DNA of 64,000 nt from Marsupella aquatica. Taxonomy: Eukaryota; Plantae; Marchantiophyta. A program made the translations under genes and the position numbers. Within the stretch, counting starts at the first letter, position 1. Each line of letters starts with the position of its first letter. The stretch covers positions 1,553,223-1,617,222 of the forward strand of contig OZ316892.1 in assembly GCA_973895155.1 (NCBI GenBank), written 5' to 3'. The notes beneath the pieces were generated by a model, which saw nothing but the letters and a program-made list of their open reading frames with translations, made no database searches and had not been told where the DNA came from. Of the stretch, positions 1 through 64,000 are shown in pieces.

Positions 1-1201
1 CTTTTCAAAAGTGAGAAAAGTACAATATTACATGTGCATTAATTGAAAGATATTACAGTAGTGAGTAGTTAATGTACCTGTAAAAGTACAACACTTTATG
101 ATTCAAAGAGAAGAGCGTGAACTACTTAACTTTGTTTTTTAAATTTTTTTGCTCTATGTGGGGCTCTTTATTTCGGTGACACCTGTTCATCAATAAACCA
201 TGAACAATGTAAATTCTATGACCAATGATATATAAGATGCGCTCATCAGTGAATAGTGTACTAGTTGTTTGGTTGAAGGGCCTAACCTATGCCCCTCAAA
301 ATGTTTAGGGAACCTAATAAAAACTATGCCCCTTAAAATGTTCAGAAAATTTGTAAGGGACCTAATAAAAACTAAGGAAATTAAAAAAGTTAAGGGGGTG
401 GCCAAAAATGACTAAATTTTAAATAATACATGGGTAAAACATGGATTAGGCCAAATTAACATAAAAATACACTTCAATCAAAGTGAATGAGACAAGATAA
501 CCAAAGAGTATTCCACCATATAGTATAGCAGCCTAGAAAAAATCTGTCATCAGACGTTCCAACAATTGAGGCTTTGGGGCCACATAGGTTGAGTGACCCT
601 AGGGTGAAATAACGCCTGTGCAAAAGCTAGAGTTTGCCCTCACTTTAATATCTTTCTTGTCTTTTAATTGGATAAGGTGTCCAAGACCATTTGGCAAATT
701 AACACGTTAATGATTATTTTCACAATCATAAGAATTAGCAGGTGAGGAGTGAATTGCACGATAGAGGGGGGGGGGGGTAAAAAGGATCTCTACAATCAGG
801 ACTTTAGTTCTTATTAATTTACAAAGTATTCTAAAAGAGTCACACTCAATGACTAAAATTGTATGGTCTTTGGCAACTTTCTGGAAATTTTCTTGGAAGG
901 GTGCCTAACACTTTTGGAAGTGTGTCCAACCTTTTTGAAAGTCAATCTCTTGGAAGTGTACAAAACACTTTTGAAAGTGTCTCAAGCCTAAAAGTGTGTT
1001 TAACTTAATTTATATTTTCAATGTGTCTCTATCTTTTTTGAACTATTTTTGAAAATGTGTCAAACCTTTTTGGAAGTGTGTGTTCGAACACTTAATCTTA
1101 TTGATATTTTGAGTGTTCTTACTCTCCTTTATGAGCTAGTCCTTTCAGTATACTTTTGGGCAATCCACCAAGGATGCCCTCTGTCATGGATTACCCTTTT
1201 G

Positions 1202-1545
1202 TGTTAGATATTGCTCTAGTCTTGTGACTCATGAGCTAGCCACAGTTAGTCTAACTCGGGTTAGGACTTAGCTAATGTTAGCGGTAGTGCTATTGTGCAT
1301 ATAGCCAGGGCTGATGCCAGACCTTGGTGGAACTTAGGCTCATTGTTACGGAGCTAGTTGAGAGATAGAGAGAGCTTGTGCTGTGGATGTTTGGTATGGC
1401 CGGTCGGCCTAGAGTGCAGTAAAGCTCTTGTGTGTTCCCGTGGACGTAGTCTCATGTGGAGGTGAACCACGTATCTCTCTCTGTCAACTATTGTGCGTTG
1501 GATGGTTCATGGGCTTGCCGTTGCGAATGTCGTCTATGCTCAACA
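1202..1545 (+). mobile_element. Solo LTR of the copia family found at 3966-10970
   Basis: Runs TGTTAGATA...CTCAACA and is a near-identical reverse complement of the LTRs at 3966-4309 and 10628-10970. 5-bp TSD TTTTG at 1197-1201 and 1546-1550. Confidence 0.93.
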
Positions 1546-3384
1546 TTTTGAAGGTAATGTATGCAAGATGACTATCCAGAATCTAATACCTGGTTGCAAG
1601 ATTTTGGCTACCCTGGAACAATACACATAAGTTGTACTCAATTAATACTACTAACTATAAGCCTCTGCATTTCAAACTGTTGGCAAGAACCCAGGTTCCC
1701 CTGTGATTTCTACCCTCAAAAGGGTTATTGAGTTTTTTTTTTTTACAAAATCTGGAATTTGAAATCTTAATGTGAACCAATCCGTAACGTAAGGCACAAC
1801 TTGAATGATGTTGACATGGCCTTTTTCTGTCTTCCCTCATGAACCTTTGTGGTGGGCTTCAGGTTCCCACAAAAACTTTCACTTATGGGAAGGCAAATAA
1901 AGGAGCACATAATTGTTGCGAAGATCTGGGCGCCATCATGTAGAGGCATAAAATCCTTGTGTACTTTGGTAGTATTTGGCAAAGAAGTCCCAAATTTGGG
2001 ATTTGACATTGATCACACCAATATACTTTATCCCCTTATAGATAGGGTCTGAGTTCTTGGGAACATTCTATTTGCAATCCCAGAAGGGTTTCATAATAGA
2101 TGAAGGTGTGAATGAGAATTCATTAGCTCTAGCTGAGTCATACCTGACATCTGTTAGTACTAGGGCCAATGTACCAAGGCCGTGACCTGGGTCATGGTCA
2201 GCTGAACATAGTTAAATTCCTAGTTGTGCTAAAAAGAAGAGTTGTTGTAGTACTTCTGCTGTGCAACGTTGGGCAAGGGTCATTTGTTTACTAAAAAATT
2301 CCTTGCGAATCAACCTCAACCACCATGAGATGAGACAGACAATTACCTCTCAGTTTGGTGCACTACACTGGACTTTGGGGGGGGGGGGGAGTCTCATCAT
2401 TTCAATCATTTATTATTTTTAGTTTTACTTACTTACTTTTTAAAAGACATGCCAAAATACCATCACATCAAAATATGGCAGTACCCTTGTCTGGCCCTCT
2501 GCCAAGAAAAATGTCTCCTCTCCCCAGGTAGTGCTGTACCCCTCCCGTTAAAACACCCTTAATCCTCCACCCCTGCCCACCATAAAAAGAGACAACAAAG
2601 TGTACTTATATAAGTTTTCACTAGGATCACTTATTTAAGAAAATCCCATTAAAAGATGTAGCGGAGTACCCCGCTGCCCAACCCTCTCACTAAAAAAAAG
2701 GAAAACTAGAACAATTGGGATTAAACAAACCTTCACTAGGAAGACAAAAGAATCCTCTCTAAAAACAAATAAAGGATAGTTACTACTCGATCTCTCTCAT
2801 CTCATTTTGTCCCATGTTATTGTACTTTGCTCTCCCCGCCCTAAGCCGGCATGATGTGATCTGAATAATATATGTAAATTGTATAGTGTTGTATAATACA
2901 TTCCATCTGACAGTACATTTTAGGACTTTTTGGGGGGTCTCTTCACAACATGACAGCATCCACAACATGTTAGAGCATCCGCACCCATGCGACCAAAAAT
3001 GGCCCGCTATAGGCAAGATTAGCGAGGCTGTTGGGCACTCACTCGCCTGGGCAGTATAGCCGGCTGGATGGGGCCCCCACCCATCCGGCTAAATTTGGCC
3101 ACCATTTTCGGGTGCTGCGGCCATACGAGATTGGTTTCACAGGAACCCAACTCGACACTCCGAGGACAGAACGCGAGGCCCGCGACTGATGAGACTCGAC
3201 CACCATAGCTGCGGACCTTCAATCGAGGCCATACCTCCACAGGTTCAACCGAGGCCTGGCCATCATAGCTCAATTCGAGAGGGGTGGAGTAGCGCGCAGC
3301 CTCCATTGCTCCAAGATTGCACGAGAAAGGGTGTGAATTAGGGCTACGATCAACTAGTCACATTTGCAGCATTGCTTGGAGATA

Positions 3385-3965
3385 ATGACCTCTTATGACG
3401 AGTGGCGGGCTCAATTGAATCAGCAAATTCAAGATGAATTGAAAGAGCTGGATCAAGAACAGCCGTGGTGGGAGCACACCACTGTTTCTGGACCTTTGGC
3501 TCTCATGGAGTTCTACAGACAACACAATAGGAAGAAACGAGGTGGATCATTGCCTGGAAAAAGCAAGAACATTGATCAAGACAGAGAGCTTGGGCATGAG
3601 AGAATTTGGAAGGACTATTTTCGAGAGAATCCAGTGTACACAGATGCTCAATTTAGAAGGCGATATAGAATGAGAAGACATCTTTTCTGGAAAATCCATG
3701 ATGCAGTGTGTGAAGCTGACGATTATTTTGTCCAGAAACGGGATGTTGCTGGAGTGAAGGGCCTATCTTCAATTCAGAAAGTTACAGCAGCACTGAGACA
3801 ACTTTCACTTGGTGTTTCAGCAGATGCCATGGATGAGTATTGCCGCATTGGAGAAACCACAGCTATGGATTCTCTGAAGAGATTCTGCAGAGCCATTCGA
3901 GAGGTTTTTCAGGAAAAATACTTGAGGCAGCCTACCAAGGAAGACATGGAGAGACAACTGGAAAT
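3385..3965 (+). pseudogene. Harbinger/Pong transposase, N-terminal half
   Basis: Motifs DYF..NPVY...FRRRYRM and QKVTAALRQLSLG...DEYCRIGETTA...YLRQPT. Truncated by the copia insertion and rejoins the 10976 segment in frame. Confidence 0.9.
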
Positions 3966-4309
3966 TGTTGAGCATAGATGACATTCGCAACGGCAAGCCC
4001 ATGAACCATCCAATGCACAATAGTCGACACAGAGAGATACGTGGTTCACCTCCACATGAGGCTACGTCCACGGGAACACACAAGAGCTTTACTGCACTCT
4101 AGGCCGACCGGCCATACCAAACATCCACAGCACAAGCTCTCTCTATCTCTCAACTAGCTCCGTAACAATGAGCCTAAGTTCCACCAGGGTCTGGCATCAG
4201 CCCTGGCTATATACACAACAACACTACCGCTAACATTAGCTAAGTCCTAACCCAAGTTAGCCTAACTGTAGTTAGCTCATGAGTCACAAGACTAGAGCAA
4301 TATCTAACA
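3966..4309 (-). repeat. Copia 3' LTR
   Basis: Direct repeat of 10628-10970, preceded on the minus strand by the PPT AAGGGGGAGT(T) at about 4310-4320. Confidence 0.95.
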
Positions 4310-4519
4310 AACTCCCCCTTGACTTTTGTCTTGGGGACTGAACTAAATGCTATCATATGGAATCCTCAGCGGGAAGTTCTAGACAATTATCACCAAACCA
4401 GGTCTCCCCCTAAAAACCACAAGGGTTAACTAAGGGTTAAGTAGAACTAAGCCGTAGTCTAACAGGAATGAGTAATCCATATACAAATAGTCACACATTG
4501 CTAAATAACTCTACTTGCA

Positions 4520-7500
4520 CTACAACTGCAAAACCTGCAAAGTAGCACGGTGTCTTGAGAAACTCTCCAAAGGAATCACTTTGGTAAAGGCATTAGCGGG
4601 ATTGAGCTTTCCATCAATCTTGACTAGCTCAAAAGTTTTATCAGACACTGCTTGCCTGATAAAATGGTACCTGATATCAATGTGCTTCACCCTGCTATCC
4701 ATCACCTGGTTAGTAGCCAAGTGAAGAGCACTCTGACTATCACAGTTTAGAGTCATTTTGCCATGCTCTAAACCCATCTCCGCGATCAACTTGTCCAACC
4801 AAATTGCTTCCTTTGTTGTAGACCTCCTTGTATCCAGACAGCCTCCATAGTCAGAATCTACATAGCCAACTAACGTTCTATCTGATCTGTTATCAAATAG
4901 TAATCCATAGTCCTGTGTTCCCTTCAGATACCTGAGAATCCACTTCACAGCTTCCCAATGTACCTTCCCTAGATTTGACATGAATCTGCTAACCTTGCCC
5001 ATCACTAGGGCCAAGTCAGGCCTAGTACAAGTCATCAAATACATCAGACTGCCTACTACTTTCTCATAAGGAATCTTAGCCATCAGACCTTTCTCCACAG
5101 CATCCGTAGGAGAGAAAGCCGATGATAACTTGAAATGTGAAGCTAAAGGAATACTCACTGGCTTACAGTTTTCCATGTTGAATCGTGCAAGTACTTTCCT
5201 CGCATACTGGCCCTGACTCAAGCACAACTGTCCAGTATCAGAGTTCCTAAAAATCTCCATCCCTAAGATCCTCTTGGCCTTACCAAGATCCTTCATCCTG
5301 AATTCAACACTCAATTTTGCCTTGAGACTGTCAACTTCAGATTGATCTTTAGCCACAATTAGCATGTCATCCACATAGATCACTAGAATGATGAAACCAA
5401 ACACATCATTCTTGACTGATTTCATATACACACAAGGATCATATATACACCATCCTTGTAAAACCTTGAGCAAGCATGAAATCATCAAACCGCTTGTTCC
5501 ACTGTCTGGGAGACTGCTTCAATCCATACAAGGACTTGAGCAATCTGCAAACTAAGTTCTCTTGGCCCTTCTTCATAAAGCCTAGTGGCTGTCTCATGAA
5601 GATCAACTCTTCCAAGTTGCCATAGAGAAAAGCAGTAACAACATCCATCTGATCCATCACCAGACCAAAAAATACAACAAGCTGACACAAGATCCATATT
5701 GTGGAATACTTAGCCACCGGTGAAAAGACCTCATTGTAGTCCACTCTTTTCTCCTGAGTGAACCCCTTGGCAACAAGCCTTGCCTTGTAGATCTTATCTC
5801 CACCCTCTGAAGGAATGTCCTTCAACTTGTAAATCCACTTGCTGTCCACCACTTGTTGACCTCTTGGAAGCTCCACCAACTCCCATGTCTTGTTGCCACT
5901 CAAAGATTGCAACTCCCTCTGCATTGCTGCATTTCACTCATGCTTCTGTTCTGAAGCACAAGCCTCATTGTACGAAGAAGACTCTCCTTCTTCCAAGATC
6001 AAAGCCATGTCATCTTCATCAGGTGCAATGTCAATATCATCTAGCTTAGATGAGTCTGCCCATTGACCATACCTGGTAGGAGCTCTAGTAGAACGACTGG
6101 AAGTTCTTCTAGTAGATGACTCAGGCTGATCCGCTGCTGCTGCTGGTTGAATTTGAGATACCCCAACAACAATCTGCTCCTCTTGTTCCATCACAGGAAC
6201 CAGCTTCAAGCCCGGAGCTTCTCCATCTCTCCTGTCATGAACATCATCATGACTAATCTCCCCCTCAACCCGGTCCGGGATGGGAGATTTCCCCTTGTCA
6301 GTATGGAAGTCCTGAGAACTCTCCCCCTCCTTTGATGATCTGGATTCATTAAAGGACACATCTCTACTGACAATTAGCTTACAGGTTACTGGATCCCTTA
6401 ACCTATAACCCTTCACACCTTTCTGATAGCCAAGGAAAATGCACTTCTTGGACTTGGACTCCAGCTTGGATCGAAGCTGGAAAGGTGTAAGCACATAAAC
6501 ATCACATCCAAAAATCCTGAGATGTGAGTAATCTGCTGGACGCCTCGGGGGTTTCACTTCCACAAAAATGGCATATCACATGCGACGAAGGATAGGGTCA
6601 TTTTATTGGTTGTAAGGGAAGACTTAAGAATTTTTGTAGAAGAACAATAGGGTCTTTTAAATTCAATTTTGAGACTTATATCTTGAACATTAGGGCCTTT
6701 TTAATCCAATTTTTGGAATATTCCAAGAATATTCCAACTTTATAGGGGTTAAAAAATAATATTTTTTCTTATATTTTAAGGGGTCCAAGGCCTAAAAACG
6801 TCGCAGGTGATGGGGAGGTCCCTATGTAGTGAGACCCCCGAGCTGGACGCCCGTACCTCATTTCAAATGGCGTCTTGAATCCAATAGAATTGGATGGAGA
6901 AAAATTTACCAAATAAGCTGCAGTGTTGACAGTTTCAGCCCAAAACTCATATGATAAGCATGATTGACTCAACATACTCCTCAAGCGGTCCAATAGTGTT
7001 CGGTTGAGTCTCTCAGAAATACCATTCTGTTGAGGAGTATAACTTGTTGTGAGATGGCGGGTAATTTCCTACTCCTTACAATACGTTCCAAATTCCCCGG
7101 AACTGTATTCACCGCCGTTATCCGATCGAAGATATCTCACCTTATTACCAGTCTGATTCTCTACTTGGGCTTTCCACTCCTTAAAAGTGGCAAAAACATC
7201 AGACTTATTGTGTAGAAAGTATATCCACACATACCTTGAGTAATTGTCTATGAACGTGACATAGTATAACCGTCCAGAATGTGAGGGAGTAGGGGCTGGA
7301 CCCCATACATCACTATGTACATACTCAAGTACCTCCTTGCTGGTGTGAGTTCCAACTCCGAAGGGTTTCCTGTGCTGCTTCCCTAGCACACAATGCTCAC
7401 AAAATTCCAACTTACAAGATTGCAAATTTGAAAGTAATCCTTTCTTCTGAAGAATAGCCAAACCTTTTTCACTCATGTGGCCCAAACGGAAGTGCCACAG

Positions 7501-9000
7501 CCAGGCCGTCTTCTCATGAGATAAGGTTACATTGGCTTCATCACAAACTACACTGCCCTCCAAAACGTATAGATTGCTATGTCTCCTTCCCTTCAATACA
7601 ACTTTAGTACCAGTTGAAACCTGAAGGACACCATGCAGAACTCCACTGATGGCCATTTGCTTCTAAAACTCTAAGTGAAATGAGATTTTTCATCATGCTA
7701 GGAATATGTCTCACATTCCTCACCGTCCTCACAACACCTTCAAACATCTAAAATCTAACAGATCCAAGTCCAACAACTTGACATGGGATTCCATTTCCCA
7801 TCAACACTGACCCGTTGGAAACCGTGTAAGAACTGAAAAAATCTCTTCTAGAGCAAATGTGAAAAGTACATGCACTATCTAGAATCCAGTCATCACTACC
7901 TGGATTTGACACTACGTTGAGAGCATAACCTTGACATCACAATATGTCATCATCATCGAGTAAATCTACCTCATGCGAGCTTGATGCCGCGTTAGCAGAG
8001 GCAGTAGGGACCTTTACTCGACAATCCCTTTTCATGTGGCCAGGCTTGCCACAATTCCAACATGCAAGAGGCTTCCTCTCTTGCGATTTCCCTCTGGATT
8101 TAGATCTCCCCGTGATGTAGATCTAAACCTGTTCTGCCCATTTGTGTGCTGCGCTGCTCTTCCCCTGTTCACGTTCAGTGCAGTGCCAGAAGAAGATGCT
8201 GTCTATGATTGACCCAGCTTCTTCTGAACATCATTAGACAGCAAGGAGCTCACCACCGCATTATACGAAATGGACTTTAGATCTCTATACAAGAGCACCT
8301 ATTTCAAGCCCTGATATGATGGCGGTAAGGAGCTTAGCAGAAGCAAAGCCTTATCCTCATCTTCAACTCCTTTTCCCAGGTTTGACAGATCCACCGCTAG
8401 ACTGTCAAATTCATCCAGGTGATCCTACATTTTGCTCCCTTCCTTGAGCTTGAGGCTCATCAAGAGAGACTTCTTGTAAAGCCGGTCTGACGCATCTTCC
8501 CAGTAGTACTTCTCTCTAAGAGCCTTGAATAGTGACGCGCAATCCGCATAATCATCCAGCTGCTTGATGATATGCGGCTTGAGATATAGCATCACTGCAT
8601 TGACAGCAATCACCTGCTCCTGTCTCCACTGTCTCACATAAATCTCCTCCTCTCCATCATACTGCTCTCGCGAAGAGAGCAGATGAGCTAAGCCCATGGC
8701 CCGAAGGACACGCTTCACTTGCTTCTCCCACAGCAAGTAATCAATACGACCATCATACTTCTCCACCTCAAACTTCACTCCTCCAAATCTAGCCATCTCC
8801 CTCTTCTTCCCCACTACCAATAGCTCTGGTAGTAGTACAGCTTTCTCCACTGCACGCCGCACCGGTGATCTTACCGGTGTCACAAGTTCCTTCTCAAACG
8901 GTAGCAGCTCCTCCTCAGACTCACCATCTGATCGTCGCGATCCTGAAGCTCCACCAACGCCAATTCTTCCAATATCCTCCGAGTCACTCATATGAAACAA
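4520..9000 (-). pseudogene. Copia gag-pol polyprotein, disrupted
   Basis: Gag KFEVEKYDG, CCHC knuckle near 8020-8065, protease WILDS near 7880, GAG-pre-INT LWHFRLGHMSEKG, INT VHSDVWGP and LRSDNGGEY, RT YKARLVAKG, LYGLKQSPRQW and YVDDMLI, RNase H KHIDIRYHF. Has stops, frameshifts, an RNase H deletion (TRRSTT|KEAIW) and a MITE insertion. Confidence 0.93.
6544..6842. mobile_element. MITE inserted in the copia integrase
   Basis: TIRs CTCGGGGGTTTCACT and AGTGAGACCCCCGAG. TSD CTGGACGC at 6536-6543 and 6843-6850. Removing it restores EMRYGRPADYSH in frame. Confidence 0.9.
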
Positions 9001-10613
9001 TCACGAAAAAACGTCTTTTTTCGAAACTTCTCATAAAACTCAAAACTCAACACCACCGCGTAGCCCACGAAGCTAGGAGTCCAATACTGAAAGCCGAAAT
9101 CAAAATCGAAATTCGACGGAAAAGTTATTCAAATTTTGGTCGGGGTGGGTAAAACCTTGGGAAACTCCCCCGTTTTGACCACCTCGGAGAATAACCAAAA
9201 TACCAAGTACAACCCGTCGTCGGAATTGCAATGTGATCGGTGCGCCGTGTTGCTAACTCCAGTGGCAACGTCCTCACCAAAAAAGAACCAAAAAAATTAC
9301 CGTTAGGCAGATGGAATCTTCGTCGGACGGCCAAAAAACAGCTCTCTATTTTTTGAGAATATTCCCGCACAGTCCGACAGGTCTCACAAGGGGCCGTTCC
9401 CCCTGTCTGAGCGGTTAAAACGGAGGGCAGCAGGTCCCGACACCAGAGGAAATGCAAAGGAGAAAGAAAATGCTAAAAATGGGGCCTAAAGGGGGCCCTT
9501 AAGCCCAAAAATACCCCGTATAAAAAAGGCGGGCCAGGGAGAATACGCGTATGGGGCTGGGCGTTTACAAGGCGTATGGCCGGGCGAGGGCAGCTGCTTA
9601 CGCGTATGGGCAGGGCCGGACCAAGGGCTGCCGACTAGCGACTGCCGGTGCAAAAGTCGCTACTGCGATTTAACGTTGGGCCGAGGGAGGGGCGAACATC
9701 AGCCTGACGGCCGGCGGGAGGAGGGAGGTCGGGGCAGGCGCGAAGTGCGCCGGCCGGCGCTGCGGGGTCCGCCTTGGCTGCGTTTGCGATAGTATAGTGG
9801 GGAGGCGCGGGGTTCGAAAGGCGTATGGAGGGGAGGGGGGGTCGAAACGACGGCAGTGTGTGTGTATACACACACAGTATACACACACAAGGGCTTTAAA
9901 ACCCCTTTACAATAGAAAAATGGCACCAAAAAATAAATGCCGCATTACACACCTTGTTGTCGCCAATTCTCATGAGTAAAGTGAACGACGCCGACGAGAA
10001 ATGTTTCCGAATTGCATCGGCACAGTCTGCAAGCTCAGCAAAGACTAAACTTTCCGTCGTGTCACCTTCACTCCACGTCAAGTGCCAATCCCGGGCTCAA
10101 AACGACCGCCTCACCGTGATCAAACCGTTGAATCGTGGCACTCCGTATTTCTTCCACCGAGTCAGTCGTCACGAAGAGAAACCCGGTTCAGATGGGAACA
10201 AGCTCCATAGCTTGTGAAAAAACCTGAATGCCTCCTTTACTCATCACGTTGCACTCGGTAACAACTCAACAACAATCCAGCTACCGTAACGACAAGCTTG
10301 CATCAACCTTCAACTTAAGCTATAATGTGCGATCCCCCGAACACCGCACAGCTCACACCGTTGAACAACGCAAACTTTGGTCTCTCCCCCGAAAACCCGT
10401 CGAACATGAATAAAACCTGAATGATGCAAACTTTGATTCCTCCGCACGACGGATACCGATCAGCGAGTTCTAACCACCGTTAGAAAGCCCTCTCACTAAC
10501 CTATCCGCTAAGCCACACACATTTGAGTTTCATGCGATGAAACTCCGAATGTGCCACCGACAATGAACGCTGGAAAAACCTGTCACGAAAAAACCTCATC
10601 ACCTCCCAGGCAT

Positions 10614-10625
10614 GCTCTGATACCA
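10614..10625 (-). promoter_or_regulatory. Primer-binding site (tRNA-iMet)
   Basis: The minus strand reads TGGTATCAGAGC two nucleotides after the LTR end. Confidence 0.9.
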
Positions 10626-10627
10626 CT

Positions 10628-10970
10628 TGTTGAGCATAGACGACATTCGCAATGGCAAGCCCATGAACCATCCAATGCACAATAGTCGACACAGAGAGAT
10701 ATGTGGTTCACCTCCACATGAGGCTACGTCCACGGGAACACACAAGAGCTTTACTGCACTCTAGGCCGACCGGCCATACCAAGCATCCACAGCACAAGCT
10801 CTCCCTACTCTCAACTAGCTCCGTAACAATGAGCCTAAGTTCCACCAGGGTCTGGCATCAGCCCTGGCTATATACACAACAGCACTACCGCTAACATTAG
10901 CTAAGTCCTAACCCAAGTTAGCCTAACTGTAGTTAGCTCATGAGTCACAAGACTAGAGCAATATCTAACA
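10628..10970 (-). repeat. Copia 5' LTR
   Basis: Direct repeat of 3966-4309, followed on the minus strand by the PBS. Confidence 0.95.
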
Positions 10971-10975
10971 GAAAT

Positions 10976-11726
10976 CAATGAGGGGAGAGGATTCTCGGGT
11001 ATGTTCACTTCATTAGATTGCATGCATTATGTCTGGAAAAATTGTCCTGTTGCATGGCAAGGGCTCTTTACAAACAAGGACAGACAAAAATCCATTGTGT
11101 TGGAAGCAGTTGCTGACCAGTCCTTATGGATCTGGCATGCATATTTTGGCCTTCCTGGAGGCAACAATGATCTAAACGTTTTGGACAGGTCCCCATTGGT
11201 GAACAATTTGCTGAGAAGTCAGGCTCATGAGCTCAAATTTACTGTGAATGGGTCTCAGTACGATAAATATTATCTCCTCACTGACGGTATCTACCCAGAT
11301 TGGTCAATTTTTGTTCAGACAATAGCATTGCCACAGGGTGAAGCCAGAAAGTGGTTTGCCAGATGCCAAGAAGGTGCACGGAAGGACGTGGAGAGAGCTT
11401 TTGGTGTGTTGCAAGCTCGTTTTAGCATTATTCGGAATCCTGTGAGGATTCACAACCAGGCTGTGATCAAAGACATCCTTCTTGCCTGTGTAATTTTACA
11501 TAATTTATGATAATAAATGATGAGCGACTAGAGAATTTGCCACAAGAATGGGAACAACTTACAGCAAGGAGAGAGACTCACAACTAGTGACTGGAAAGAG
11601 TACTTGGTTGCAACTCGAGTCATTGAGGATTCAAACACTCACTACATGTTGCGAAATGATCTAGTTGAGCATTTGTGGGCTCTCAAAGGTAGAGGTCATC
11701 GATTCAATTATGTTGGACAGATGTAG
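10976..11726 (+). pseudogene. Harbinger/Pong transposase, C-terminal DDE half
   Basis: RGFSGMFTSLDCMHYVWKNCP, GGNNDLNVL, YLLTDGIYP, RKDVERAFGVLQARF, CVILHN. Frameshift near 11505, after which MIINDER and LRNDLVEHLW follow in other frames. Confidence 0.9.
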
Positions 11727-11937
11727 TGATTTAGTTCAACACCAGAGATTGTACATACAAAGTTGAATTCAAATGGACACAACATCACAATTTCACAATT
11801 CTCTAAGCAAATTTTGATCTCATTTCTGCATGTACAATGTGAATTCTGAAATCTGGTCTAAACTTCCAAAATTGGACAGACACATTAGTTAATCTGCAGT
11901 GGAAAATTGAGCTATGAGCTACAAAATGTCATGGATC

Positions 11938-12954
11938 TTACTCAATTGGACTTCCCCTCCCTAGTGCTTGTTCCACTTCCAGTTGACTCATGAAGAAATT
12001 CTCGTTACCAGCAGGGCCAGTGGCTTCTGGAGTCTGGACTAATTCTGGAACAACAGGCTGCTCACTAATTGGCACCTCCGGTGAGGAACTTGATGTGCTA
12101 CGTCTAGTACTAGCTCTAGCAGCCTCAGCCTCTTCCTGTTCAATTCTCTGTGCGAATTTGGTAAGCTCTCGGGCTCTACAAGCTTGAATTAATTCCCTGC
12201 ATTCGTCGTCTACATCTGCAGCTCTCATACTAAACAGGTTGTGTAGGCTCTGATCCTCCAATATCTTCATCCGTTTGGCATTGGCGGCTGCCATATCCCG
12301 TTGAGCATAAGCTGCAATGCGAAAAGAGCACTCCTCAGACTTAAGCTTCTTGGCAGACTTGTTGCCAATCAGTCTCTGCTGTGAATTTGAGCTGAATTCC
12401 ACTCCATCTACTATTGAGAGACCTCCACCATGCTGGTTAATGATTTCTGTTGGCGAATGTGGTGTTGGAGGCACATTTGATTTGTCTAGCAGCCCACTCT
12501 TCCCCTTGCTCTGAGATTTGCCCTTCCCCTTGGATGCCATGTCCTCCACTGTCTGCGAAAATGGAGGGCAGTCTTTGAGCATGTACCAATAGTCTATGAA
12601 GGCAAATTCCTTCCCCTTTGCATTCTTTTGTTTATATAATTCCAGAACTTTCTGTAGAGTGTCCTCCTGATTTGCTCCCGACAACCTCAGGTCCTCTACT
12701 GCACTATATACACCCGAAAATTTTGCAACATCACGTTTCAGGTCCTGCCACTTGCTTTCCAATGATCTCGCTCCCCTCTCTTGAGTCCCCTTCGGTCGGT
12801 GATGGTTGTAGTGAGCAGCAACACGATCCCAAAATGCTGCATTTTTCTGCCTTGCGCCTACGATGGGGTCCTCGGAAATGTTCACCCAGGACATGCACAC
12901 TTGCTTCAACTCTGCATTAGCAAAATTTTGCCCCCGAGCATTGGTTCCAGCCAT
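11938..12954 (-). CDS. Harbinger/Pong Myb/SANT-like (NAM-associated type) DNA-binding protein
   Basis: 338-aa open ORF with NF..AE...VC.SW..ISEDPIVG..QK..AFWDRV...R..RSLESKW. Lies inside the TIRs, convergent with the transposase. Confidence 0.85.
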   Translation of the reverse strand: MAGTNARGQNFANAELKQVCMSWVNISEDPIVGARQKNAAFWDRVAAHYNHHRPKGTQERGARSLESKWQDLKRDVAKFSGVYSAVEDLRLSGANQEDTLQKVLELYKQKNAKGKEFAFIDYWYMLKDCPPFSQTVEDMASKGKGKSQSKGKSGLLDKSNVPPTPHSPTEIINQHGGGLSIVDGVEFSSNSQQRLIGNKSAKKLKSEECSFRIAAYAQRDMAAANAKRMKILEDQSLHNLFSMRAADVDDECRELIQACRARELTKFAQRIEQEEAEAARASTRRSTSSSSPEVPISEQPVVPELVQTPEATGPAGNENFFMSQLEVEQALGRGSPIE

Positions 12955-15556
12955 GGTGATCCCGCGACGACAGCCCCAAAAACTGTAGCACCACGAGGAG
13001 CTCAGGCAGAAATTCTGTCATCATCAAATGTGTTCACGGATTTCGGGCCTAGCATCGCCTCCTTCCGTCCGTCAGATCCAGCTGCGACCTTCAATCTCGA
13101 CCATTCAGCCAAACAGGAGGTCCGTTGGCGGGCAAAGCCAGGGCCGCTACTGTAGGGCAGAAGTGGTGTGGCGGGAGCGAGTTTCGGCGGGCCCTGGGTG
13201 TTAGCGGAACCCTGTTGTGTTCCGGTGGGGAGTCCAAAAGTGGATTCCCAAAGGAATCCTTGCATTTTCACTGCTGGGCGCCTTGAATGGCTGTCCGGTG
13301 CGGATGCTCTTACATGGGACAATAACCAGCAATAAAAATACAGCATTCACAACAAGTGGTATATGCCATACACAACAGACAAAGTAGCATGTCTTCTTTG
13401 TTAGCAAGAGAGTGACAAGGAAGGGCGCACAACTTTTACACATCTATCCTTGAACTGGGAAAATATCACTCCATCCATCTCGGGGAGATATTCCAGTTGA
13501 TCCCAAAGCAGCTCCGATTGCCACTTGTCTTAGAGCAGGATTGGTGGAGGCAAGGGTTTGTAGCCTGTTGAAGTGTCATTGTCCATGACAAAACCTGAAT
13601 ACACCAAATTTCACCATTTTTAGACTTTTTTTTAATGAAATTGTGGACCAAAGCCTTACCTTAGGGGAGAGAAATATGAAAAAGTGAAAAATATTCACCA
13701 CTTCTCCTTTTATATGGACGTGGTGGTGTAAGGACGGTGTGGACAGAATGTTGGATTTTGGTTTCTGTGAGATCGCTTGTGGTCAAGAGAGGTTGAAGGG
13801 ATCATGTTTCTCAGAGAAATTGGGATGTCCAAGGACTTTTTTCATTTTCTGACTTTTTTACGAGGAAACCGAATAAGGTGATATTATCAAGAGCAAACAT
13901 AATTAGAGAGGCATGAATTTCAATCCTAGAGGTGCCTTAACGAAGCTCGTAACAGCCTTTTACCAACAGGGGAAGAGTTATCATAGAAACATTGTCTCCA
14001 CGCCGTCCTTAACAGGCCACGAGCCCTTCAGATAGTAAAACAAAGCGCTAAATAATGGGGAGAAGAATAGAGACTGACAGCCGAGAAAAGCAAACGAAGA
14101 AAACACACCTTGCAGCAGACACAATATCTGTCGCCGCCCTCTCCATTGTTGCTGCTTGCTGACTGATCGTGTGATCGATTCCCGAACGATGAAGGGCGCT
14201 CCCAGGTAAGATAGCTGTGCGTCTGATCGTGTAATGGAGTAGTCGAGCAAAGGAGGGCTTGCTTTGAGTCTCATCGTGCAATGTATTCCGTGGCAAAGCG
14301 AGTGCTCTTCGAGGTAAAAAAGTCTCCAATTGCTCTGTGTCAGATGATGGTTTAGAGCTTATGGGGCTTGAGTTCCAGGGACATGTGCCGGGTCACAGGG
14401 GCACGCCAAACAGAAGAACATTCCCTGTACAGTAATGAGGGCTACAGTTCCTCGCTCTTAGTGCCCACTCATGGAAACACACATCCCAATGGGTACTTTA
14501 TGGGGGTTTGCACCTCTCAGTGCACACTCGTAGGAAGACACATCCGGTGGGCCACTCAAGGGAATTGCACTAACTCCGTCATTGGGCAGTCTCTGGACTG
14601 GCAACTCGAATTGTGTATCCTTGCCCGAAATTCGCTGTCATTCTCCATAAGTGCATTTGATAGTCTACTCAATGGGCATGCATTTATCAAAAACTGCAAT
14701 TGGATGGAATTGCGGGCTTAGAAATAAGTGTACGCATACGCTTATTGAAGGGTTTAACTTACAAAGTTCCTGCAAAACATTTTCAGACTTGTTTGAACTT
14801 GTGAAACACACCGTTTAAAATATTGGTGAAAAGCAGGATGCCTTGCAGTTTAACCAGGTTTTGTAGTTATGGAGTTTGCGCGTACAGAGAGCTGACTGAA
14901 TTTGCATGTGTCATTTTGGAGAAAAGCATGAGGTCATCCACTGCCAGTAGAAGTTTAAAAGTTGTTCTGCAATAACAAAAAAGACTCACATCTTGCTCAA
15001 GATTCTTGGAATTTTAAGACTAACCTCTTAGTTTACAGACTGACGGAAGAAGACCCTTAGGTCCACTTTACATCAGCTCTCCCTCAACCCCAACAATTTT
15101 TCCAAGACTTTAATCTGACGTTTAATTTTACTTAAGCCATTGGACAAATACATGGCCAACCCAAGTGTTAGTTTCCAGCCTACAACTTTGGAAGATTCAT
15201 TAGTATTTATCTCACGGGTTGGGCAGAAATATGATGAACAAACAAGTGAGACACTTATGATCGAGAAACACGAGTGGTTACTCATCTGTATAACACCATC
15301 AAAGATGAGATAGAAGCACCAGCACCAAAAAATTGAAAATAATTGAGACACTTTTATGTAAGGATCTGAAACCAAAATGGTCATATTGTACCCTTACTTT
15401 TGTACACAAACAATTTCAATTCCACCGGGTTGCTTTCTATACTGCTGACTATGACTATTTTTGTGGACAGGTTCAAGTTATACTCTCTGTTTCATTCACT
15501 CTCAAGACCGCCAGACTTGAATTGGGAAGAGTTTCGATGCAAGGTCTGTCCTTGCC

Positions 15557-15884
15557 CTCGGGGGGGTCACTTCCACGGAAGTGACACATCACGTGCGACG
15601 AAGTATAGGCCCATTTAAATGGGTGTGGCGGAAGACTTCCAAAGTTTGGTGGAAGAACACATAGGGCATGTTTTATTGATTGGTCGACTTTAAAGAACAC
15701 ATAGGCCTATTTAATTGCAAAAAATACTTTCTATAAAGTTTTTAGGGGTTTTTTAATAAAAAATGACAAAATTTTAAGAAAGAAAGGGCTTTGCAAAAAA
15801 ATATTTTTCACTTTAAAGTTAGGGGGGTCAAACCCTAAAACGTCGCACGCGATGTATGACCCTCCATATAGTGACCCCCCCAAG
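15557..15884. mobile_element. Second MITE of the same family
   Basis: Runs CTCGGGGGGGTCACT...AGTGACCCCCCCAAG with TSD TCCTTGCC at 15549-15556 and 15885-15892. Shares the subterminal ATCAC.TGCGACG and CGTCGCA.G.GAT motifs with 6544-6842. Confidence 0.88.
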
Positions 15885-17079
15885 TCCTTGCCAGTATATC
15901 TGAATGCAACGTCAAACTGTACGTATAAATTTTGAAGTAGCTAGCTGACAGAGTTTTCAAGATTATGCGTCTCCCTGGCCTTGCTGAGATCCATCCATGC
16001 GCCCACATCAACATCAAACCGTCTTCCTAAAGTACTTCTAAGACACCATGCGTTCTATGAAATCTCATACCTCTCAGAATCAGGTTGTCTCCATTGCCAC
16101 TGCTACAATCGTTGAACTGTCATTTGCTCAAAAAGAGTTATTATCTGGGACTACAAAAACATTGCAGACTACAATTTGTCGTTTCCTCGAGAGTGTTATT
16201 TTGAATATTGGCTGCAAAGGTGGCCTACAAAGGAGCTTTTAAGGATACACACAAAAGCATGTTTGATGTTAATATATCTCCGTAAAGAGGGATACAAACG
16301 GAATGACTGCAAAGGTGGCCTACTTGGTGAACACACACTCAGGAGCTTTTAAGGATACACACGGAAGCATGTTTGATGTATTCAGTAAAGAGGGATACAA
16401 ATGGAAGCATGTTTGAAGTTATATAGGTAAAGATTGTTCAACCTTCGTCCTGGTACAGCCTTGAGACCAGAGTCTCTTCACATTGATCCAATATCTATTA
16501 TTGCTTCTAGCTGCGGGAGTAGCATTCACGCCTGAAGCTGAAAAATATATATTGGTCTATTTCTACAAATCCTGCACCACTGGCCAATGGACAGACATCA
16601 TACTATTACAAAAACTATCTGTGAACCTTGAAACTATTGTCTCTTCACATTGATCTGATGTCTATGATTGCTTCCAGCTGCGGAGTACTATTGACTCCTG
16701 CAGCCACAAGGTTATTCATCGGTCTACTTCAACAATGATTTCTGCATGAATGATGCTACTGCACAGGATTTTGATTTTTCAGTCAATTGATTTTGACATT
16801 TAGACTATTTCTATTATTTTTACAATCCTCCTAATTTTTATAATGATGTCTCCTACAGTTCACTTCAGCTTCTACAACTTTTACAATGATGTCTCCTACA
16901 TTTCACTTCAGCATCTCTGTTCGGGAGAGTTCTCACTTCGCATAAGAATTCTACACGATGAGCTCTTTAGTCAATCTATGATCAAACATGATGGGTTTTC
17001 ATCATGAATAGAGAAATGTCCCATACAGTAGTTTTAAGCTGACCTAATGTTGACATCATCGACAATTGAAAAATAATAC

Positions 17080-17460
17080 TTACTCTAGGTAGGGTGACGC
17101 GGTGTTCCACAACCGAACCAATTCAGGTCCTACGTCGGCTCCTGCGGAATGACCTTCATTGGCTTTTGTGCATGACTTCTTATTCAAGAATTGACCCCCA
17201 GTCCCTCTTGCTCTTTCGAGGGCATGTCGGTGTCTCGACTCGTGGATGTAAGCTTTCCGCTCCTTCGGGCCTTTCTCCTCGGCCTCTAATTTTGCCCGCT
17301 TTATTTTCCGGGCCTTGATTCTATCGTATTGCTGTGCATTCACATACACAGCCTTCGGATCGATTCACTATAGAACCAATTGCCTAGTCACCATTCTTCC
17401 CGTCGGCTTTACCTGAACTCCTGAAGCTTGCAAAGTTTGACCGTAGCTGCTATCAACAAC
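17080..17460 (-). pseudogene. NF-YA (CBF-B/HAP2) pseudogene, left arm
   Basis: VYVNAQQYDRIKARKIKRAKLE...RKAYIHESRHRHALERARGTGGQFLN. An in-frame TAG-TGA sits just upstream of the domain. Confidence 0.8.
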
Positions 17461-17552
17461 GTCATAGATTTAGTTGCTAGAAGCAAGCTCCGGTGCACCA
17501 AAGTTAGGGCCAAAGTTTCACCGGAGCTTGCTTCTAGCAACTAAGTAAATCT

Positions 17553-17953
17553 ATGGTATTGTTGATAGCAGCTACGGTCAAACTTTGCGAGCTTCAGGAT
17601 TTTAGGTAAAGCCGACGGAAAGAATGGTGACTAGGCAATGGGTAGGCAATGGGTTTTTTAGTCAATCGATCCGAAGGCTGTGTATGTGAATGCATAGCAG
17701 TACGATAGAATCAAGGCCCAGAGAATAAATTAAGCGGGCAAAATTAGAGGCCGAGGAGAAAGGCCCGAAGGAGCGGAAAGCTTACATCCACGAGTCGAGA
17801 CACCGACATGCCCTCGGAAGAGCAACAGGGACTAAGGGTCGATTCTTGAATAAGAAGTCATGCACAAAAGCCAATGAAGGCCACTCCGCAGGAGCCGATG
17901 TAGGACCTGAATTGGCTTGGTTGTGGAACACCGCGTCACCCTACCTAGAGTAA
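17553..17953 (+). pseudogene. NF-YA pseudogene, right arm
   Basis: Inverted copy of 17080-17460 with a TAG after VNA and a frameshifting insertion near 17730. Confidence 0.8.
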
Positions 17954-18593
17954 ATATTCTTTTTCAATTGTCGGTGATGTCAACATTAGGTCAGCTTAGA
18001 ACTACTGTAGGGGACATTTCTCTATTCATGATGAAAATCCGTCATGTTTGATCGCAAATTGACTAAAGAACTCACCGTGTAAAATTATCGTGCGAAGTGA
18101 GGATTCTCCCAAACAAAAGTTTTGTCTATCTGGCCACGGGAAGAAATCGCAGGTGATGGTGGAAAAAATCAGGAGAGAGTATGCAGATTCCTCGGTCGTT
18201 TTCAGTTGCTTGTCCGGTAGCAAGCCAGAGTCTCAAGCCGGAGTCTCGATCGGAGTAGAGATGCTGAAGTGAAATGTAGGAGACATCATTGTAAAACTTG
18301 TAGAAGCTGAAGTGAACTGTAGGAGACATCATTGTAAAAATAATAATTAGTAGTCTAAATGTCAAAATCAATTGACTGAAAACTCAAAATCTTGTGCAGT
18401 ATCATCATGCGGGAATTATTGTAGAAGTAGACCGATAAATTACCTTGCGGCTGCAGGAGTCATTTCTACAAATCCTGCACCACTGGCCAGTGGAGCTACT
18501 ATTACAAAAACTATCTACGAACCTTGAAACTCTTGTCTCTTCACTTTGATCTGATGTCTACTATTGCTTCCAGCTGCAGAGTACGATTGACTC

Positions 18594-19654
18594 CATTCGT
18601 TAATCCCATATATGGTTGGATCACTCCAGTGTTCAGACTGGCCAGAATCCATGGCCAGCGCGGGTGAAAACTCAGGCCCTTCACTCGACTACTCTTTGTC
18701 GATCTCGAACTCCGTCAGGAATAATGTTCTTCGATCGCTTACCCCGTCCACCCCGACACTACAGGGTTTGTTCCACAAGACTCCTCGCTCTGATCAGTCC
18801 AGCTCCACTCGATCGTTCTCTCCTTTCCCGTCCTCCCACACAACTCTTCGCCCGCTCACCAGCTTCCCAGATCCACCCGTCAGAGCTCAGTTACAAATCG
18901 GTCGGGTAAATTTATCGATCGAAATTTCAGAAGCTAAAGCGAAGAGCAGATCTGCAAGTCCTCCACTCCTCCGCTACCCGTCCTTGGCGTCGTCCTCTGA
19001 GCACGAGACTTCTGCTGGGTTGCAGTGTCACGCCTAGCTCTGATCTCAACCTCGACCGTCTTGTTTCCGTTACGGAGGATGACGGAGCATTATTGCCATC
19101 AACAAAGATCAGAGCACAAACCACTAGTAGCTCTCGCACCCTCCCCCAAGAAAGCAGAAGTTGAATCCGTCGAATCAGCGCCTTGGTCAGCCATTAAATG
19201 GATTTGAATGGCAGCACCCCACAGCAAAGAACGATCAAAGATCACGGAGCATCAACATTAATGCCATGCATCGGCAATATGACATGCAAACTGAGCGACA
19301 CAGAAATCCGCACAGAAATGAATGAAGAATCCGTGCATCAAAGCGAAGGGAGAAGCACATCATATAGCACCCCGAAGGCAAAAGCTGGGAAACACAGAAA
19401 CTACTTGGCACGACAAGTTTGCCAGCGGTGGAAAAAGGGCGCTGCTTAATTGAAATGCGGTCGAGCTTTGAGCTAACTGAAAGTGTCAGGTACAAGAAGG
19501 AAAGATGTGACGCTGAAACATCACAGTCCGTCCCGCCTAACTGAAAACAACTACCCAGCTAAGCTTATCCATAGCTAGTCCGTAGCTGGGAGCCAGAAGG
19601 TGGAAGAAACAGGAAGAACTGATATATTCCTGAAAGGCAACAATCAGGGCAAAA
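18594..19654 (+). repeat. Segmental duplicate X (paired with 26135-27272)
   Basis: Colinear similarity from CCATTCGTTAATCCCA through CTAACTGAAAAC.ACTACCCAGCTAAG to GAAACAGGAAGAA. Confidence 0.85.
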
Positions 19655-19904
19655 TTAAAGCAGAAGCTTCCACGCCCTCCCATTCATGCCTCAATGTGCA
19701 TTTCAACGTACAAATACTGTATACTATACATTATTTGAATTTTGTTTCAATGGTCTCTTTAGAAAAAGAGAAGTTGTATAAGTTCAGTTTTGCAGTACAT
19801 ATATATTTTTGACAAAAGTATCTTAGGGGCTCTTTTGGGGCCCCCATCACATAGCTGAACATAGTTCAGCCAATAATATGTCCTGACTTGTTTGAAAGCA
19901 GGAA

Positions 19905-21470
19905 ACAAGTAAGGCATAACGTACGTGCTTTGAATTAATTGATAAGCAATTTTTTTGACATTGTAATCAACGCAATTGGCAGTCCTGGGAAATGACCTAT
20001 CGTCATATATACGGCCTTGCTCGATTGTGCATGACCACCCCTTTTCAGGTCTAGATATTCTTCTAAAAGTATATTTAAATTATGCTCGAAAGTTTCTTAT
20101 GAACCCAGGCGGAGGCTTCCCTGGTGAATATTAGAAGAGGAGCACTGTCTTCCAAAGTTTAGGTGATAATGCTTTCAAGATTTCGCTCTCATCTTTGCAG
20201 GTCAAAATGTCCCCTTACGCTCCGGGCCAGGGACCGACTCTTCCTGGAAATGCTACATACCTTTTGCAGGTCAATTCCTTCTTAATGTTGGTCCGCAATC
20301 TTTATGTATTATTGAATGTTAATTATAGACAGGTCATCTCGCCCATGTTACTTTAATCAATAATCTTGTAATGACAGAACATGTCAGAAGCGGGAGTGGA
20401 CGGGGCTTTCATATTAATCCAGCCCATATATTGATCATAAGTTTGACCACCGAAGGGTATCCAGGTGAGCCCAATAGAAACACTATGCCCAGTCTTTCTA
20501 CATGATTGAATGCAGCTGTTTCAAGATTTCTAAACTTGCTCTCCGTTACATTTGAATATCTTAAAGGTGAGAAACTGTACATAGATGCGACTAAAATTAA
20601 GATTACTAATTAAAGATTTCATGAATTTTATGAAAGATCTTTAGCACCATTCCGACTCTAAAAGTGTGCTGCAGAAACATGACCGTGGAAATTAAGTTTA
20701 TTGGCTGCTGCCTGGCCGGTCCAACAGATGGTGGAGGTGGGTTGAGAGAGTTGGAGCACTGGATTAATTAAGAAGGTTTGTATTTTGTGCACTCCAGCAG
20801 TTTCAATCACTATACAGAAACTTTTGGGTTTTTGTGTTACCATTTGCAGCTGATTAAATAATCAATTACAGTCAATTTGAGGATTGAGGCTAGTTATGAG
20901 CATCTTCTACAACCAAGATCAAAGCTACGTTTGCACTCCATACAACATGTCTCAGCTTATCATGACTGTTGTTTAGAATAGGATGCCGTGGTAGAATACC
21001 GCCATAGTTAACATTTTCCAACCTTGTGGCTAAATTTTAATGAAAGCAAGGGACTGGAACGTACGCATAATTGCAAGTGTCGCAGACAAGCCACTATATA
21101 TATGCCTCTAAATGGTCATTGTAACATTTAGTCTCGTCAGAGACATCATAGTAGCATTCCACCTTTAAACTCTTCCCCTGTTGGTAAAGGCCGTAACAAG
21201 CTTCGTTAAGGCACCCCTGGGATTTAAATTCATGCGTCTCAAATTATGTTTCCTCGTAAGAAAATCACCGTATTGTGTTTCTATTTTTTTCTCGGGGACA
21301 ACTCGGGGACTTCAGAATACATAGAATAAGAGTTCAATTGCGGAGCCTTTCCCTGTGGACTCTCACCCGTAAGCTAGAAATCACAAAACGAAACAGGACC
21401 TTGTCCCAATCTTTTAGCATCATGATCCTTTATCGCTCTCGACCAAAGGCGGTCTCGACAATAACCAAAA
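19905..21470 (+). pseudogene. Intron-containing partial duplicate of the amidohydrolase gene at 40933-44733
   Basis: Copies of exons 3-5 with their introns (20201-20775 vs 42311-42840), joined to the downstream flank (about 20835-21470 vs 44785-45330). Contains frameshifts. Confidence 0.85.
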
Positions 21471-21878
21471 TCCAACATTCTCTCCACGCCGTCCTTAACA
21501 GGCTACGAGCACTTCCCTCTACCGGTCCCGTGCAATGATAAGTGGCGGTCGGAGCCGCTTTGGGATCAACACCAACTATCGCCCCGAGATTGCGTAGTAA
21601 CTATACAGTGACGCGATTTGAGGATAGACGAGTAAGAGTTGTGCGCCCTTCGTTGTCACCCTCTTGCTAACAGACAAGAACTTCAGTTCGTTTTATGTGC
21701 TTACTTCAGTGCAAGATTGAAATCATCTTCATCATTCAAGTATCGTTACAGCATGAAATGTCAATTCAACAGGCTGCGTCAATACATCCCCTTCCACAGC
21801 AGGAGACGCGAAACGCACACATAGCAAAGTCTTTATTCATCTATGGCTCAATTTAGTATTTTGAGAGCAATCGCTACC

Positions 21879-22110
21879 TCAAGAGATAGATTCAAGCAGC
21901 TTCTTCTGGGTGTTGTGTTGCGTCCTGAATTGCGATGATCTTCGAAAGATCTCAACCCAAAGAATGTCAAGCATGTCTATCACACTCACATGAGGTTTTT
22001 CAACTCGAACACGTCCATCCGAAATTTGGGAGTGCTGCTCCAAAACTGCTTTAGCTATGGAAGTCGCTACATACTCCAGCACAAAATGTGGAGGACCTTC
22101 CACAAGGGCC
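21879..22110 (-). pseudogene. Dihydroneopterin aldolase (FolB) C-terminal fragment
   Basis: LVEGPPHFVLEYVATSIAKAVLEQHSQISDGRVRVEKPHV...LDILWVEIFR resembles the plant FolB C-terminus. No intact N-terminus was found. Confidence 0.6.
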
Positions 22111-22816
22111 TTATTTGACTGCAATTCCCAACAAATAATAAAGTGAGGCCCTTCGTGAACACATCCATTCCTAGATACCAACGTCAACATCATCGGGCTA
22201 CGACCGGACAAAGGGAGAATAAACAAAATTATTGAGGACACGAAGATGAGTATATCGAACACTTTCCGTTCGACCAGGTTGCTTTATAAATTGCCTACTA
22301 CGACTATTTTTGTGGTTCAAATTATCCTCTCTGTTTCGTTCACTCTCCAGACCACCAACTGGAACTGGGAACAGTAGGTCGATATTGAGCTGAATCTTCT
22401 CAAGCTTCAGACCCAAATCCTCACTGATCAACTGCATCCAATATGTGAGCAAAATCCAAGCTTAGAGGTGGCAAATCCATGCAGGCACCGAAGTTAGCTA
22501 AAGTGGACATATCTGACCACCAGTAAGGATGGCAAGATCTTGCATGTTTGCCTTTCTGTTTTCTCCAAATCCCGGAGCCTTAATGGCAGCCACCCGTAGC
22601 AAGAACACATGATCATGGTCAGCAAAGACTTATATAATACTCGGGCAGAATATGAGAACCATGTAAGGAAAAGAATGGCATAGACGCCCTCCCGATAGTG
22701 TCAGGACACGTCGACCACTAAATATGTCAGTGCAATAAAAGCAGCAGCCTTACTTTGACACCAGCTCGCAACTTGTTCACGATGAGAGTTGCCAGGGCTT
22801 CATTTTCAACAAATTT

Positions 22817-24596
22817 AGCCACGATTAAAAGGGAACGTTGGTCCTGGACCATATTTAACTAATGAATAGATCTTGAAGCTTCCAACCTGAGGTCCGTTTT
22901 AAATACCCAAAAAAAATACCCAAAAAAAAGGACTGCTACCCGGAGAGAGCGGAAACTTCGGAACTCGGCAAATAATTACTCATATCATCTGGGAGCAATT
23001 TGTTCGTAACGGAGTGTGCGGAGTGCACTTAGAAAGTTCGAGTAATCTCGAAATAACTGAGAACTCATTCATCTACGCAAACGTGTGTTTCTATCACTAC
23101 GACGAAGCCAGAGGGTCTTGCTTAGGAGCTTCAAAACCATCTCTCAATGTTTTACGTTCATTCTTCTCGGTCCTCTGGTCTGAGCCCTGAACTTATTCGA
23201 TAGTCACCTCTACTACAGATAGGGCCCTAGTACGCTAGCTATAAGCTTGAAACCACACTCACTTGTTGACGAGCACTTCTCCTGCAAGGTGAAGAGGGCG
23301 ATGGAGGAGTCGGCAAACGAAGTTGGAGAATCGGATATCCTGGCTACATAATGTCTTTTCTATAGGTCTTTGAGATTCAATCGAATTGTCCATGCAAGCT
23401 ACGCAATGTACAAGTCTACCAAAGAACTCTGGGACAGCAGCATGGTAAGATCCATTTCAGCACGACCCACAGACACAACTAGCCATCCACAGATTGACCC
23501 CAATCCTCACGGCCTTCGAGAAAATGAAGTCCTACGTGAATTTTTTGAACCACGTCATTACACTGCAAAGCATCGTCATAAACTGATGTCCTCAACGCTG
23601 AAACAACTATGTGACAGGTGATCGTCCACCGTAAACTTGGAATTCAAAGGTAATGGTCCCTTTATGTTCATTATTAAACCCCGAGAGTGAAACTTTCCGA
23701 ACCCCGCACGAACACCGATCATTTCGATGGAATTCATCTTTTCGGTGAGGGCATGCAGAGGATGGAAGAAACGAGAAAGAAGCTGAGCATGTTTTCAATG
23801 GCCCAACTTGGCAGATAAAGCAAAATCACCTCCGACATCGGCAACGTCAAAATACTACGAACACTTGCGGGCTGCGAAAAGTGGCGTCACCACACCAAAT
23901 CCATCTAATTCGACTAGGAGCCATGTAATTAAATCTCCTGACATGAAAATTATCGGGCATCTCCCATTTATCGATCCCGGAACCACTAAGAAAGTAAGAT
24001 CGGAGTCGTGAGACCTCACGAGAAATAAACCCCCGGAGCTCAGTGCCTCCTCACCCCTTCACATCAGGAAGTCTGTGTTATTGCTTCTATCACCTAAGTT
24101 TATGTTATTACTTCTAGCAGCTAAGTCTGTGTTATTGTTTCTAACAGCCGAAGGTTATTTACCACTACCCTTCCTACACTATGGTAGCTACTGCTCATTA
24201 CATGCCTTGCTTGGTATTCACGAATCGCCCTCCTGTCCCTCTTGCCCTTCTCAGAGCATGCAGGAGTCTTGAAACGTGAAGATATGGCTGGCGCTTCTTC
24301 AACCCCTTTCCTGCGGCTTCCATTTTAGCTCGTCGGACTTTTCAGACCAAGATTCGAGAGTAGCGCAGGGCCGAATTTCTCCGTTGCCATACCACAGTGA
24401 GACTATGGCAGACTGTACCTGCCTCGGTACCACCTGCCTGTGTAGCGCCTGGGGTTCGAACTCCACCGAAGCACCAGGATCTGCACCGGGACTTGGCCCA
24501 CCGGCTCGTCCACGCTGTGGAGAAAGGTGCACCGGAGCTGGGCCGCCTGTGCGTCCACCACCATGCCTGCCGGCGGAGGCCAAAGCTGCACCGGAG
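22817..24596 (+). repeat. Segmental duplicate Y (paired with 27273 to about 29100)
   Basis: Near-identical from AGCCACGATTAAAAGGGAACG for over 1.2 kb, continuing into the NF-YA-like gene. Confidence 0.9.
24198..24596 (-). pseudogene. NF-YA-like pseudogene (paralog of 28619-29302)
   Basis: [51 protein letters not shown], with an in-frame TGA and deletions. Confidence 0.8.
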
Positions 24597-24751
24597 CTCG
24601 AATTTTGGTTCGAAGAGACCAAGGAACTAAAATGGAAGCGGCAGGAAAGGGGTTGAAGAAGCGCAAGCCGTATCTTCATGTTTCGAGACACCTGCATGCT
24701 CTGAGAAGGGCAAGAGTAATGAGAGGGCGGTTCATGCATACCAAGCAAGGT
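24597..24751 (+). repeat. Inverted copy of the NF-YA core domain (pairs with about 24200-24358)
   Basis: Reads [45 protein letters not shown] on the + strand. Confidence 0.8.
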
Positions 24752-27700
24752 ATAGCCATATATATGCTCCACCATGTAGCTATCACCGTATATATGCTCC
24801 ACCATGCTCATAAGGTACACACGCCAAGGTGCGGGCCATTATCGGTTTATATGGTACCGGCAAGTTTGCATGTGGTACAGGTCCGGGTGATACCGGCATG
24901 TGTGCCTACTGGGCTTGGGCAAGTAAAGCATCGGGGGCTTGCTGCTGAATTGTTTGGATTCGCCCCTCGCAACCCTCGTCCGGGTACTAATTCAGTTATT
25001 GAATGTTCAGTGCCCCTGCACAAAATCAGGTAATAAACAGTGTCACCGTTCTAGTTAGTCTGCCAATTTCAATTTCTCGTGCTGTTGCAGGTCGACGTTT
25101 GGCTGGGAGTGTCGGCAAACGACTTGAGGCCTGGAACATAGGTCGGCCGCGATGTTGACTGCCTTTGTCTGGTATGCATTGAGTTACAATGTAGGAGTCT
25201 GAGCTAGAATTTAAAAAAAGACCTCTATAATCCATAGCAGACTAGATTTTAGCAACACTAACAAACGGAACAAGCCCGAGTTCGCAATCTGTTCAAATTT
25301 CAAATTGATATGGAAAAGATATGTACAAGAATTATGTTAGTTACAATGACGAACGAGGTCACAAGACTAGTCTGCCGAGCCACGATGAGCCACAAGATAA
25401 AATGTTCATCCACTTGTAAACTAGCCGAGGTCGATCACTCGAATCAGACCACCTCCCAGTCGAGCTCTCGTCAATGATCGAGAGCCATCGCAAACGAGTC
25501 CCGCATATACCAACAGCACTCAACTAATAGCCAGGATCGATGAAGAGAGGCCTCTCGATTACTCAAGAAAAGACACAGTGGAAAGCGCGGGGGAAAATTT
25601 GACGGATTAGAGAAAAGAGTGTAGCGTAATCCACTTCAATAACTTTCCCCGATTCCGGGCTCTTCCATAATTGCTGTGCACGTGAAGGATCAGTCGCTAG
25701 AAAACTGCTCTGATTCAGACTATTGCAAAAGCTAGGAACGATTCTTAGTGTCAAGTAATGAAGACGCGATGGGAATTGTCATTTGAAACCGCTGCTGGTT
25801 GCATGGAGTAGAAGTTGCCCAATCTCCATGCCTGACTATTCCGAGGAATGAAACCTGTTCTCCAGCCTTAAATCTCCTTGGAAACAAAAGCTGAATTAAG
25901 AACGGTGGAAGAAACCAAGGACAGTCCAAGAGCAATGTGCACGGCTGTTCTGCGAATAAGATCTAAAGAAGCTAGTACCCTAGACGAACCAATAACAATG
26001 TGAACCACACGTACACAGTACAGAGAAATAGACAGACAAACACACCTCCTACGACGAAAAGGGGCTGCGACTTGCGAGAATGCACTCCACTGGCGGGCCG
26101 GTCTTGCTCATCGAACCAGTGGATCTGCAGCGTTCCATTCGTTAATCCCATAATTGGATCACTCCAGTGTGCAGACTGGCCGGAATCCATGGCCAGCGCG
26201 GGTGAAAACTCAGGCCCTTCACTCGATTACTCTTCTTCGATCTCGAACTCCTTCAGCACTGTTCTTCGATCTCGAACCACGTCCAACCCGACACTACAGG
26301 GTTTGTTACACAAGACTCCTCACTCTGATCAGTCCAGCTCGATGCGTTCTCTCCAATCCCGTCCTCCCACAGAACTTTTCGTCCGTTCTCCAGCTTCCCA
26401 GATGCTCCCGTCGTCGGCAAATTATCATAGCTCAATCGAATCGGCCAGGTAAATCGATCAAAATTTCAGAAGCGAAAGAGAAGAGCTGATCTGAAACTCC
26501 TCCACTCCTCCGCTACCCGTCCTTGGCGTCGTCCTCTGAGCACAAGACTCGATTCAGGACTGTCTGCTGGGTTGCAGTGGCGCGCCTAGCTCCGGCCGAT
26601 CTGATCTAAACCTCGACCGTCTTGTTTCCATCACGGAGGATAACGGAGCATTGTTGCCATCGATCGACAAAGATCAGAGCAGACATAATTAGTAGCTCTA
26701 GCTCGCGCCATCACCCAAGAAAGCAAAAGTGTAATCCGTCGAATCAACGCCGTGGTCAGTTATTGAATGGATTTGAATGGCAGCACCCCACAGCAAAGAA
26801 CGATCAAAGATCACGGAGCATCAATGCCATGCATCGACAATATGACATGCAAAGTGAGTGACACAGAAATGAATGTAGAATCCCTGCATCAAAGCGAAGG
26901 GGGAACCACATCATATAGGACCCGAAGTGACACGTAATGAATGAAGAATCCCTGCATCAAAGCGAAGGGGAACCACATCATATAGGACCCCGAAGGCCAA
27001 ACCCGGGAAACACAGAAACACTAATTGGCACGACAAGTTTGCCAGCCGTGGAAAAGGCGCTGCTAAACAAACGGTCCAGCTTTGAACCAACCAAAAATGT
27101 CGGGAACAAAAAGGAAAGATGTAACGCTGTGACGCTGAAACATCAGAGACAGTCCCGCCTAACTGAAAACGACTACCCAGCTAAGCCAATCCATAACTAG
27201 GCCGTAGCTAGGAGCCAGCAGGTGTGAGAAACAGGAAGAATTGATTCCTGACAGACAGCAATCGGAGCAAAAAGCCACGATTAAAAGGGAACGTTGGTCC
27301 TGGACCATATTTACGTATGAATAGATCTTGAAGCTTCCAACCTGAGGTCCGTTTTAAATACCCAAAAAAAATACCCAAAAAAAAGGACTGCTACCCGGAG
27401 AGAGCGGAAACTTCGGAACTCGGCAAATAATTACTCATATCATCTGGGAGCAATTTGTTCGTAACGGAGTGTGCGGAGTGCACTTAGAAAGTTCGAGTAA
27501 TCTCGAAATAACTGAGAACTCATTCATCTACCCAAACGTGTGTCTCTATCACTAAGACGAAGCCAGAGGGTCTTGCTTAGGAGCTTCAAAACCATCTCTC
27601 AATGTTTTACGTTCATTCTTCTCGGTCCTCTGGTCTGAGCCCTCAACTTATTCGATAGTCACCTCTACTACAAATAGGGCCCTAGTACGCTATAAGCTTG

Positions 27701-28618
27701 AAACCACACTCACTTGTTGACGAGCACTTAATTCTCCTGCAAGGTGAAGAGGGCGATGGAAGGAGTCGGCAAACGAAGTTGGAGAATCGGATATCCTGGC
27801 TACATAATGTCTTTTCTATAGGTCTTTGATATTCAATCGAATTGTCCAACCTACGCAATGTACAAGTCTACCAAAGAATTTTGGGACCTGTAGCAGCATG
27901 GTAACTAAGATCCATTTCAGCACGATCCACAGACACAACTAGCCATCCACAGTTTGACCCCAATCCTCACGGCCTTTGAGAAAATGAAGTCCTACGTGAA
28001 TTTTTTGAACTACGTCATTACACTGCAAATCATCGTCATAAACTGATGTCCTCAGCGCTGAAACAATGTGACAGGTGATCGTCCACCGTAAACTTGGAAT
28101 TCAAAGGTAATGGTCCCTTTATGTTCATTATTAAACCCCGAGAGTGAAACTTTCCGAACCCCGCAGGAACACCGATCATTTCGATGGAATTTATCTTTTC
28201 GGTGAGGGCATGCAGAGGATGGAAGAAACGAGAAAGAAGCTGAGCATGTTTTCAATGGCCCAACTTGGCAGTAAAGCAAAATCACCTCCGACATCGGCAA
28301 CGTCAAAATACTACGAACACTTGCAGCGGGCTGCGAAAAGTGGCGTCACCACACCAAATCCATCTTATTCGACTAGGAGCCATGTAATTAAATCTCCTGA
28401 CATGAAAATTATCGGGCATCTCACATCTATCGATCCCGGAAAAATAGACCAGTGTGGACGATGGAGCCACAGTTAAGTAAGATCGGACTCGTGAGACCTC
28501 CCGAGAAATAAAACCCCAGAGCTCAGCGCCTCCTCACCTCCACATAGGTAAGTATGTTATTGTTTCAAGCATCCGCAAGGTTATTTACTACTACAATTCC
28601 TATACTATGATAGCTAAA

Positions 28619-29302
28619 TTACATTGATGCCTTGTTGCTGTTCACGAACCGCCCTCCTATTCCCCGTGCCCTTCTCTGAGCATGCAAGTGTCTTGACAAG
28701 TGAAGATACGGCCGGCGCTTCTTCGACCCCTTTCCTAACAATTCCATTTTTGCTCTTTGGTCTCTTCGGACCAAAATTCGAGAGTAGCGCAGGGCCGAAA
28801 CCCACAGGAACTCCGGAGGAATTTCTCCGTTGCCATAGCACAATGGGACTAGAGGCATTCGCGCCTGCAGGGCCCGGCGCATGACTACGGCAGGCGGTAC
28901 CTGCCTCGGTACCACCTGCATGTTGGGTGGCTGGGGTTCGAACTGCACCGGAGCTTGGCCCACCGGCGCATCCACCTGGATGTATTGCGGCTGGGGCCAA
29001 ATCTGCACCGGGGATTGGCCCACCGGCGCGTCCACCACCATGCATGCCGGCTGGGGAAAAAGTTGCACTGGAGCTTGGCTCGCCGGCGCGCCAACCACCA
29101 TGTCTGCCGGCGGAGGCCAAAACTGCACCGGAGCTTGGCGCACGGGTGCGTCCACCAGCATGCCTGCCGGCGGAGGCCAAAATTGCACCGGTGCGTCCAC
29201 CAGCATGCCTGCCGGCTGGGGTTGCACGACTGGGGCTAGTGCAACCCGAGCTTTCATAGTGTATTGTCGGTTTCTTTCGAATTCCGCCTGCAAAAAGTTC
29301 AT
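28619..29302 (-). CDS. Divergent intronless NF-YA-like protein with 20-aa Pro/Gln/Val repeats
   Basis: 227-aa ORF with RMPL, YSRILVRRDQRAK and RRPYLHLSRHLHAQRRARGIGGRF. About five xQAPVQFWPPPAGMxVDAPV repeats (60 bp each). Confidence 0.75.
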   Translation of the reverse strand: MNFLQAEFERNRQYTMKARVALAPVVQPQPAGMLVDAPVQFWPPPAGMLVDAPVRQAPVQFWPPPADMVVGAPASQAPVQLFPQPACMVVDAPVGQSPVQIWPQPQYIQVDAPVGQAPVQFEPQPPNMQVVPRQVPPAVVMRRALQARMPLVPLCYGNGEIPPEFLWVSALRYSRILVRRDQRAKMELLGKGSKKRRPYLHLSRHLHAQRRARGIGGRFVNSNKASM

Positions 29303-30588
29303 TATGCGAGAGGAGAAAGTGTGTAATCAGAAAGCTATGAAAGTGGACAAACTGTGTATATCAGAAAGTTATGAGCTCTGTTTAGGTCGAGCGGACAAAC
29401 TCTGTAATCAAAAAGTTATAGGGTTTAAACACTCAAAGTTTCAAAGTTGAATGATAAAGCAAATCACGATGAAACCACAACACAGTTCGACTTTGAAACT
29501 TTTGCTGTGATTCTAAACCGAGAATTAAATTTGGCAAACGCGGAGGGCGTTTTTACTTTTTTGGGAGAGGGGTGGGCACGCGGAGATAAGTGTGGAGCAA
29601 GGGACAAGCAGTCAAGGGGGAGGGAAAGTGCAAAGGCATGGGCCCTCCATGGCAGCCTGGGGCTGCGCAACACCTGTCCATTGCCGTGCGGGGCCCTAGG
29701 TGGCAGGGTGCCATGCAGCAAGTCTATGGGCGGTCTGCTCCAACATTGTCTCATACCGTAATTTTCACCATATTTGGCTGTATCTGGGTTACACTTTTGT
29801 CTTTTATTTCATTAATTTCTTTTCATCTACATTCCTTTCCTTTCTCCTCTTCTCTTTTCTCTCAAATTATTTCCCTTTCTCCCTCCCTTTACCCTTTGTA
29901 TTTTTGGGTTTTCCTCCCTCAATGGCATGTGCTAAGATGGTTGGTTGAAAGCTGGGGATGGCCTCCCCATCCCCTCTCTCCTGTCCACTCTTGTCCCCGG
30001 GTCTGTCTCAAAATTGGGGTGTCGGTGTGTGGAGGACTGATTAAAGCGGTGCGAAATCTGACTGTCTATTTTAGGAACTCAGCTCCCACTAACAGCATAG
30101 CATTTTAATGAAACCCTCTCTAAATCTTCTCAAATCTCACTAAGAAGTTCTGTTAATGCCCATTTAATGTTCATACATGAGTGCCAAAAGTTTTAAACAA
30201 ACAACTTACTTTCATACATTTAGAAAGACAAATATTGATCATAACTCCATGCAATTTTTCTAGTACACAACTCTTTCATTTATATAAGATAAAACAAAAC
30301 ATAGCACCATGCAAGTCAAAAGTTGTCAAGTACTCAACTTTTCCATTCATGAAAAAACAGATTTAAATCAATACACCCTCTAATACACCAATTGATAACA
30401 CCAAGCACCCTAAAGACACAGGCGGCAACAGTATTCCATATCATTCTGACCCTACCAGTGGGGTCAAAGTTGCACCGCTCATGTACTTAGTCACAGCCGG
30501 AGGGTTGCACGACTGAAATAGGAGGCCTACACTCTGCTTTACCCCCGCAATCTATTCTATCCTTTCACTGCAAAGGTTTTGGGGACTC

Positions 30589-30947
30589 TGTCATGCCGAG
30601 GGACAGTGCCTCTTATGCACATCGGCATGTCCCTCGCCTGCCCGCTAGGTATGTAGTTAGGGCTAGTGTACTACCTGAGTTAGCGACATGTTCTTGTAGC
30701 AAGTCTGGGCCATTGTTGAAGCAAATGTGCTTGTTAGTGTGACGCCAGGACTTTGCTTGCTTAGGGCATGTCTTTCTTTGTGGGTTTTTCAGTTCTTCTT
30801 GAATCGTTGTTGACAGAGCTCAGACAATGCTCGTCGGTTCCGTACACGGGATTCACACAGTGATTCGTTAGATGCTCCCGGCCGATCTTGGCATCCTGCC
30901 GGTTTTCGATTCGATTTCAGTACAATTGTTTCTCTTACGCCTTTTAT
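30589..30947 (+). repeat. Terminal repeat A1 (359 bp)
   Basis: Direct repeat of 39817-40175 (about 4 substitutions seen) and of 58868-59225. Confidence 0.95.
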
Positions 30948-31409
30948 TCAAGAAGAACTCGTCGAGATAGTGGTGAGGGGAAGAAGATTGCTTGTGACGA
31001 TTTTGACACTTTTTGGTGAAGCCATTGCAATTTCTTTTACGGACATCGGAGTGACAAGTTAAAAGTTATGGGTTTATTGTGGTGTTATGTGTATACTTAA
31101 GTGTATACACATAACAAGGGGCCCGGATTTTTTTCCCCGGCCGCAACCTTCTTTGTGACCTACATCGACGACTTGCTGCCGACTGCACAGGCCGCTGCGC
31201 CCTCGCTCGCGACCCTTTGGGAGTTCAGGGCCCCTTTTTCGTTAGCTTTTATGGCCATTTCCCGGCCACGGCTGCCGCGCGACTACTTCCCGACGGCATA
31301 GGGCCGCGCGCCCCTTTTCTTTTTGCCTTTCTTACTCGTCTTTTTTTTGCCTCGTCGCCTTGCTATTCCTTCGTTTTGCTTCCTACCGTGGCCGAGCATA
31401 AGCGAGAGA

Positions 31410-31850
31410 GGATGGAGGGCACGAGGCCCTATGGCGCATTAAGAGGAGGGGAGGGGAGTACACATTAAAGCAGGGGGAGTCTCCTGCAGGGCACAGAGCC
31501 CACTGTCAGCATTCAAGGGGAGGGGGAGTTGAAGCGAAAGCAGGGCACGAGGCCCTAGGCAGCTCTGAAGCATTAAAGAGGGGGGGAGTACATTCGACTC
31601 CCTCTCTCGGGAGTCCTCCTGCAGGGCACGAAGCCCTTAATTCAGCTTTAAAGAGGGGGGGGAGTACTCGCGACTCCTCTCTCGGGAGTCCTCCTGCAGG
31701 GCACGAAGCCCTTAATTCAGCTTTAAAGAGGGGGGGGAGTACTCCCAACTCCTCTCTCGGGAGTCACTCGCTGCCAGGGCACAAGGCCCAAAAGGGGGAT
31801 AGGGGGAGCTCATAGTGGGGCACGAAGCCCTATGCAGGGCCCGAGCCATT
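31410..31850 (+). repeat. Hairpin-rich tandem repeats (about 75-bp unit) in the retroelement 5' leader
   Basis: Repeated AGGGC-ACGA(A/G)-GCCCT and GACTCC-tctctc-GGGAGTC motifs with G-runs. A similar array lies at 59870-60250. Confidence 0.75.
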
Positions 31851-34800
31851 AAGTTGTCACCTCGCCTCAGCCTCGCCTCGCCCTGCAGCATAGGGTACCG
31901 TGCCTCCCGAGTGTGCGTACACCTGCTTCTTTCCGGCCTCTTTTTCTTCCAGGGAGCCCGACGATGTATCCACATTGGGTACCGACCGGTACCCTTTATG
32001 TGTATACACAGACCCCTGTCTATACACATCGGAGGCCCCTTTTGGCCATTTCCTCTTGTTTCTTTCCATTCATTTTCTTGTGAGCATATTTTCGGCAGGG
32101 CCGGTCTACACATTTCTGCCTCGCAGTGTTGTTTCCTTTGTGGGTTACATTTCATAGCCTTGGGGTTGCCACACCTTTTTCTTGTCAGTTTCTTTCCTAT
32201 TGGCACCCCGGGTGAGCATGCAGCATGTCAGCAGAGGAGCCGAGTCGTAGCAGCTCATCGCCACCGACACCCCGGTACCACTTACGGAGTGATCCACGAC
32301 CGTTGGTGCCAATTTCATTGGAGTCTCGGCAATTTCGACGACGTCCGCAGACAGCAGCAGCACCCACACCACGCAATCCTCCTGCTACATTTGGCGGTCG
32401 CTTCACCACTACTCCGAAGCCTGCTATCACTTCATTGCCATTTACCCCTTCTGCATCAGTGGTTGTTCCTGCTTCACCGACATACAGCATGGATGCCAGC
32501 CACTCATCTGGCCGCATTGAGTGCTTCAGCGGGCGGCCAGGCACTGTCTCTTTACGTGAGTTCAAATCCACTTTCTACACTGTCGTTTACGAATTGGAGT
32601 TGAAGTACGGCAGCAATTTCACAAATGCGTTTGCATTTAAGCAGCTAGCCAGGTATGTGCACCATGAGGCTTTAGATGTGTATGAGCAGCACTCTCAACG
32701 GCTGCTTGCTGTCACACAGTTGCCTAACCCTACCTATGCCAGTGCAATTGCGGCAGCTTCACAATTGGCCTTACAAAATGCCATTGCAGCCCATGCTGCT
32801 ACTCCTGCCACTTCCCCTCCTACTCCAGTTCCTACCACTGCGCCCGTTACTCCCACTGTCTTGGCACAGGCTACATCAGGCATTTCTCCCACCATTGATT
32901 CCCTTGCCTTTGCTGATCCAGTGGCTGAGTTTTTCCAGGTTCTTGAATTGGAATTCCCAATCAAGAGTGCTGACAAAATCATGCAGTTGGCCACCTTTGT
33001 GAGGCAGCGCGATGAAACCTTGAAGATGATGTATCGCCGGCTTCTCAAGCTGAAGGAGGACACCCAGAGCATCACTGACCTGGAAGCTGCTCATCGCTAT
33101 CTTCGCGCATTGGAGGGCACACCAGCTCTCCATTCGCAAGTGTTGCAGCAAGTATTCTCAGAGTTTGGAGACAACTACACCCTGCTCAATGTCTATGACA
33201 CTGCTGAGAAACTTGAGTTGGCCCATGCACATTATGAGGCCAGTATTGCGCGTCCACCGCGATCCAGGTACCAGGCTGCTGCCCCTACACTGGCCACCCC
33301 TTCCCGAGTGCCACAGTATGGTTCCAAGACCAAGCCAGCCCATGTTGCTTTCATGCTGCCATCTTGCAACTACTGTGGTAACCCCAATCACAAAGGCTAA
33401 TGAGTGTGATATTGTTGCTGAGGACCTGTCTTGTGATTTTTGCGGGAAAGTGGGTCACTTGGAGGCAGTTTGTTTTGCCAAATTCCCAGAGCGGAAGCAG
33501 CTACGACAACAGGCCCCTCATCCTACTCCTGCTTCCACTCCCCCACCAGCTAGGAGGGCTCCTACTGCATCAGTTGCTCCTCCTTCCAATGGCAAAGCAA
33601 CCAGTGCCAACAAATTGCCTAAGCAACCACAGAAGCAACCCGCTCAGAAGGAGGCTCACAACGCACAGGCAACTCAACTCCAGTCTCTGACTCATGAGGT
33701 TGAGTCCTTACGTGCCCAACTTGCCAACATCAAAGGCAAGTCCACTGCCTCTGCTGGTCCTTCTCAACCGGCTGGTCACGTGCAACCCATCCCTAGCCCA
33801 GGCACCGCTGACAGTTCAGCACCTCTACCCCGCTCTTTCTATGGCTTACCATTTGATGCTCATATGGGTGAGTGTGTGCTGTCCTCTGCTCCACAACCTG
33901 GCCTTACAGCAGAATTTTCAGATTCATTCTGCCCTTCCCTATTTTGCTTACCAGCAGGCCAGTGCTGCCTCCCGTATTGCTCCCACACGCCGCATTGTAC
34001 AGGCTGATGGTCTTGCTGCCGGTCCTCTGACTAGAGCCAGGGGCGCTCGGGCTGTCATGCCCCAATCTTTTCAGCCACTCACACTTGCTGAAGAGCGCAC
34101 CTTGTTGGCGAGGGGGGAGGGAGCTGCAGCTACATCCATTCCACCACCAGGTGCTGCTGACATTTCACAGGGAGTTGTTTCTCCTGAGCTGCTTGAGCAT
34201 TTCACCTCCGGTATGGCACAAAGGATTCTTATATCTCCACTTTTCAGTTGCCATGATTTACAGCTGGATGCTAGAGCTGTCATCAGAGCGCTAGAGGGCT
34301 CACTACATTCTTCATCAGCCCCTGTGACACCGGTTTTGGAGGTCCAATCTCATGTACATACTGGACCTTTTTCTTCTCCTTTACATGTTCCCACTGGTTT
34401 GGCTACCCCAATACCGATTGCTGCTGATTGTGTGACCAGAGCTACACTTGATTCTGGTCATGCTGCTCCATCTTTCCTGGCTATGTTGTTGAGTGGAAAG
34501 ACCGTGGACACTAACTCCCTTCACAAGGTACCTCATCATTTGCCAAGAGTGGTGCCTAGTGACAGGACTTCAGTTTCCACCACCATTGCCATTGTTGACA
34601 ACAGGAATTCAGTGGTCAAGTTGGAGGGTCACACTCCTCAGGTGGTCATGCTAGACACAGGTGCTCAACCAGTGATATTGGGCATTCAATTTGCCAAGAA
34701 GATGGGACTGTTGACTGATCATTTACAGCAATCCAAGTGGCACATTCGGACTGCTAGTGGCACTGTGGAGGATGTGCTGGGTGAGAGTTCTACTTTACTC

Positions 34801-35316
34801 ACTCTCACTTTTAATGGAGGTACAGACCAGGAACTGCATTTCCCAGTCAGATGTTTGGTTACCAATGTCACTACGTATGATGTGCTCATTGGCCAGGAGG
34901 CTTTGTTCCCACCAGGTTTTACCATTGACAACTGGCATGAGCATGCATACTACAGAGTTGATTGGCATACTGATGGCTCACACTTGGGCTACATTCCACT
35001 TGATTTGCATGGTGCCCATACACCTATGGCTCACCACTGTGTGTTGAAAGCAGTGCACACAGCTACCTATGTCAACCACCCATTGCAAGATTGGATTGAG
35101 GAGGATGACGATGAGGTGGCTGCTGTACATGCTGCTGCACGTATAGCAGCACTTTCCAGCAACGTGGATCATCAACCAGAGGTGGTACAACGGCTCCAAG
35201 CAGCCCATGGACCTTTGGTGGCTACATTGCGCAAGTTTGAAGACCTTGGGCAGCACAATGGACAGCCAATAGCCCCAATCTTGAGCGCACCAGTTAAATG
35301 GACTCCTCCTTCAGAT

Positions 35317-36307
35317 GGCCTTACATTGCTTGAGCTTTTTGGTGACATTTCTACAGGCCTGGAAGCTCTCCTACAGTCTGGCATGGTGGTGAAGCAGTAC
35401 ATCTACGTGGACATTGATCCAAGTGCAAGGCAAGTGGCTGAATCCCGTCTGCTGGAATTTTCCGAGCGATTTCCCCAGCAGTTTCCACATAGTGCATGGA
35501 AGTCTGCATTTTCTTTCTTCCCTCCAGACATCCAGCTTGTCCAGCATCGGCACTTAACCCTTCTTGGCTCCCTTGATTTGATCATAGCTGGTTGGGAATG
35601 CCAACGGTTTTCAGCTGCTGGTCACGGTGCTGGACTGCATGATTCTCGTTCTGGCCTTTTCACAGCATTGGTTCAGATTCTCACCTGGGCTCAATTCCTT
35701 TATCCTGCTGTTGGTTATATCATTGAGAATACTCCATCTCAGTTTGACCAGCGTCCACAGGTCAAAGAGGATTTCAGTGTGGTCCACCACTACTTGGGAC
35801 CACCCCTTCTCATTGATGTAGTGCATTGTGGTTCTTATGCACATCATCTTCGTAACTTTTGGACTAACCTTGCACCACCTTCCTACTTTAGCTCTTCACC
35901 ACACATCCAGGGACACTAACCTCATAGTGGACCAGATTTTGGATCCTGACAGTTCTTGCCAACCGGTTACACGGCAAGAGCCAGCACCTTGGTATCCACT
36001 CGGGTATCCAGCTAATACCATTGGACAGCCCCGTGCTGCTTGGCCTACTTTTGTGTCCTTTCCATGTGCACATGCTTTTCAAGGTGATGGTCCTGGCCTG
36101 GTTTATCGACATTCTACCGGTACATGGGATGAACCTAGTCCTGAGGAGAGAGAACGGGCTATGGGCTTCCAACCCGGTACTACAGGTCACACCAAAATCA
36201 CCAGACTGGCCAGGATTGCTTTACTTGGCAAGGTAATGGATCTTAATGCTCTCACTTGGCTTCTGGTCACTTGCATCCTTTTTCAGATGTACATTCATCC
36301 AGCATAA
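35317..36307 (+). other. C5-cytosine DNA methyltransferase domain inside the polyprotein
   Basis: Motif I LELFG(D/G)ISTG, II YVDID, IV DLIIAGWECQRFSAAG (Cys retained) followed by GLHDSRSGLF, VI IIENT, VIII AHHLRNFWTN, IX EPSPEERERAMGF, X RIALLGKVMD. Confidence 0.88.
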
Positions 36308-39300
36308 GGAGTGCCAGCCCTACCACTCCATGGTGCTGCTACATGGCATCCAGACCAGGTGCACTTACCTCTGTCCAACACTCACCACTTCAGTCCAAGT
36401 GTTGGGGGGAGGAGGTCCCTTGTAATGTGGCTGACATTATTTCTGAGTTTCATGGTGTGGATCAGACCAGAGCAACAGATACAGCAGGCCTTGGAGTGGC
36501 CTCATCACCTTATCAGCAGCATGCTAGCAGCTTGGACAGTGGAGAGGCTGGCACTTCTGGCTCTTCAAGCACGAGTACATCAGGTCCTATTCCTAGTGTT
36601 GCCAACTACACATTCATCATGGGCAACCACCTGAGTTAAAGACAGAAGGACCAGCTGCTGAATTTGCTCCTCAAGCATGAGAATGTGTTTGCTTTCTCTA
36701 TGAAGGACTTGGGTAAGTGCAAGACTATGCAATTCTCCATTGAGTTGGCTGATGAAACACCTATCTTTAGGCGGAGACACCATTTGAGTAAGCATGAGTG
36801 GCAGCTGGTGGATGAGAGATGCCAAGAGCTCTATGAAGCTAGTCTTATTCAGCCATCTACATCAGATTTTGCAGCAGCTACAGTGATGCCAGCAAAAAAG
36901 GATTCTAGTGGATTGTGGACAAAGAAGCGCATGTGTGGGGACTACAGGCCACTGAACCTGGTCACACCCCAAGACAGGTACCCCATGCCACGACCAGAGG
37001 AGCTATTTGACAGCATTGGAGACTCAGACATCTTCACTCTTGTGGATCTAAGGCAAGGCTTTAACCAGATTTTGCTGCTTGCAAAGGACCGCAAGAAAAC
37101 AGCTTTCCATGGTAGTAAACAACTATGGGAGTGGTTGGTGATGCCATTTGGCTTGAAGAATGCGCCCATATTCTTTCAAAGAGTCATGGACCAGGTTCTT
37201 CAAGGTGCTGAGTTTCTGAAATGCTACATTGATGATGTGTTGGTCCATAGCAAAGGATTTGACCAGCATCTACTTGACCTTGAGGAGCTATTCATGAGGC
37301 TTAAGAAGGTGAACCTAAAGATACACCCCAAGAAGTGTGAATTTGCTGTCAGATCAGTAGTATACCTTGGGCACCGCATTCTTCCAAATGGAACCATGGC
37401 TCACTGGGCCAAGGTGGTATCCATCTTGGAAATGCCCACCCCTACCGATGTTCACACTTTGAGGAGTTTTATTGGGTTGTGCAATTACTACCGGATCTAC
37501 ATCAAAGATTTCAGTACCATTGCACACCCATTGTATGCTTTGTTGAAAAAGAATGTGACTTGGACATGGAGTACAGATGCTGAGGCAACATTTGCCACTT
37601 TGAAGGAGAAGCTCTCAGAATACCCAGTGCTGAGAAGACCTGATTTCAGCAAGGTCTTTGTGCTACACACAGATTGGAGTGCCCTTGGGATTGGTGCCAT
37701 TCTGGGCCAGCATGATGAGGAAGGTAAAGAGTACGTCATTGCCTATGCATCCAGGAGCAACAATCAGGCAGAGAGTCATTATTCTTCTTATGAGGGTGAA
37801 TGCCTTGCTGTTGTGTGGGCTGTCATACATTATAGGCCCTACCTCTATGGGACCAGGTTTGTTCTCTACACCGACCACCAGCCCTTGAAGTGGTTGATGA
37901 CCAATGACAAGCTTACTGGCAAGCTTGCTCGTTGGGCGCTCATACTCCAGGAGTATGATTTTGAGGTAATTCATAGGCCTGGTGTGACACATCAGAATGC
38001 TGACACTATGTCCCGCAGCCCTTTGATTACCTCTGATGATTCCTCAGATGCACGGCAAGATTTTGACCAGGTTTCCATCCTGCCTACATTTCATGCATCG
38101 ACCTATCTTGCTTTGCTGCCATGCTATGTTGTTGACCAACCTGTGGTGGACATATGGGAGGATAGCGACACTCTGAGATTTCTGCAGCATGGGGAGTACC
38201 CCACACATGTTACTGCTGCCCAGAGAGACCAAATTCAGCAAAGGTCCAAGCGCTACTTGTGGAAGGGAGATCATCTCATGCGCTGCTTGCCAGACAGGGA
38301 AGTGGTGGTTCCACCCATTCATGAGAGGGTTGGCCTTATCCGTAAGGTACATTCTGAGCTTGGTCATTTTGGCGTTAAGAGGACTTACAGCCTCTTGGTC
38401 CCTCATTATCATTGGAGAGGCATGCATGGCCAGGTTCGAGATGTTATTGCCCGGTGTGAACAGTGTGATAGGGTGAGGACTTCTTTCACATCTCGGCAAC
38501 CCACACTTCATCCACTCCCTATTCAGGGCATGTTTTATCGCTGGTCATGTGATTTGGCTGGAGAATTACCCCTCACATCTCGGGGTAATCTCTACATCAT
38601 GATCATGATAGAGCATTTCTCCAAGTGGATAGAACTTGTGGCATTGCCGGATAAGACCTCCCGTAGCACCAGCCAGGCATTCCTGCAACAAGTTCTCAGC
38701 CGCTTTGGAGCTTGTGCAGAATGTCTCACTGACCAGGGCTCAGAGTTTAGAGGAGAGTTCCAGGAGCTGCTTGATCAGGCCCTCATTGATCATCGCCGGA
38801 CATCACGAGATCACCCACAGGCAGATGGCTTGGCAGAGCGCATGGTTCAGACATGCAAGAAGGGTCTCCGGAAGATCTGCCTCACCAAAAACAAGGAGGA
38901 TTGGGACCTGGCCTTACCCTACATTGCCATGGGGTATAGGATGTCCAGACATGCATCACTGTCTAACTTTTCTCCCTACTTCTTGTTGTTTGGTCGTCAC
39001 CCAGTTCCACCTTCTGCTATTGCTGCTCACATGCTTCAGGTGGTGGACTTGGATTCAGCTGTGACTTGGTCTGATGTGATCTCTGAGAGGGCTGCCCTAT
39101 TCAGGAGGGTTATGCCCATGGCCATGGAGAATTTGGCCATTGCACAACACAGGGACATACTGCGTTATGCACACACACGAGGGGGCACTTTTTAGCCCAA
39201 GGTCAGGAAGTTTGATGTGGGAGATTTTGTGTACTTGCAGCGGCAAGCTAACGACACCCTGGACACCTCTACCAGTCGTACTATTCTCAGGGTTAAAGCT

Positions 39301-39438
39301 ATTCGACCGTCTGGAGTGCTAGAGTTACAAGGGGCAGATGGGCGCACAATTGCTGACAATGCCAAGAACTGCGCCCCTTGTCATCTGCCTAACCTAGATC
39401 CCACCATTGTGACTTCTACTTGGATTCCACCTGTGGAC

Positions 39439-39597
39439 TACCCTTGCAAGGTGTGTTTGCGAATTGATGATGCTGACCAGATGCTGCTGTGTGACAATTG
39501 CAATGGAGGGTACCATCTTTTCTGCCTTCGGCCTGAACTTACCCAGGTGCCAGAAGGGTTATGGTTTTGCCCTTCTTGTGCTCCACGTGCTACCTGA
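39439..39597 (+). other. PHD finger at the integrase C-terminus
   Basis: CKVC..DDADQMLLCDNCNGGYHLFCLRPELTQVPEGLWFCPSC (C4HC3 pattern). Same frame as pol beyond one premature TAG. Confidence 0.9.
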
Positions 39598-39638
39598 ATT
39601 TTCTTCAGCCCTTCTTTTGGCTGTGGTCTGGGGGGGGG

Positions 39639-40351
39639 ATACAGAGGTTTACACCTCCACTACGTACATACCACTTCATTTGCTTTTTCTTGGCACTTGT
39701 GAATGTGATTGGACTTTTTCTATGCATGTTGGTTGCTAGCAGCTTGCACATATGCCTTGCCGGTGACTTGTATGTTTTTGATACACTATGGCTACGATAC
39801 TATATGTCACGACAGCTGTCATGCCGAGGGACAGTGCCTCTTATGCACATCGGCATGTCCCTCGCCTGCCCGCTAGGTATGTAGTTAGGGCTAGTGTACT
39901 ACCTGAGTTAGCGACATGTTCTTGTAGCAAGTCTGGGCCGTTCTTGAAGCAAATGTGCTTGTTAGTGTGACGCCAGGACTTTGCTTGCTTAGGGCATGTC
40001 TTTCTTTGTGGGTTTTTCAGTTCTTCTTGAATCGCTGTTGACAGAGCTCACACAATGCTCGTCGGTTCCGTACACGGGATTCACACAGTGATTCGTTAGA
40101 TGCTCCCGGCCGATCTTGGCATCCTGCCGGTTTTCGATTCGATTTCAGTACAATTGTTTCTCTTACGCCTTTTATATACAGAGGTTTACACCTCCACTAC
40201 GTACATACCACTTCATTTGCTTTTTCTTGGCACTTGTGAATGTGATTGGACTTTTTCTATGCATGTTGGTTGCTAGCAGCTTGCACATATGCCTTGCCGG
40301 TGACTTGTATGTTTTTGATACACTATGGCTACGATACTATATGTCACGACA
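39639..40351 (+). repeat. 3' terminal repeat block B1-gc-A2-B2
   Basis: B (176 bp, ATACAGAGG...CACGACA) occurs on both sides of A2. A G9 tract sits immediately before B1. Confidence 0.95.
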
Positions 40352-40363
40352 ACTCTACCCCCG

Positions 40364-40482
40364 GCCTTCAACCGCTTCTTATGATCTTGTGTGATTCTTT
40401 ATGTTAAAAGGAGGCATTATCCGCCTTCAACCGCTTCTTATGATCTTGTGTGGTTCTTTATGTTGAAAGGAGGCATTATCCA
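40364..40482 (+). repeat. Two-copy tandem duplication (about 59 bp)
   Basis: CCTTCAACCGCTTCTTATGATCTTGTGTG...GGAGGCATTATCC occurs twice. Confidence 0.85.
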
Positions 40483-40932
40483 CCTCTGTTCATCATCACA
40501 ACCATTTCCAAAAACGAGTGTTAGTCGCACTTCACAGGGCTCAAGCATTTACTATTCTTTGTAAGGGTGAGGCAGTTGTCTAGAGTAGCTAGTCAGGTTC
40601 CTTTGTTAGATCCCTTTTGCATCACCCAGCTCTACCAGGCTCTACACTTTGCCATAGGTAGGGTCTTAGGCCCTTTGCTCCTTGTTGGCTTAGTGGTGGG
40701 CATTGCTTCTGGTTGTTTGGGCTTTCTGGCTAATTCGTTGCCACCCCTTATTTGGAATTCCTCATGTGAGATCCTCTCTCTTGTTTGGGCGCCTCGTGCT
40801 TCTTCGCAGTCTGATATATATAGTGTTGCTCTGTTTCTCCTAGTCTGAAGAGAAGCTATGGTTTTTAGTGTTGCCCCGTTTCCGTAGTGTGAAGAGAAGC
40901 TATGGTTTAAGCAGGATCGGCCAGTTGAGAGC

Positions 40933-43900
40933 ATGACGCACGTTTCGCCCTTCCCTGCCTCCATCTCGATGAGCATAGGCTCTCGCATTACCCGAACCTT
41001 CTCTGAAGTCTCTGCACTACCCCGGGCCAGGCAGAATTTTCAGCTAACCCTGCTTCCAAGAGCTTCGTCTGGGGAAAACAATTCACCAGCCCCAGCTTCG
41101 AAACGGCGGATTGTACACTTTGGTGCAGATAACAGTCCTGTGTTGCCTCTTCGTCATTTCATCGCTCTCTCGGCAGCTGCAGCTTTAGCATTTTTCACGA
41201 GGTGACTGAAGTCTCCTTCTCATACTTGTCTGATTAGCCTGATCTTCTGCAATGCAGCAAGAAACTTTAGTGTATTGCTGTCTCTTCTGATGTAATTCAC
41301 TGGCAAATTTAATATCCCTTTGACATTAGCACAGTACATTTGCTCGAAGGGGCCGTGCTTCGAGAAAAGTTATTGCAATGTGTTTCAAGTTCAGGAAAGG
41401 TGTGGAGTACCATGGCAACCCAGCGTTAGGATGTGGAATATGCCTTGGGTGCGCTAGGTCCAGATCAGCTCAGTTTTTGCTTCAAAACGTATTCTGCTTC
41501 CGCTTGTGGCTGCGGAATTCGGCGCTGGAAGAAATTGAGATCCTTATTACGCTCCTTTTCAGTCCTTTCCAACGCTCTAGAATGTCAGCCGCTTGTTTTA
41601 CTTCCAAGAGCTCATCCAATAAGGCCCGGTAGCATTAAGTGTTTTTTCGGGCCCGAACGGTGTTAAAGGTTTTCCGGAGATGGAAGCCTTTGCATTCAGA
41701 AACTGGATCTTGGCAAAAATGTGTCTCATGATCGGCAATCGTGATCATCAGCTAATCGACAAGCTATGGAGTATTTCGAGTCCTTCCTCCTGTGTCAGCA
41801 CATCGAAAGTGACTGCAGAATTGTCGATCGCTTGCTGAATATATCCTGACTTGTTGGAATGCAGGAAACAGGGGGCCAAAAAGTACAGGTTAAGCCAATT
41901 CATGGCTTCCGGTGCGAGAGAGGAAATGAAATCCAAGGCCAAACGAATTGATAGCCATCTCCATGTCTGGGCCTCCCCTGAAGAGGTAATAATAAGCAGA
42001 ACCTAAGAACTGAGGGAAGTATCTAGGATACGGTCACAAGTAATGGCATAACGTGGTGTGAACTAGTAAGTAAGTTCTCTCACATTGTAATAAACCCAAT
42101 TGGCAGTCCTGGGAAACGACCGATCGTCATACTGCCTTGCACCATTGTGTATGACCAGCTCCCTAAAGGTCTATTCTTCTAAATACATATTTTTATGCTC
42201 GAGAGTTTCTTATGAAGGCGGAGTGTTTCCGAGGTGAATGTTAGAAGAGGAGCTGTCTTAAAAAGTTCAAACTGATGATAATGCTTTCCAGATTGCTCTC
42301 ATCTTTGCAGGCAAAAATGTTCCCTTACGCTCCGAGCCAGGGACCCACTCTTCCTGGCAATGCTACATATCTTTTGCAGGTCAATTCCTTGTCAATGTTG
42401 ATCCGAATCTATATGGAAAGTTTTAATGAGTGTTATAGACAGGTCATCTCGCGCATGTTACTTTAATGAATAATCTTGTAATGACAGAACATGTCAGAAG
42501 CGGGAGTGGACGGGGCTCTCATAATTCAGCCCATTGATCATAAGTTTGACCACCGATACGTGTCCAGGTGAGCCCAATAGAAACACTATGCCCAGTCCTT
42601 CTATTTCAAAATTTCTAAGCTTGCTCTCCGGTACATTTGAATACCTTAAAGGTGAGAGACTGTACACGGATGCGACTAAAGATTACTAAAGCATTCATGA
42701 ATTTTACGAAAGATCTTTACCACCAGTCCGACTATGAAAGTGTGCTGCAGAAACACCCTGGAAAGTTTGTCGGCTGCTGCCTGGCCGATCCAACAGATGG
42801 TGGAGGTGGGTTGAGAGAGTTGGAGCGCTTGATCAAGAAGGTTTGTATTCTGTACTCTATCGCTGACTTCTGCTTTCGTAGTTCTATTGAGTGGACCTTT
42901 CAGATAGTCATTGCCAATGGGGAGGATTTTAGACGACAACGTGATTGATAGCTCTCTCTAGATTACCATATAGTTTGCCATACCTCCAGTCTCCGACTTC
43001 ACTCTTGAGGCAAGTTTTCGTAAATCCTAGATTCGTAATTGATGAAATGCCACGCTATTGACTAGATCTATTCTTCATCTACTTCGCAGCCCATGCTTGT
43101 TGAAGTCTTGTCGTGGTCCTTGTCTCTGTGTGCCTTGAGAAATCAGGAAGGATACAGAGCTGTGCGGTTCAACCCTTATTTATGGCCCCCTGGCCAACAG
43201 GTAAGCTTAGTCAAGAAGCATGGACCTTATTGATTTTATGTTATTGGTAGATGAACCACGAGGGAAGATCTCTGCAACATGTTGACTGAGCAGTAATTGT
43301 TCAATGTCTTTTAGTGTCTATACTTCAGGATATGGAGAAGCTCATGTACCGAAGGACGCCTTTTGATGCCTGTTACGTGCTTTTGTTCATCGACAGTTTT
43401 CCTCGTCTGAAATGTACTTTAAGGTTGTCGCAGAAGCATAGCCCTTCCTTTGACACTCATGGAACTATGAACAGATGACAAATGAGGTTGGTAAAGCGAT
43501 GTTTTCAACAGCTGGGGAACTTGGAGCTGTTGTGGGATTTATGTGCTTCAAAGTACTGAGCTTGCTCCAACTCATGGTCTTCTCTCATTTGACAAGATAT
43601 AAGTAGTCCTTTTAAATATCTTCAACGACGATTTGTACACATCGGAACACGGGTTCACACTTAACACGCTGTCGTTGATCATGGGAATCTTTTTAGGGTT
43701 TACTTTTGCACATCGAAGATATCGAGGAGCTATGTCTTGAATTTCCGTCAACTACAGTGATGATTGATCACTTTGGATTTTGCAAGCCAGCCACGTAAGT
43801 GATTACTGTGTGGGAAGAGCATTCTGAATCCAGAAGTTTTCCTTGTTTACCAGACAATCACGTGATATCGGAAGATTCCTATGTTTTATATTTTATCCTC

Positions 43901-44733
43901 CGTTTCAACAGGAGTGATGATGATACAATTATTTATGTGCATTTTGCAAAACTGAAAACACAATTTAGAGTGTTATGGATTGGTGTGGAAACTAAAATAA
44001 CTTCGTGTGCTGTCTCAGCAACAATGAAGAAGCAAGGGCGTGGGAACAATTGTTGCGATTAGCTCGGTTTCCACAGGTACCAAATTCTTAATTCAGATGA
44101 CGGTCTTAAGATGCACTGAACACAACACAGTTGCAAGGAATTTGAAATTTTAGTGGGTTTTGTGAAATCTGGATCAGAGCAATCAAAAGGATGGTCATTC
44201 AAACATTGTCTCGTACTAGTATTCAAAGCAATTTCATACGTTTTAACGCTGATTGTTTCCTTGGATTCCCTTCAGGTCTATGTCAAAGTTAGTGCTTTTT
44301 TCCGGATTTCTAGAGAGCCTTTCCCATACAAGGACACATGGCCTCTGGTTCAGGAGTTGTTGACAGTTTTTGGTGCAAAGCGGCTACTTTGGGGAAGGCG
44401 AGTTATCTATTCCTTAAAGCTTGCAACGCTTGAAAGTTTTGGTTTGTAAAGCTAGTCTGTAGATGATCAGCTCTTCATTTCTTTGAGTGACTGGAGAGCC
44501 GTTGGATTCCAGATGAATGTACAAGCAGAAATTTTGACTCGTAATTTCAACTGTGGTGCAGTGACTTTCCCTTTGTAACTGCAGAGTGTGGCTATCACAA
44601 GGCAAATCAAGATCTTCCTCACCTCATTGGAGAAACACTCTCGTTGTCACAATCAGGCATGGATTATCTTCTAGGTGGAACAGCTTGTCAACTTTTTAAA
44701 GGGGCTTGGCAGGGGTCTTTGTTAGTGTCTTAA
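40933..44733 (+). CDS. Amidohydrolase_2-family metal-dependent hydrolase, 11 exons, probable organellar transit peptide
   Basis: Approximate exons: 40933-41201, 41889-41985 (RIDSHLHVW), 42311-42379, 42489-42567 (AGVDGALIIQP), 42741-42840, 43147-43200 (RAVRFNPYLWP), 43475-43552, 43697-43794 (MIDHFGF), 44020-44077, 44276-44397 (VYVKVSAF), 44562-44733 (WGS|DFPF). Start codon uncertain. Confidence 0.85.
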
Positions 44734-45332
44734 GTCCCAAAACTGGAAATGAAGGGTTGAATCACTACTCAGAAAAATCGATTTCTGTTTTACCATTTGC
44801 GGCTATTGTCAACAGAACGTGCTGTTGCAGCTGATTGGTCAATCACTAGACAGTATCTGAGGATTGAGGCTACTTTTGAGCAACTTTTACGAGATGAAAG
44901 CCAGCTCTGTTTGGACTCCATACAACATGTCTCAGCTAATCATGACTCTTGAATACGATGCTGTGGCAGAATACTGCCATAGTTGACACTTTTCAACGAT
45001 GTGTAAATTTGAAGGAAAGCCAGGAACGTATGCATAGTTGCCTGTTGCAGATAAGCAGGAATATGCCTCACAGGTCATTGTAACATACCGTCTCGTAAGA
45101 GAGACCATAGTAGCACTCTAACCAAATATCTCTTCTCCTTTGGTAAAAGCTGTAACACGCTTCGTAAAGGCACCCTTAGGATTTAAATTTATGCTTCTCG
45201 TTGTAAGAAATCACATTCTTGTCTTTCCTTGTAAGAAATCAGGAAACGAAACAAGACGGTGTCCCTGTTTCTTTCAACAACGTGATCCCTCATTTCTCTC
45301 GACCAAATGCGGTCTCCACTAAAATAAAAATC

Positions 45333-45810
45333 TGGTCTGTTCGTGCCAAGCACTGACGATAACCCTGGTCAGGGGCAGACTGATTACCCAGGTCTGTGCG
45401 TTCCAAACGTGAGGTAATGATAACCCTGGTCAGGGAGCAGAATGATAACCCTGGTTTGTGCGTTCCAAGTGTGAGGTGATGACAACCCTGGTCTGCGCAC
45501 GCCAAACTTGAGGTGACAATAACCTACAGTAGTCAAGAGAAGAATGATAACCGTGGTCTGTTCACGCCAAACTTGAGGTGACAATAACCCTGGTCGGGAG
45601 CAGAATGATAACCCGGGTCTGTGTGCGCAGAGAGTGAGGTGACGACAGCTGTGGTCAGGAGCAGAATGTCACCCCTGGTCTCATTCTGTGCGGGCCGAAA
45701 CGTGAGGTGATGATAGCCCCTGGTCAGGCGCAACCCGAGTCTGTGCGCGCCGAACGTGCGGTGACGATAACCCTGGTCAGGCGCAGAAAGATAACCCTGG
45801 TGCGTGCGCA
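45333..45810. repeat. Minisatellite, about 45-65-bp degenerate units
   Basis: Repeated GTCTGTGCG..CCAAAC.TGAGGTGA..ATAACCCTGGTCAGG.GCAGAATGATAACCC. Confidence 0.85.
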
Positions 45811-46571
45811 GCGCCGACGGACCAGTCGCTGACAAGGACGTTAAGGACGTCTGGGCTTGGTCTTCTTGAGGAAGCACAACAAAGGCAACGAAGAGGGTGT
45901 GCTTTCGTCGGAGAGAGACGGAGACTCGACTAGTGGTGTTTGTGCTTCTTCGGCACAAGAAACCCAAAGAAACACGCTGCGATTGATTCACAGAGAGACG
46001 AGATTAGTAGTGGTAATACAGCAGTCGCACAAGAAACGCAACCACGACGCTTGATTACTTCAGAGGTGCTTCATTGGCACGAGAACAGAAAACCACGAGA
46101 ATAGAAAACCAAGAGGCTGTGCTTTCTTAGAGAGACAGACGAGAGTAGTAGTGCTGCTTCTTCTCGCGAAGTCGCGTGGTGGCCCACTTATGCCTGTCGA
46201 TGATCATCTGGACACAGTAGTTTCCGCGGAGAGACACTGGTCTGGCGGAGTTCGTTCGGCTTGTTGTTACACTACTCTCCTGCCGTGGACTGTAGAGAGA
46301 TGACAGACTGAAGCGTTTTGCTGATTCTCGTTGTCGAATTATTCGGCCGTTTGGTGTAAAGAAATTGGACGGACTGCCGAAGTCTTGAAGTTTGGGTCTT
46401 CCTAAGCGCTTTGGTGAGCATTCGCTGTTTAACGCTTCCGTCGAGTCTTGTAAAGGGATTCGTTCGTAATAATAATTCGTTCGCCGTGTGGAGGAGGAGC
46501 GATCGCGCACAGAAGCTTGCATTCCGGCTTGCAGAGAGGGAGAGAGAGAGAGTGGGGTTAAGGGAGGAAAA

Positions 46572-47393
46572 ATGGACCAGATGACGGATAGGCCTCGCAT
46601 GTTGGCAGTTCGGATGGAAAATGATTATGATGGAGGAAGAGATGTGGCGGTCTTGGACTGTGGTGGTCTATGTTTCTCGCAAAATTGGAGGGGGGATGCC
46701 ATCGGTACCGGCGGAGGAGAAAGAGGAGGTTCGGCATTACCGTTGACAGAACCGGAAATGATCGTGAGTCTTTCTCAAGAGAGCGAATTGGTCCAGGGGA
46801 GCCAAGAGGCACAGCAAAGGGGAACGACGGAATGGCCGGAGGATTCTGAACGTGGTCGAGGAAGCAGAGGAGGAGCGAACAGGAACAACCGAGTGGCTCT
46901 CAACGTGGGTGGAAAACGGTTCGAAACGTCCATCGAGACGCTGAGTTTTGATGGATGCTCAATGTTAGCGGCCATGGTAACACGGCACATGCGAAATGAA
47001 GACGACGCCATTTTCATCGATCGAGATCCCACGAGGTTCAAACATGTGGTGAATTATCTGAGGAGCCAAACGATCTGGCTGGACAATTTGTCCGATTTGA
47101 GAGCTGTTCAGGAAGAGGCGGACTTCTTCAATCTCAGTGGTCTGTACAAGCTCTGCGAGGAGAGAATACAGGAAGTCCTGCGTGTGAAAGATGAGCACCA
47201 TGAGGTGCTAGAGCTAAAGAGTACTTTGAAGGCTATGATGGACGAGCTGAGGGGGAGTTTCAAGATGGTGTCCGGGTTTGACAATCACAAATCGAATCAG
47301 CAGAGAAAGGAACCGATCTTGGGTGTCCGAAGACGGCGTCTGGAGTACGAGAGTTTGAATGATCCTGTCTTTCGGATGGATGAGGACTTTTAG
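46572..47393 (+). CDS. BTB/POZ (KCTD/T1-type) domain protein, intronless
   Basis: RVALNVGGKRFETSIETL...FIDRDPTRFKHVVNYLRS...EEADFFNLSGL. First in-frame ATG at 46572. Confidence 0.85.
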   Translation: MDQMTDRPRMLAVRMENDYDGGRDVAVLDCGGLCFSQNWRGDAIGTGGGERGGSALPLTEPEMIVSLSQESELVQGSQEAQQRGTTEWPEDSERGRGSRGGANRNNRVALNVGGKRFETSIETLSFDGCSMLAAMVTRHMRNEDDAIFIDRDPTRFKHVVNYLRSQTIWLDNLSDLRAVQEEADFFNLSGLYKLCEERIQEVLRVKDEHHEVLELKSTLKAMMDELRGSFKMVSGFDNHKSNQQRKEPILGVRRRRLEYESLNDPVFRMDEDF

Positions 47394-49539
47394 AACTAGC
47401 AAAATGTACATTACAGGGAAATTTTGGTCTTCGCCATTCTGTAAAATGTCGTTCGGTTATTTCTCACGTAACGGGCCCCTGCAGATCTTCTGTATGATCT
47501 TGACAAGAATACTGTATCTACGAATTTCAAAATTGGATACTGATTCTCGAAGCCCATTGTCTATCGAATGATTGTCTTCATTATGTTCAATTTCAAGTAT
47601 CCTCTCTGCTTTGGCAAATTCTTGACTAATGTAAGAGTAACTTATTACGCCCCATTCTGCAATTCAATCTTCCACGCATCTGCACTCTTCAGATGGTGTC
47701 TTCGATGCACTGGCTGTAACAAAGTCGTGAGAATTATGTGTTTTTGAATTTTTGTACGTTTCTCGAGATCACAATTAAAAAATGTTCAATGAAGTAAACG
47801 CTGAACGCGAGGTTTTAGAAGCTTCAGAGAAGTCTCTTTCGCAAATGAGAGATATGCTTAGGCTCACTGTGCGATGAATTGTATGCTTGAATATTTTAGT
47901 ACGTTCCCCGAGATCATACTCATCATAACTTCAAAGAAGCATGAGATTTACTAGTGTATGGGCACCCAAAGAGTTGTCACCCATCAATCGAATACCCACA
48001 CATCGAGAGAGACTACCACGGTTATCACATCAAATGTGCCCTGATGTCAATGTGCCACATCGAGAGAGACTAACACTGTTATAACGACAAATGGGCCCTT
48101 AAACCAGCCTCGCTACTACAATCATCCTTCATTATTTTGCCAGTTAGGTCCAAAATCTTAGTAAATATCTGTTTACTGCACGAACCTGGATGACTGGAGT
48201 TACACTGATCTCTAAGGCCATTGTAATTCAACTGGGTTGAGGTGAGCCATGAGCTTACAAATCAGGCTTTTATCTTAGCCCCGGGTAGAAAGAGGATGCA
48301 ACCATTTGAAAGGATAACTCTAAGCCAGGAGACAATCTAAACACACCCAAATGTATCTCACCTTTGCACCTAATCACCATCCTCTTTTTTCTGGAGGGGG
48401 TGGGTGCAAACATTGGAGATGATAACCCTAAGCCAGGTGACAATCTGACACCAAATGACCTACTAGCCTTTGGAGCCGGCCCATGTCTAGAGTGAAAAGA
48501 GCAATAAAAAAAAAGGTAAATGAGAACAGGGTTTGGCCCAGTTTCACTCATCCACAAAGAGGGGCCAACAAATTGTATATACAATAAGAAGAATTTATGG
48601 AAAATTTGCAGACCATTTGCAAGAAAGCTACAGAACCTGAACCATGGTCTATGTGCCTGATCCAATGGGGTTCCCAAAATTGCTGGTAGATCCTATGGCT
48701 TAATATGCTTCCACAGGGGGAATGTAGCCGAGGTATACCCTATCCCATATTTACTAGCCCTTAAACTAGTCATAAGTTTTAGTTTAATTCCCCAAAGTGA
48801 ATAGAAATAAGGCACTCACAAGAGTGTTTTAGTACCTTACAACCATCATCTAGATTTTCAGGAAAATTAGTTCGTGGACCCCTGACTACTGCCGATTAGT
48901 TTGCACCTTAGAATAAATCTTGTTGAACATTTTGACCTCCAATGCTCTCTAATTGGACAACCCAGAAAAGTGATCCCCTCACAAATTCCACCGATCCACG
49001 CAACAGCAGCAGCTCACTCAAATTCCAGTGCATAGCCTTCATCAGGATTGATTGTATGTAACCTCCATCTCCTCTCCTTTTCTCCACTGGCTACCTCGAT
49101 ACACTAATGACACCAGATTGAACAGTGACCAAACCTTGACGCTCTGATTGAATTCTACTCGGTTGAGCTTTCTCTTCTCCCTCTCTCTATCAATCAATCT
49201 CTCAAGCAACCTCGTGGCAGGGAATTTGCAAGAGACCTCTCATGGGGGTCCGTAATCATTATCTAATTATGAACCCAACCCAAACATTCCAATACGGGAA
49301 TGTCATCTCCTGATTCTGGAATGTCATTTCCCGATACTTTTTTTCATTCCTTCAAATATTTTATTGTTGGCAACTCGGAAGTTTGAGTTCAAATGGCCCT
49401 CAACCCATTTCCCAAATTTATAAGAACAAAATGGGCTGAGGGCCCATGATCTTGTTGGTGATCAAAAAATTAGATTCATTCTCAATGTTATTATATTCTA
49501 AAATGCGTCTAAGTGTTTAGCACAAAAGATTTATTGAAA

Positions 49540-50120
49540 GTTGAGTGAGACACAAGATCATGATTTTATGAATTTGTATTGGTTTTGAATGAGCATCACA
49601 TTGGTACATTTTGTCAAGTACCAAATAAATCATGAGTTAATTACCAATTTTTCTAGGTTTCCAATGAGCCTCAGATTGACAAATTTTGTTAAATTCCAAA
49701 TGAGTTTTTGAATTTCTTTGTCTTCCAATGTGTATGACAATAAGAAATTTTGATCATGAGTTCATGAATTCTTTTAGATTTCCAACATTGAGTCCGACAT
49801 TGACAAATTTCATGTCAAATTTTGTCACGATACTTAAGAGATCATGAGATTTTAATGTCTCTAGCTTCCTAATGTGTGACGTTGGGAGTATTCGTCAAGA
49901 ATTAGAGAGATCACGAGTATCCAAATTTCTCTAGCTTTCCAATGAACCTAACATTGATAGAGTTTGTCAAGTACTAAGAAGATGATGAGCTTCTAATTTT
50001 GCTTTAGCTATCCAATGAGTGTGACATTGAGAGATTTTGTCAAGACATTACTATAGAGGTCATGAATATCTAAATCTTGATTTTGAGCTTTCCAATGAAT
50101 CCAACATTGACATATTCATC
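49540..50120. repeat. Degenerate AT-rich tandem repeat
   Basis: Recurring TTCCAATGAG...ACATTGA...TTTGTCAAG...GATCATGAG motifs. Confidence 0.6.
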
Positions 50121-50481
50121 AAGTATTTAGTTTTACAATGTGAAGCCAAAAGGGTTCTAACTATGTACATTTCTATCGATTGGTTTTTTTAAACTTGCAA
50201 ACAATCAAAATATATACAAGGATTTTGATGTAAAACACTAATATATCATTGACAAACATCAAAATGATAACTTTATTATACGGCTACAGTGAAAAAAATG
50301 ATATCTCTTCCTTTGTATTCTGTTTTTTTACGCTTAATACTTATGGCATAGTGCCCCATAATTTACTCGAATATGGACACAAACATGAAAAGTCCCTTTT
50401 TGTTTTGCTGCTCTGTCCTGTTTGTCACCATCCTCGCTGATGTGGCGCACTTTTGTGAATGGGTTAATGAGCCTACTAGGA

Positions 50482-51540
50482 TTATCCAAGGTGGCATTTC
50501 ATTGGCCCATGGCACATGGCACATGGCAGACCCACATTGGTTCTTTGAAAATAACCTAGTCCCCCTTTCCCATACCTGGCCACCCTGTCCCATGTCAAGG
50601 TGGCCCAATACTCAAGCAGTGTTTGTGAGTATAAGCTGCAGCAAAAATCTAGCCAGTCACATAACTAGTTTAATTAGCAAAGTACCTCCAATTTTGTAAA
50701 TGGCTTAATAATGTACCTCTACTACCATTATCCACCATGGCATTTCATGGATCCATGGCACCTGGCAGACCCACACTGCCTCTTTGCAAACCCTACCCCG
50801 CACCCATACCTGGTCACCTTGTCCAGTGCCAAAATAGCCTAATATCCAGGTAGTGTTCATGAGTATAATCTGCACCAAAAATCTAGCCAGTCACATGACT
50901 AGTTTAATTAGCAAACTACCTCCAATTTTGTAAATGGCTTAATAATATAGCTCTACTACCATTATCCACCATGGCATTTCACAGATCCATGGCACCTGGC
51001 AGACCCACACTGCCTCTTTGCAAACCCTAGTCCCCTGCACCCATACCTGGTCACCTTGTCCAGTGCAGTGTTCATGAGTAATATCTGCACCAAAAATCTA
51101 GCCAGTCACATAACTACCGGTAGTTTTAGCAAATTACCTCCAATTTGGTAAATGGGTTAATAATATAGCTGCACTAACATTATCCACGGTGGCATGTCAT
51201 TGGTCTATGGCACCTGGCAGACCCACATTGGGTCTTTGCAAACCCAAGTCCCCCACTCCCGTACCTAGTCACCTTGTCACATGCCAGAATGGCCCAATAT
51301 CCAGCAGTGTTCATGGTTATAGTCTGCAGCAAAAATTCAGCCAGTCACATAACTAGTTTAATTAGCAAACTACTGTACCTCCCATTTTGTAAATTGCTTA
51401 ATAATGTAGCTCCACTCCCATTATCCACGGTGGCATGTCATTCGTCCATGGCACCTGGCAGACCCACATTGGGTCTCTGCAAACCCTAGTCCCCCAGTCC
51501 CGTACCTGGTCAGCCTGTCCCTTGCCAGGGTGGCCCAATG
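50482..51540. repeat. Tandem repeat, about 220-245-bp unit, about 4.5 copies
   Basis: TTATCCA..(G/A)TGGCAT...CATGGCACCTGGCAGACCCACA starts near 50482, 50728, 50962, 51180 and 51421. Confidence 0.9.
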
Positions 51541-52196
51541 TCCCTTCAGAGATTTGAAAAAGAAAAGCGTTGAGTGATGGGTTCGCCAGAAAAAGAGTGC
51601 CCCAGAAAAAGCCAGGCTACTTAAATCGACGTGGCAAACTCGTCCCGTTTGACACATCGAGAGCCCAGAAGTTTCTGGTGATGGCGGAACTCTACTCTGT
51701 ACAGTAGTAGCAGTAGTAGAGAGCCTCTTCCCACACTTCCCTCCTCTGCCCACGCGACATCGTTCTCCTCTGCCTTTCTCCTTCAATCGATCTCCTTCAA
51801 TCGATTTGGTGGCCTTTGGTGGCAAGGCCCACCCCTTTCAATCGACCGAGAGCAGCTTTTTCGATTGATCGAGAGCTTGAGCTTTGAGCTTTGAGCTTTG
51901 AGCTTGATCCGTCTGGTGACGGCGTAGCTGAGAGGCATTTCTCTCTCTTGGGCACGGGCACGGAACAACAAGAGCAGAGACAGAGAGCGAGAGAGGGAGG
52001 AGAGCGCGCGAGCGGAGGGAGCAGTAGGAGCTTCGGTACGGGAGTACTCGTGACCAGAGAGAATTGCCTAGGTGGGAACTGGGAAGGGATGGAGCAGACT
52101 ACGGTCGGAGTGAAGTTGATAATGGACGTGGACTCGTTTCAATAGCCGCGAAGTCAGGTACCGCCGGAGGGCAGGTAGAAGGGAATCGATGCGAGA

Positions 52197-52526
52197 ATGG
52201 ATGAGCGGGAGGCGAAGCGCCAGCGGAGAAAGCAATCCAACAGGGAGTCGGCCAGGCGGTCGCGTCTTCGCAAGCAGGCTGAATGCGATGAGCTGGGAAA
52301 TCGGGTGCACGAACTGTCCATGGAGAACATGGCTCTGAGGAGGGAGCTCACCAATCTGGCTGAGGATAACAAGAAGCTGATGTCGGACCACTTGGCGTTA
52401 CTTGAAGAGCTTCGAAAGTACCGACCTGATGTCAACAAATGCAAGGAGGAGGCCACAATTCAATCAGGCGACACGAAAAAAGCGGCAGGCGACACCAAGA
52501 AGGCGGAAGACGAATGTGATAAGTAG
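52197..52526 (+). CDS. Short bZIP transcription factor (GBF/group-G-like basic region)
   Basis: DEREAKRQRRKQSNRESARRSRLRKQAECDEL followed by a leucine heptad; 109 aa. Confidence 0.8.
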   Translation: MDEREAKRQRRKQSNRESARRSRLRKQAECDELGNRVHELSMENMALRRELTNLAEDNKKLMSDHLALLEELRKYRPDVNKCKEEATIQSGDTKKAAGDTKKAEDECDK

Positions 52527-53049
52527 AACAGGCCGGCCCGCCTAAGCAAAAACCTCCTGTGTCTTTTCAGCGATTAGCATTTCTGCGTGAAGTGGACTAT
52601 TTTGCCAACAAACAATACGGCGGAGGTGGGTGAGGACTGAAAGAGGATAGTGAGCAACGAGTGTACATAGCACGTTGAAGATAGTGAGCAAAGACTATAG
52701 GATGATGGCGTGTTGAGGATTGCGCGCAAAGACTGTACAAAATTTGTTGAGCTACGCACATGTTGAAGACGTGCGCAAAGACTGCACCAAATTTGTTGGG
52801 CTATGTACATTTTTATCGATTCACCTCATTCTAGAATCAGCTGTTCGTTCTCAAATGCTAGTTTGGTGCTAATTATCAATTCCTATCACGCGGGATGAAA
52901 TTGCTAGAGTGATGAGAAGTTGAAGTGTCGATGCAAAACGTTACATCCAGTAGTCATGCTTGTAGTTGTCTATCCAAGGTGTTCAGTAGTTTTCAAAGGG
53001 TATTAGCAAGGATACATTGAAAGTATTTCAAAACTGGCATTCAGTTGGA

Positions 53050-53400
53050 TGTATTTACAGCAAGGGTATATTTGAAGCTCTCGAAGAATGTGTTTATAGT
53101 TAGATACCGGGGTGGATAGTTAATTGGACGCTAATTGTGCGACCATGAAGCGCAATGTAGGTGAGAGGGAAATTCCTGAGACCATTGCCATCGAGTTTGG
53201 TCCATCCAGTAGCATAATCACTTCAAACCATCAAGAAATAAGAAGAAACTGTATCATTTGGTTGGATAAATTTACAGCAAGGGTATAATTGAAGCTGTAG
53301 AGCTCTGGAAGAACACGTTTCTAGTCGGATACCTGGATGGATAGTTAATTGGACGCTAGTTGTACCACCATGAAGCGCAATGTAGGGTGAGAAGGAAATT
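53050..53400 (+). repeat. Direct duplication of about 125 bp
   Basis: TTTACAGCAAGGGTATA.TTGAAGCT...ACCATGAAGCGCAATGTAGG near 53055 and 53271. Confidence 0.75.
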
Positions 53401-54090
53401 TGATACTACTGCATGGATTAATCTCGTTCCCATGATTCCAGCTTCACTGAGCAACAGGGAAACTTTCAAATTACTTACCTGCCTCCCATTATCCTGGGCC
53501 ACTACTTCCCAAGCACCTTTCGTTCTTGCCAAATCATCTTCTCAGGACTTCTTGTTCGAAGTCCTTCCAAGATTGTTTGTTCGACAGCAATCCTATTGTA
53601 ATAATAGGTCCCACAGAAATCAACAGCTAAAAGTCAACGCAGAAACCTCTCACGCTACTGTGACAACACGAAATGCACTGTAATCTACTTCTGAGACGGA
53701 GGCAACGATAGGCAGCAAATTGTTAAACCTATCTTCTCTTGACAAGAGACAAAAATGCTGTGCGGCACACCGTATCCCGACTCAGGATCATTCAACGACC
53801 ACTGAAGTCCATCGGCTCTTAACATTGGAACACATGTAGCCATGCAAAACAGTTGAAGGGGCAGAGAGCAAAAATTGTTTTGGCACCTTCCACAATAATC
53901 AACGGTCGCAAGAATGCGAGCTGCCACTGATAATAAATATTTACAAAGTACAAGAATTGTGAAACACGGTATTGATGCTCCAATATGACTTTTCTTAGGC
54001 CAGGGAGCTCTTACTTTCAAGAATGTGCGGATAACAGCCCTGATTGCACTGCATCGTTCATTGTACTCACTCATTTCAACGGAGCAGAAC

Positions 54091-55677
54091 TCACATACGA
54101 ACGTGTGCTGGAATACTTCTGTGGTCAGCTACTTCTGTAATGGAGGCATTTTCTGGATTCGTCCGCCCTTGGTCTACTGACGACCCATTGACTGCTGCAC
54201 TTTCAGGTTTCCTCCAACCTTGATCTACTAGTGATCCTGTACCTGCAGGAAATATCTTGTCCGTCCCAGTTTCATCTACCCGTCTATCCCTAAATCGAGC
54301 AAAAAACTCGTCATCCGAAGACTTCAACATATTCCGCAATGAAATGTGGATATTCTTTCTCGATAAGAGCTCATGTCGTGGTCGGATCCTGTAATCGAGG
54401 CTGTAGCCAAAATACTGTGGGAATGATTTCAAATGACCCACATCACGACCCATGACATTGACCAAATATTCATACTTCGGTTGGAGATTCTGCTCCACCC
54501 CATAATTGAAAATTGCTGGGAAACGCACTACCATGGTTACCGCTTCACTATGTGACATTCCCAAAGTCTGAAGAAACTCTAGCTTAGGGAGGAGCTTACT
54601 TTGAATGCCGAAGGTCAAAATAGTGGCATTGTTGGAGACCAAAGAGTCCATGGAAGTGAAGCCGAGTCCTTCCAGATAATGCATTGTAGGCCGAAGTTGG
54701 CTGTCAACACTGGCAACCAACAACCTTGGACACCGGATGATCACTTTCCTCAAATCCACTTTGCGAAGTCCCACTTCTTTGAGCAGGAATTTCACTGCAG
54801 GGCGGAGATGATTCTTAACGCTTAGCTCAAGAATTTGGGGGGTCATCGACAAGATTCTCCCCAAGTCCTTTCTCCTCAGCCCACAGAACTCGAGATGGTC
54901 AATAACGGATTTTAATTTGTCTAAACTAATATTTACAATAGAAGGACACACCGCCAAAACTTTGCCTGTATCCACATCCACACTTTCCAATAACAAAATC
55001 TTCTCCTCGAGCTGACGAACATGATCAGAATTATATGACAAATCCACCGCCTTCTGTTGAATCTCGGGAGATACTGGCAAGCCTTCCAAGGACAAACGCC
55101 ATTTTTGTTTCTTTCCATTCACTTCCTTAGTCTCCCCTCTAGTTTCCTCTCTCCGAATGTTTGACACCGGCCCAGCTTCCTCCTCATGATCGTCATGATG
55201 CGTCAAAAAATCTTTTTTGTCCTTGGGTACCCTTAAAGGGGCACAAGTCACTATTGCATTCAAAAACCTTTCTTCACTCTGAATCCTAGCAGGGTTCAAT
55301 GCTATGTCATTCGCCTCAAGGGCAGGGGTATTGGCATATGATACAGGAGCCAAGGCTAACCCTGGAGGTAAGGCATCTCTAGCAGCACCTCTGATCTGCT
55401 GATTCAGCCCAAGCTTGCACCTTCTTGAGGAGTACGATCTCCGTACCCTTGAGCTAAGATTGGGCACCCACTTCTGCTGTCTAAAAACCATACTAAGCTC
55501 CACATCGTGTAAATAGGAGCTTTGGTTCCAAATTCTCGTGACCATTGCTCCACTTGCCCTGCGAATTCTGACATGACGCCCACGACTTCCCCCCGAGCCA
55601 GTAATTTCCGCTTCGTTCAAATGGCTATAGGTATTTGACCTCCAGCACTGCTCAAACTGGAGAGGAAGCGTCAGCAT
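54091..55677 (-). CDS. mTERF-family organellar transcription termination factor
   Basis: 528-aa intronless ORF with repeated mTERF units (CPSIVNISLD, TPQILELSV..HLRP, CPRLLVASVD.QLRP, FPAIFNYGVE.NLQPK, FPQYFGYSLDYRIRPRH). Confidence 0.9.
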   Translation of the reverse strand: MLTLPLQFEQCWRSNTYSHLNEAEITGSGGSRGRHVRIRRASGAMVTRIWNQSSYLHDVELSMVFRQQKWVPNLSSRVRRSYSSRRCKLGLNQQIRGAARDALPPGLALAPVSYANTPALEANDIALNPARIQSEERFLNAIVTCAPLRVPKDKKDFLTHHDDHEEEAGPVSNIRREETRGETKEVNGKKQKWRLSLEGLPVSPEIQQKAVDLSYNSDHVRQLEEKILLLESVDVDTGKVLAVCPSIVNISLDKLKSVIDHLEFCGLRRKDLGRILSMTPQILELSVKNHLRPAVKFLLKEVGLRKVDLRKVIIRCPRLLVASVDSQLRPTMHYLEGLGFTSMDSLVSNNATILTFGIQSKLLPKLEFLQTLGMSHSEAVTMVVRFPAIFNYGVEQNLQPKYEYLVNVMGRDVGHLKSFPQYFGYSLDYRIRPRHELLSRKNIHISLRNMLKSSDDEFFARFRDRRVDETGTDKIFPAGTGSLVDQGWRKPESAAVNGSSVDQGRTNPENASITEVADHRSIPAHVRM

Positions 55678-57859
55678 GTTTCTAGCTCCCCGCCAGCTTT
55701 AGGGTTCGCCTTCTCATCATCTGCATTTCATGCTTCATACGTCTCCACGATCCTCAACTTCTCCATCACGGCCGAATCTCCCCTCCTAGTCTCAGATTTC
55801 ACTTATAAATCTGTATACGATTCAAATCGACAGAAATCGACCCGATCATTCCGTATAATGGTGATACGAGCGCGGACGAACCATTCGACTTTATGGGCGG
55901 CTGATTGGCCGCGCAGTGGCCTTGATCTCACTAAAGGCAGGGATCACCGGACTACAACCCTTAATCCTGGCCGAAGATTGCACATATTTGCTCATCACGC
56001 AAGTGTCTTTCCTCGCTCTTCCCGGACATGAGCATAATTGCACTGCTATGAGTCCCACGGCTGCAACCACAGCGTATCAAAACAGTACATGAAACCGAAC
56101 CCCAGGGTACAAAAACCGCCAAACCAGCTCAAGTCTCGAACCTTCTCCTCATCTGGCAAATCACTCAATCAAACCAATCAAAAGAATCCTTGCAGCAGGT
56201 CAAGGGCAAGGAACGGGCACCCACCACCTGCTCAACCGTCGGGAGAAGAAGGAAACGATGATCTCAGGGTAACCGTCCACCCAATTGCAAATGTGGAGGG
56301 AGGAGCCATCCACAGAGCAGCTCGGTGTCGCTGCCTAGCGGCTGCTGTGGCATGTGTAGCAGAGGGCACTGGTGAGCTTCCTGCCTACTGTAACTTTGGC
56401 CAATCAATCAATCAAAAGAATCCATGCCGCAGTTCATGGGCAGAAACACCCAAAACAGCTCAAATCTCGAGCATCCTAGCTTTCTCCTGGTATGGCGAAT
56501 CAATCAACAAAATCCCTGCAGCAGTTCATCAGCGCAAAATCAACCAACACAGCTTGAATCTCGAGCTCTCTAGCTTTCTCCTCGTGGGGCAATCAACCAA
56601 TAGAACCACTGCGGCAGTGCATGAGCCAAAGCACCCAAAACAGCTCAACTCTCAAACTTCCTCCATATGCGGTGCTTCAGTCAACAGATCAATCACTGCC
56701 GCTGGTCATTAGCAACCCACGGTAGCACGGTGCAATTGGTGTGGGAGAAGGAGCGACAGGAAGGGAGGAAACGAGAGGAGAGACTGGCGATTGCATTACA
56801 CTGCTCGAGTCTTCCTCTTTTGTGGCCTAGAGGTCTAGCGAAACGTGCCTTCCAATTGGAAAGCAGAATGCAGATTGTGCAGATTCCATCCATTCCAAAG
56901 ATCTGCTCTAGCACCTGCCCACCCGGACCCCCACCCAATGGGTGAGTTGTCCACACCAGGTACAGTCCCATCCCAAAACGAAGGCCCTAGTCCCAACCCA
57001 AAAGAAGGCCCTAGTCTAAACCCAAAAGAAGGCCATGGTTTGAACTCACTCATTGATCAACCAAAATATGCTAAGAGCACTCCCACTGGCCCGCCAGCAG
57101 ATCCGGTAGGGAGCAAGGACAGAGGGGACAGTTTGAAAACCTCATTTGTGCCCCTGCCCGGGCGCACAAGCTTACAAGCTCCAAAGATTTGTTGTCCTTG
57201 GCAGGGAGTTTTTTCCTCGTAAGGCTGGCAGTCCTAAGTTCCACAATGTAGCCAAGACCAATCTACAACCCAAATTGGCCCTCTTACCTTTGATCAAACA
57301 TGTGTGTAACATTTAAACCACGGCTGGCAGTTTTTGGTGAGTGTGAAAGGCTGGGAAGCTTGTCGGACCCATCACGAACTCCAATACAGAGGGGTCTCAC
57401 GGGCTCGCTAAAGTCCCCAATGGTTGGGCTGTTCGGTGCACAATGGTGGAGATGCTTAAAAGGTAATATCACTTGGGTTAGGGACTTTCCCTCACTGTGG
57501 TTTGCACCCACGTCCTGACTGTGGGTCAACAAATACAACATGCTAACACACTTGCCTATCACACAAGATGGGTTAGTCCATTGACCCTGGCAAAGTCCTT
57601 TGCAGTCACTGTGAACTTCAAATTTGACAATAGTTTGCGACACCCGGGCATGAGGTTAGTGAACTCATAAAAATCTGGACTGCTTCTGGTTCTTTCTGGC
57701 TTGGCAAGAAACCCTGACTTGGTACATGAGAGCTGCAATACTGAAACTGAAGATCTTTGATTGTAGGTGCGACCTAGCATTATTCTAGTGGCAAAACTTT
57801 GCTAGGTTTCTTGTCTTCCCTCAGCCAGTTTCCCACCTAGCCACATACCCCAACAGCCA

Positions 57860-58180
57860 AAATCTTACAATTATCCTCAAATGTGGGGAGATCTAACGGT
57901 CAAAATTTAATCTAGTTAAATTAGCTAATAAACATTCCTCGTATCTTCTTCTTCTCCACCCTGCCCTGAAAGCAGAAACCTTGAAAATTACGCCTATGTG
58001 GCCTTCCCGACGCAGCAGCCAGAATCTTACAAGTATCCTCAAATCTAGGGAGATCTGACAGTCAAAAATTAATCTAGTAAAAATAGAAAATGAACAATTG
58101 TACTGTAGTATCTTCTCGTTCTCCACCCTGCCCAAAAAGCAAAAACCTCAAAAATGACGCCTACCCGGCCTTCCCCACTC
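57860..58180 (+). repeat. Two-copy degenerate tandem repeat (about 160 bp)
   Basis: AATCTTACAA.TATCCTCAAAT...GGGAGATCT.AC.GTCAAAA.TTAATCTAGT near 57861 and 58023. Confidence 0.7.
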
Positions 58181-58867
58181 AAATGTACCAAAAACTAAAG
58201 ACGCAAATCATGACCATGTGGCCCCATCCCGTCAAGGAGTCCCTTATCCACAAGCTAAAGACTGTAGTGATTGCCATGGACCCACCCCATCCAACCCAGC
58301 TAAGATACACCCACTTTGGTGTCGTAATCCAGTTCTTTATCAAACAACAACAAGGGGTTTTGAGCGTGACCATGCCCAATGATACATACAAAGCATATAC
58401 GGCACAAAATGTGTCTCTTGGTCCAAGGGCAAGAACGTCATCTGCCTTGTAAAGATATGCTTCTTCTTCTTCTTCTTCTTCTTTTCTTTCTTTTATTTTG
58501 TTTTGTTATTTATGTATGTATGTATGTATGTATTTGGGGGGGTTGAGTTATGTTGGGAAGATTGCAGTATCATTTCTTGAAGGGGCCAACAGTAATGGAA
58601 CATTCACACACGTAAGGAAGGCATCAAAGTTAATTGAGACAAAAATAAATTCACTAGAGAGGCGAGTTCATAAAACAAAAAGGCACACAAAAAGAGTGGT
58701 TATTGATACAGTAAAGTTCTGTTTAAAGGGCATCAATGCCCCCAAAAACTTGAACTTCAATTTTGAGTTTTGATGGGCTATTATTGCCCATAATACTCCT
58801 GAAACAGGGCCTTATTACACTTACACCACCACTGGCCATATATGCGGGGAAGTGTCCAAGACTTCCG

Positions 58868-61800
58868 TGTCATGCCGAGGGACAGTGCCTCTTATGCACA
58901 TCGGCATGTCCCTCGCCTGCCCGCTAGGTATGTAGTTAGGGCTAGTGTACTACCTGAGTTAGCGACATGTTCTTGTAGCAAGTCTGGGCCGTTCTTGAAG
59001 CAAATGTGCTTGTTAGTGTGACGCCAGGACTTTGCTTGCTTAGGGCATGTCTTTCTTTGTGGGTTTCCAGTTCTTCTTGAATCGCTGTTGACAGAGCTCA
59101 GACAGTGCTCGTCGGTTCCGTACACGGGATTCACACAGTGATTCGTTAGATGCTCCCGGCCGATCTTGGCATCCCGCCGGTTGTCGATTCGATTTCAGTA
59201 CAATTGTTTCTCTTACGCCTTTTATTCAAGAAGAACTGTGTGGTGAGAGGAAGAAGATAGGAGACATTCTCGTTTCAGCTGCTTAAGTTGGTACATACAA
59301 TTTCCGTCGAAGCCGGTGCAATTTCTTTGAGCAGCATAGGAATGGCGGGTTAAGAGTTATGGGTTTTAATGTAGTGCTATGTGTATAAGTATACACATAA
59401 CATCGCCGTTTGAGTCCGTGCTTTGTTCCCGGCTACATTTGTGACCCCTTTCTGCTATGTGCTCCTTCTTACTGTCACTGCCGCTTGCTGCCTCGACTGC
59501 TTTTGGGGTCATTTTTGCATTCCCGGCCACGGCTGCCGGCGAGTTTCCCTTGACTACCGCGCGATCACCTCGCGACTACCTCCCGAGCGCACAGAGCCAC
59601 GGGTCCGTTTGCTTTTTGCCTTTTTCCGGTCGCGACCTGCTGCCACCCAATTTTTCTTCCCGGCCATCGTTTCTTCTCGACTTCTCGCCTTCCCTCGCAG
59701 TTATTGTCGCGAGCTTGGGCCCTGGGTATACACATGCGGGGCTCATCATTGCCCCTGGGTCACGCATAGGGCCGTGCGCCCTCCCTTCGGCATTTTTTTT
59801 CTTCCTCCCTCGCTTGTTGCCAGCAATTACACAGTAGGGAAGGGGGATTAAGTTTAGGCATAAGCATGGAGAGGGCACGAGGCCCTATTCTGCATTAAAG
59901 CAGGGGCAGGGGGGAGCCAAGTACAAGCGAAAGCAGGAAGGAGGGGGACCGAGTGTTAGGAGAGGGCATGCAGCCCTATGTTGCATTAAAGGCCCTAAGC
60001 AACATTGAAGCAGGGGAGTACATTCGACTCCTCTCACAGGAGTCTTTTGCAGGGCACGAAGCCCATAAAGCAGCATTAAAGAGGGAGGAGGGGGAGTACA
60101 CTCGACTCCCTTCCCTTCGGGTACACTGTCACCAGGGCACGAGGCCCAATTTCATTAAGGAGGGGAGGGGGAGCTCGTAGCTTCCCTTCGGAAGCTCTTA
60201 AGGTGGGGCACGAAGCCCTATGGGGGGGCTCATGCCATTAAAGAGGGCCCGGTTTGGCCCGGTTTCTTTCGCCTCGCCTCCCGCATGTCTCTCTTTTCTT
60301 TCAGCCGTCGTCTTTCCTCCCGCCTCACAACGACCTGCATAGGGCCTCCATGGGCTGTGCATAGGGCGCCGTGCCCTGGGTGTGTTTACACACTCGGCCG
60401 GTTCCTGTGAGGACGATTTTGCTGCTGACGCGCGCCTGGCCTCTTTTCTGTCGAGCTTGCCAGTTCCCGGGTCCACATCGGGCCCCGACATATACACTTA
60501 ACGGGGTCCCATGTTTATACACTTAATTAAAGGGGCGCCCAATGTCTTCACGTTTTTAAGGGTCCTTTTTCTCTGACGGATTTTCGACGTTGACGGTTCT
60601 TCAACGTATTTACACATTTGGTACATTACCTGAGTACATCGGGTACTGCCACACAGCATGTCAGCAGACGAGCCGGGAAGTAGTAGCACATCGCCACCGA
60701 CACCCAGGTACGATTTACGGAGTGATCCACGACCATTGGTGCCAATTTCATTGGAGTCTCGGCAATTTCGATGACGTCCACAGACAGCAGCAGCACCCAC
60801 ACCATGCAATCCTTCTGCTCCATTTGGCGGTCGCTTCACCACTACTCCCAAGCCTGCTATCACTTCATTGCCATTTACCCCTTCTGCATCAGTGGTTGTT
60901 CCTGCTTCACCGACATACAGCATGGATGCCAGCCACTCATCTGGCCGCATTGAGCACTTCAGCGGGCGGCCAGGCACTGTCTCTTTATGTGAGTTCAAAT
61001 CCACTTTCTACACTGTCGTTTACGAATTGGAGTTGAAGTACGGCAGCAATTTCACAAATGCATTTGCATTTAAGCAGCTAGCCAGGTATGTGCACCACGA
61101 GGCTTTGGATGTGTATGAGCAGCACTCTCAACGGCTGCTTGCTGTCACACAATTGCCTAACCCTGCCTATGCCAGTGCAATTGCAGCTGCCTCACAATTG
61201 GCATTACAGAATGCCATTGCAGCCCATGCTGCTGCTCCTGCCACTTCCCCTCCTACTCCAGTTCCTACCACTGCGCCAGTTACTCCCACTATCTTGGCAC
61301 AGGCTACATCAGGCATTTCTCCCACCATTGATTCCCCTGCCTTTGCTGATCCAGTGGCTGAGTTTTTCCAGGTTCTTGAATTGGAATTCCCAATCAATTC
61401 AAGAGTGCTGACAAAATCATGCAGTTGGCCACCTTTGTGAGGCAGCGCGATGAAACCTTGAAGATGATGTATCGTCGGCTTCTCAAGCTGAAGGAGGACA
61501 CCCAGAGCATCACTGACCTGGAAGCTGCTCATCGCTATCTTCGTGCATTGGAGGGCACACCAGCTCTCCATTCGCAAGTGTTGCAGCAAGTATTCTCAGA
61601 GTTTGGAGATAGTTACACCTTGCTCAATGTCTATGATACTACTGAGAAACTTGAGTTGGCCCATGCACATTATGAGGCCAGTATTTCGCGTCCACCGCGA
61701 TCCAGGTACCAGGCTGCTGCTCCTACAATGGCCACCCCTTCCCGTGTGCCACAGTATGCTTCCAAGACCAAACCAGCACATGCTGCTTTCATGCTGCCAT

Positions 61801-64000
61801 CTTGCAACTACTGTGGCAATCCTAATCACAAGGCTAATGAATGTGATATTGTTGCTGAGGACCTGTCTTGTGATTTTTGCAGGAAAGTGGGCCACTTGGA
61901 GGCAGTTTGTTTTGCCAAATTCCCAAAGAGGAAGCAGCTACGACAACAGGCCACTCATCCTGCTCCTGTTTCCACTCCCCCACCAGCTACGAGGGCTCCT
62001 ACTGCATCAGTTGCTCCTCCTTCCAGTGGCAAAGCAACCAGTGCCAACAAATTGCCTAAGCAACCACAGAAGCAACCCGCTCAGAAGGAGGCTCACAACG
62101 CACAGGCAACTCAACTCCAGTCTCTGACTCATGAGGTTGAGTCATTACATGCCCAACTTGCCAACATCAAAGGCAAGTCTATTGCCTCTACTGGTCCTTC
62201 TCAACCGGCTGGTCACGTGCAACCCATCCCTGGCCCAGGCACCACTGACAGTTCAGCACCCCTACCCCGCTCTTTCTATGGCTTGCCATTTGATGCTCAT
62301 ATGGGTGAGTGTGTGCTGTCCTCTGCGACACAGCCTGGCCTTACAGCAGCATTTTCAGATTCATTCTGCCCTTCCTATTTTGCTTACCAGCAGGCCAGTG
62401 CTGCCTCCCGTATTGCTCCCACACGCCGCATTGTACAAGCTGATGGTCTTGCTGCTGGTCCTATGACTAGAGCCAAGTGAGCTCGGGCTGTCATGCCCCA
62501 ATCTTTTCAGCCACTCACACTTGCTGAAGAGCGCACCTTGTTGGCGAGGGGGGAGGGAGCTGCAGCTACATCCATTCCACCACCAGGTGCTGCTGACATT
62601 TCACAGGGAGTTGTTTTTCCTGAGCTGCTTGAGCATTTCACCTCCGGTATGGCACAAAGGATTCTTACCACTCCACTTTTCAGTTGCCATGATTTACAGC
62701 TGGATGCTAGAGCTGTCATCAGAGCGCTAGAGGGCTCACTACATTCTTCATCAACCCCTGTGACACCGGTTTTGGAGGTCCAATCTCATGTTAATACTGG
62801 ACCTTCTTCTTCTCCACTGCATGCTTCCACTGGTTTGGCTATCCCAGTACCGATTTCCAGTGGTAGAGATGACAGTATTGCTACAGATTGTGTGACCAGA
62901 GCTACACTTGATTCTGGTCATGCTGCTCCATCTTTCCTGGCTATGCTATTGAGTGGGAAGACCATGGACACTAACTCCCTTCACAAGGTACCTCATCATT
63001 TGCCAAAAGTGGTGCCTAGTGACAGGACTTTAGTTTCCACCACCATTGCCATTGTTGACAACAGGAATTCAGCAGTCAAGTTGGAGGGTCACACTCATCA
63101 GGTGGTCATGCTAGACACAGGCGCTCAACCAGTAATCTTGGGCATTCAGTTTGCCAAGAAGATGGGATTGCTGACTGATCATTTATAGCAATCCAGGTGG
63201 CACATTCGGACTGCTAGTGGCACTGTGGAGGATGTGTTGGGTGAGAGTTCTACTTTACTCACTCTCACTTTTAATGGAGGTACAGATCAGGAACTGCATT
63301 TCCCAGTCAGATGTTTGGTTACCAATGCTACTACGTATGATGTGCTCATTGGCCAGGAGGCTTTGTTCCCACCAGGTTTTACCATTGACAACTGGCATGA
63401 GCATGCATACTATAGAGTTGATTGGCATACGGATGGCTCACACTTGGGATACATTCCACTTGATTTGCATGGTGCCCATACCCCTATGGCTCACCACTGT
63501 GTGTTGAAAGTAGTGCACATAGCTACCTATGTCAACCACCCATTGCAGGATTGGATTGAGGATGAGGTGGCTACTGCACATGCTGCTGCACGTGTAGCAG
63601 CACTTTCCAGCAACGTGGATCATCAACCAGAGGTGGTACAACGGCTCCAAGCAGCCCATGGACCTTTGGTGGCTGCATTGCACAAATTTGAGGACCTTGG
63701 GCAGCATAATGGACAACCAATGCCCCCAATCTTGAGCGCACCAGTTACCTGGACTCCTCCTTCAGATGGCCTTACATTGCTTGAGCTTTTTGGTGGCATT
63801 TCTACAGGCCTGGAAGCTCTCCTAAAGTTTGGCATGGTGGTGAAGCAGTACATCTATGTGGATATTGATCCAAGTGCAAGGCAAGTGGCTGAATCCCGTC
63901 TGCTGGAATTTTCAGAGCGATTTCCTCAGCAGTTTCCACACAGTGCATGGAAGTCTGCATTTTCTTTCTTTCCTCCAGATATCCAGCTTGTCCAGCACCG
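58868..64000 (+). mobile_element. Second copy of the MTase-carrying Gypsy-like element (5' part; runs past the window end)
   Basis: Begins with repeat A (58868-59225) and no B. Gag from about 60658, protease MLDTGAQ near 63110, MTase motif I LELFGGISTG near 63780. Has stops and frameshifts. Confidence 0.92.

Follow-up and report, generated by a model that had tools for sequence, protein, structure and literature searches.

How does a retrotransposon with a DDE integrase come to be inserted between split direct repeats rather than a pair of long terminal repeats (LTRs)? The question is raised by an element in the liverwort Marsupella aquatica, located within the 64,000-nt stretch of DNA that was analysed here (the window).

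Structure of the element

The element reads A-internal-B-gc-A-B between two ACTC target duplications (Table 1), in base-for-base agreement with the layout that an earlier note on this DNA had described. A1 and A2 differ at 4 of 359 sites, and B1 and B2 at 0 of 176. The TG..CA ends and the 4-bp target duplication are as in the Ty3/Gypsy criterion (4–6 bp), but the two identical terminal LTRs of that criterion, bounded by a primer binding site (PBS) and a polypurine tract (PPT), are absent. In this element and its relatives, the PBS follows A alone and the PPT precedes B, and copies read A...B-gc-A-B or A...B.

Table 1 Features of the element and of the second copy in the window
Feature	Position	Strand	Basis or remark
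Left 4-bp target site duplication, ACTC	30585..30588	+	sequence
Repeat A1, 359 bp, left end of inserted element	30589..30947	+	starts TGTCATG
Predicted transcript start and self-primer, 12 nt (pairing up to 14)	30791..30802	+	exact complement of 30948-30959
Predicted primer binding site, self-priming, no TGG	30948..30959	+	complement of 30791-30802
Gag-like region, two CCHC knuckle motifs, several frames, broken in this copy	32216..34007	+	translation
Aspartic protease	34615..34905	+	PF13975 E 1.8e-6
Dnmt3-like C5 cytosine methyltransferase domain, over two frames	35323..36304	+	PF00145 E 1.3e-5
Reverse transcriptase and RNase H	36901..37956	+	PF00078, PF17917, PF17919
Integrase, H2C2 finger and rve core	38314..39192	+	PF17921, PF00665; D..D-35-E in translation
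C-terminal PHD finger, beyond an in-frame stop in this copy	39445..39579	+	PF00628 E 8.7e-13
G9 polypurine tract, predicted plus-strand primer	39630..39638	+	sequence
Repeat B1, 176 bp, predicted start of cDNA LTR	39639..39814	+	ends CACGACA
Internal junction CACGACA-GC-TGTCATG, intact imperfect palindrome, predicted integrase cut site	39808..39823	+	
GC spacer between B1 and A2	39815-39816	+	
Repeat A2, predicted end of cDNA LTR	39817..40175	+	
A2/B2 joint, predicted join of raw cDNA ends	40175/40176	+	
Repeat B2, right end of inserted element	40176..40351	+	
Right target site duplication, ACTC	40352..40355	+	
Second copy, runs past window end	58868..64000	+	A alone 58868-59225, primer site 59226-59237, divergent leader, gag-pol

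The second copy, directly preceded by TCCG, matches A2 at 353 of 358 aligned sites, and its gag-pol is 94% identical to that of the first element. Alignment confirms that it starts with A alone and continues with the same 12 nt, TCAAGAAGAACT, before the two copies diverge.

Judged by its predicted products, the element is a Ty3/Gypsy retrotransposon, with the Pol order protease, reverse transcriptase (RT), RNase H and DDE integrase, and an RT nearest to Ty3. Among solved structures, the best relative of the RT and RNase H is Ty3 Gag-Pol (E 1.6e-91), followed by another polyprotein (1.8e-52), and retroviral RTs rank behind Ty3. The gag-like region has no Pfam match. The coding region of the window copy is interrupted in several places, and open relatives retain the DDE integrase. 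A DDE integrase without a recombinase had been proposed earlier; PF00665 was indeed matched, and no Pfam tyrosine recombinase family was found in the 8 element frames of at least 150 aa or in 21 shorter frames of at least 90 aa.

An RT tree (FastTree, midpoint-rooted, with no named Gypsy clade references) places the element in a clade of 129 rows with SH-like support of 100. Its named relatives are liverworts and streptophyte algae, the nearest named RT being that of the liverwort Calypogeia fissa. Three Klebsormidium nitens proteins fall inside the clade and four chromodomain proteins outside it. Five loci outside the clade carry an 'LTR pair' label, which stands for one self-match each.

Predicted priming sites and the LTR boundary

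Because the 12 nt that follow the 5′ A are exactly complementary to a site inside A, the LTR defined by reverse transcription is predicted to be B-gc-A, with the inserted ends located at its internal CA-gc-TG palindrome. A1 would then comprise the end of U3, R and U5. The earlier note had suggested a cDNA repeat of this composition primed at the G tract, and the minus-strand primer site supplies its second boundary. An equal complement occurred in 3 of 20000 random 25-mers from the window. Primer and primer site co-vary among relatives, with letters changed on both sides and pairing kept in three sequence families; at least 11 of the 12 positions pair in 17 of 20 loci, in one of them at a different site, versus 1 of 20 controls. 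The primer starts mostly 31–34 nt downstream of a TATA box in relatives; in the A of the window element, a TATA box is missing from this position. Overall folding of the predicted 5′ RNA is no better than that of shuffles in the window element (z -0.27), and reaches z -3.83 in locus L014. A G-rich tract precedes B1 in relatives. No tRNA gene lies within the 64-kb window, and tRNA priming was rejected solely on the missing TGG at the primer site.

The layout in relatives and in public runs

We collected 81 related loci and typed the repeats of each with its own sequences; blastn with the window's A and B as queries gave no match among loci of at least 6 kb, and a search of viral contigs added one distant locus. 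All 22 distinct intact 5′ ends carry A alone. The 3′ ends read B-A-B in 16 distinct loci, which span two RT subclades and unrelated repeat sequences, and B only in 11. The architecture is thus that of a family rather than an accident, as had been claimed. The stronger expectation that every copy reads A...B-gc-A-B holds for the 16 and fails for the 11 relatives that end in B only. Across families of unrelated repeat sequence, B and A are separated by 2 bp in 19 of 19 relatives.

Duplications of 4 bp of unrelated sequence flank the window element, and 4 of 10 two-ended loci have 3 or 4 target matches, against a chance expectation of 8.3% (p 0.007). The remaining six have at most 2 matches: the B ends of two have decayed, and L014 and L041 lack a target duplication despite clean ends. 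A1 and A2 within one element agree in their subfamily indels (6/6, two marks), and a tandem unit differs between them in 3 of 6 elements, a comparison with no power to separate models.

Four public runs were examined as contigs, which are too short to phase across B. The joint of A end to B start is present in 4 of 4 runs and that of B end, GC and A start in 3 of 4. Many different flanks lie upstream of the A start (12 contigs, run X3) and downstream of the B end (5 to 16 contigs, runs X2, X3 and X4). Behind the A end, the primer site alone appears among the matches listed, the same 12 nt being followed by divergence. Before the B start, loose ends occur in no more than 3-4 contigs per run and are heterogeneous (agreement about 0.6); a few of them may be flanks of conventionally inserted copies. 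Because the run contigs carry both junctions and many flanks at the element ends, the B-A-B layout is not an assembly artefact. An artefact or a one-off rearrangement of an ordinary LTR element, which the broken coding region of the window copy might suggest, is left with a negligible probability by these joints and by the 16 loci.

Proposed route of insertion

We propose that inserted copies are probably a circular permutation of the predicted cDNA, generated by a cut at the internal palindrome and joining of the tips by the host. The RNA would begin near 30791 and end at a poly(A) site within A2. Minus-strand synthesis would start by self-priming at 30948 and plus-strand synthesis at the G tract, so that reverse transcription likely yields a linear (B-gc-A)-internal-(B-gc-A) DNA. 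Rather than the DNA tips, the likely target of the integrase is then the internal CA-gc-TG palindrome of the upstream repeat. By geometry, a 2-nt staggered cut after each CA would leave CA at both recessed 3′ ends and a 5′ overhang of 2 nt on each, as is found in retroviral ends after processing. The upstream site would be selected, perhaps as the upstream repeat becomes double-stranded first; no feature in the sequence explains its exclusive use (A-B-A ends in 0 of 22). The raw tips, A end and B start, would likely be joined by host end-joining, and the product would be A-internal-B-gc-A-B with a 4-bp target duplication. Joining may precede insertion, in a circle with the integrase already on the upstream site, or follow it as repair of a chromosomal break, and we consider the two orders nearly even. 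Copies of the form A-internal-B would have one of three sources: circles with a single repeat, homology-directed repair using the two Bs, or B-B recombination at a later time. Such copies would be dead ends.

The ends of relatives, the 2-bp spacer and the run-contig joints all support the suggestion, already made in the earlier note, that the inserted ends are made at the internal B-gc-A site. That note had a circle opened there. A cut at this site is supported, and a freely opened two-repeat circle is not supported in that form: it predicts A-B-gc-A...B, a form seen in 0 of 22 5′ ends, and the absence of this isomer therefore argues against a simple symmetric circle.

Variation at the A/B joint appears to follow the pattern expected of cDNA ends that have been joined. 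Before the primer site, the A end is intact in 21 of 21 cases, versus 5 of 14 at the A/B joint (Fisher p 3e-5). Three kinds of change occur at the joint: 1-3 nt are lost (in three cases by way of a shared AT), a T is added that the primer site also has, or a G that the purine tract also has. The window's own family likewise contains the -2 and +T forms. Only the A side offers a clean control, since the homopolymer G tract hides indels at the boundary of PPT and B. Some of this variation could be inherited or later decay, because the joint loci are old (about 85% alike), or could stem from chimeric short-read assemblies. In L006, an inversion breakpoint lies exactly at the A end, and the B start is about 14 nt short.

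Alternatively, RT itself would make the A/B joint. On reaching the A end, the growing plus strand would switch to the B start, and the resulting run-on linear DNA would need no host ligation; the integrase would take palindromes 1 and 3 (A...B-A-B) or 1 and 2 (A...B) from it as separate ends. Such a jump explains the missing A-B-A isomer (0/22) and the B-only class (11/27) together, and it could use the AT common to A ends and B starts in two families, as 3 of 14 joints do. End-clamping is known from Tf1 RT. We nevertheless regard this route as unlikely, since separate half-sites would free the length of the spacer, which is constant in all 19 relatives with unrelated repeats. The commonest joint (5/14) retains both ATs, and the distant family of L045 and L069 has clean joints with no terminal letters shared between A end and B start.

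A second alternative is a symmetric two-repeat circle in which either palindrome is opened equally and A-B-A...B later collapses to A...B by A-A recombination. The near-equal numbers of B-A-B and B-only ends (16 and 11) and the dispersal of B-only copies over the RT tree, where their 11 rows require 8 changes, are in its favor. It requires, however, that every A-B-A end has collapsed (0/22 left) while B-A-B ends last. Both window copies, of which one is young, carry A alone at the start. B-only copies are also not clearly older than B-A-B copies (p 0.15), and we give this circle a distinctly smaller chance than the jump.

The same A1-B1-A2-B2 layout is found in PAT, Ngaro and TOC1 (PMC4157794), and an end-to-end RNA, A-internal-B-A-B, whose internal B-A joint templates a circle junction could in principle be served by a tyrosine recombinase acting in trans. 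This appears very improbable given the lack of a recombinase match in the element's frames of at least 90 aa, the DDE integrase kept in open relatives, the TG..CA ends, the lost 2-bp spacer and the 4-bp duplications of unrelated sequence. The primer site lies exactly at the A end and the purine tract exactly at the B start, and the A/B joint varies as if remade.

Palindrome cleavage with host joining of the tips remains our preferred route. We extend it, with somewhat less confidence but still on balance, to a Ty3/Gypsy clade of liverworts, other early land plants and streptophyte algae. In this clade the integrase site would have moved from the cDNA tips to an LTR-internal palindrome, junction cleavage and host end-joining would be an obligate part of insertion, and split direct repeats would arise without a tyrosine recombinase. 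Integration from a circle junction, a side path in retroviruses, would then be the ordinary life cycle.

Comparison with known systems

The A...B-A-B architecture itself is not new. In KnitGypsy-Dnmt3 of Klebsormidium nitens, the repeats are arranged as in a DIRS element, A-coding-B-A-B (PMC5890265, de Mendoza et al. 2018, Fig. 4c legend), and that element shares with ours the Gypsy domain set and a Dnmt3-type methylase in Pol. The three K. nitens proteins in our clade may or may not belong to KnitGypsy-Dnmt3 itself. The text on KnitGypsy-Dnmt3 is silent on ends, target duplication, primer sites and mechanism (PMC5890265). In the literature covered, the layout was found only in that report; subscription papers, Repbase, the Craig 2021 thesis or supplementary figures may hold a prior description. 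What the present analysis adds is a predicted 12-nt self-priming complement of the Tf1 type that would set the LTR boundary.

In Tf1/sushi elements and plant Tcn1, the primer site lies just after the repeat and is complementary to 11-12 nt inside it (PMC7175516, PMC4600332, PMC6317226); a complement of at least 10 nt at the start of the internal region has served as the criterion for self-priming (PMC6317226). In this group the RNA begins at the primer and is cut by RNase H. The window element likewise has a self-priming complement (12-14 nt) and no tRNA-type TGG. Those elements are chromoviruses with LTR pairs, whereas the window clade has a PHD finger, no chromodomain match, and inserted ends that differ from the RT-defined ends. 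PAT, TOC1, Kangaroo, Ngaro and VIPER share the A1-B1-A2-B2 split direct repeats (PMC4157794); the window element differs from them in having a DDE integrase and no recombinase, TG..CA ends, a 4-bp duplication and LTR-type primer sites.

HIV-1 integrase cleaves an abutted-end junction in vitro (PMC1905944), foamy virus is also cited for cleavage at the 2-LTR circle junction (PMC1180852), and 2-LTR circles are described as made by NHEJ and re-opened (PMC4372172). Our proposal shares with these a DDE integrase acting on a palindromic abutted-end junction and tips that are end-joined. In retroviruses cleavage takes place where the tips were joined, and the path is a side path, whereas here the cut site would be encoded within the repeat and the joined tips would remain in the inserted copy. 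Bacterial copy-out/paste-in elements of the IS256, IS3 and IS30 families also integrate by a DDE enzyme from abutted ends with a short spacer, but their transposase builds the junction from DNA (PMC7780238), whereas our element is predicted to copy it by way of RNA.

Troyka, named in the earlier note as a comparison, shares the Gypsy-like domain order. It has CG..CG ends, a 3-bp duplication and LTRs at both ends, and is described from animals only (Kojima 2025, PMC12440569), whereas our element has TG..CA ends, a 4-bp duplication and liverwort and streptophyte-algal relatives; ends, duplication length and hosts rule out identity. The active Chlamydomonas element Gypsy-7a_cRei has a PHD finger and a left LTR without the last 8 bp of the right LTR (PMC9940879), a difference that might represent this permutation in its smallest form.

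Implications

If true, the proposed route departs from the rule by which the integrases of LTR elements work on linear cDNA at its tips. It would also offer a natural system in which junction cleavage, long debated for retroviral 2-LTR circles, is the main route, and suggest how the split direct repeats of recombinase elements could derive from ordinary LTRs. Standard LTR-pair finders would be predicted to miss such elements or to misplace their bounds. The elements are abundant by a rough figure, internal contigs in run X3 being about 80-110 times deeper than a single flank.

The earlier description is extended by a predicted self-priming site and by two further domains, a Dnmt3-like methylase and a C-terminal PHD finger. 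All eight PDB matches of the methyltransferase domain are to DNMT3A, though weak (E 0.003), and the domain matches P0019 at 42%. Gypsy elements that carry Dnmt3 are extended from Klebsormidium to, likely, land plants.

Repeat layout and coding content

The element at 30585–40355 is a genuine Ty3/Gypsy retrotransposon that lacks the two-LTR arrangement, and a palindrome within its LTR is most likely the site through which it inserts. Its layout is A1...B1-GC-A2-B2, with a 359-bp A and a 176-bp B repeat, and every part listed in the earlier note (ACTC, A1, G9, B1, GC, A2, B2, ACTC) is present in the sequence. There are 4 mismatches between A1 and A2 over 359 sites and none between B1 and B2 over 176. 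The second copy, starting at 58868, carries A alone at its 5′ end and extends past the window edge. Within the family, the variable stretch is the leader 3′ of the primer site (30960–32200), with ~75-bp tandem units at 31475–31789; it resembles the second copy in patches only (70–87%), A being 98% and gag-pol 94% alike, and run depth over it is much below that of the rest of the element. A 59-bp tandem duplication lies immediately to the right of the element (40364–40485).

Features of the window
Feature	Position	Strand	Details
Solo LTR related to Copia element	~1198–1549	reversed
Copia element, ordinary	3966–10970	minus	two 345-bp LTRs, 98% alike; TG..CA ends; 5-bp duplication GAAAT
Plant_tran/DDE_Tnp_4 frame	10944–13017	+	NAM-associated frame on − in same region
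Nested inverted repeat arms	13392–21679		75–98% alike; centre near 17500; 8-kb decayed fold-back
Tandem duplication	18592–29135		22817–24598 vs 27273–29135; 18592–19654 vs 26134–27272
Left target duplication	directly before A1 (30589)		ACTC
A1	30589–30947
G9 tract	39630–39638
B1	39639–39814		followed by GC
A2	39817–40175
B2	40176–40351		followed by ACTC
Tandem array	45354–45811		~62-bp units
BTB-domain frame	46476
Tandem array	50448–51543		234-bp units
mTERF frame	54091–55698

The domains run in the order gag-like region with two CCHC motifs, protease, C5 methylase, RT, RNase H, H2C2 and rve integrase, and PHD finger. Among solved structures, Pol is closest to Ty3 (E 1.6e-91), and the methylase matches DNMT3A chains only, weakly (E 0.003). 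Among the best 120 of 1854 homologues, those with a name belong for the most part to Calypogeia, Riccia, Klebsormidium and Closterium, which makes a bryophyte the probable host; many of the 120 have PF00628 and four have PF00145. Several frame breaks and two in-frame stops interrupt the coding region of the window copy (32216–39597), despite the near-identical repeats of a young insertion; this may reflect either a broken parent element mobilised in trans or errors in the assembly.

Predicted priming and the reverse-transcribed repeat

The 12 nt 3′ of A1 are the exact complement of 30791–30802 within A (14 nt if the last two nucleotides of A are counted), and an equally good match to A occurs in 3 of 20,000 random 25-mers of the window. 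The same 12 nt are kept in the second copy and in run contigs, with the sequence diverging directly after. The pairing is AGTTTTTCTAGA / TCTAGAAAAACT in the main group of relatives, AGTTCTTCGAA / TTCGAAGAACT in locus L045 and GTTCTTTGAG / CTCAAAGAAT in locus L051; relatives with unrelated repeat sequence keep it with letters changed on both sides. Among 20 loci with a TATA box, which lies ~32 nt upstream of the primer, 17 pair at 11 or 12 of 12 bases, one of the 17 using another site; of 20 control positions, 1 pairs as well as this. Such complementarity is the signature of Tf1-type self-priming as described in PMC7175516, PMC4600332 and PMC6317226. Two observations count against self-priming here: a TATA box is missing at the corresponding place in the window's A, and the predicted 5′ RNA, which has a 14-bp stem in its best fold, is no more stable than shuffles (z −0.27). 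The related locus L014 gives z −3.83. Several telomere-like TTTAGGGTT motifs stand upstream of the conserved TATA box in the A repeats of relatives (L001–L078), and the window's A has TTAGGG motifs.

Because the self-primer site follows A and the purine tract directly precedes B1, what reverse transcription defines as the LTR would be B-gc-A. We aligned contigs of four public runs to 30300–39830 and to 39817–40800 and tabulated the best-supported matches. On the first interval, the A-end to B-start joint occurs in all four runs. Unlike flanks precede 30589 in at least 12 contigs of run X3, and flanks follow the B end in at least 8 contigs of X2 and 11 of X3, so that the family's ends are the A start and the B end. 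Among matches listed on the second interval, the B-end to A-start joint with GC between occurs in three of four runs, with many flanks behind B and nothing but the primer site behind A. The inserted ends therefore fall midway in the RT-defined repeat.

Relatives and the A/B joint

Of 555 metagenome loci, 80 were retained as relatives, along with a single viral locus. The purine tract and B are seen in 34 rows: 18 end in B-A-B (16 distinct), 13 in B only (11 distinct), 2 with the contig after B-A, and 1 is rearranged. A 5′ A is seen in 24 rows. Leaving aside one duplicate and one truncated row, the remaining 22 read flank and then A alone. The family architecture proposed in the earlier note is thus borne out. 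All 19 spacers read between CA and TG measure 2 bp, as GC or mostly its transition products. Of ten loci with both ends, two have exact target duplications and two match at 3 of 4 positions (chance 8.3%, p 0.007), these including two B-only copies; six have at most 2 target matches. In one locus (L024:7608–7918), a family 5′ end is inserted within pol of another family member.

A midpoint-rooted FastTree of 166 RT rows, which includes four chromodomain proteins and no named references, groups all B-A-B and B-only copies, together with three Klebsormidium proteins, in a single 129-row clade (SH-like 100). Two subclades contain B-A-B, whose B-only counterparts are dispersed; the four chromodomain proteins and five loci showing one repeat pair each branch outside this clade.

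In the main group, the A end is intact in 21 of 21 loci before the primer site versus 5 of 14 at the A/B joint (Fisher p 3e-5). The remaining nine joints have lost 1–3 nt, or have a T, G or C added or exchanged. The primer site begins with T, and the purine tract ends in G. In run contigs of the window's family, the −2 and the +T form both occur as minority variants. Such joints resemble end-joined cDNA tips, with the caveat that the loci are old and that assemblies may be chimeric. A single case with an internal inversion (L006:7558–15084), possibly mis-assembled, has one breakpoint that coincides exactly with the A end and a second close to where B begins.

Proposed mechanism

We consider it probable that a B-gc-A cDNA is cut at its internal palindrome and its raw tips are joined by the host. 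Layout and ends, coding domains, the primer complementarity, the constant 2-bp spacer and the varying A/B joint are observed; the steps that follow are reconstructed from them. A linear cDNA, (B-gc-A)-internal-(B-gc-A), would receive a 2-nt staggered cut at CA/GC-TG, leaving recessed ends identical to those of retroviral 3′ processing, and host end-joining would link the raw tips. The product would be A-internal-B-gc-A-B, with GC lost, 4 bp duplicated and the final B dispensable for the next cycle. Integrase may act on the upstream site before circle closure; or insertion may come first, the host then closing the break by end-joining (B-A-B) or B-B homology (B-only).

An RT jump from A to B could itself make the A/B joint, but is unlikely: separate half-sites would not require a spacer fixed at 2 bp. 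The free opening of a circle at the internal site, as first proposed, is too simple. A symmetric circle opened at either palindrome predicts A-B-A 5′ ends, yet none occurs among 22 distinct untruncated ends, against 16 B-A-B; the two palindromes are therefore not equivalent, and we hold this route to be quite improbable. Integrase domains were matched and no recombinase family was found by domain search in frames of at least 90 aa, in agreement with the first reading of a DDE integrase alone; a recombinase route seems very improbable, and an artefact barely deserves consideration.

Known systems

The layout is already in print: the Fig. 4c legend of PMC5890265 describes KnitGypsy-Dnmt3 as having DIRS-type repeats with Gypsy domains, and the sections on it there offer no mechanism. 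Our putative mechanism is directly testable; the accessible literature searched contained no account of internal-palindrome insertion. Troyka, the comparison suggested earlier, differs in ends, target duplication and host range, as far as PMC12440569 describes it. Junction cleavage by DDE enzymes is reported in PMC1905944 (HIV-1 integrase), PMC4372172 (2-LTR circles) and PMC7780238 (bacterial copy-out/paste-in elements), but as a side path in the first two and a DNA-only route in the bacteria. A candidate lead is the active Chlamydomonas element Gypsy-7a_cRei, whose left LTR is described in PMC9940879 as 8 bp short.

Other features of the window

The Copia element has a normal LTR pair within the same window. 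The Plant_tran/DDE_Tnp_4 region is presumably a PIF/Harbinger-type DNA transposon, and the large tandem duplication carries an NF-YA domain and 60-bp coding repeats.

Follow-up and report, generated by a model that had tools for sequence, protein, structure and literature searches.

A decayed Ty3/Gypsy retrotransposon with a conserved DNMT3-type methyltransferase domain in the liverwort Marsupella aquatica

The element and its surroundings

We analysed a 64,000-nucleotide stretch of the Marsupella aquatica genome, referred to throughout as the window. A Ty3/Gypsy element occupies positions 30589-40351, arranged in the order target-site duplication (TSD), repeat A1, coding region, polypurine tract (PPT), repeat B1, the bases gc, repeats A2 and B2, and TSD; it begins with TG, ends with CA and is flanked by a 4-bp duplication. 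The Gypsy order of protease, reverse transcriptase (RT), RNase H and DDE integrase is present, and the best solved relative of the RT-integrase piece is the Gag-Pol of Ty3 (E 1.6e-91). A C5 cytosine methyltransferase domain (DNMT) lies between protease and RT. The features of this element (copy 1) and of a second, partial one (copy 2) are as follows.

30585..30588 (+), left 4-bp target-site duplication ACTC; the same four bases stand at 40352-40355
30589..30947 (+), repeat A1, starting with TG; predicted promoter end and R-U5; differs from A2 at 4 of 359 nt
30791..30804 (+), predicted start (5' end) of the RNA, serving as self-primer; its 14 nt pair without mismatch with 30946-30959, a complementarity matched by 0 of 500 shuffles
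30946..30959 (+), predicted primer-binding site (PBS) of the self-complementary type at the edge of A1, pairing with 30791..30804
32216..34007 (+), Gag with zinc knuckles, with frameshifts near 33392 and 33937; tblastn with P0002
34615..34905 (+), aspartic protease, LDTGA at 34651; PF13975, E 1.8e-6
35302..36304 (+), DNMT3-type C5 cytosine methyltransferase domain, with motif I, motif VIII and frameshift lesions; assigned from PF00145, motifs, profile and fold
36901..37956 (+), RT (YIDD at 37225) and RNase H; PF00078, E 6.5e-29, and PF17917, E 2e-38
38314..39192 (+), DDE integrase with H2C2 finger, stop at 39193; PF17921 and PF00665
39445..39579 (+), C-terminal PHD finger of the integrase; PF00628, E 8.7e-13
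39630..39638 (+), PPT of nine G, abutting B1; a G tract is likewise placed in loci L004, L006, L011, L014 and L018
39639..39814 (+), repeat B1, ending with CA; differs from B2 at 0 of 176 nt
39813..39818 (no strand), CA-GC-TG palindrome where B1 meets A2, predicted to be cut by integrase; the junction is also in L011 and L018
39817..40175 (+), repeat A2, from repeat comparison with A1
40176..40351 (+), repeat B2, ending with CA, from repeat comparison; the A2/B2 joint is the predicted site of joined cDNA ends
40352..40355 (+), right target-site duplication ACTC, equal to the left copy
58868..64000 (+), second copy, with A repeat, gag, protease and the start of the DNMT at 63753, running off the end of the window; 94% identity over 3355 nt

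The first piece of Gag gave no Pfam match, and copy 2 gives a weak zf-CCHC match. After the integrase the Pfam search returned no chromodomain, and the PHD finger stands there instead. Searches with Rfam and ARAGORN found nothing.

Given the near-identity of A1 and A2 and the full identity of B1 and B2, the insertion is young. Copy 1 is dead: it has lost the motif I glycine and the first motif VIII arginine, and frameshifts or stops interrupt gag, the DNMT and the stretch after it, and the integrase. The arginine lesion, a histidine codon at 35845-35847, was absent from the first-pass annotation. A stop at 36305, a frameshift at about 36403 and a stop at 36637 sever the DNMT from RT. Since contigs of four sequencing runs read otherwise at the motif I, motif VIII and DNMT frameshift sites, these lesions look private to copy 1.

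The rest of the window is rich in other repeats. A minus-strand Copia element with a broken Pol and 345-bp LTRs (3965-4309 and 10627-10970, 98% alike) appears to be inserted in a PIF/Harbinger transposase gene, pieces of which lie at 3358-3981 and at 10944-11510, the latter with PF04827; this Copia also has a solo LTR at 1202-1549, and a Myb-like ORF at 11938-13017 (-) faces this locus. At 22817-28441 a pair of direct repeats, each about 1180 bp and 96% alike, encloses a fragment of an NF-YA gene (PF02045, 24446-25033), and this may be a non-autonomous element that has captured part of a gene; related sequence, with tandem units of 60 bp, follows at 28555-29195. A nested inverted repeat of about 2 kb at 16555-18594, with arms 85-98% complementary, is either a foldback element or a hairpin-RNA locus. 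Tandem arrays occupy 45358-45811 (units of about 61 bp) and 50448-51543 (about 234 bp), and the likely host genes are a BTB/POZ protein at 46572-47393 (+) and an mTERF protein at 54091-55677 (-). In the Atlas the mTERF gene is placed in Streptophyta only, at a recognition score under the threshold, and two host ORFs found no exact match.

The methyltransferase domain and its relatives

The domain in copy 1 matches PF00145 (E 1.7e-6, 28.1 bits; Pfam curated cut-off 22), and the seven motifs named in the first-pass annotation were located in canonical order at 35329-36241: motif I, LELFGDISTG (35329-35358); II, YVDID (35404-35418); IV, DLIIAGWECQ (35575-35604, catalytic Cys codon at 35599-35601); VI, YIIENT (35716-35733); VIII, SYAHHLRNFW (35833-35862); IX, PSPEERERAMGF (36134-36169); and X, LLGKVMD (36221-36241). 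Its description of the frame was also accurate, in that motifs I to VIII share the protease frame (33691-35919) and motifs IX and X lie in the frame 35822-36307, past a frameshift near 35884-35888. Copy 2 carries FGGISTG where copy 1 has lost the second glycine, as had been noted, and the copies differ at 3 of 81 residues.

A family profile built from 11 sequences and compared with solved chains finds DNMT3A first (E 4e-20, 75 bits), then DNMT3B, a DRM2-type enzyme (9e-10) and HhaI (2e-7). An AlphaFold (AF2) model of the domain of a relative, P0003 (pLDDT 84.9, pTM 0.87), has DNMT3A/B as its best Foldseek match (E 1.6e-16) and aligns by VIA-align to DNMT3A with Z 27.8 over 270 residues at 2.7 A, and to HhaI with Z 23.9. 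The motif order is unpermuted. By closest solved sequence and by predicted fold the domain is of DNMT3 type, and its origin is likely to be a DNMT3.

Other C5 methyltransferases have a proline before the catalytic cysteine where most members of this family have glutamate. There is no Pro-Cys dipeptide in copy 1, which has Glu-Cys, and the first-pass annotation had described this WECQ loop as unusual. The loop is indeed present, but it is the usual one of the family: among the 289 of 313 homologs that cover motif IV, W is found in 255, E in 219, P in 55 and the catalytic Cys in 287. The remaining catalytic residues are nearly invariant across the 313 homologs (motif VI Glu in 281/292, the motif VIII arginines in 261/283 and 246/282, the motif I glycine in 221/222), and more so in the 132 proteins with the DNMT between RNase H and integrase (Cys 132/132, Glu 131/131, each motif VIII Arg 131/132). 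W-P-C and W-E-C loops both occur with the same catalytic set, and going by these alignments W-E-C is the family norm, not decay. An intact version exists in a liverwort; in Calypogeia fissa CAM6101866.1 (P0364) Gag, protease, DNMT and the start of RT lie in one open frame with all motifs intact, and P0001, which falls in the same cluster, shares 76% identity with the N-terminal DNMT part in the window. A single frame runs through to RT in P0364, P0331 and P0005.

Substitution patterns indicate that the domain is under purifying selection. Over 74 DNMT codons copies 1 and 2 show 7 synonymous and 3 non-synonymous changes (omega 0.12). Between the window and eight representative JGI loci chosen from 19 returned, pS in the DNMT is 0.74-0.77 (saturated) and pN 0.20-0.29, like that of the protease (0.19-0.25) and above that of RT (0.12-0.15); Ka/Ks is 0.05-0.09 in the 3 of 8 loci where dS is computable. 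Among decayed JGI copies omega runs higher for the DNMT (0.26-0.72) than for RT (0.26-0.58). Differences between subfamilies comprise 11 synonymous and 9 non-synonymous changes, where neutrality would give a synonymous share of 0.24-0.31 (p 0.003-0.02), using 36 of 40 listed differences out of 70, a listing that favours well-supported rows; the four left out lay at an indel, had no X2 cover or occurred in one run only. The ratios are not near the value of 1 that the first-pass annotation had linked with neutral capture, and its two other refuting conditions, absence of a PF00145 match and a consensus without the catalytic Cys, Glu and Arg, do not hold either. Neutral capture of a fragment of the host, or a coincidental resemblance, finds support in the broken state of copy 1 and in a Pfam match spanning only about 50 profile positions. 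We consider it extremely improbable: 511 clusters score E <= 1e-30 in a library at 50% identity, pN stays near 0.2 where synonymous sites are saturated, and the full DNMT3 fold is present in the P0003 model. Selection, the number of clusters and the conservation of catalytic residues together refute it.

Homolog searches matched 19 of 974, 1234 of 7999 and 65 of 7995 candidates. Members identified by name come from the bryophytes Calypogeia fissa, Sphagnum magellanicum, S. compactum and S. jensenii, and from the algae Closterium, Haematococcus, Chromochloris (from a gene label) and Monoraphidium. No protein named as Klebsormidium was among the homolog matches or the 28 proteins looked up. One family member, P0157, carries the NCBI label of a 'Minisyncoccia bacterium' MAG, and is probably a binning contaminant. 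Among 89 candidates from prokaryote genome contigs there were two short matches, to motif II only, and plasmids gave five weak matches; IMG/VR yielded no match to the RT pattern and four matches to an 18-nt junction sequence without any element domain. The JGI locus L019 proved spurious (a 26-residue match). In the titles and abstract openings covered, to which subscription papers mostly did not belong, neither a Gypsy-DNMT3 element in bryophytes or chlorophytes nor an explanation of the repeats was found. As far as these sequence matches go, bryophytes, Closterium and chlorophytes extend the range beyond the alga of the papers found. The central claim of the first-pass annotation, a C5 methyltransferase in Gypsy Pol, such as had been described in a charophyte, is borne out: the domain is real, under selection, and present in land plants as well. 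Its proposal of an old streptophyte lineage holds as to charophyte and land-plant members, but the range is wider, with named chlorophyte relatives that carry the domain between RNase H and integrase.

This placement separates two types. Among the 313 proteins the DNMT follows protease or precedes RT in 33 and follows RNase H or precedes integrase in 133, one protein counting in both groups; 148 are too short for its placement to be assigned. The named bryophytes and Closterium are of the protease-DNMT-RT type and the named chlorophytes of the RNase H-DNMT-integrase type. One branch splits the two in FastTree trees (of 7 + 1 proteins and of the first 28 of 67 proteins), with support 0.999 for RT and 0.947 for the DNMT. 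An IQ-TREE analysis of 37 rows, three phage methyltransferases among them, puts the chlorophyte type (100/98) beside a bryophyte group (96/94), inside the protease-DNMT-RT type. These topologies suggest that the domain was captured once and relocated once. The DNMT tree does not mirror host phylogeny and its outgroup branch is long, so that old paralogy and horizontal transfer both fit.

As to the source of the captured domain, a phage C5 methyltransferase in place of a host DNMT3 has some points in its favour. Phage enzymes resemble the N-terminal part at 28-29%, with E values as low as 5e-9, and the family profile gives them 62-64 bits, about 11 below DNMT3A; the nearest Atlas clusters are viral or bacterial PF00145 proteins. 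DNMT3A, however, at 75 bits, aligns through the recognition region and motifs IX-X, which the three phage proteins do not, and in the published tree, as described, the Klebsormidium domain falls within a divergent clade of Dnmt3 (PMC5890265). We regard a phage origin as unlikely.

Terminal repeats and a predicted route to integration

The repeats of the element depart from the ordinary LTR pattern. Pairing of the predicted RNA start with the edge of A1 has counterparts elsewhere: in L005-7 (one insertion) and in L013 a TATAAAAG box is followed some 30 nt further down by a different 15-nt self-pair, which none of 500 shuffles reaches in either case, and in relatives both partners differ from those in the window yet still pair. 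Self-pairing in L010 is weak, at 10 nt, and is reached by 11 of 500 shuffles. The A and B repeats of the window gave no blastn alignment to 18 JGI loci, and relatives were compared by way of the repeats of L011. The CA-GC-TG B/A junction is common to the window, L011 and the chlorophyte-type L018, with 18 identical nucleotides between window and L018, and L001 has it in decayed form. A comes after B in 4 of 6 readable 3' ends. We rejected an origin of the B-A-B layout by tandem duplication, as layout and junction recur in L011 and B-gc-A in L018.

Two loci end differently. In L006 (2555-11587) the form is A-coding-B with a matched 4-bp duplication, CATA, and L014 (up to 7680) likewise ends at B1; L006 is either a separate integration product or a deletion between B1 and B2. 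In L018 (2-4147) a long open frame encodes DNMT, integrase, PHD finger and about 320 further residues, has a W-P-C loop, and is followed by PPT, B, the CA-GC-TG junction and A.

A simple scheme would account for this arrangement. The RNA would prime itself with its first 11-12 nt, as in Tf1; a 12-nt primer would set one cDNA end exactly at the meeting point of A2 and B2, and the PPT before B would fix the other. From established LTR biology the linear cDNA would then read [B gc A]-coding-[B gc A], with ends that are not TG...CA. If these ends were joined, integrase could cut the internal palindrome as CA^GCTG, giving CA-3' ends with 2-nt overhangs. Joined ends with the first palindrome cut would yield A-coding-B-A-B, and cutting of both palindromes, or a 1-LTR circle, would yield A-coding-B, as in L006. 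Self-priming signal, PPT and palindrome in combination suggest, we infer, integration from a circle cut inside the LTR. Counting against this route, a symmetric cut also predicts the mirror product A-B-A-coding-B, a form seen in 0 of 5 independent 5' ends. The repeat anatomy nonetheless offers a concrete explanation for DIRS-like ends on a Gypsy element with a DDE integrase, and LTR finders that expect two identical LTRs would probably mis-annotate such elements.

Proposed role of the enzyme and comparison with known systems

What copy 1 preserves is a dead Gypsy element with a conserved DNMT3-type domain in Pol, and, in line with what the first-pass annotation had inferred, we think it fairly probable that working copies methylate CpG sites in their own cDNA before insertion. 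The domain is part of Pol, the catalytic set is whole across the family, the closest resemblance is to DNMT3, and SymbioDIRS-Dnmt3 domains methylate CG in yeast, according to their published description (PMC5890265). Packaged with Pol, the enzyme would meet the cDNA first; a new copy would arrive CG-methylated, the mark would be maintained by the host, and it would either shield the intermediate or damp the new copy.

Base composition was considered as proof of self-methylation and rejected. CG observed/expected is 0.30 in the coding region of the element (CHG 1.17) and 0.63-0.65 in the flanks, and the element has 7 NCG codons of 366, the Copia 25 of 195 and the Harbinger transposase 2 of 65. 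The Harbinger control is equally depleted and the JGI relatives also lose CHG, so the loss of CpG is not specific to the element.

This lack of specificity also fits a domain retained to bind DNA or flip bases, on either the cDNA or the circle, while transferring few or no methyl groups, as do glutamate in place of proline in 219 of 289 homologs and the inactivity of the Klebsormidium domain in yeast. In that assay KnitGypsy-Dnmt3 gave no methylation, DNMT3B also failed, and the authors call the result inconclusive (PMC5890265). Against a binding role, the SAM-loop glycine, the cysteine, the glutamate and both arginines are nearly invariant in long open frames, and W-P-C and W-E-C loops share one catalytic set; we judge such a role improbable.

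The nearest solved relatives of the PHD finger are those of WSTF, CHD4, the KDM5 family, BAZ2B and ATXR5. Most of these fingers read unmethylated H3K4, and the ADD domain brings DNMT3A to nucleosomes with unmethylated H3K4. The enzyme might accordingly have host DNA as its target, at the insertion site or near it, or else work in trans on other copies, with the PHD finger leading it to such nucleosomes; in the chlorophyte type the DNMT lies directly before the integrase. In the window type, however, RT and RNase H lie between DNMT and integrase, and the DNMT is likely to be cut away. The K. nitens methylome, moreover, is described as resembling that of land plants (PMC5890265), and we give action on host DNA a low probability.

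Returning to methylation of the element's own cDNA, a broader synthesis joins it to the circle scheme: an ancient green-plant Ty3/Gypsy lineage, from chlorophytes to liverworts and mosses, that would prime itself without tRNA, pass through an obligate circle cut at the LTR palindrome, and use an active W-E-C DNMT3 to methylate that circle, so that insertions are born CG-methylated. We put this forward tentatively, as less likely than not. An element of this kind in liverwort and moss genomes, with a recent insertion in the window, makes the role of a retrotransposon DNMT testable where methylation pathways are known.

Several known systems share parts of this anatomy. To our knowledge, Tf1/Sushi and Tcn1 elements have no DNMT and possess ordinary LTRs. 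Tf1 primes with its own first 11 bases (PMC7175516), and Tf1/Sushi and the plant Tcn1 chromoviruses are described as Ty3/Gypsy elements with a PBS complementary to the ~11 bases with which the RNA begins (PMC7175516, PMC6317226), like the window element, which differs in having no chromodomain and a PHD finger after the integrase. The words 'methyltransferase' and 'PHD' do not occur in the main text of the REXdb paper (PMC6317226). Retroviral integrases are reported to cut palindromic 2-LTR junctions, and circles can feed integration (PMC1905944, PMC4372172); there, by these accounts, the palindrome arises where the two ends meet and the route is a minor one, whereas here the palindrome lies inside the LTR and cutting it would be the sole way to a replication-competent copy. 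The EpiLTRs of Cymbomonas and Euglena likewise combine a DNMT and a chromatin reader in an LTR retrotransposon, but their enzyme is DNMT4-like and accompanied by DAM and a chromodomain, and the preprint sets them apart from streptophyte Gypsy-DNMT3 elements (bioRxiv 10.64898/2026.05.21.726589); in the preprint text covered, land plants are not named beside 'streptophytes (Gypsy-DNMT3)'.

SymbioDIRS-Dnmt3 of Symbiodinium resembles the window element in a Dnmt3 inside Pol, split direct repeats and two domain orders, but has a tyrosine recombinase without a DDE integrase and is described as an independent capture (PMC5890265). DIRS elements are reported to make no TSD (PMC8969392). With a DDE integrase and a 4-bp duplication in the window element, assignment to DIRS/Ngaro was rejected.

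The closest counterpart is KnitGypsy-Dnmt3 of Klebsormidium nitens, reported from that one alga and described as an acquisition in its lineage (PMC5890265). Both have Gypsy domains, an unrearranged, intronless Dnmt3-related domain in the Pol frame, a DNMT under purifying selection (Ka/Ks < 0.2 in that report) and DIRS-like A-coding-B-A-B repeats. The text of that paper covered here, figures aside, does not mention the W-E-C loop, the PHD finger, self-priming or CA-GC-TG, and the family in the window is also found in liverworts, mosses, Closterium and chlorophytes. Judged by its features as set against the published description, the window element belongs to the KnitGypsy-Dnmt3 kind, and the shared A-coding-B-A-B repeats, which the first-pass annotation had not noted, are the best link to the published family.
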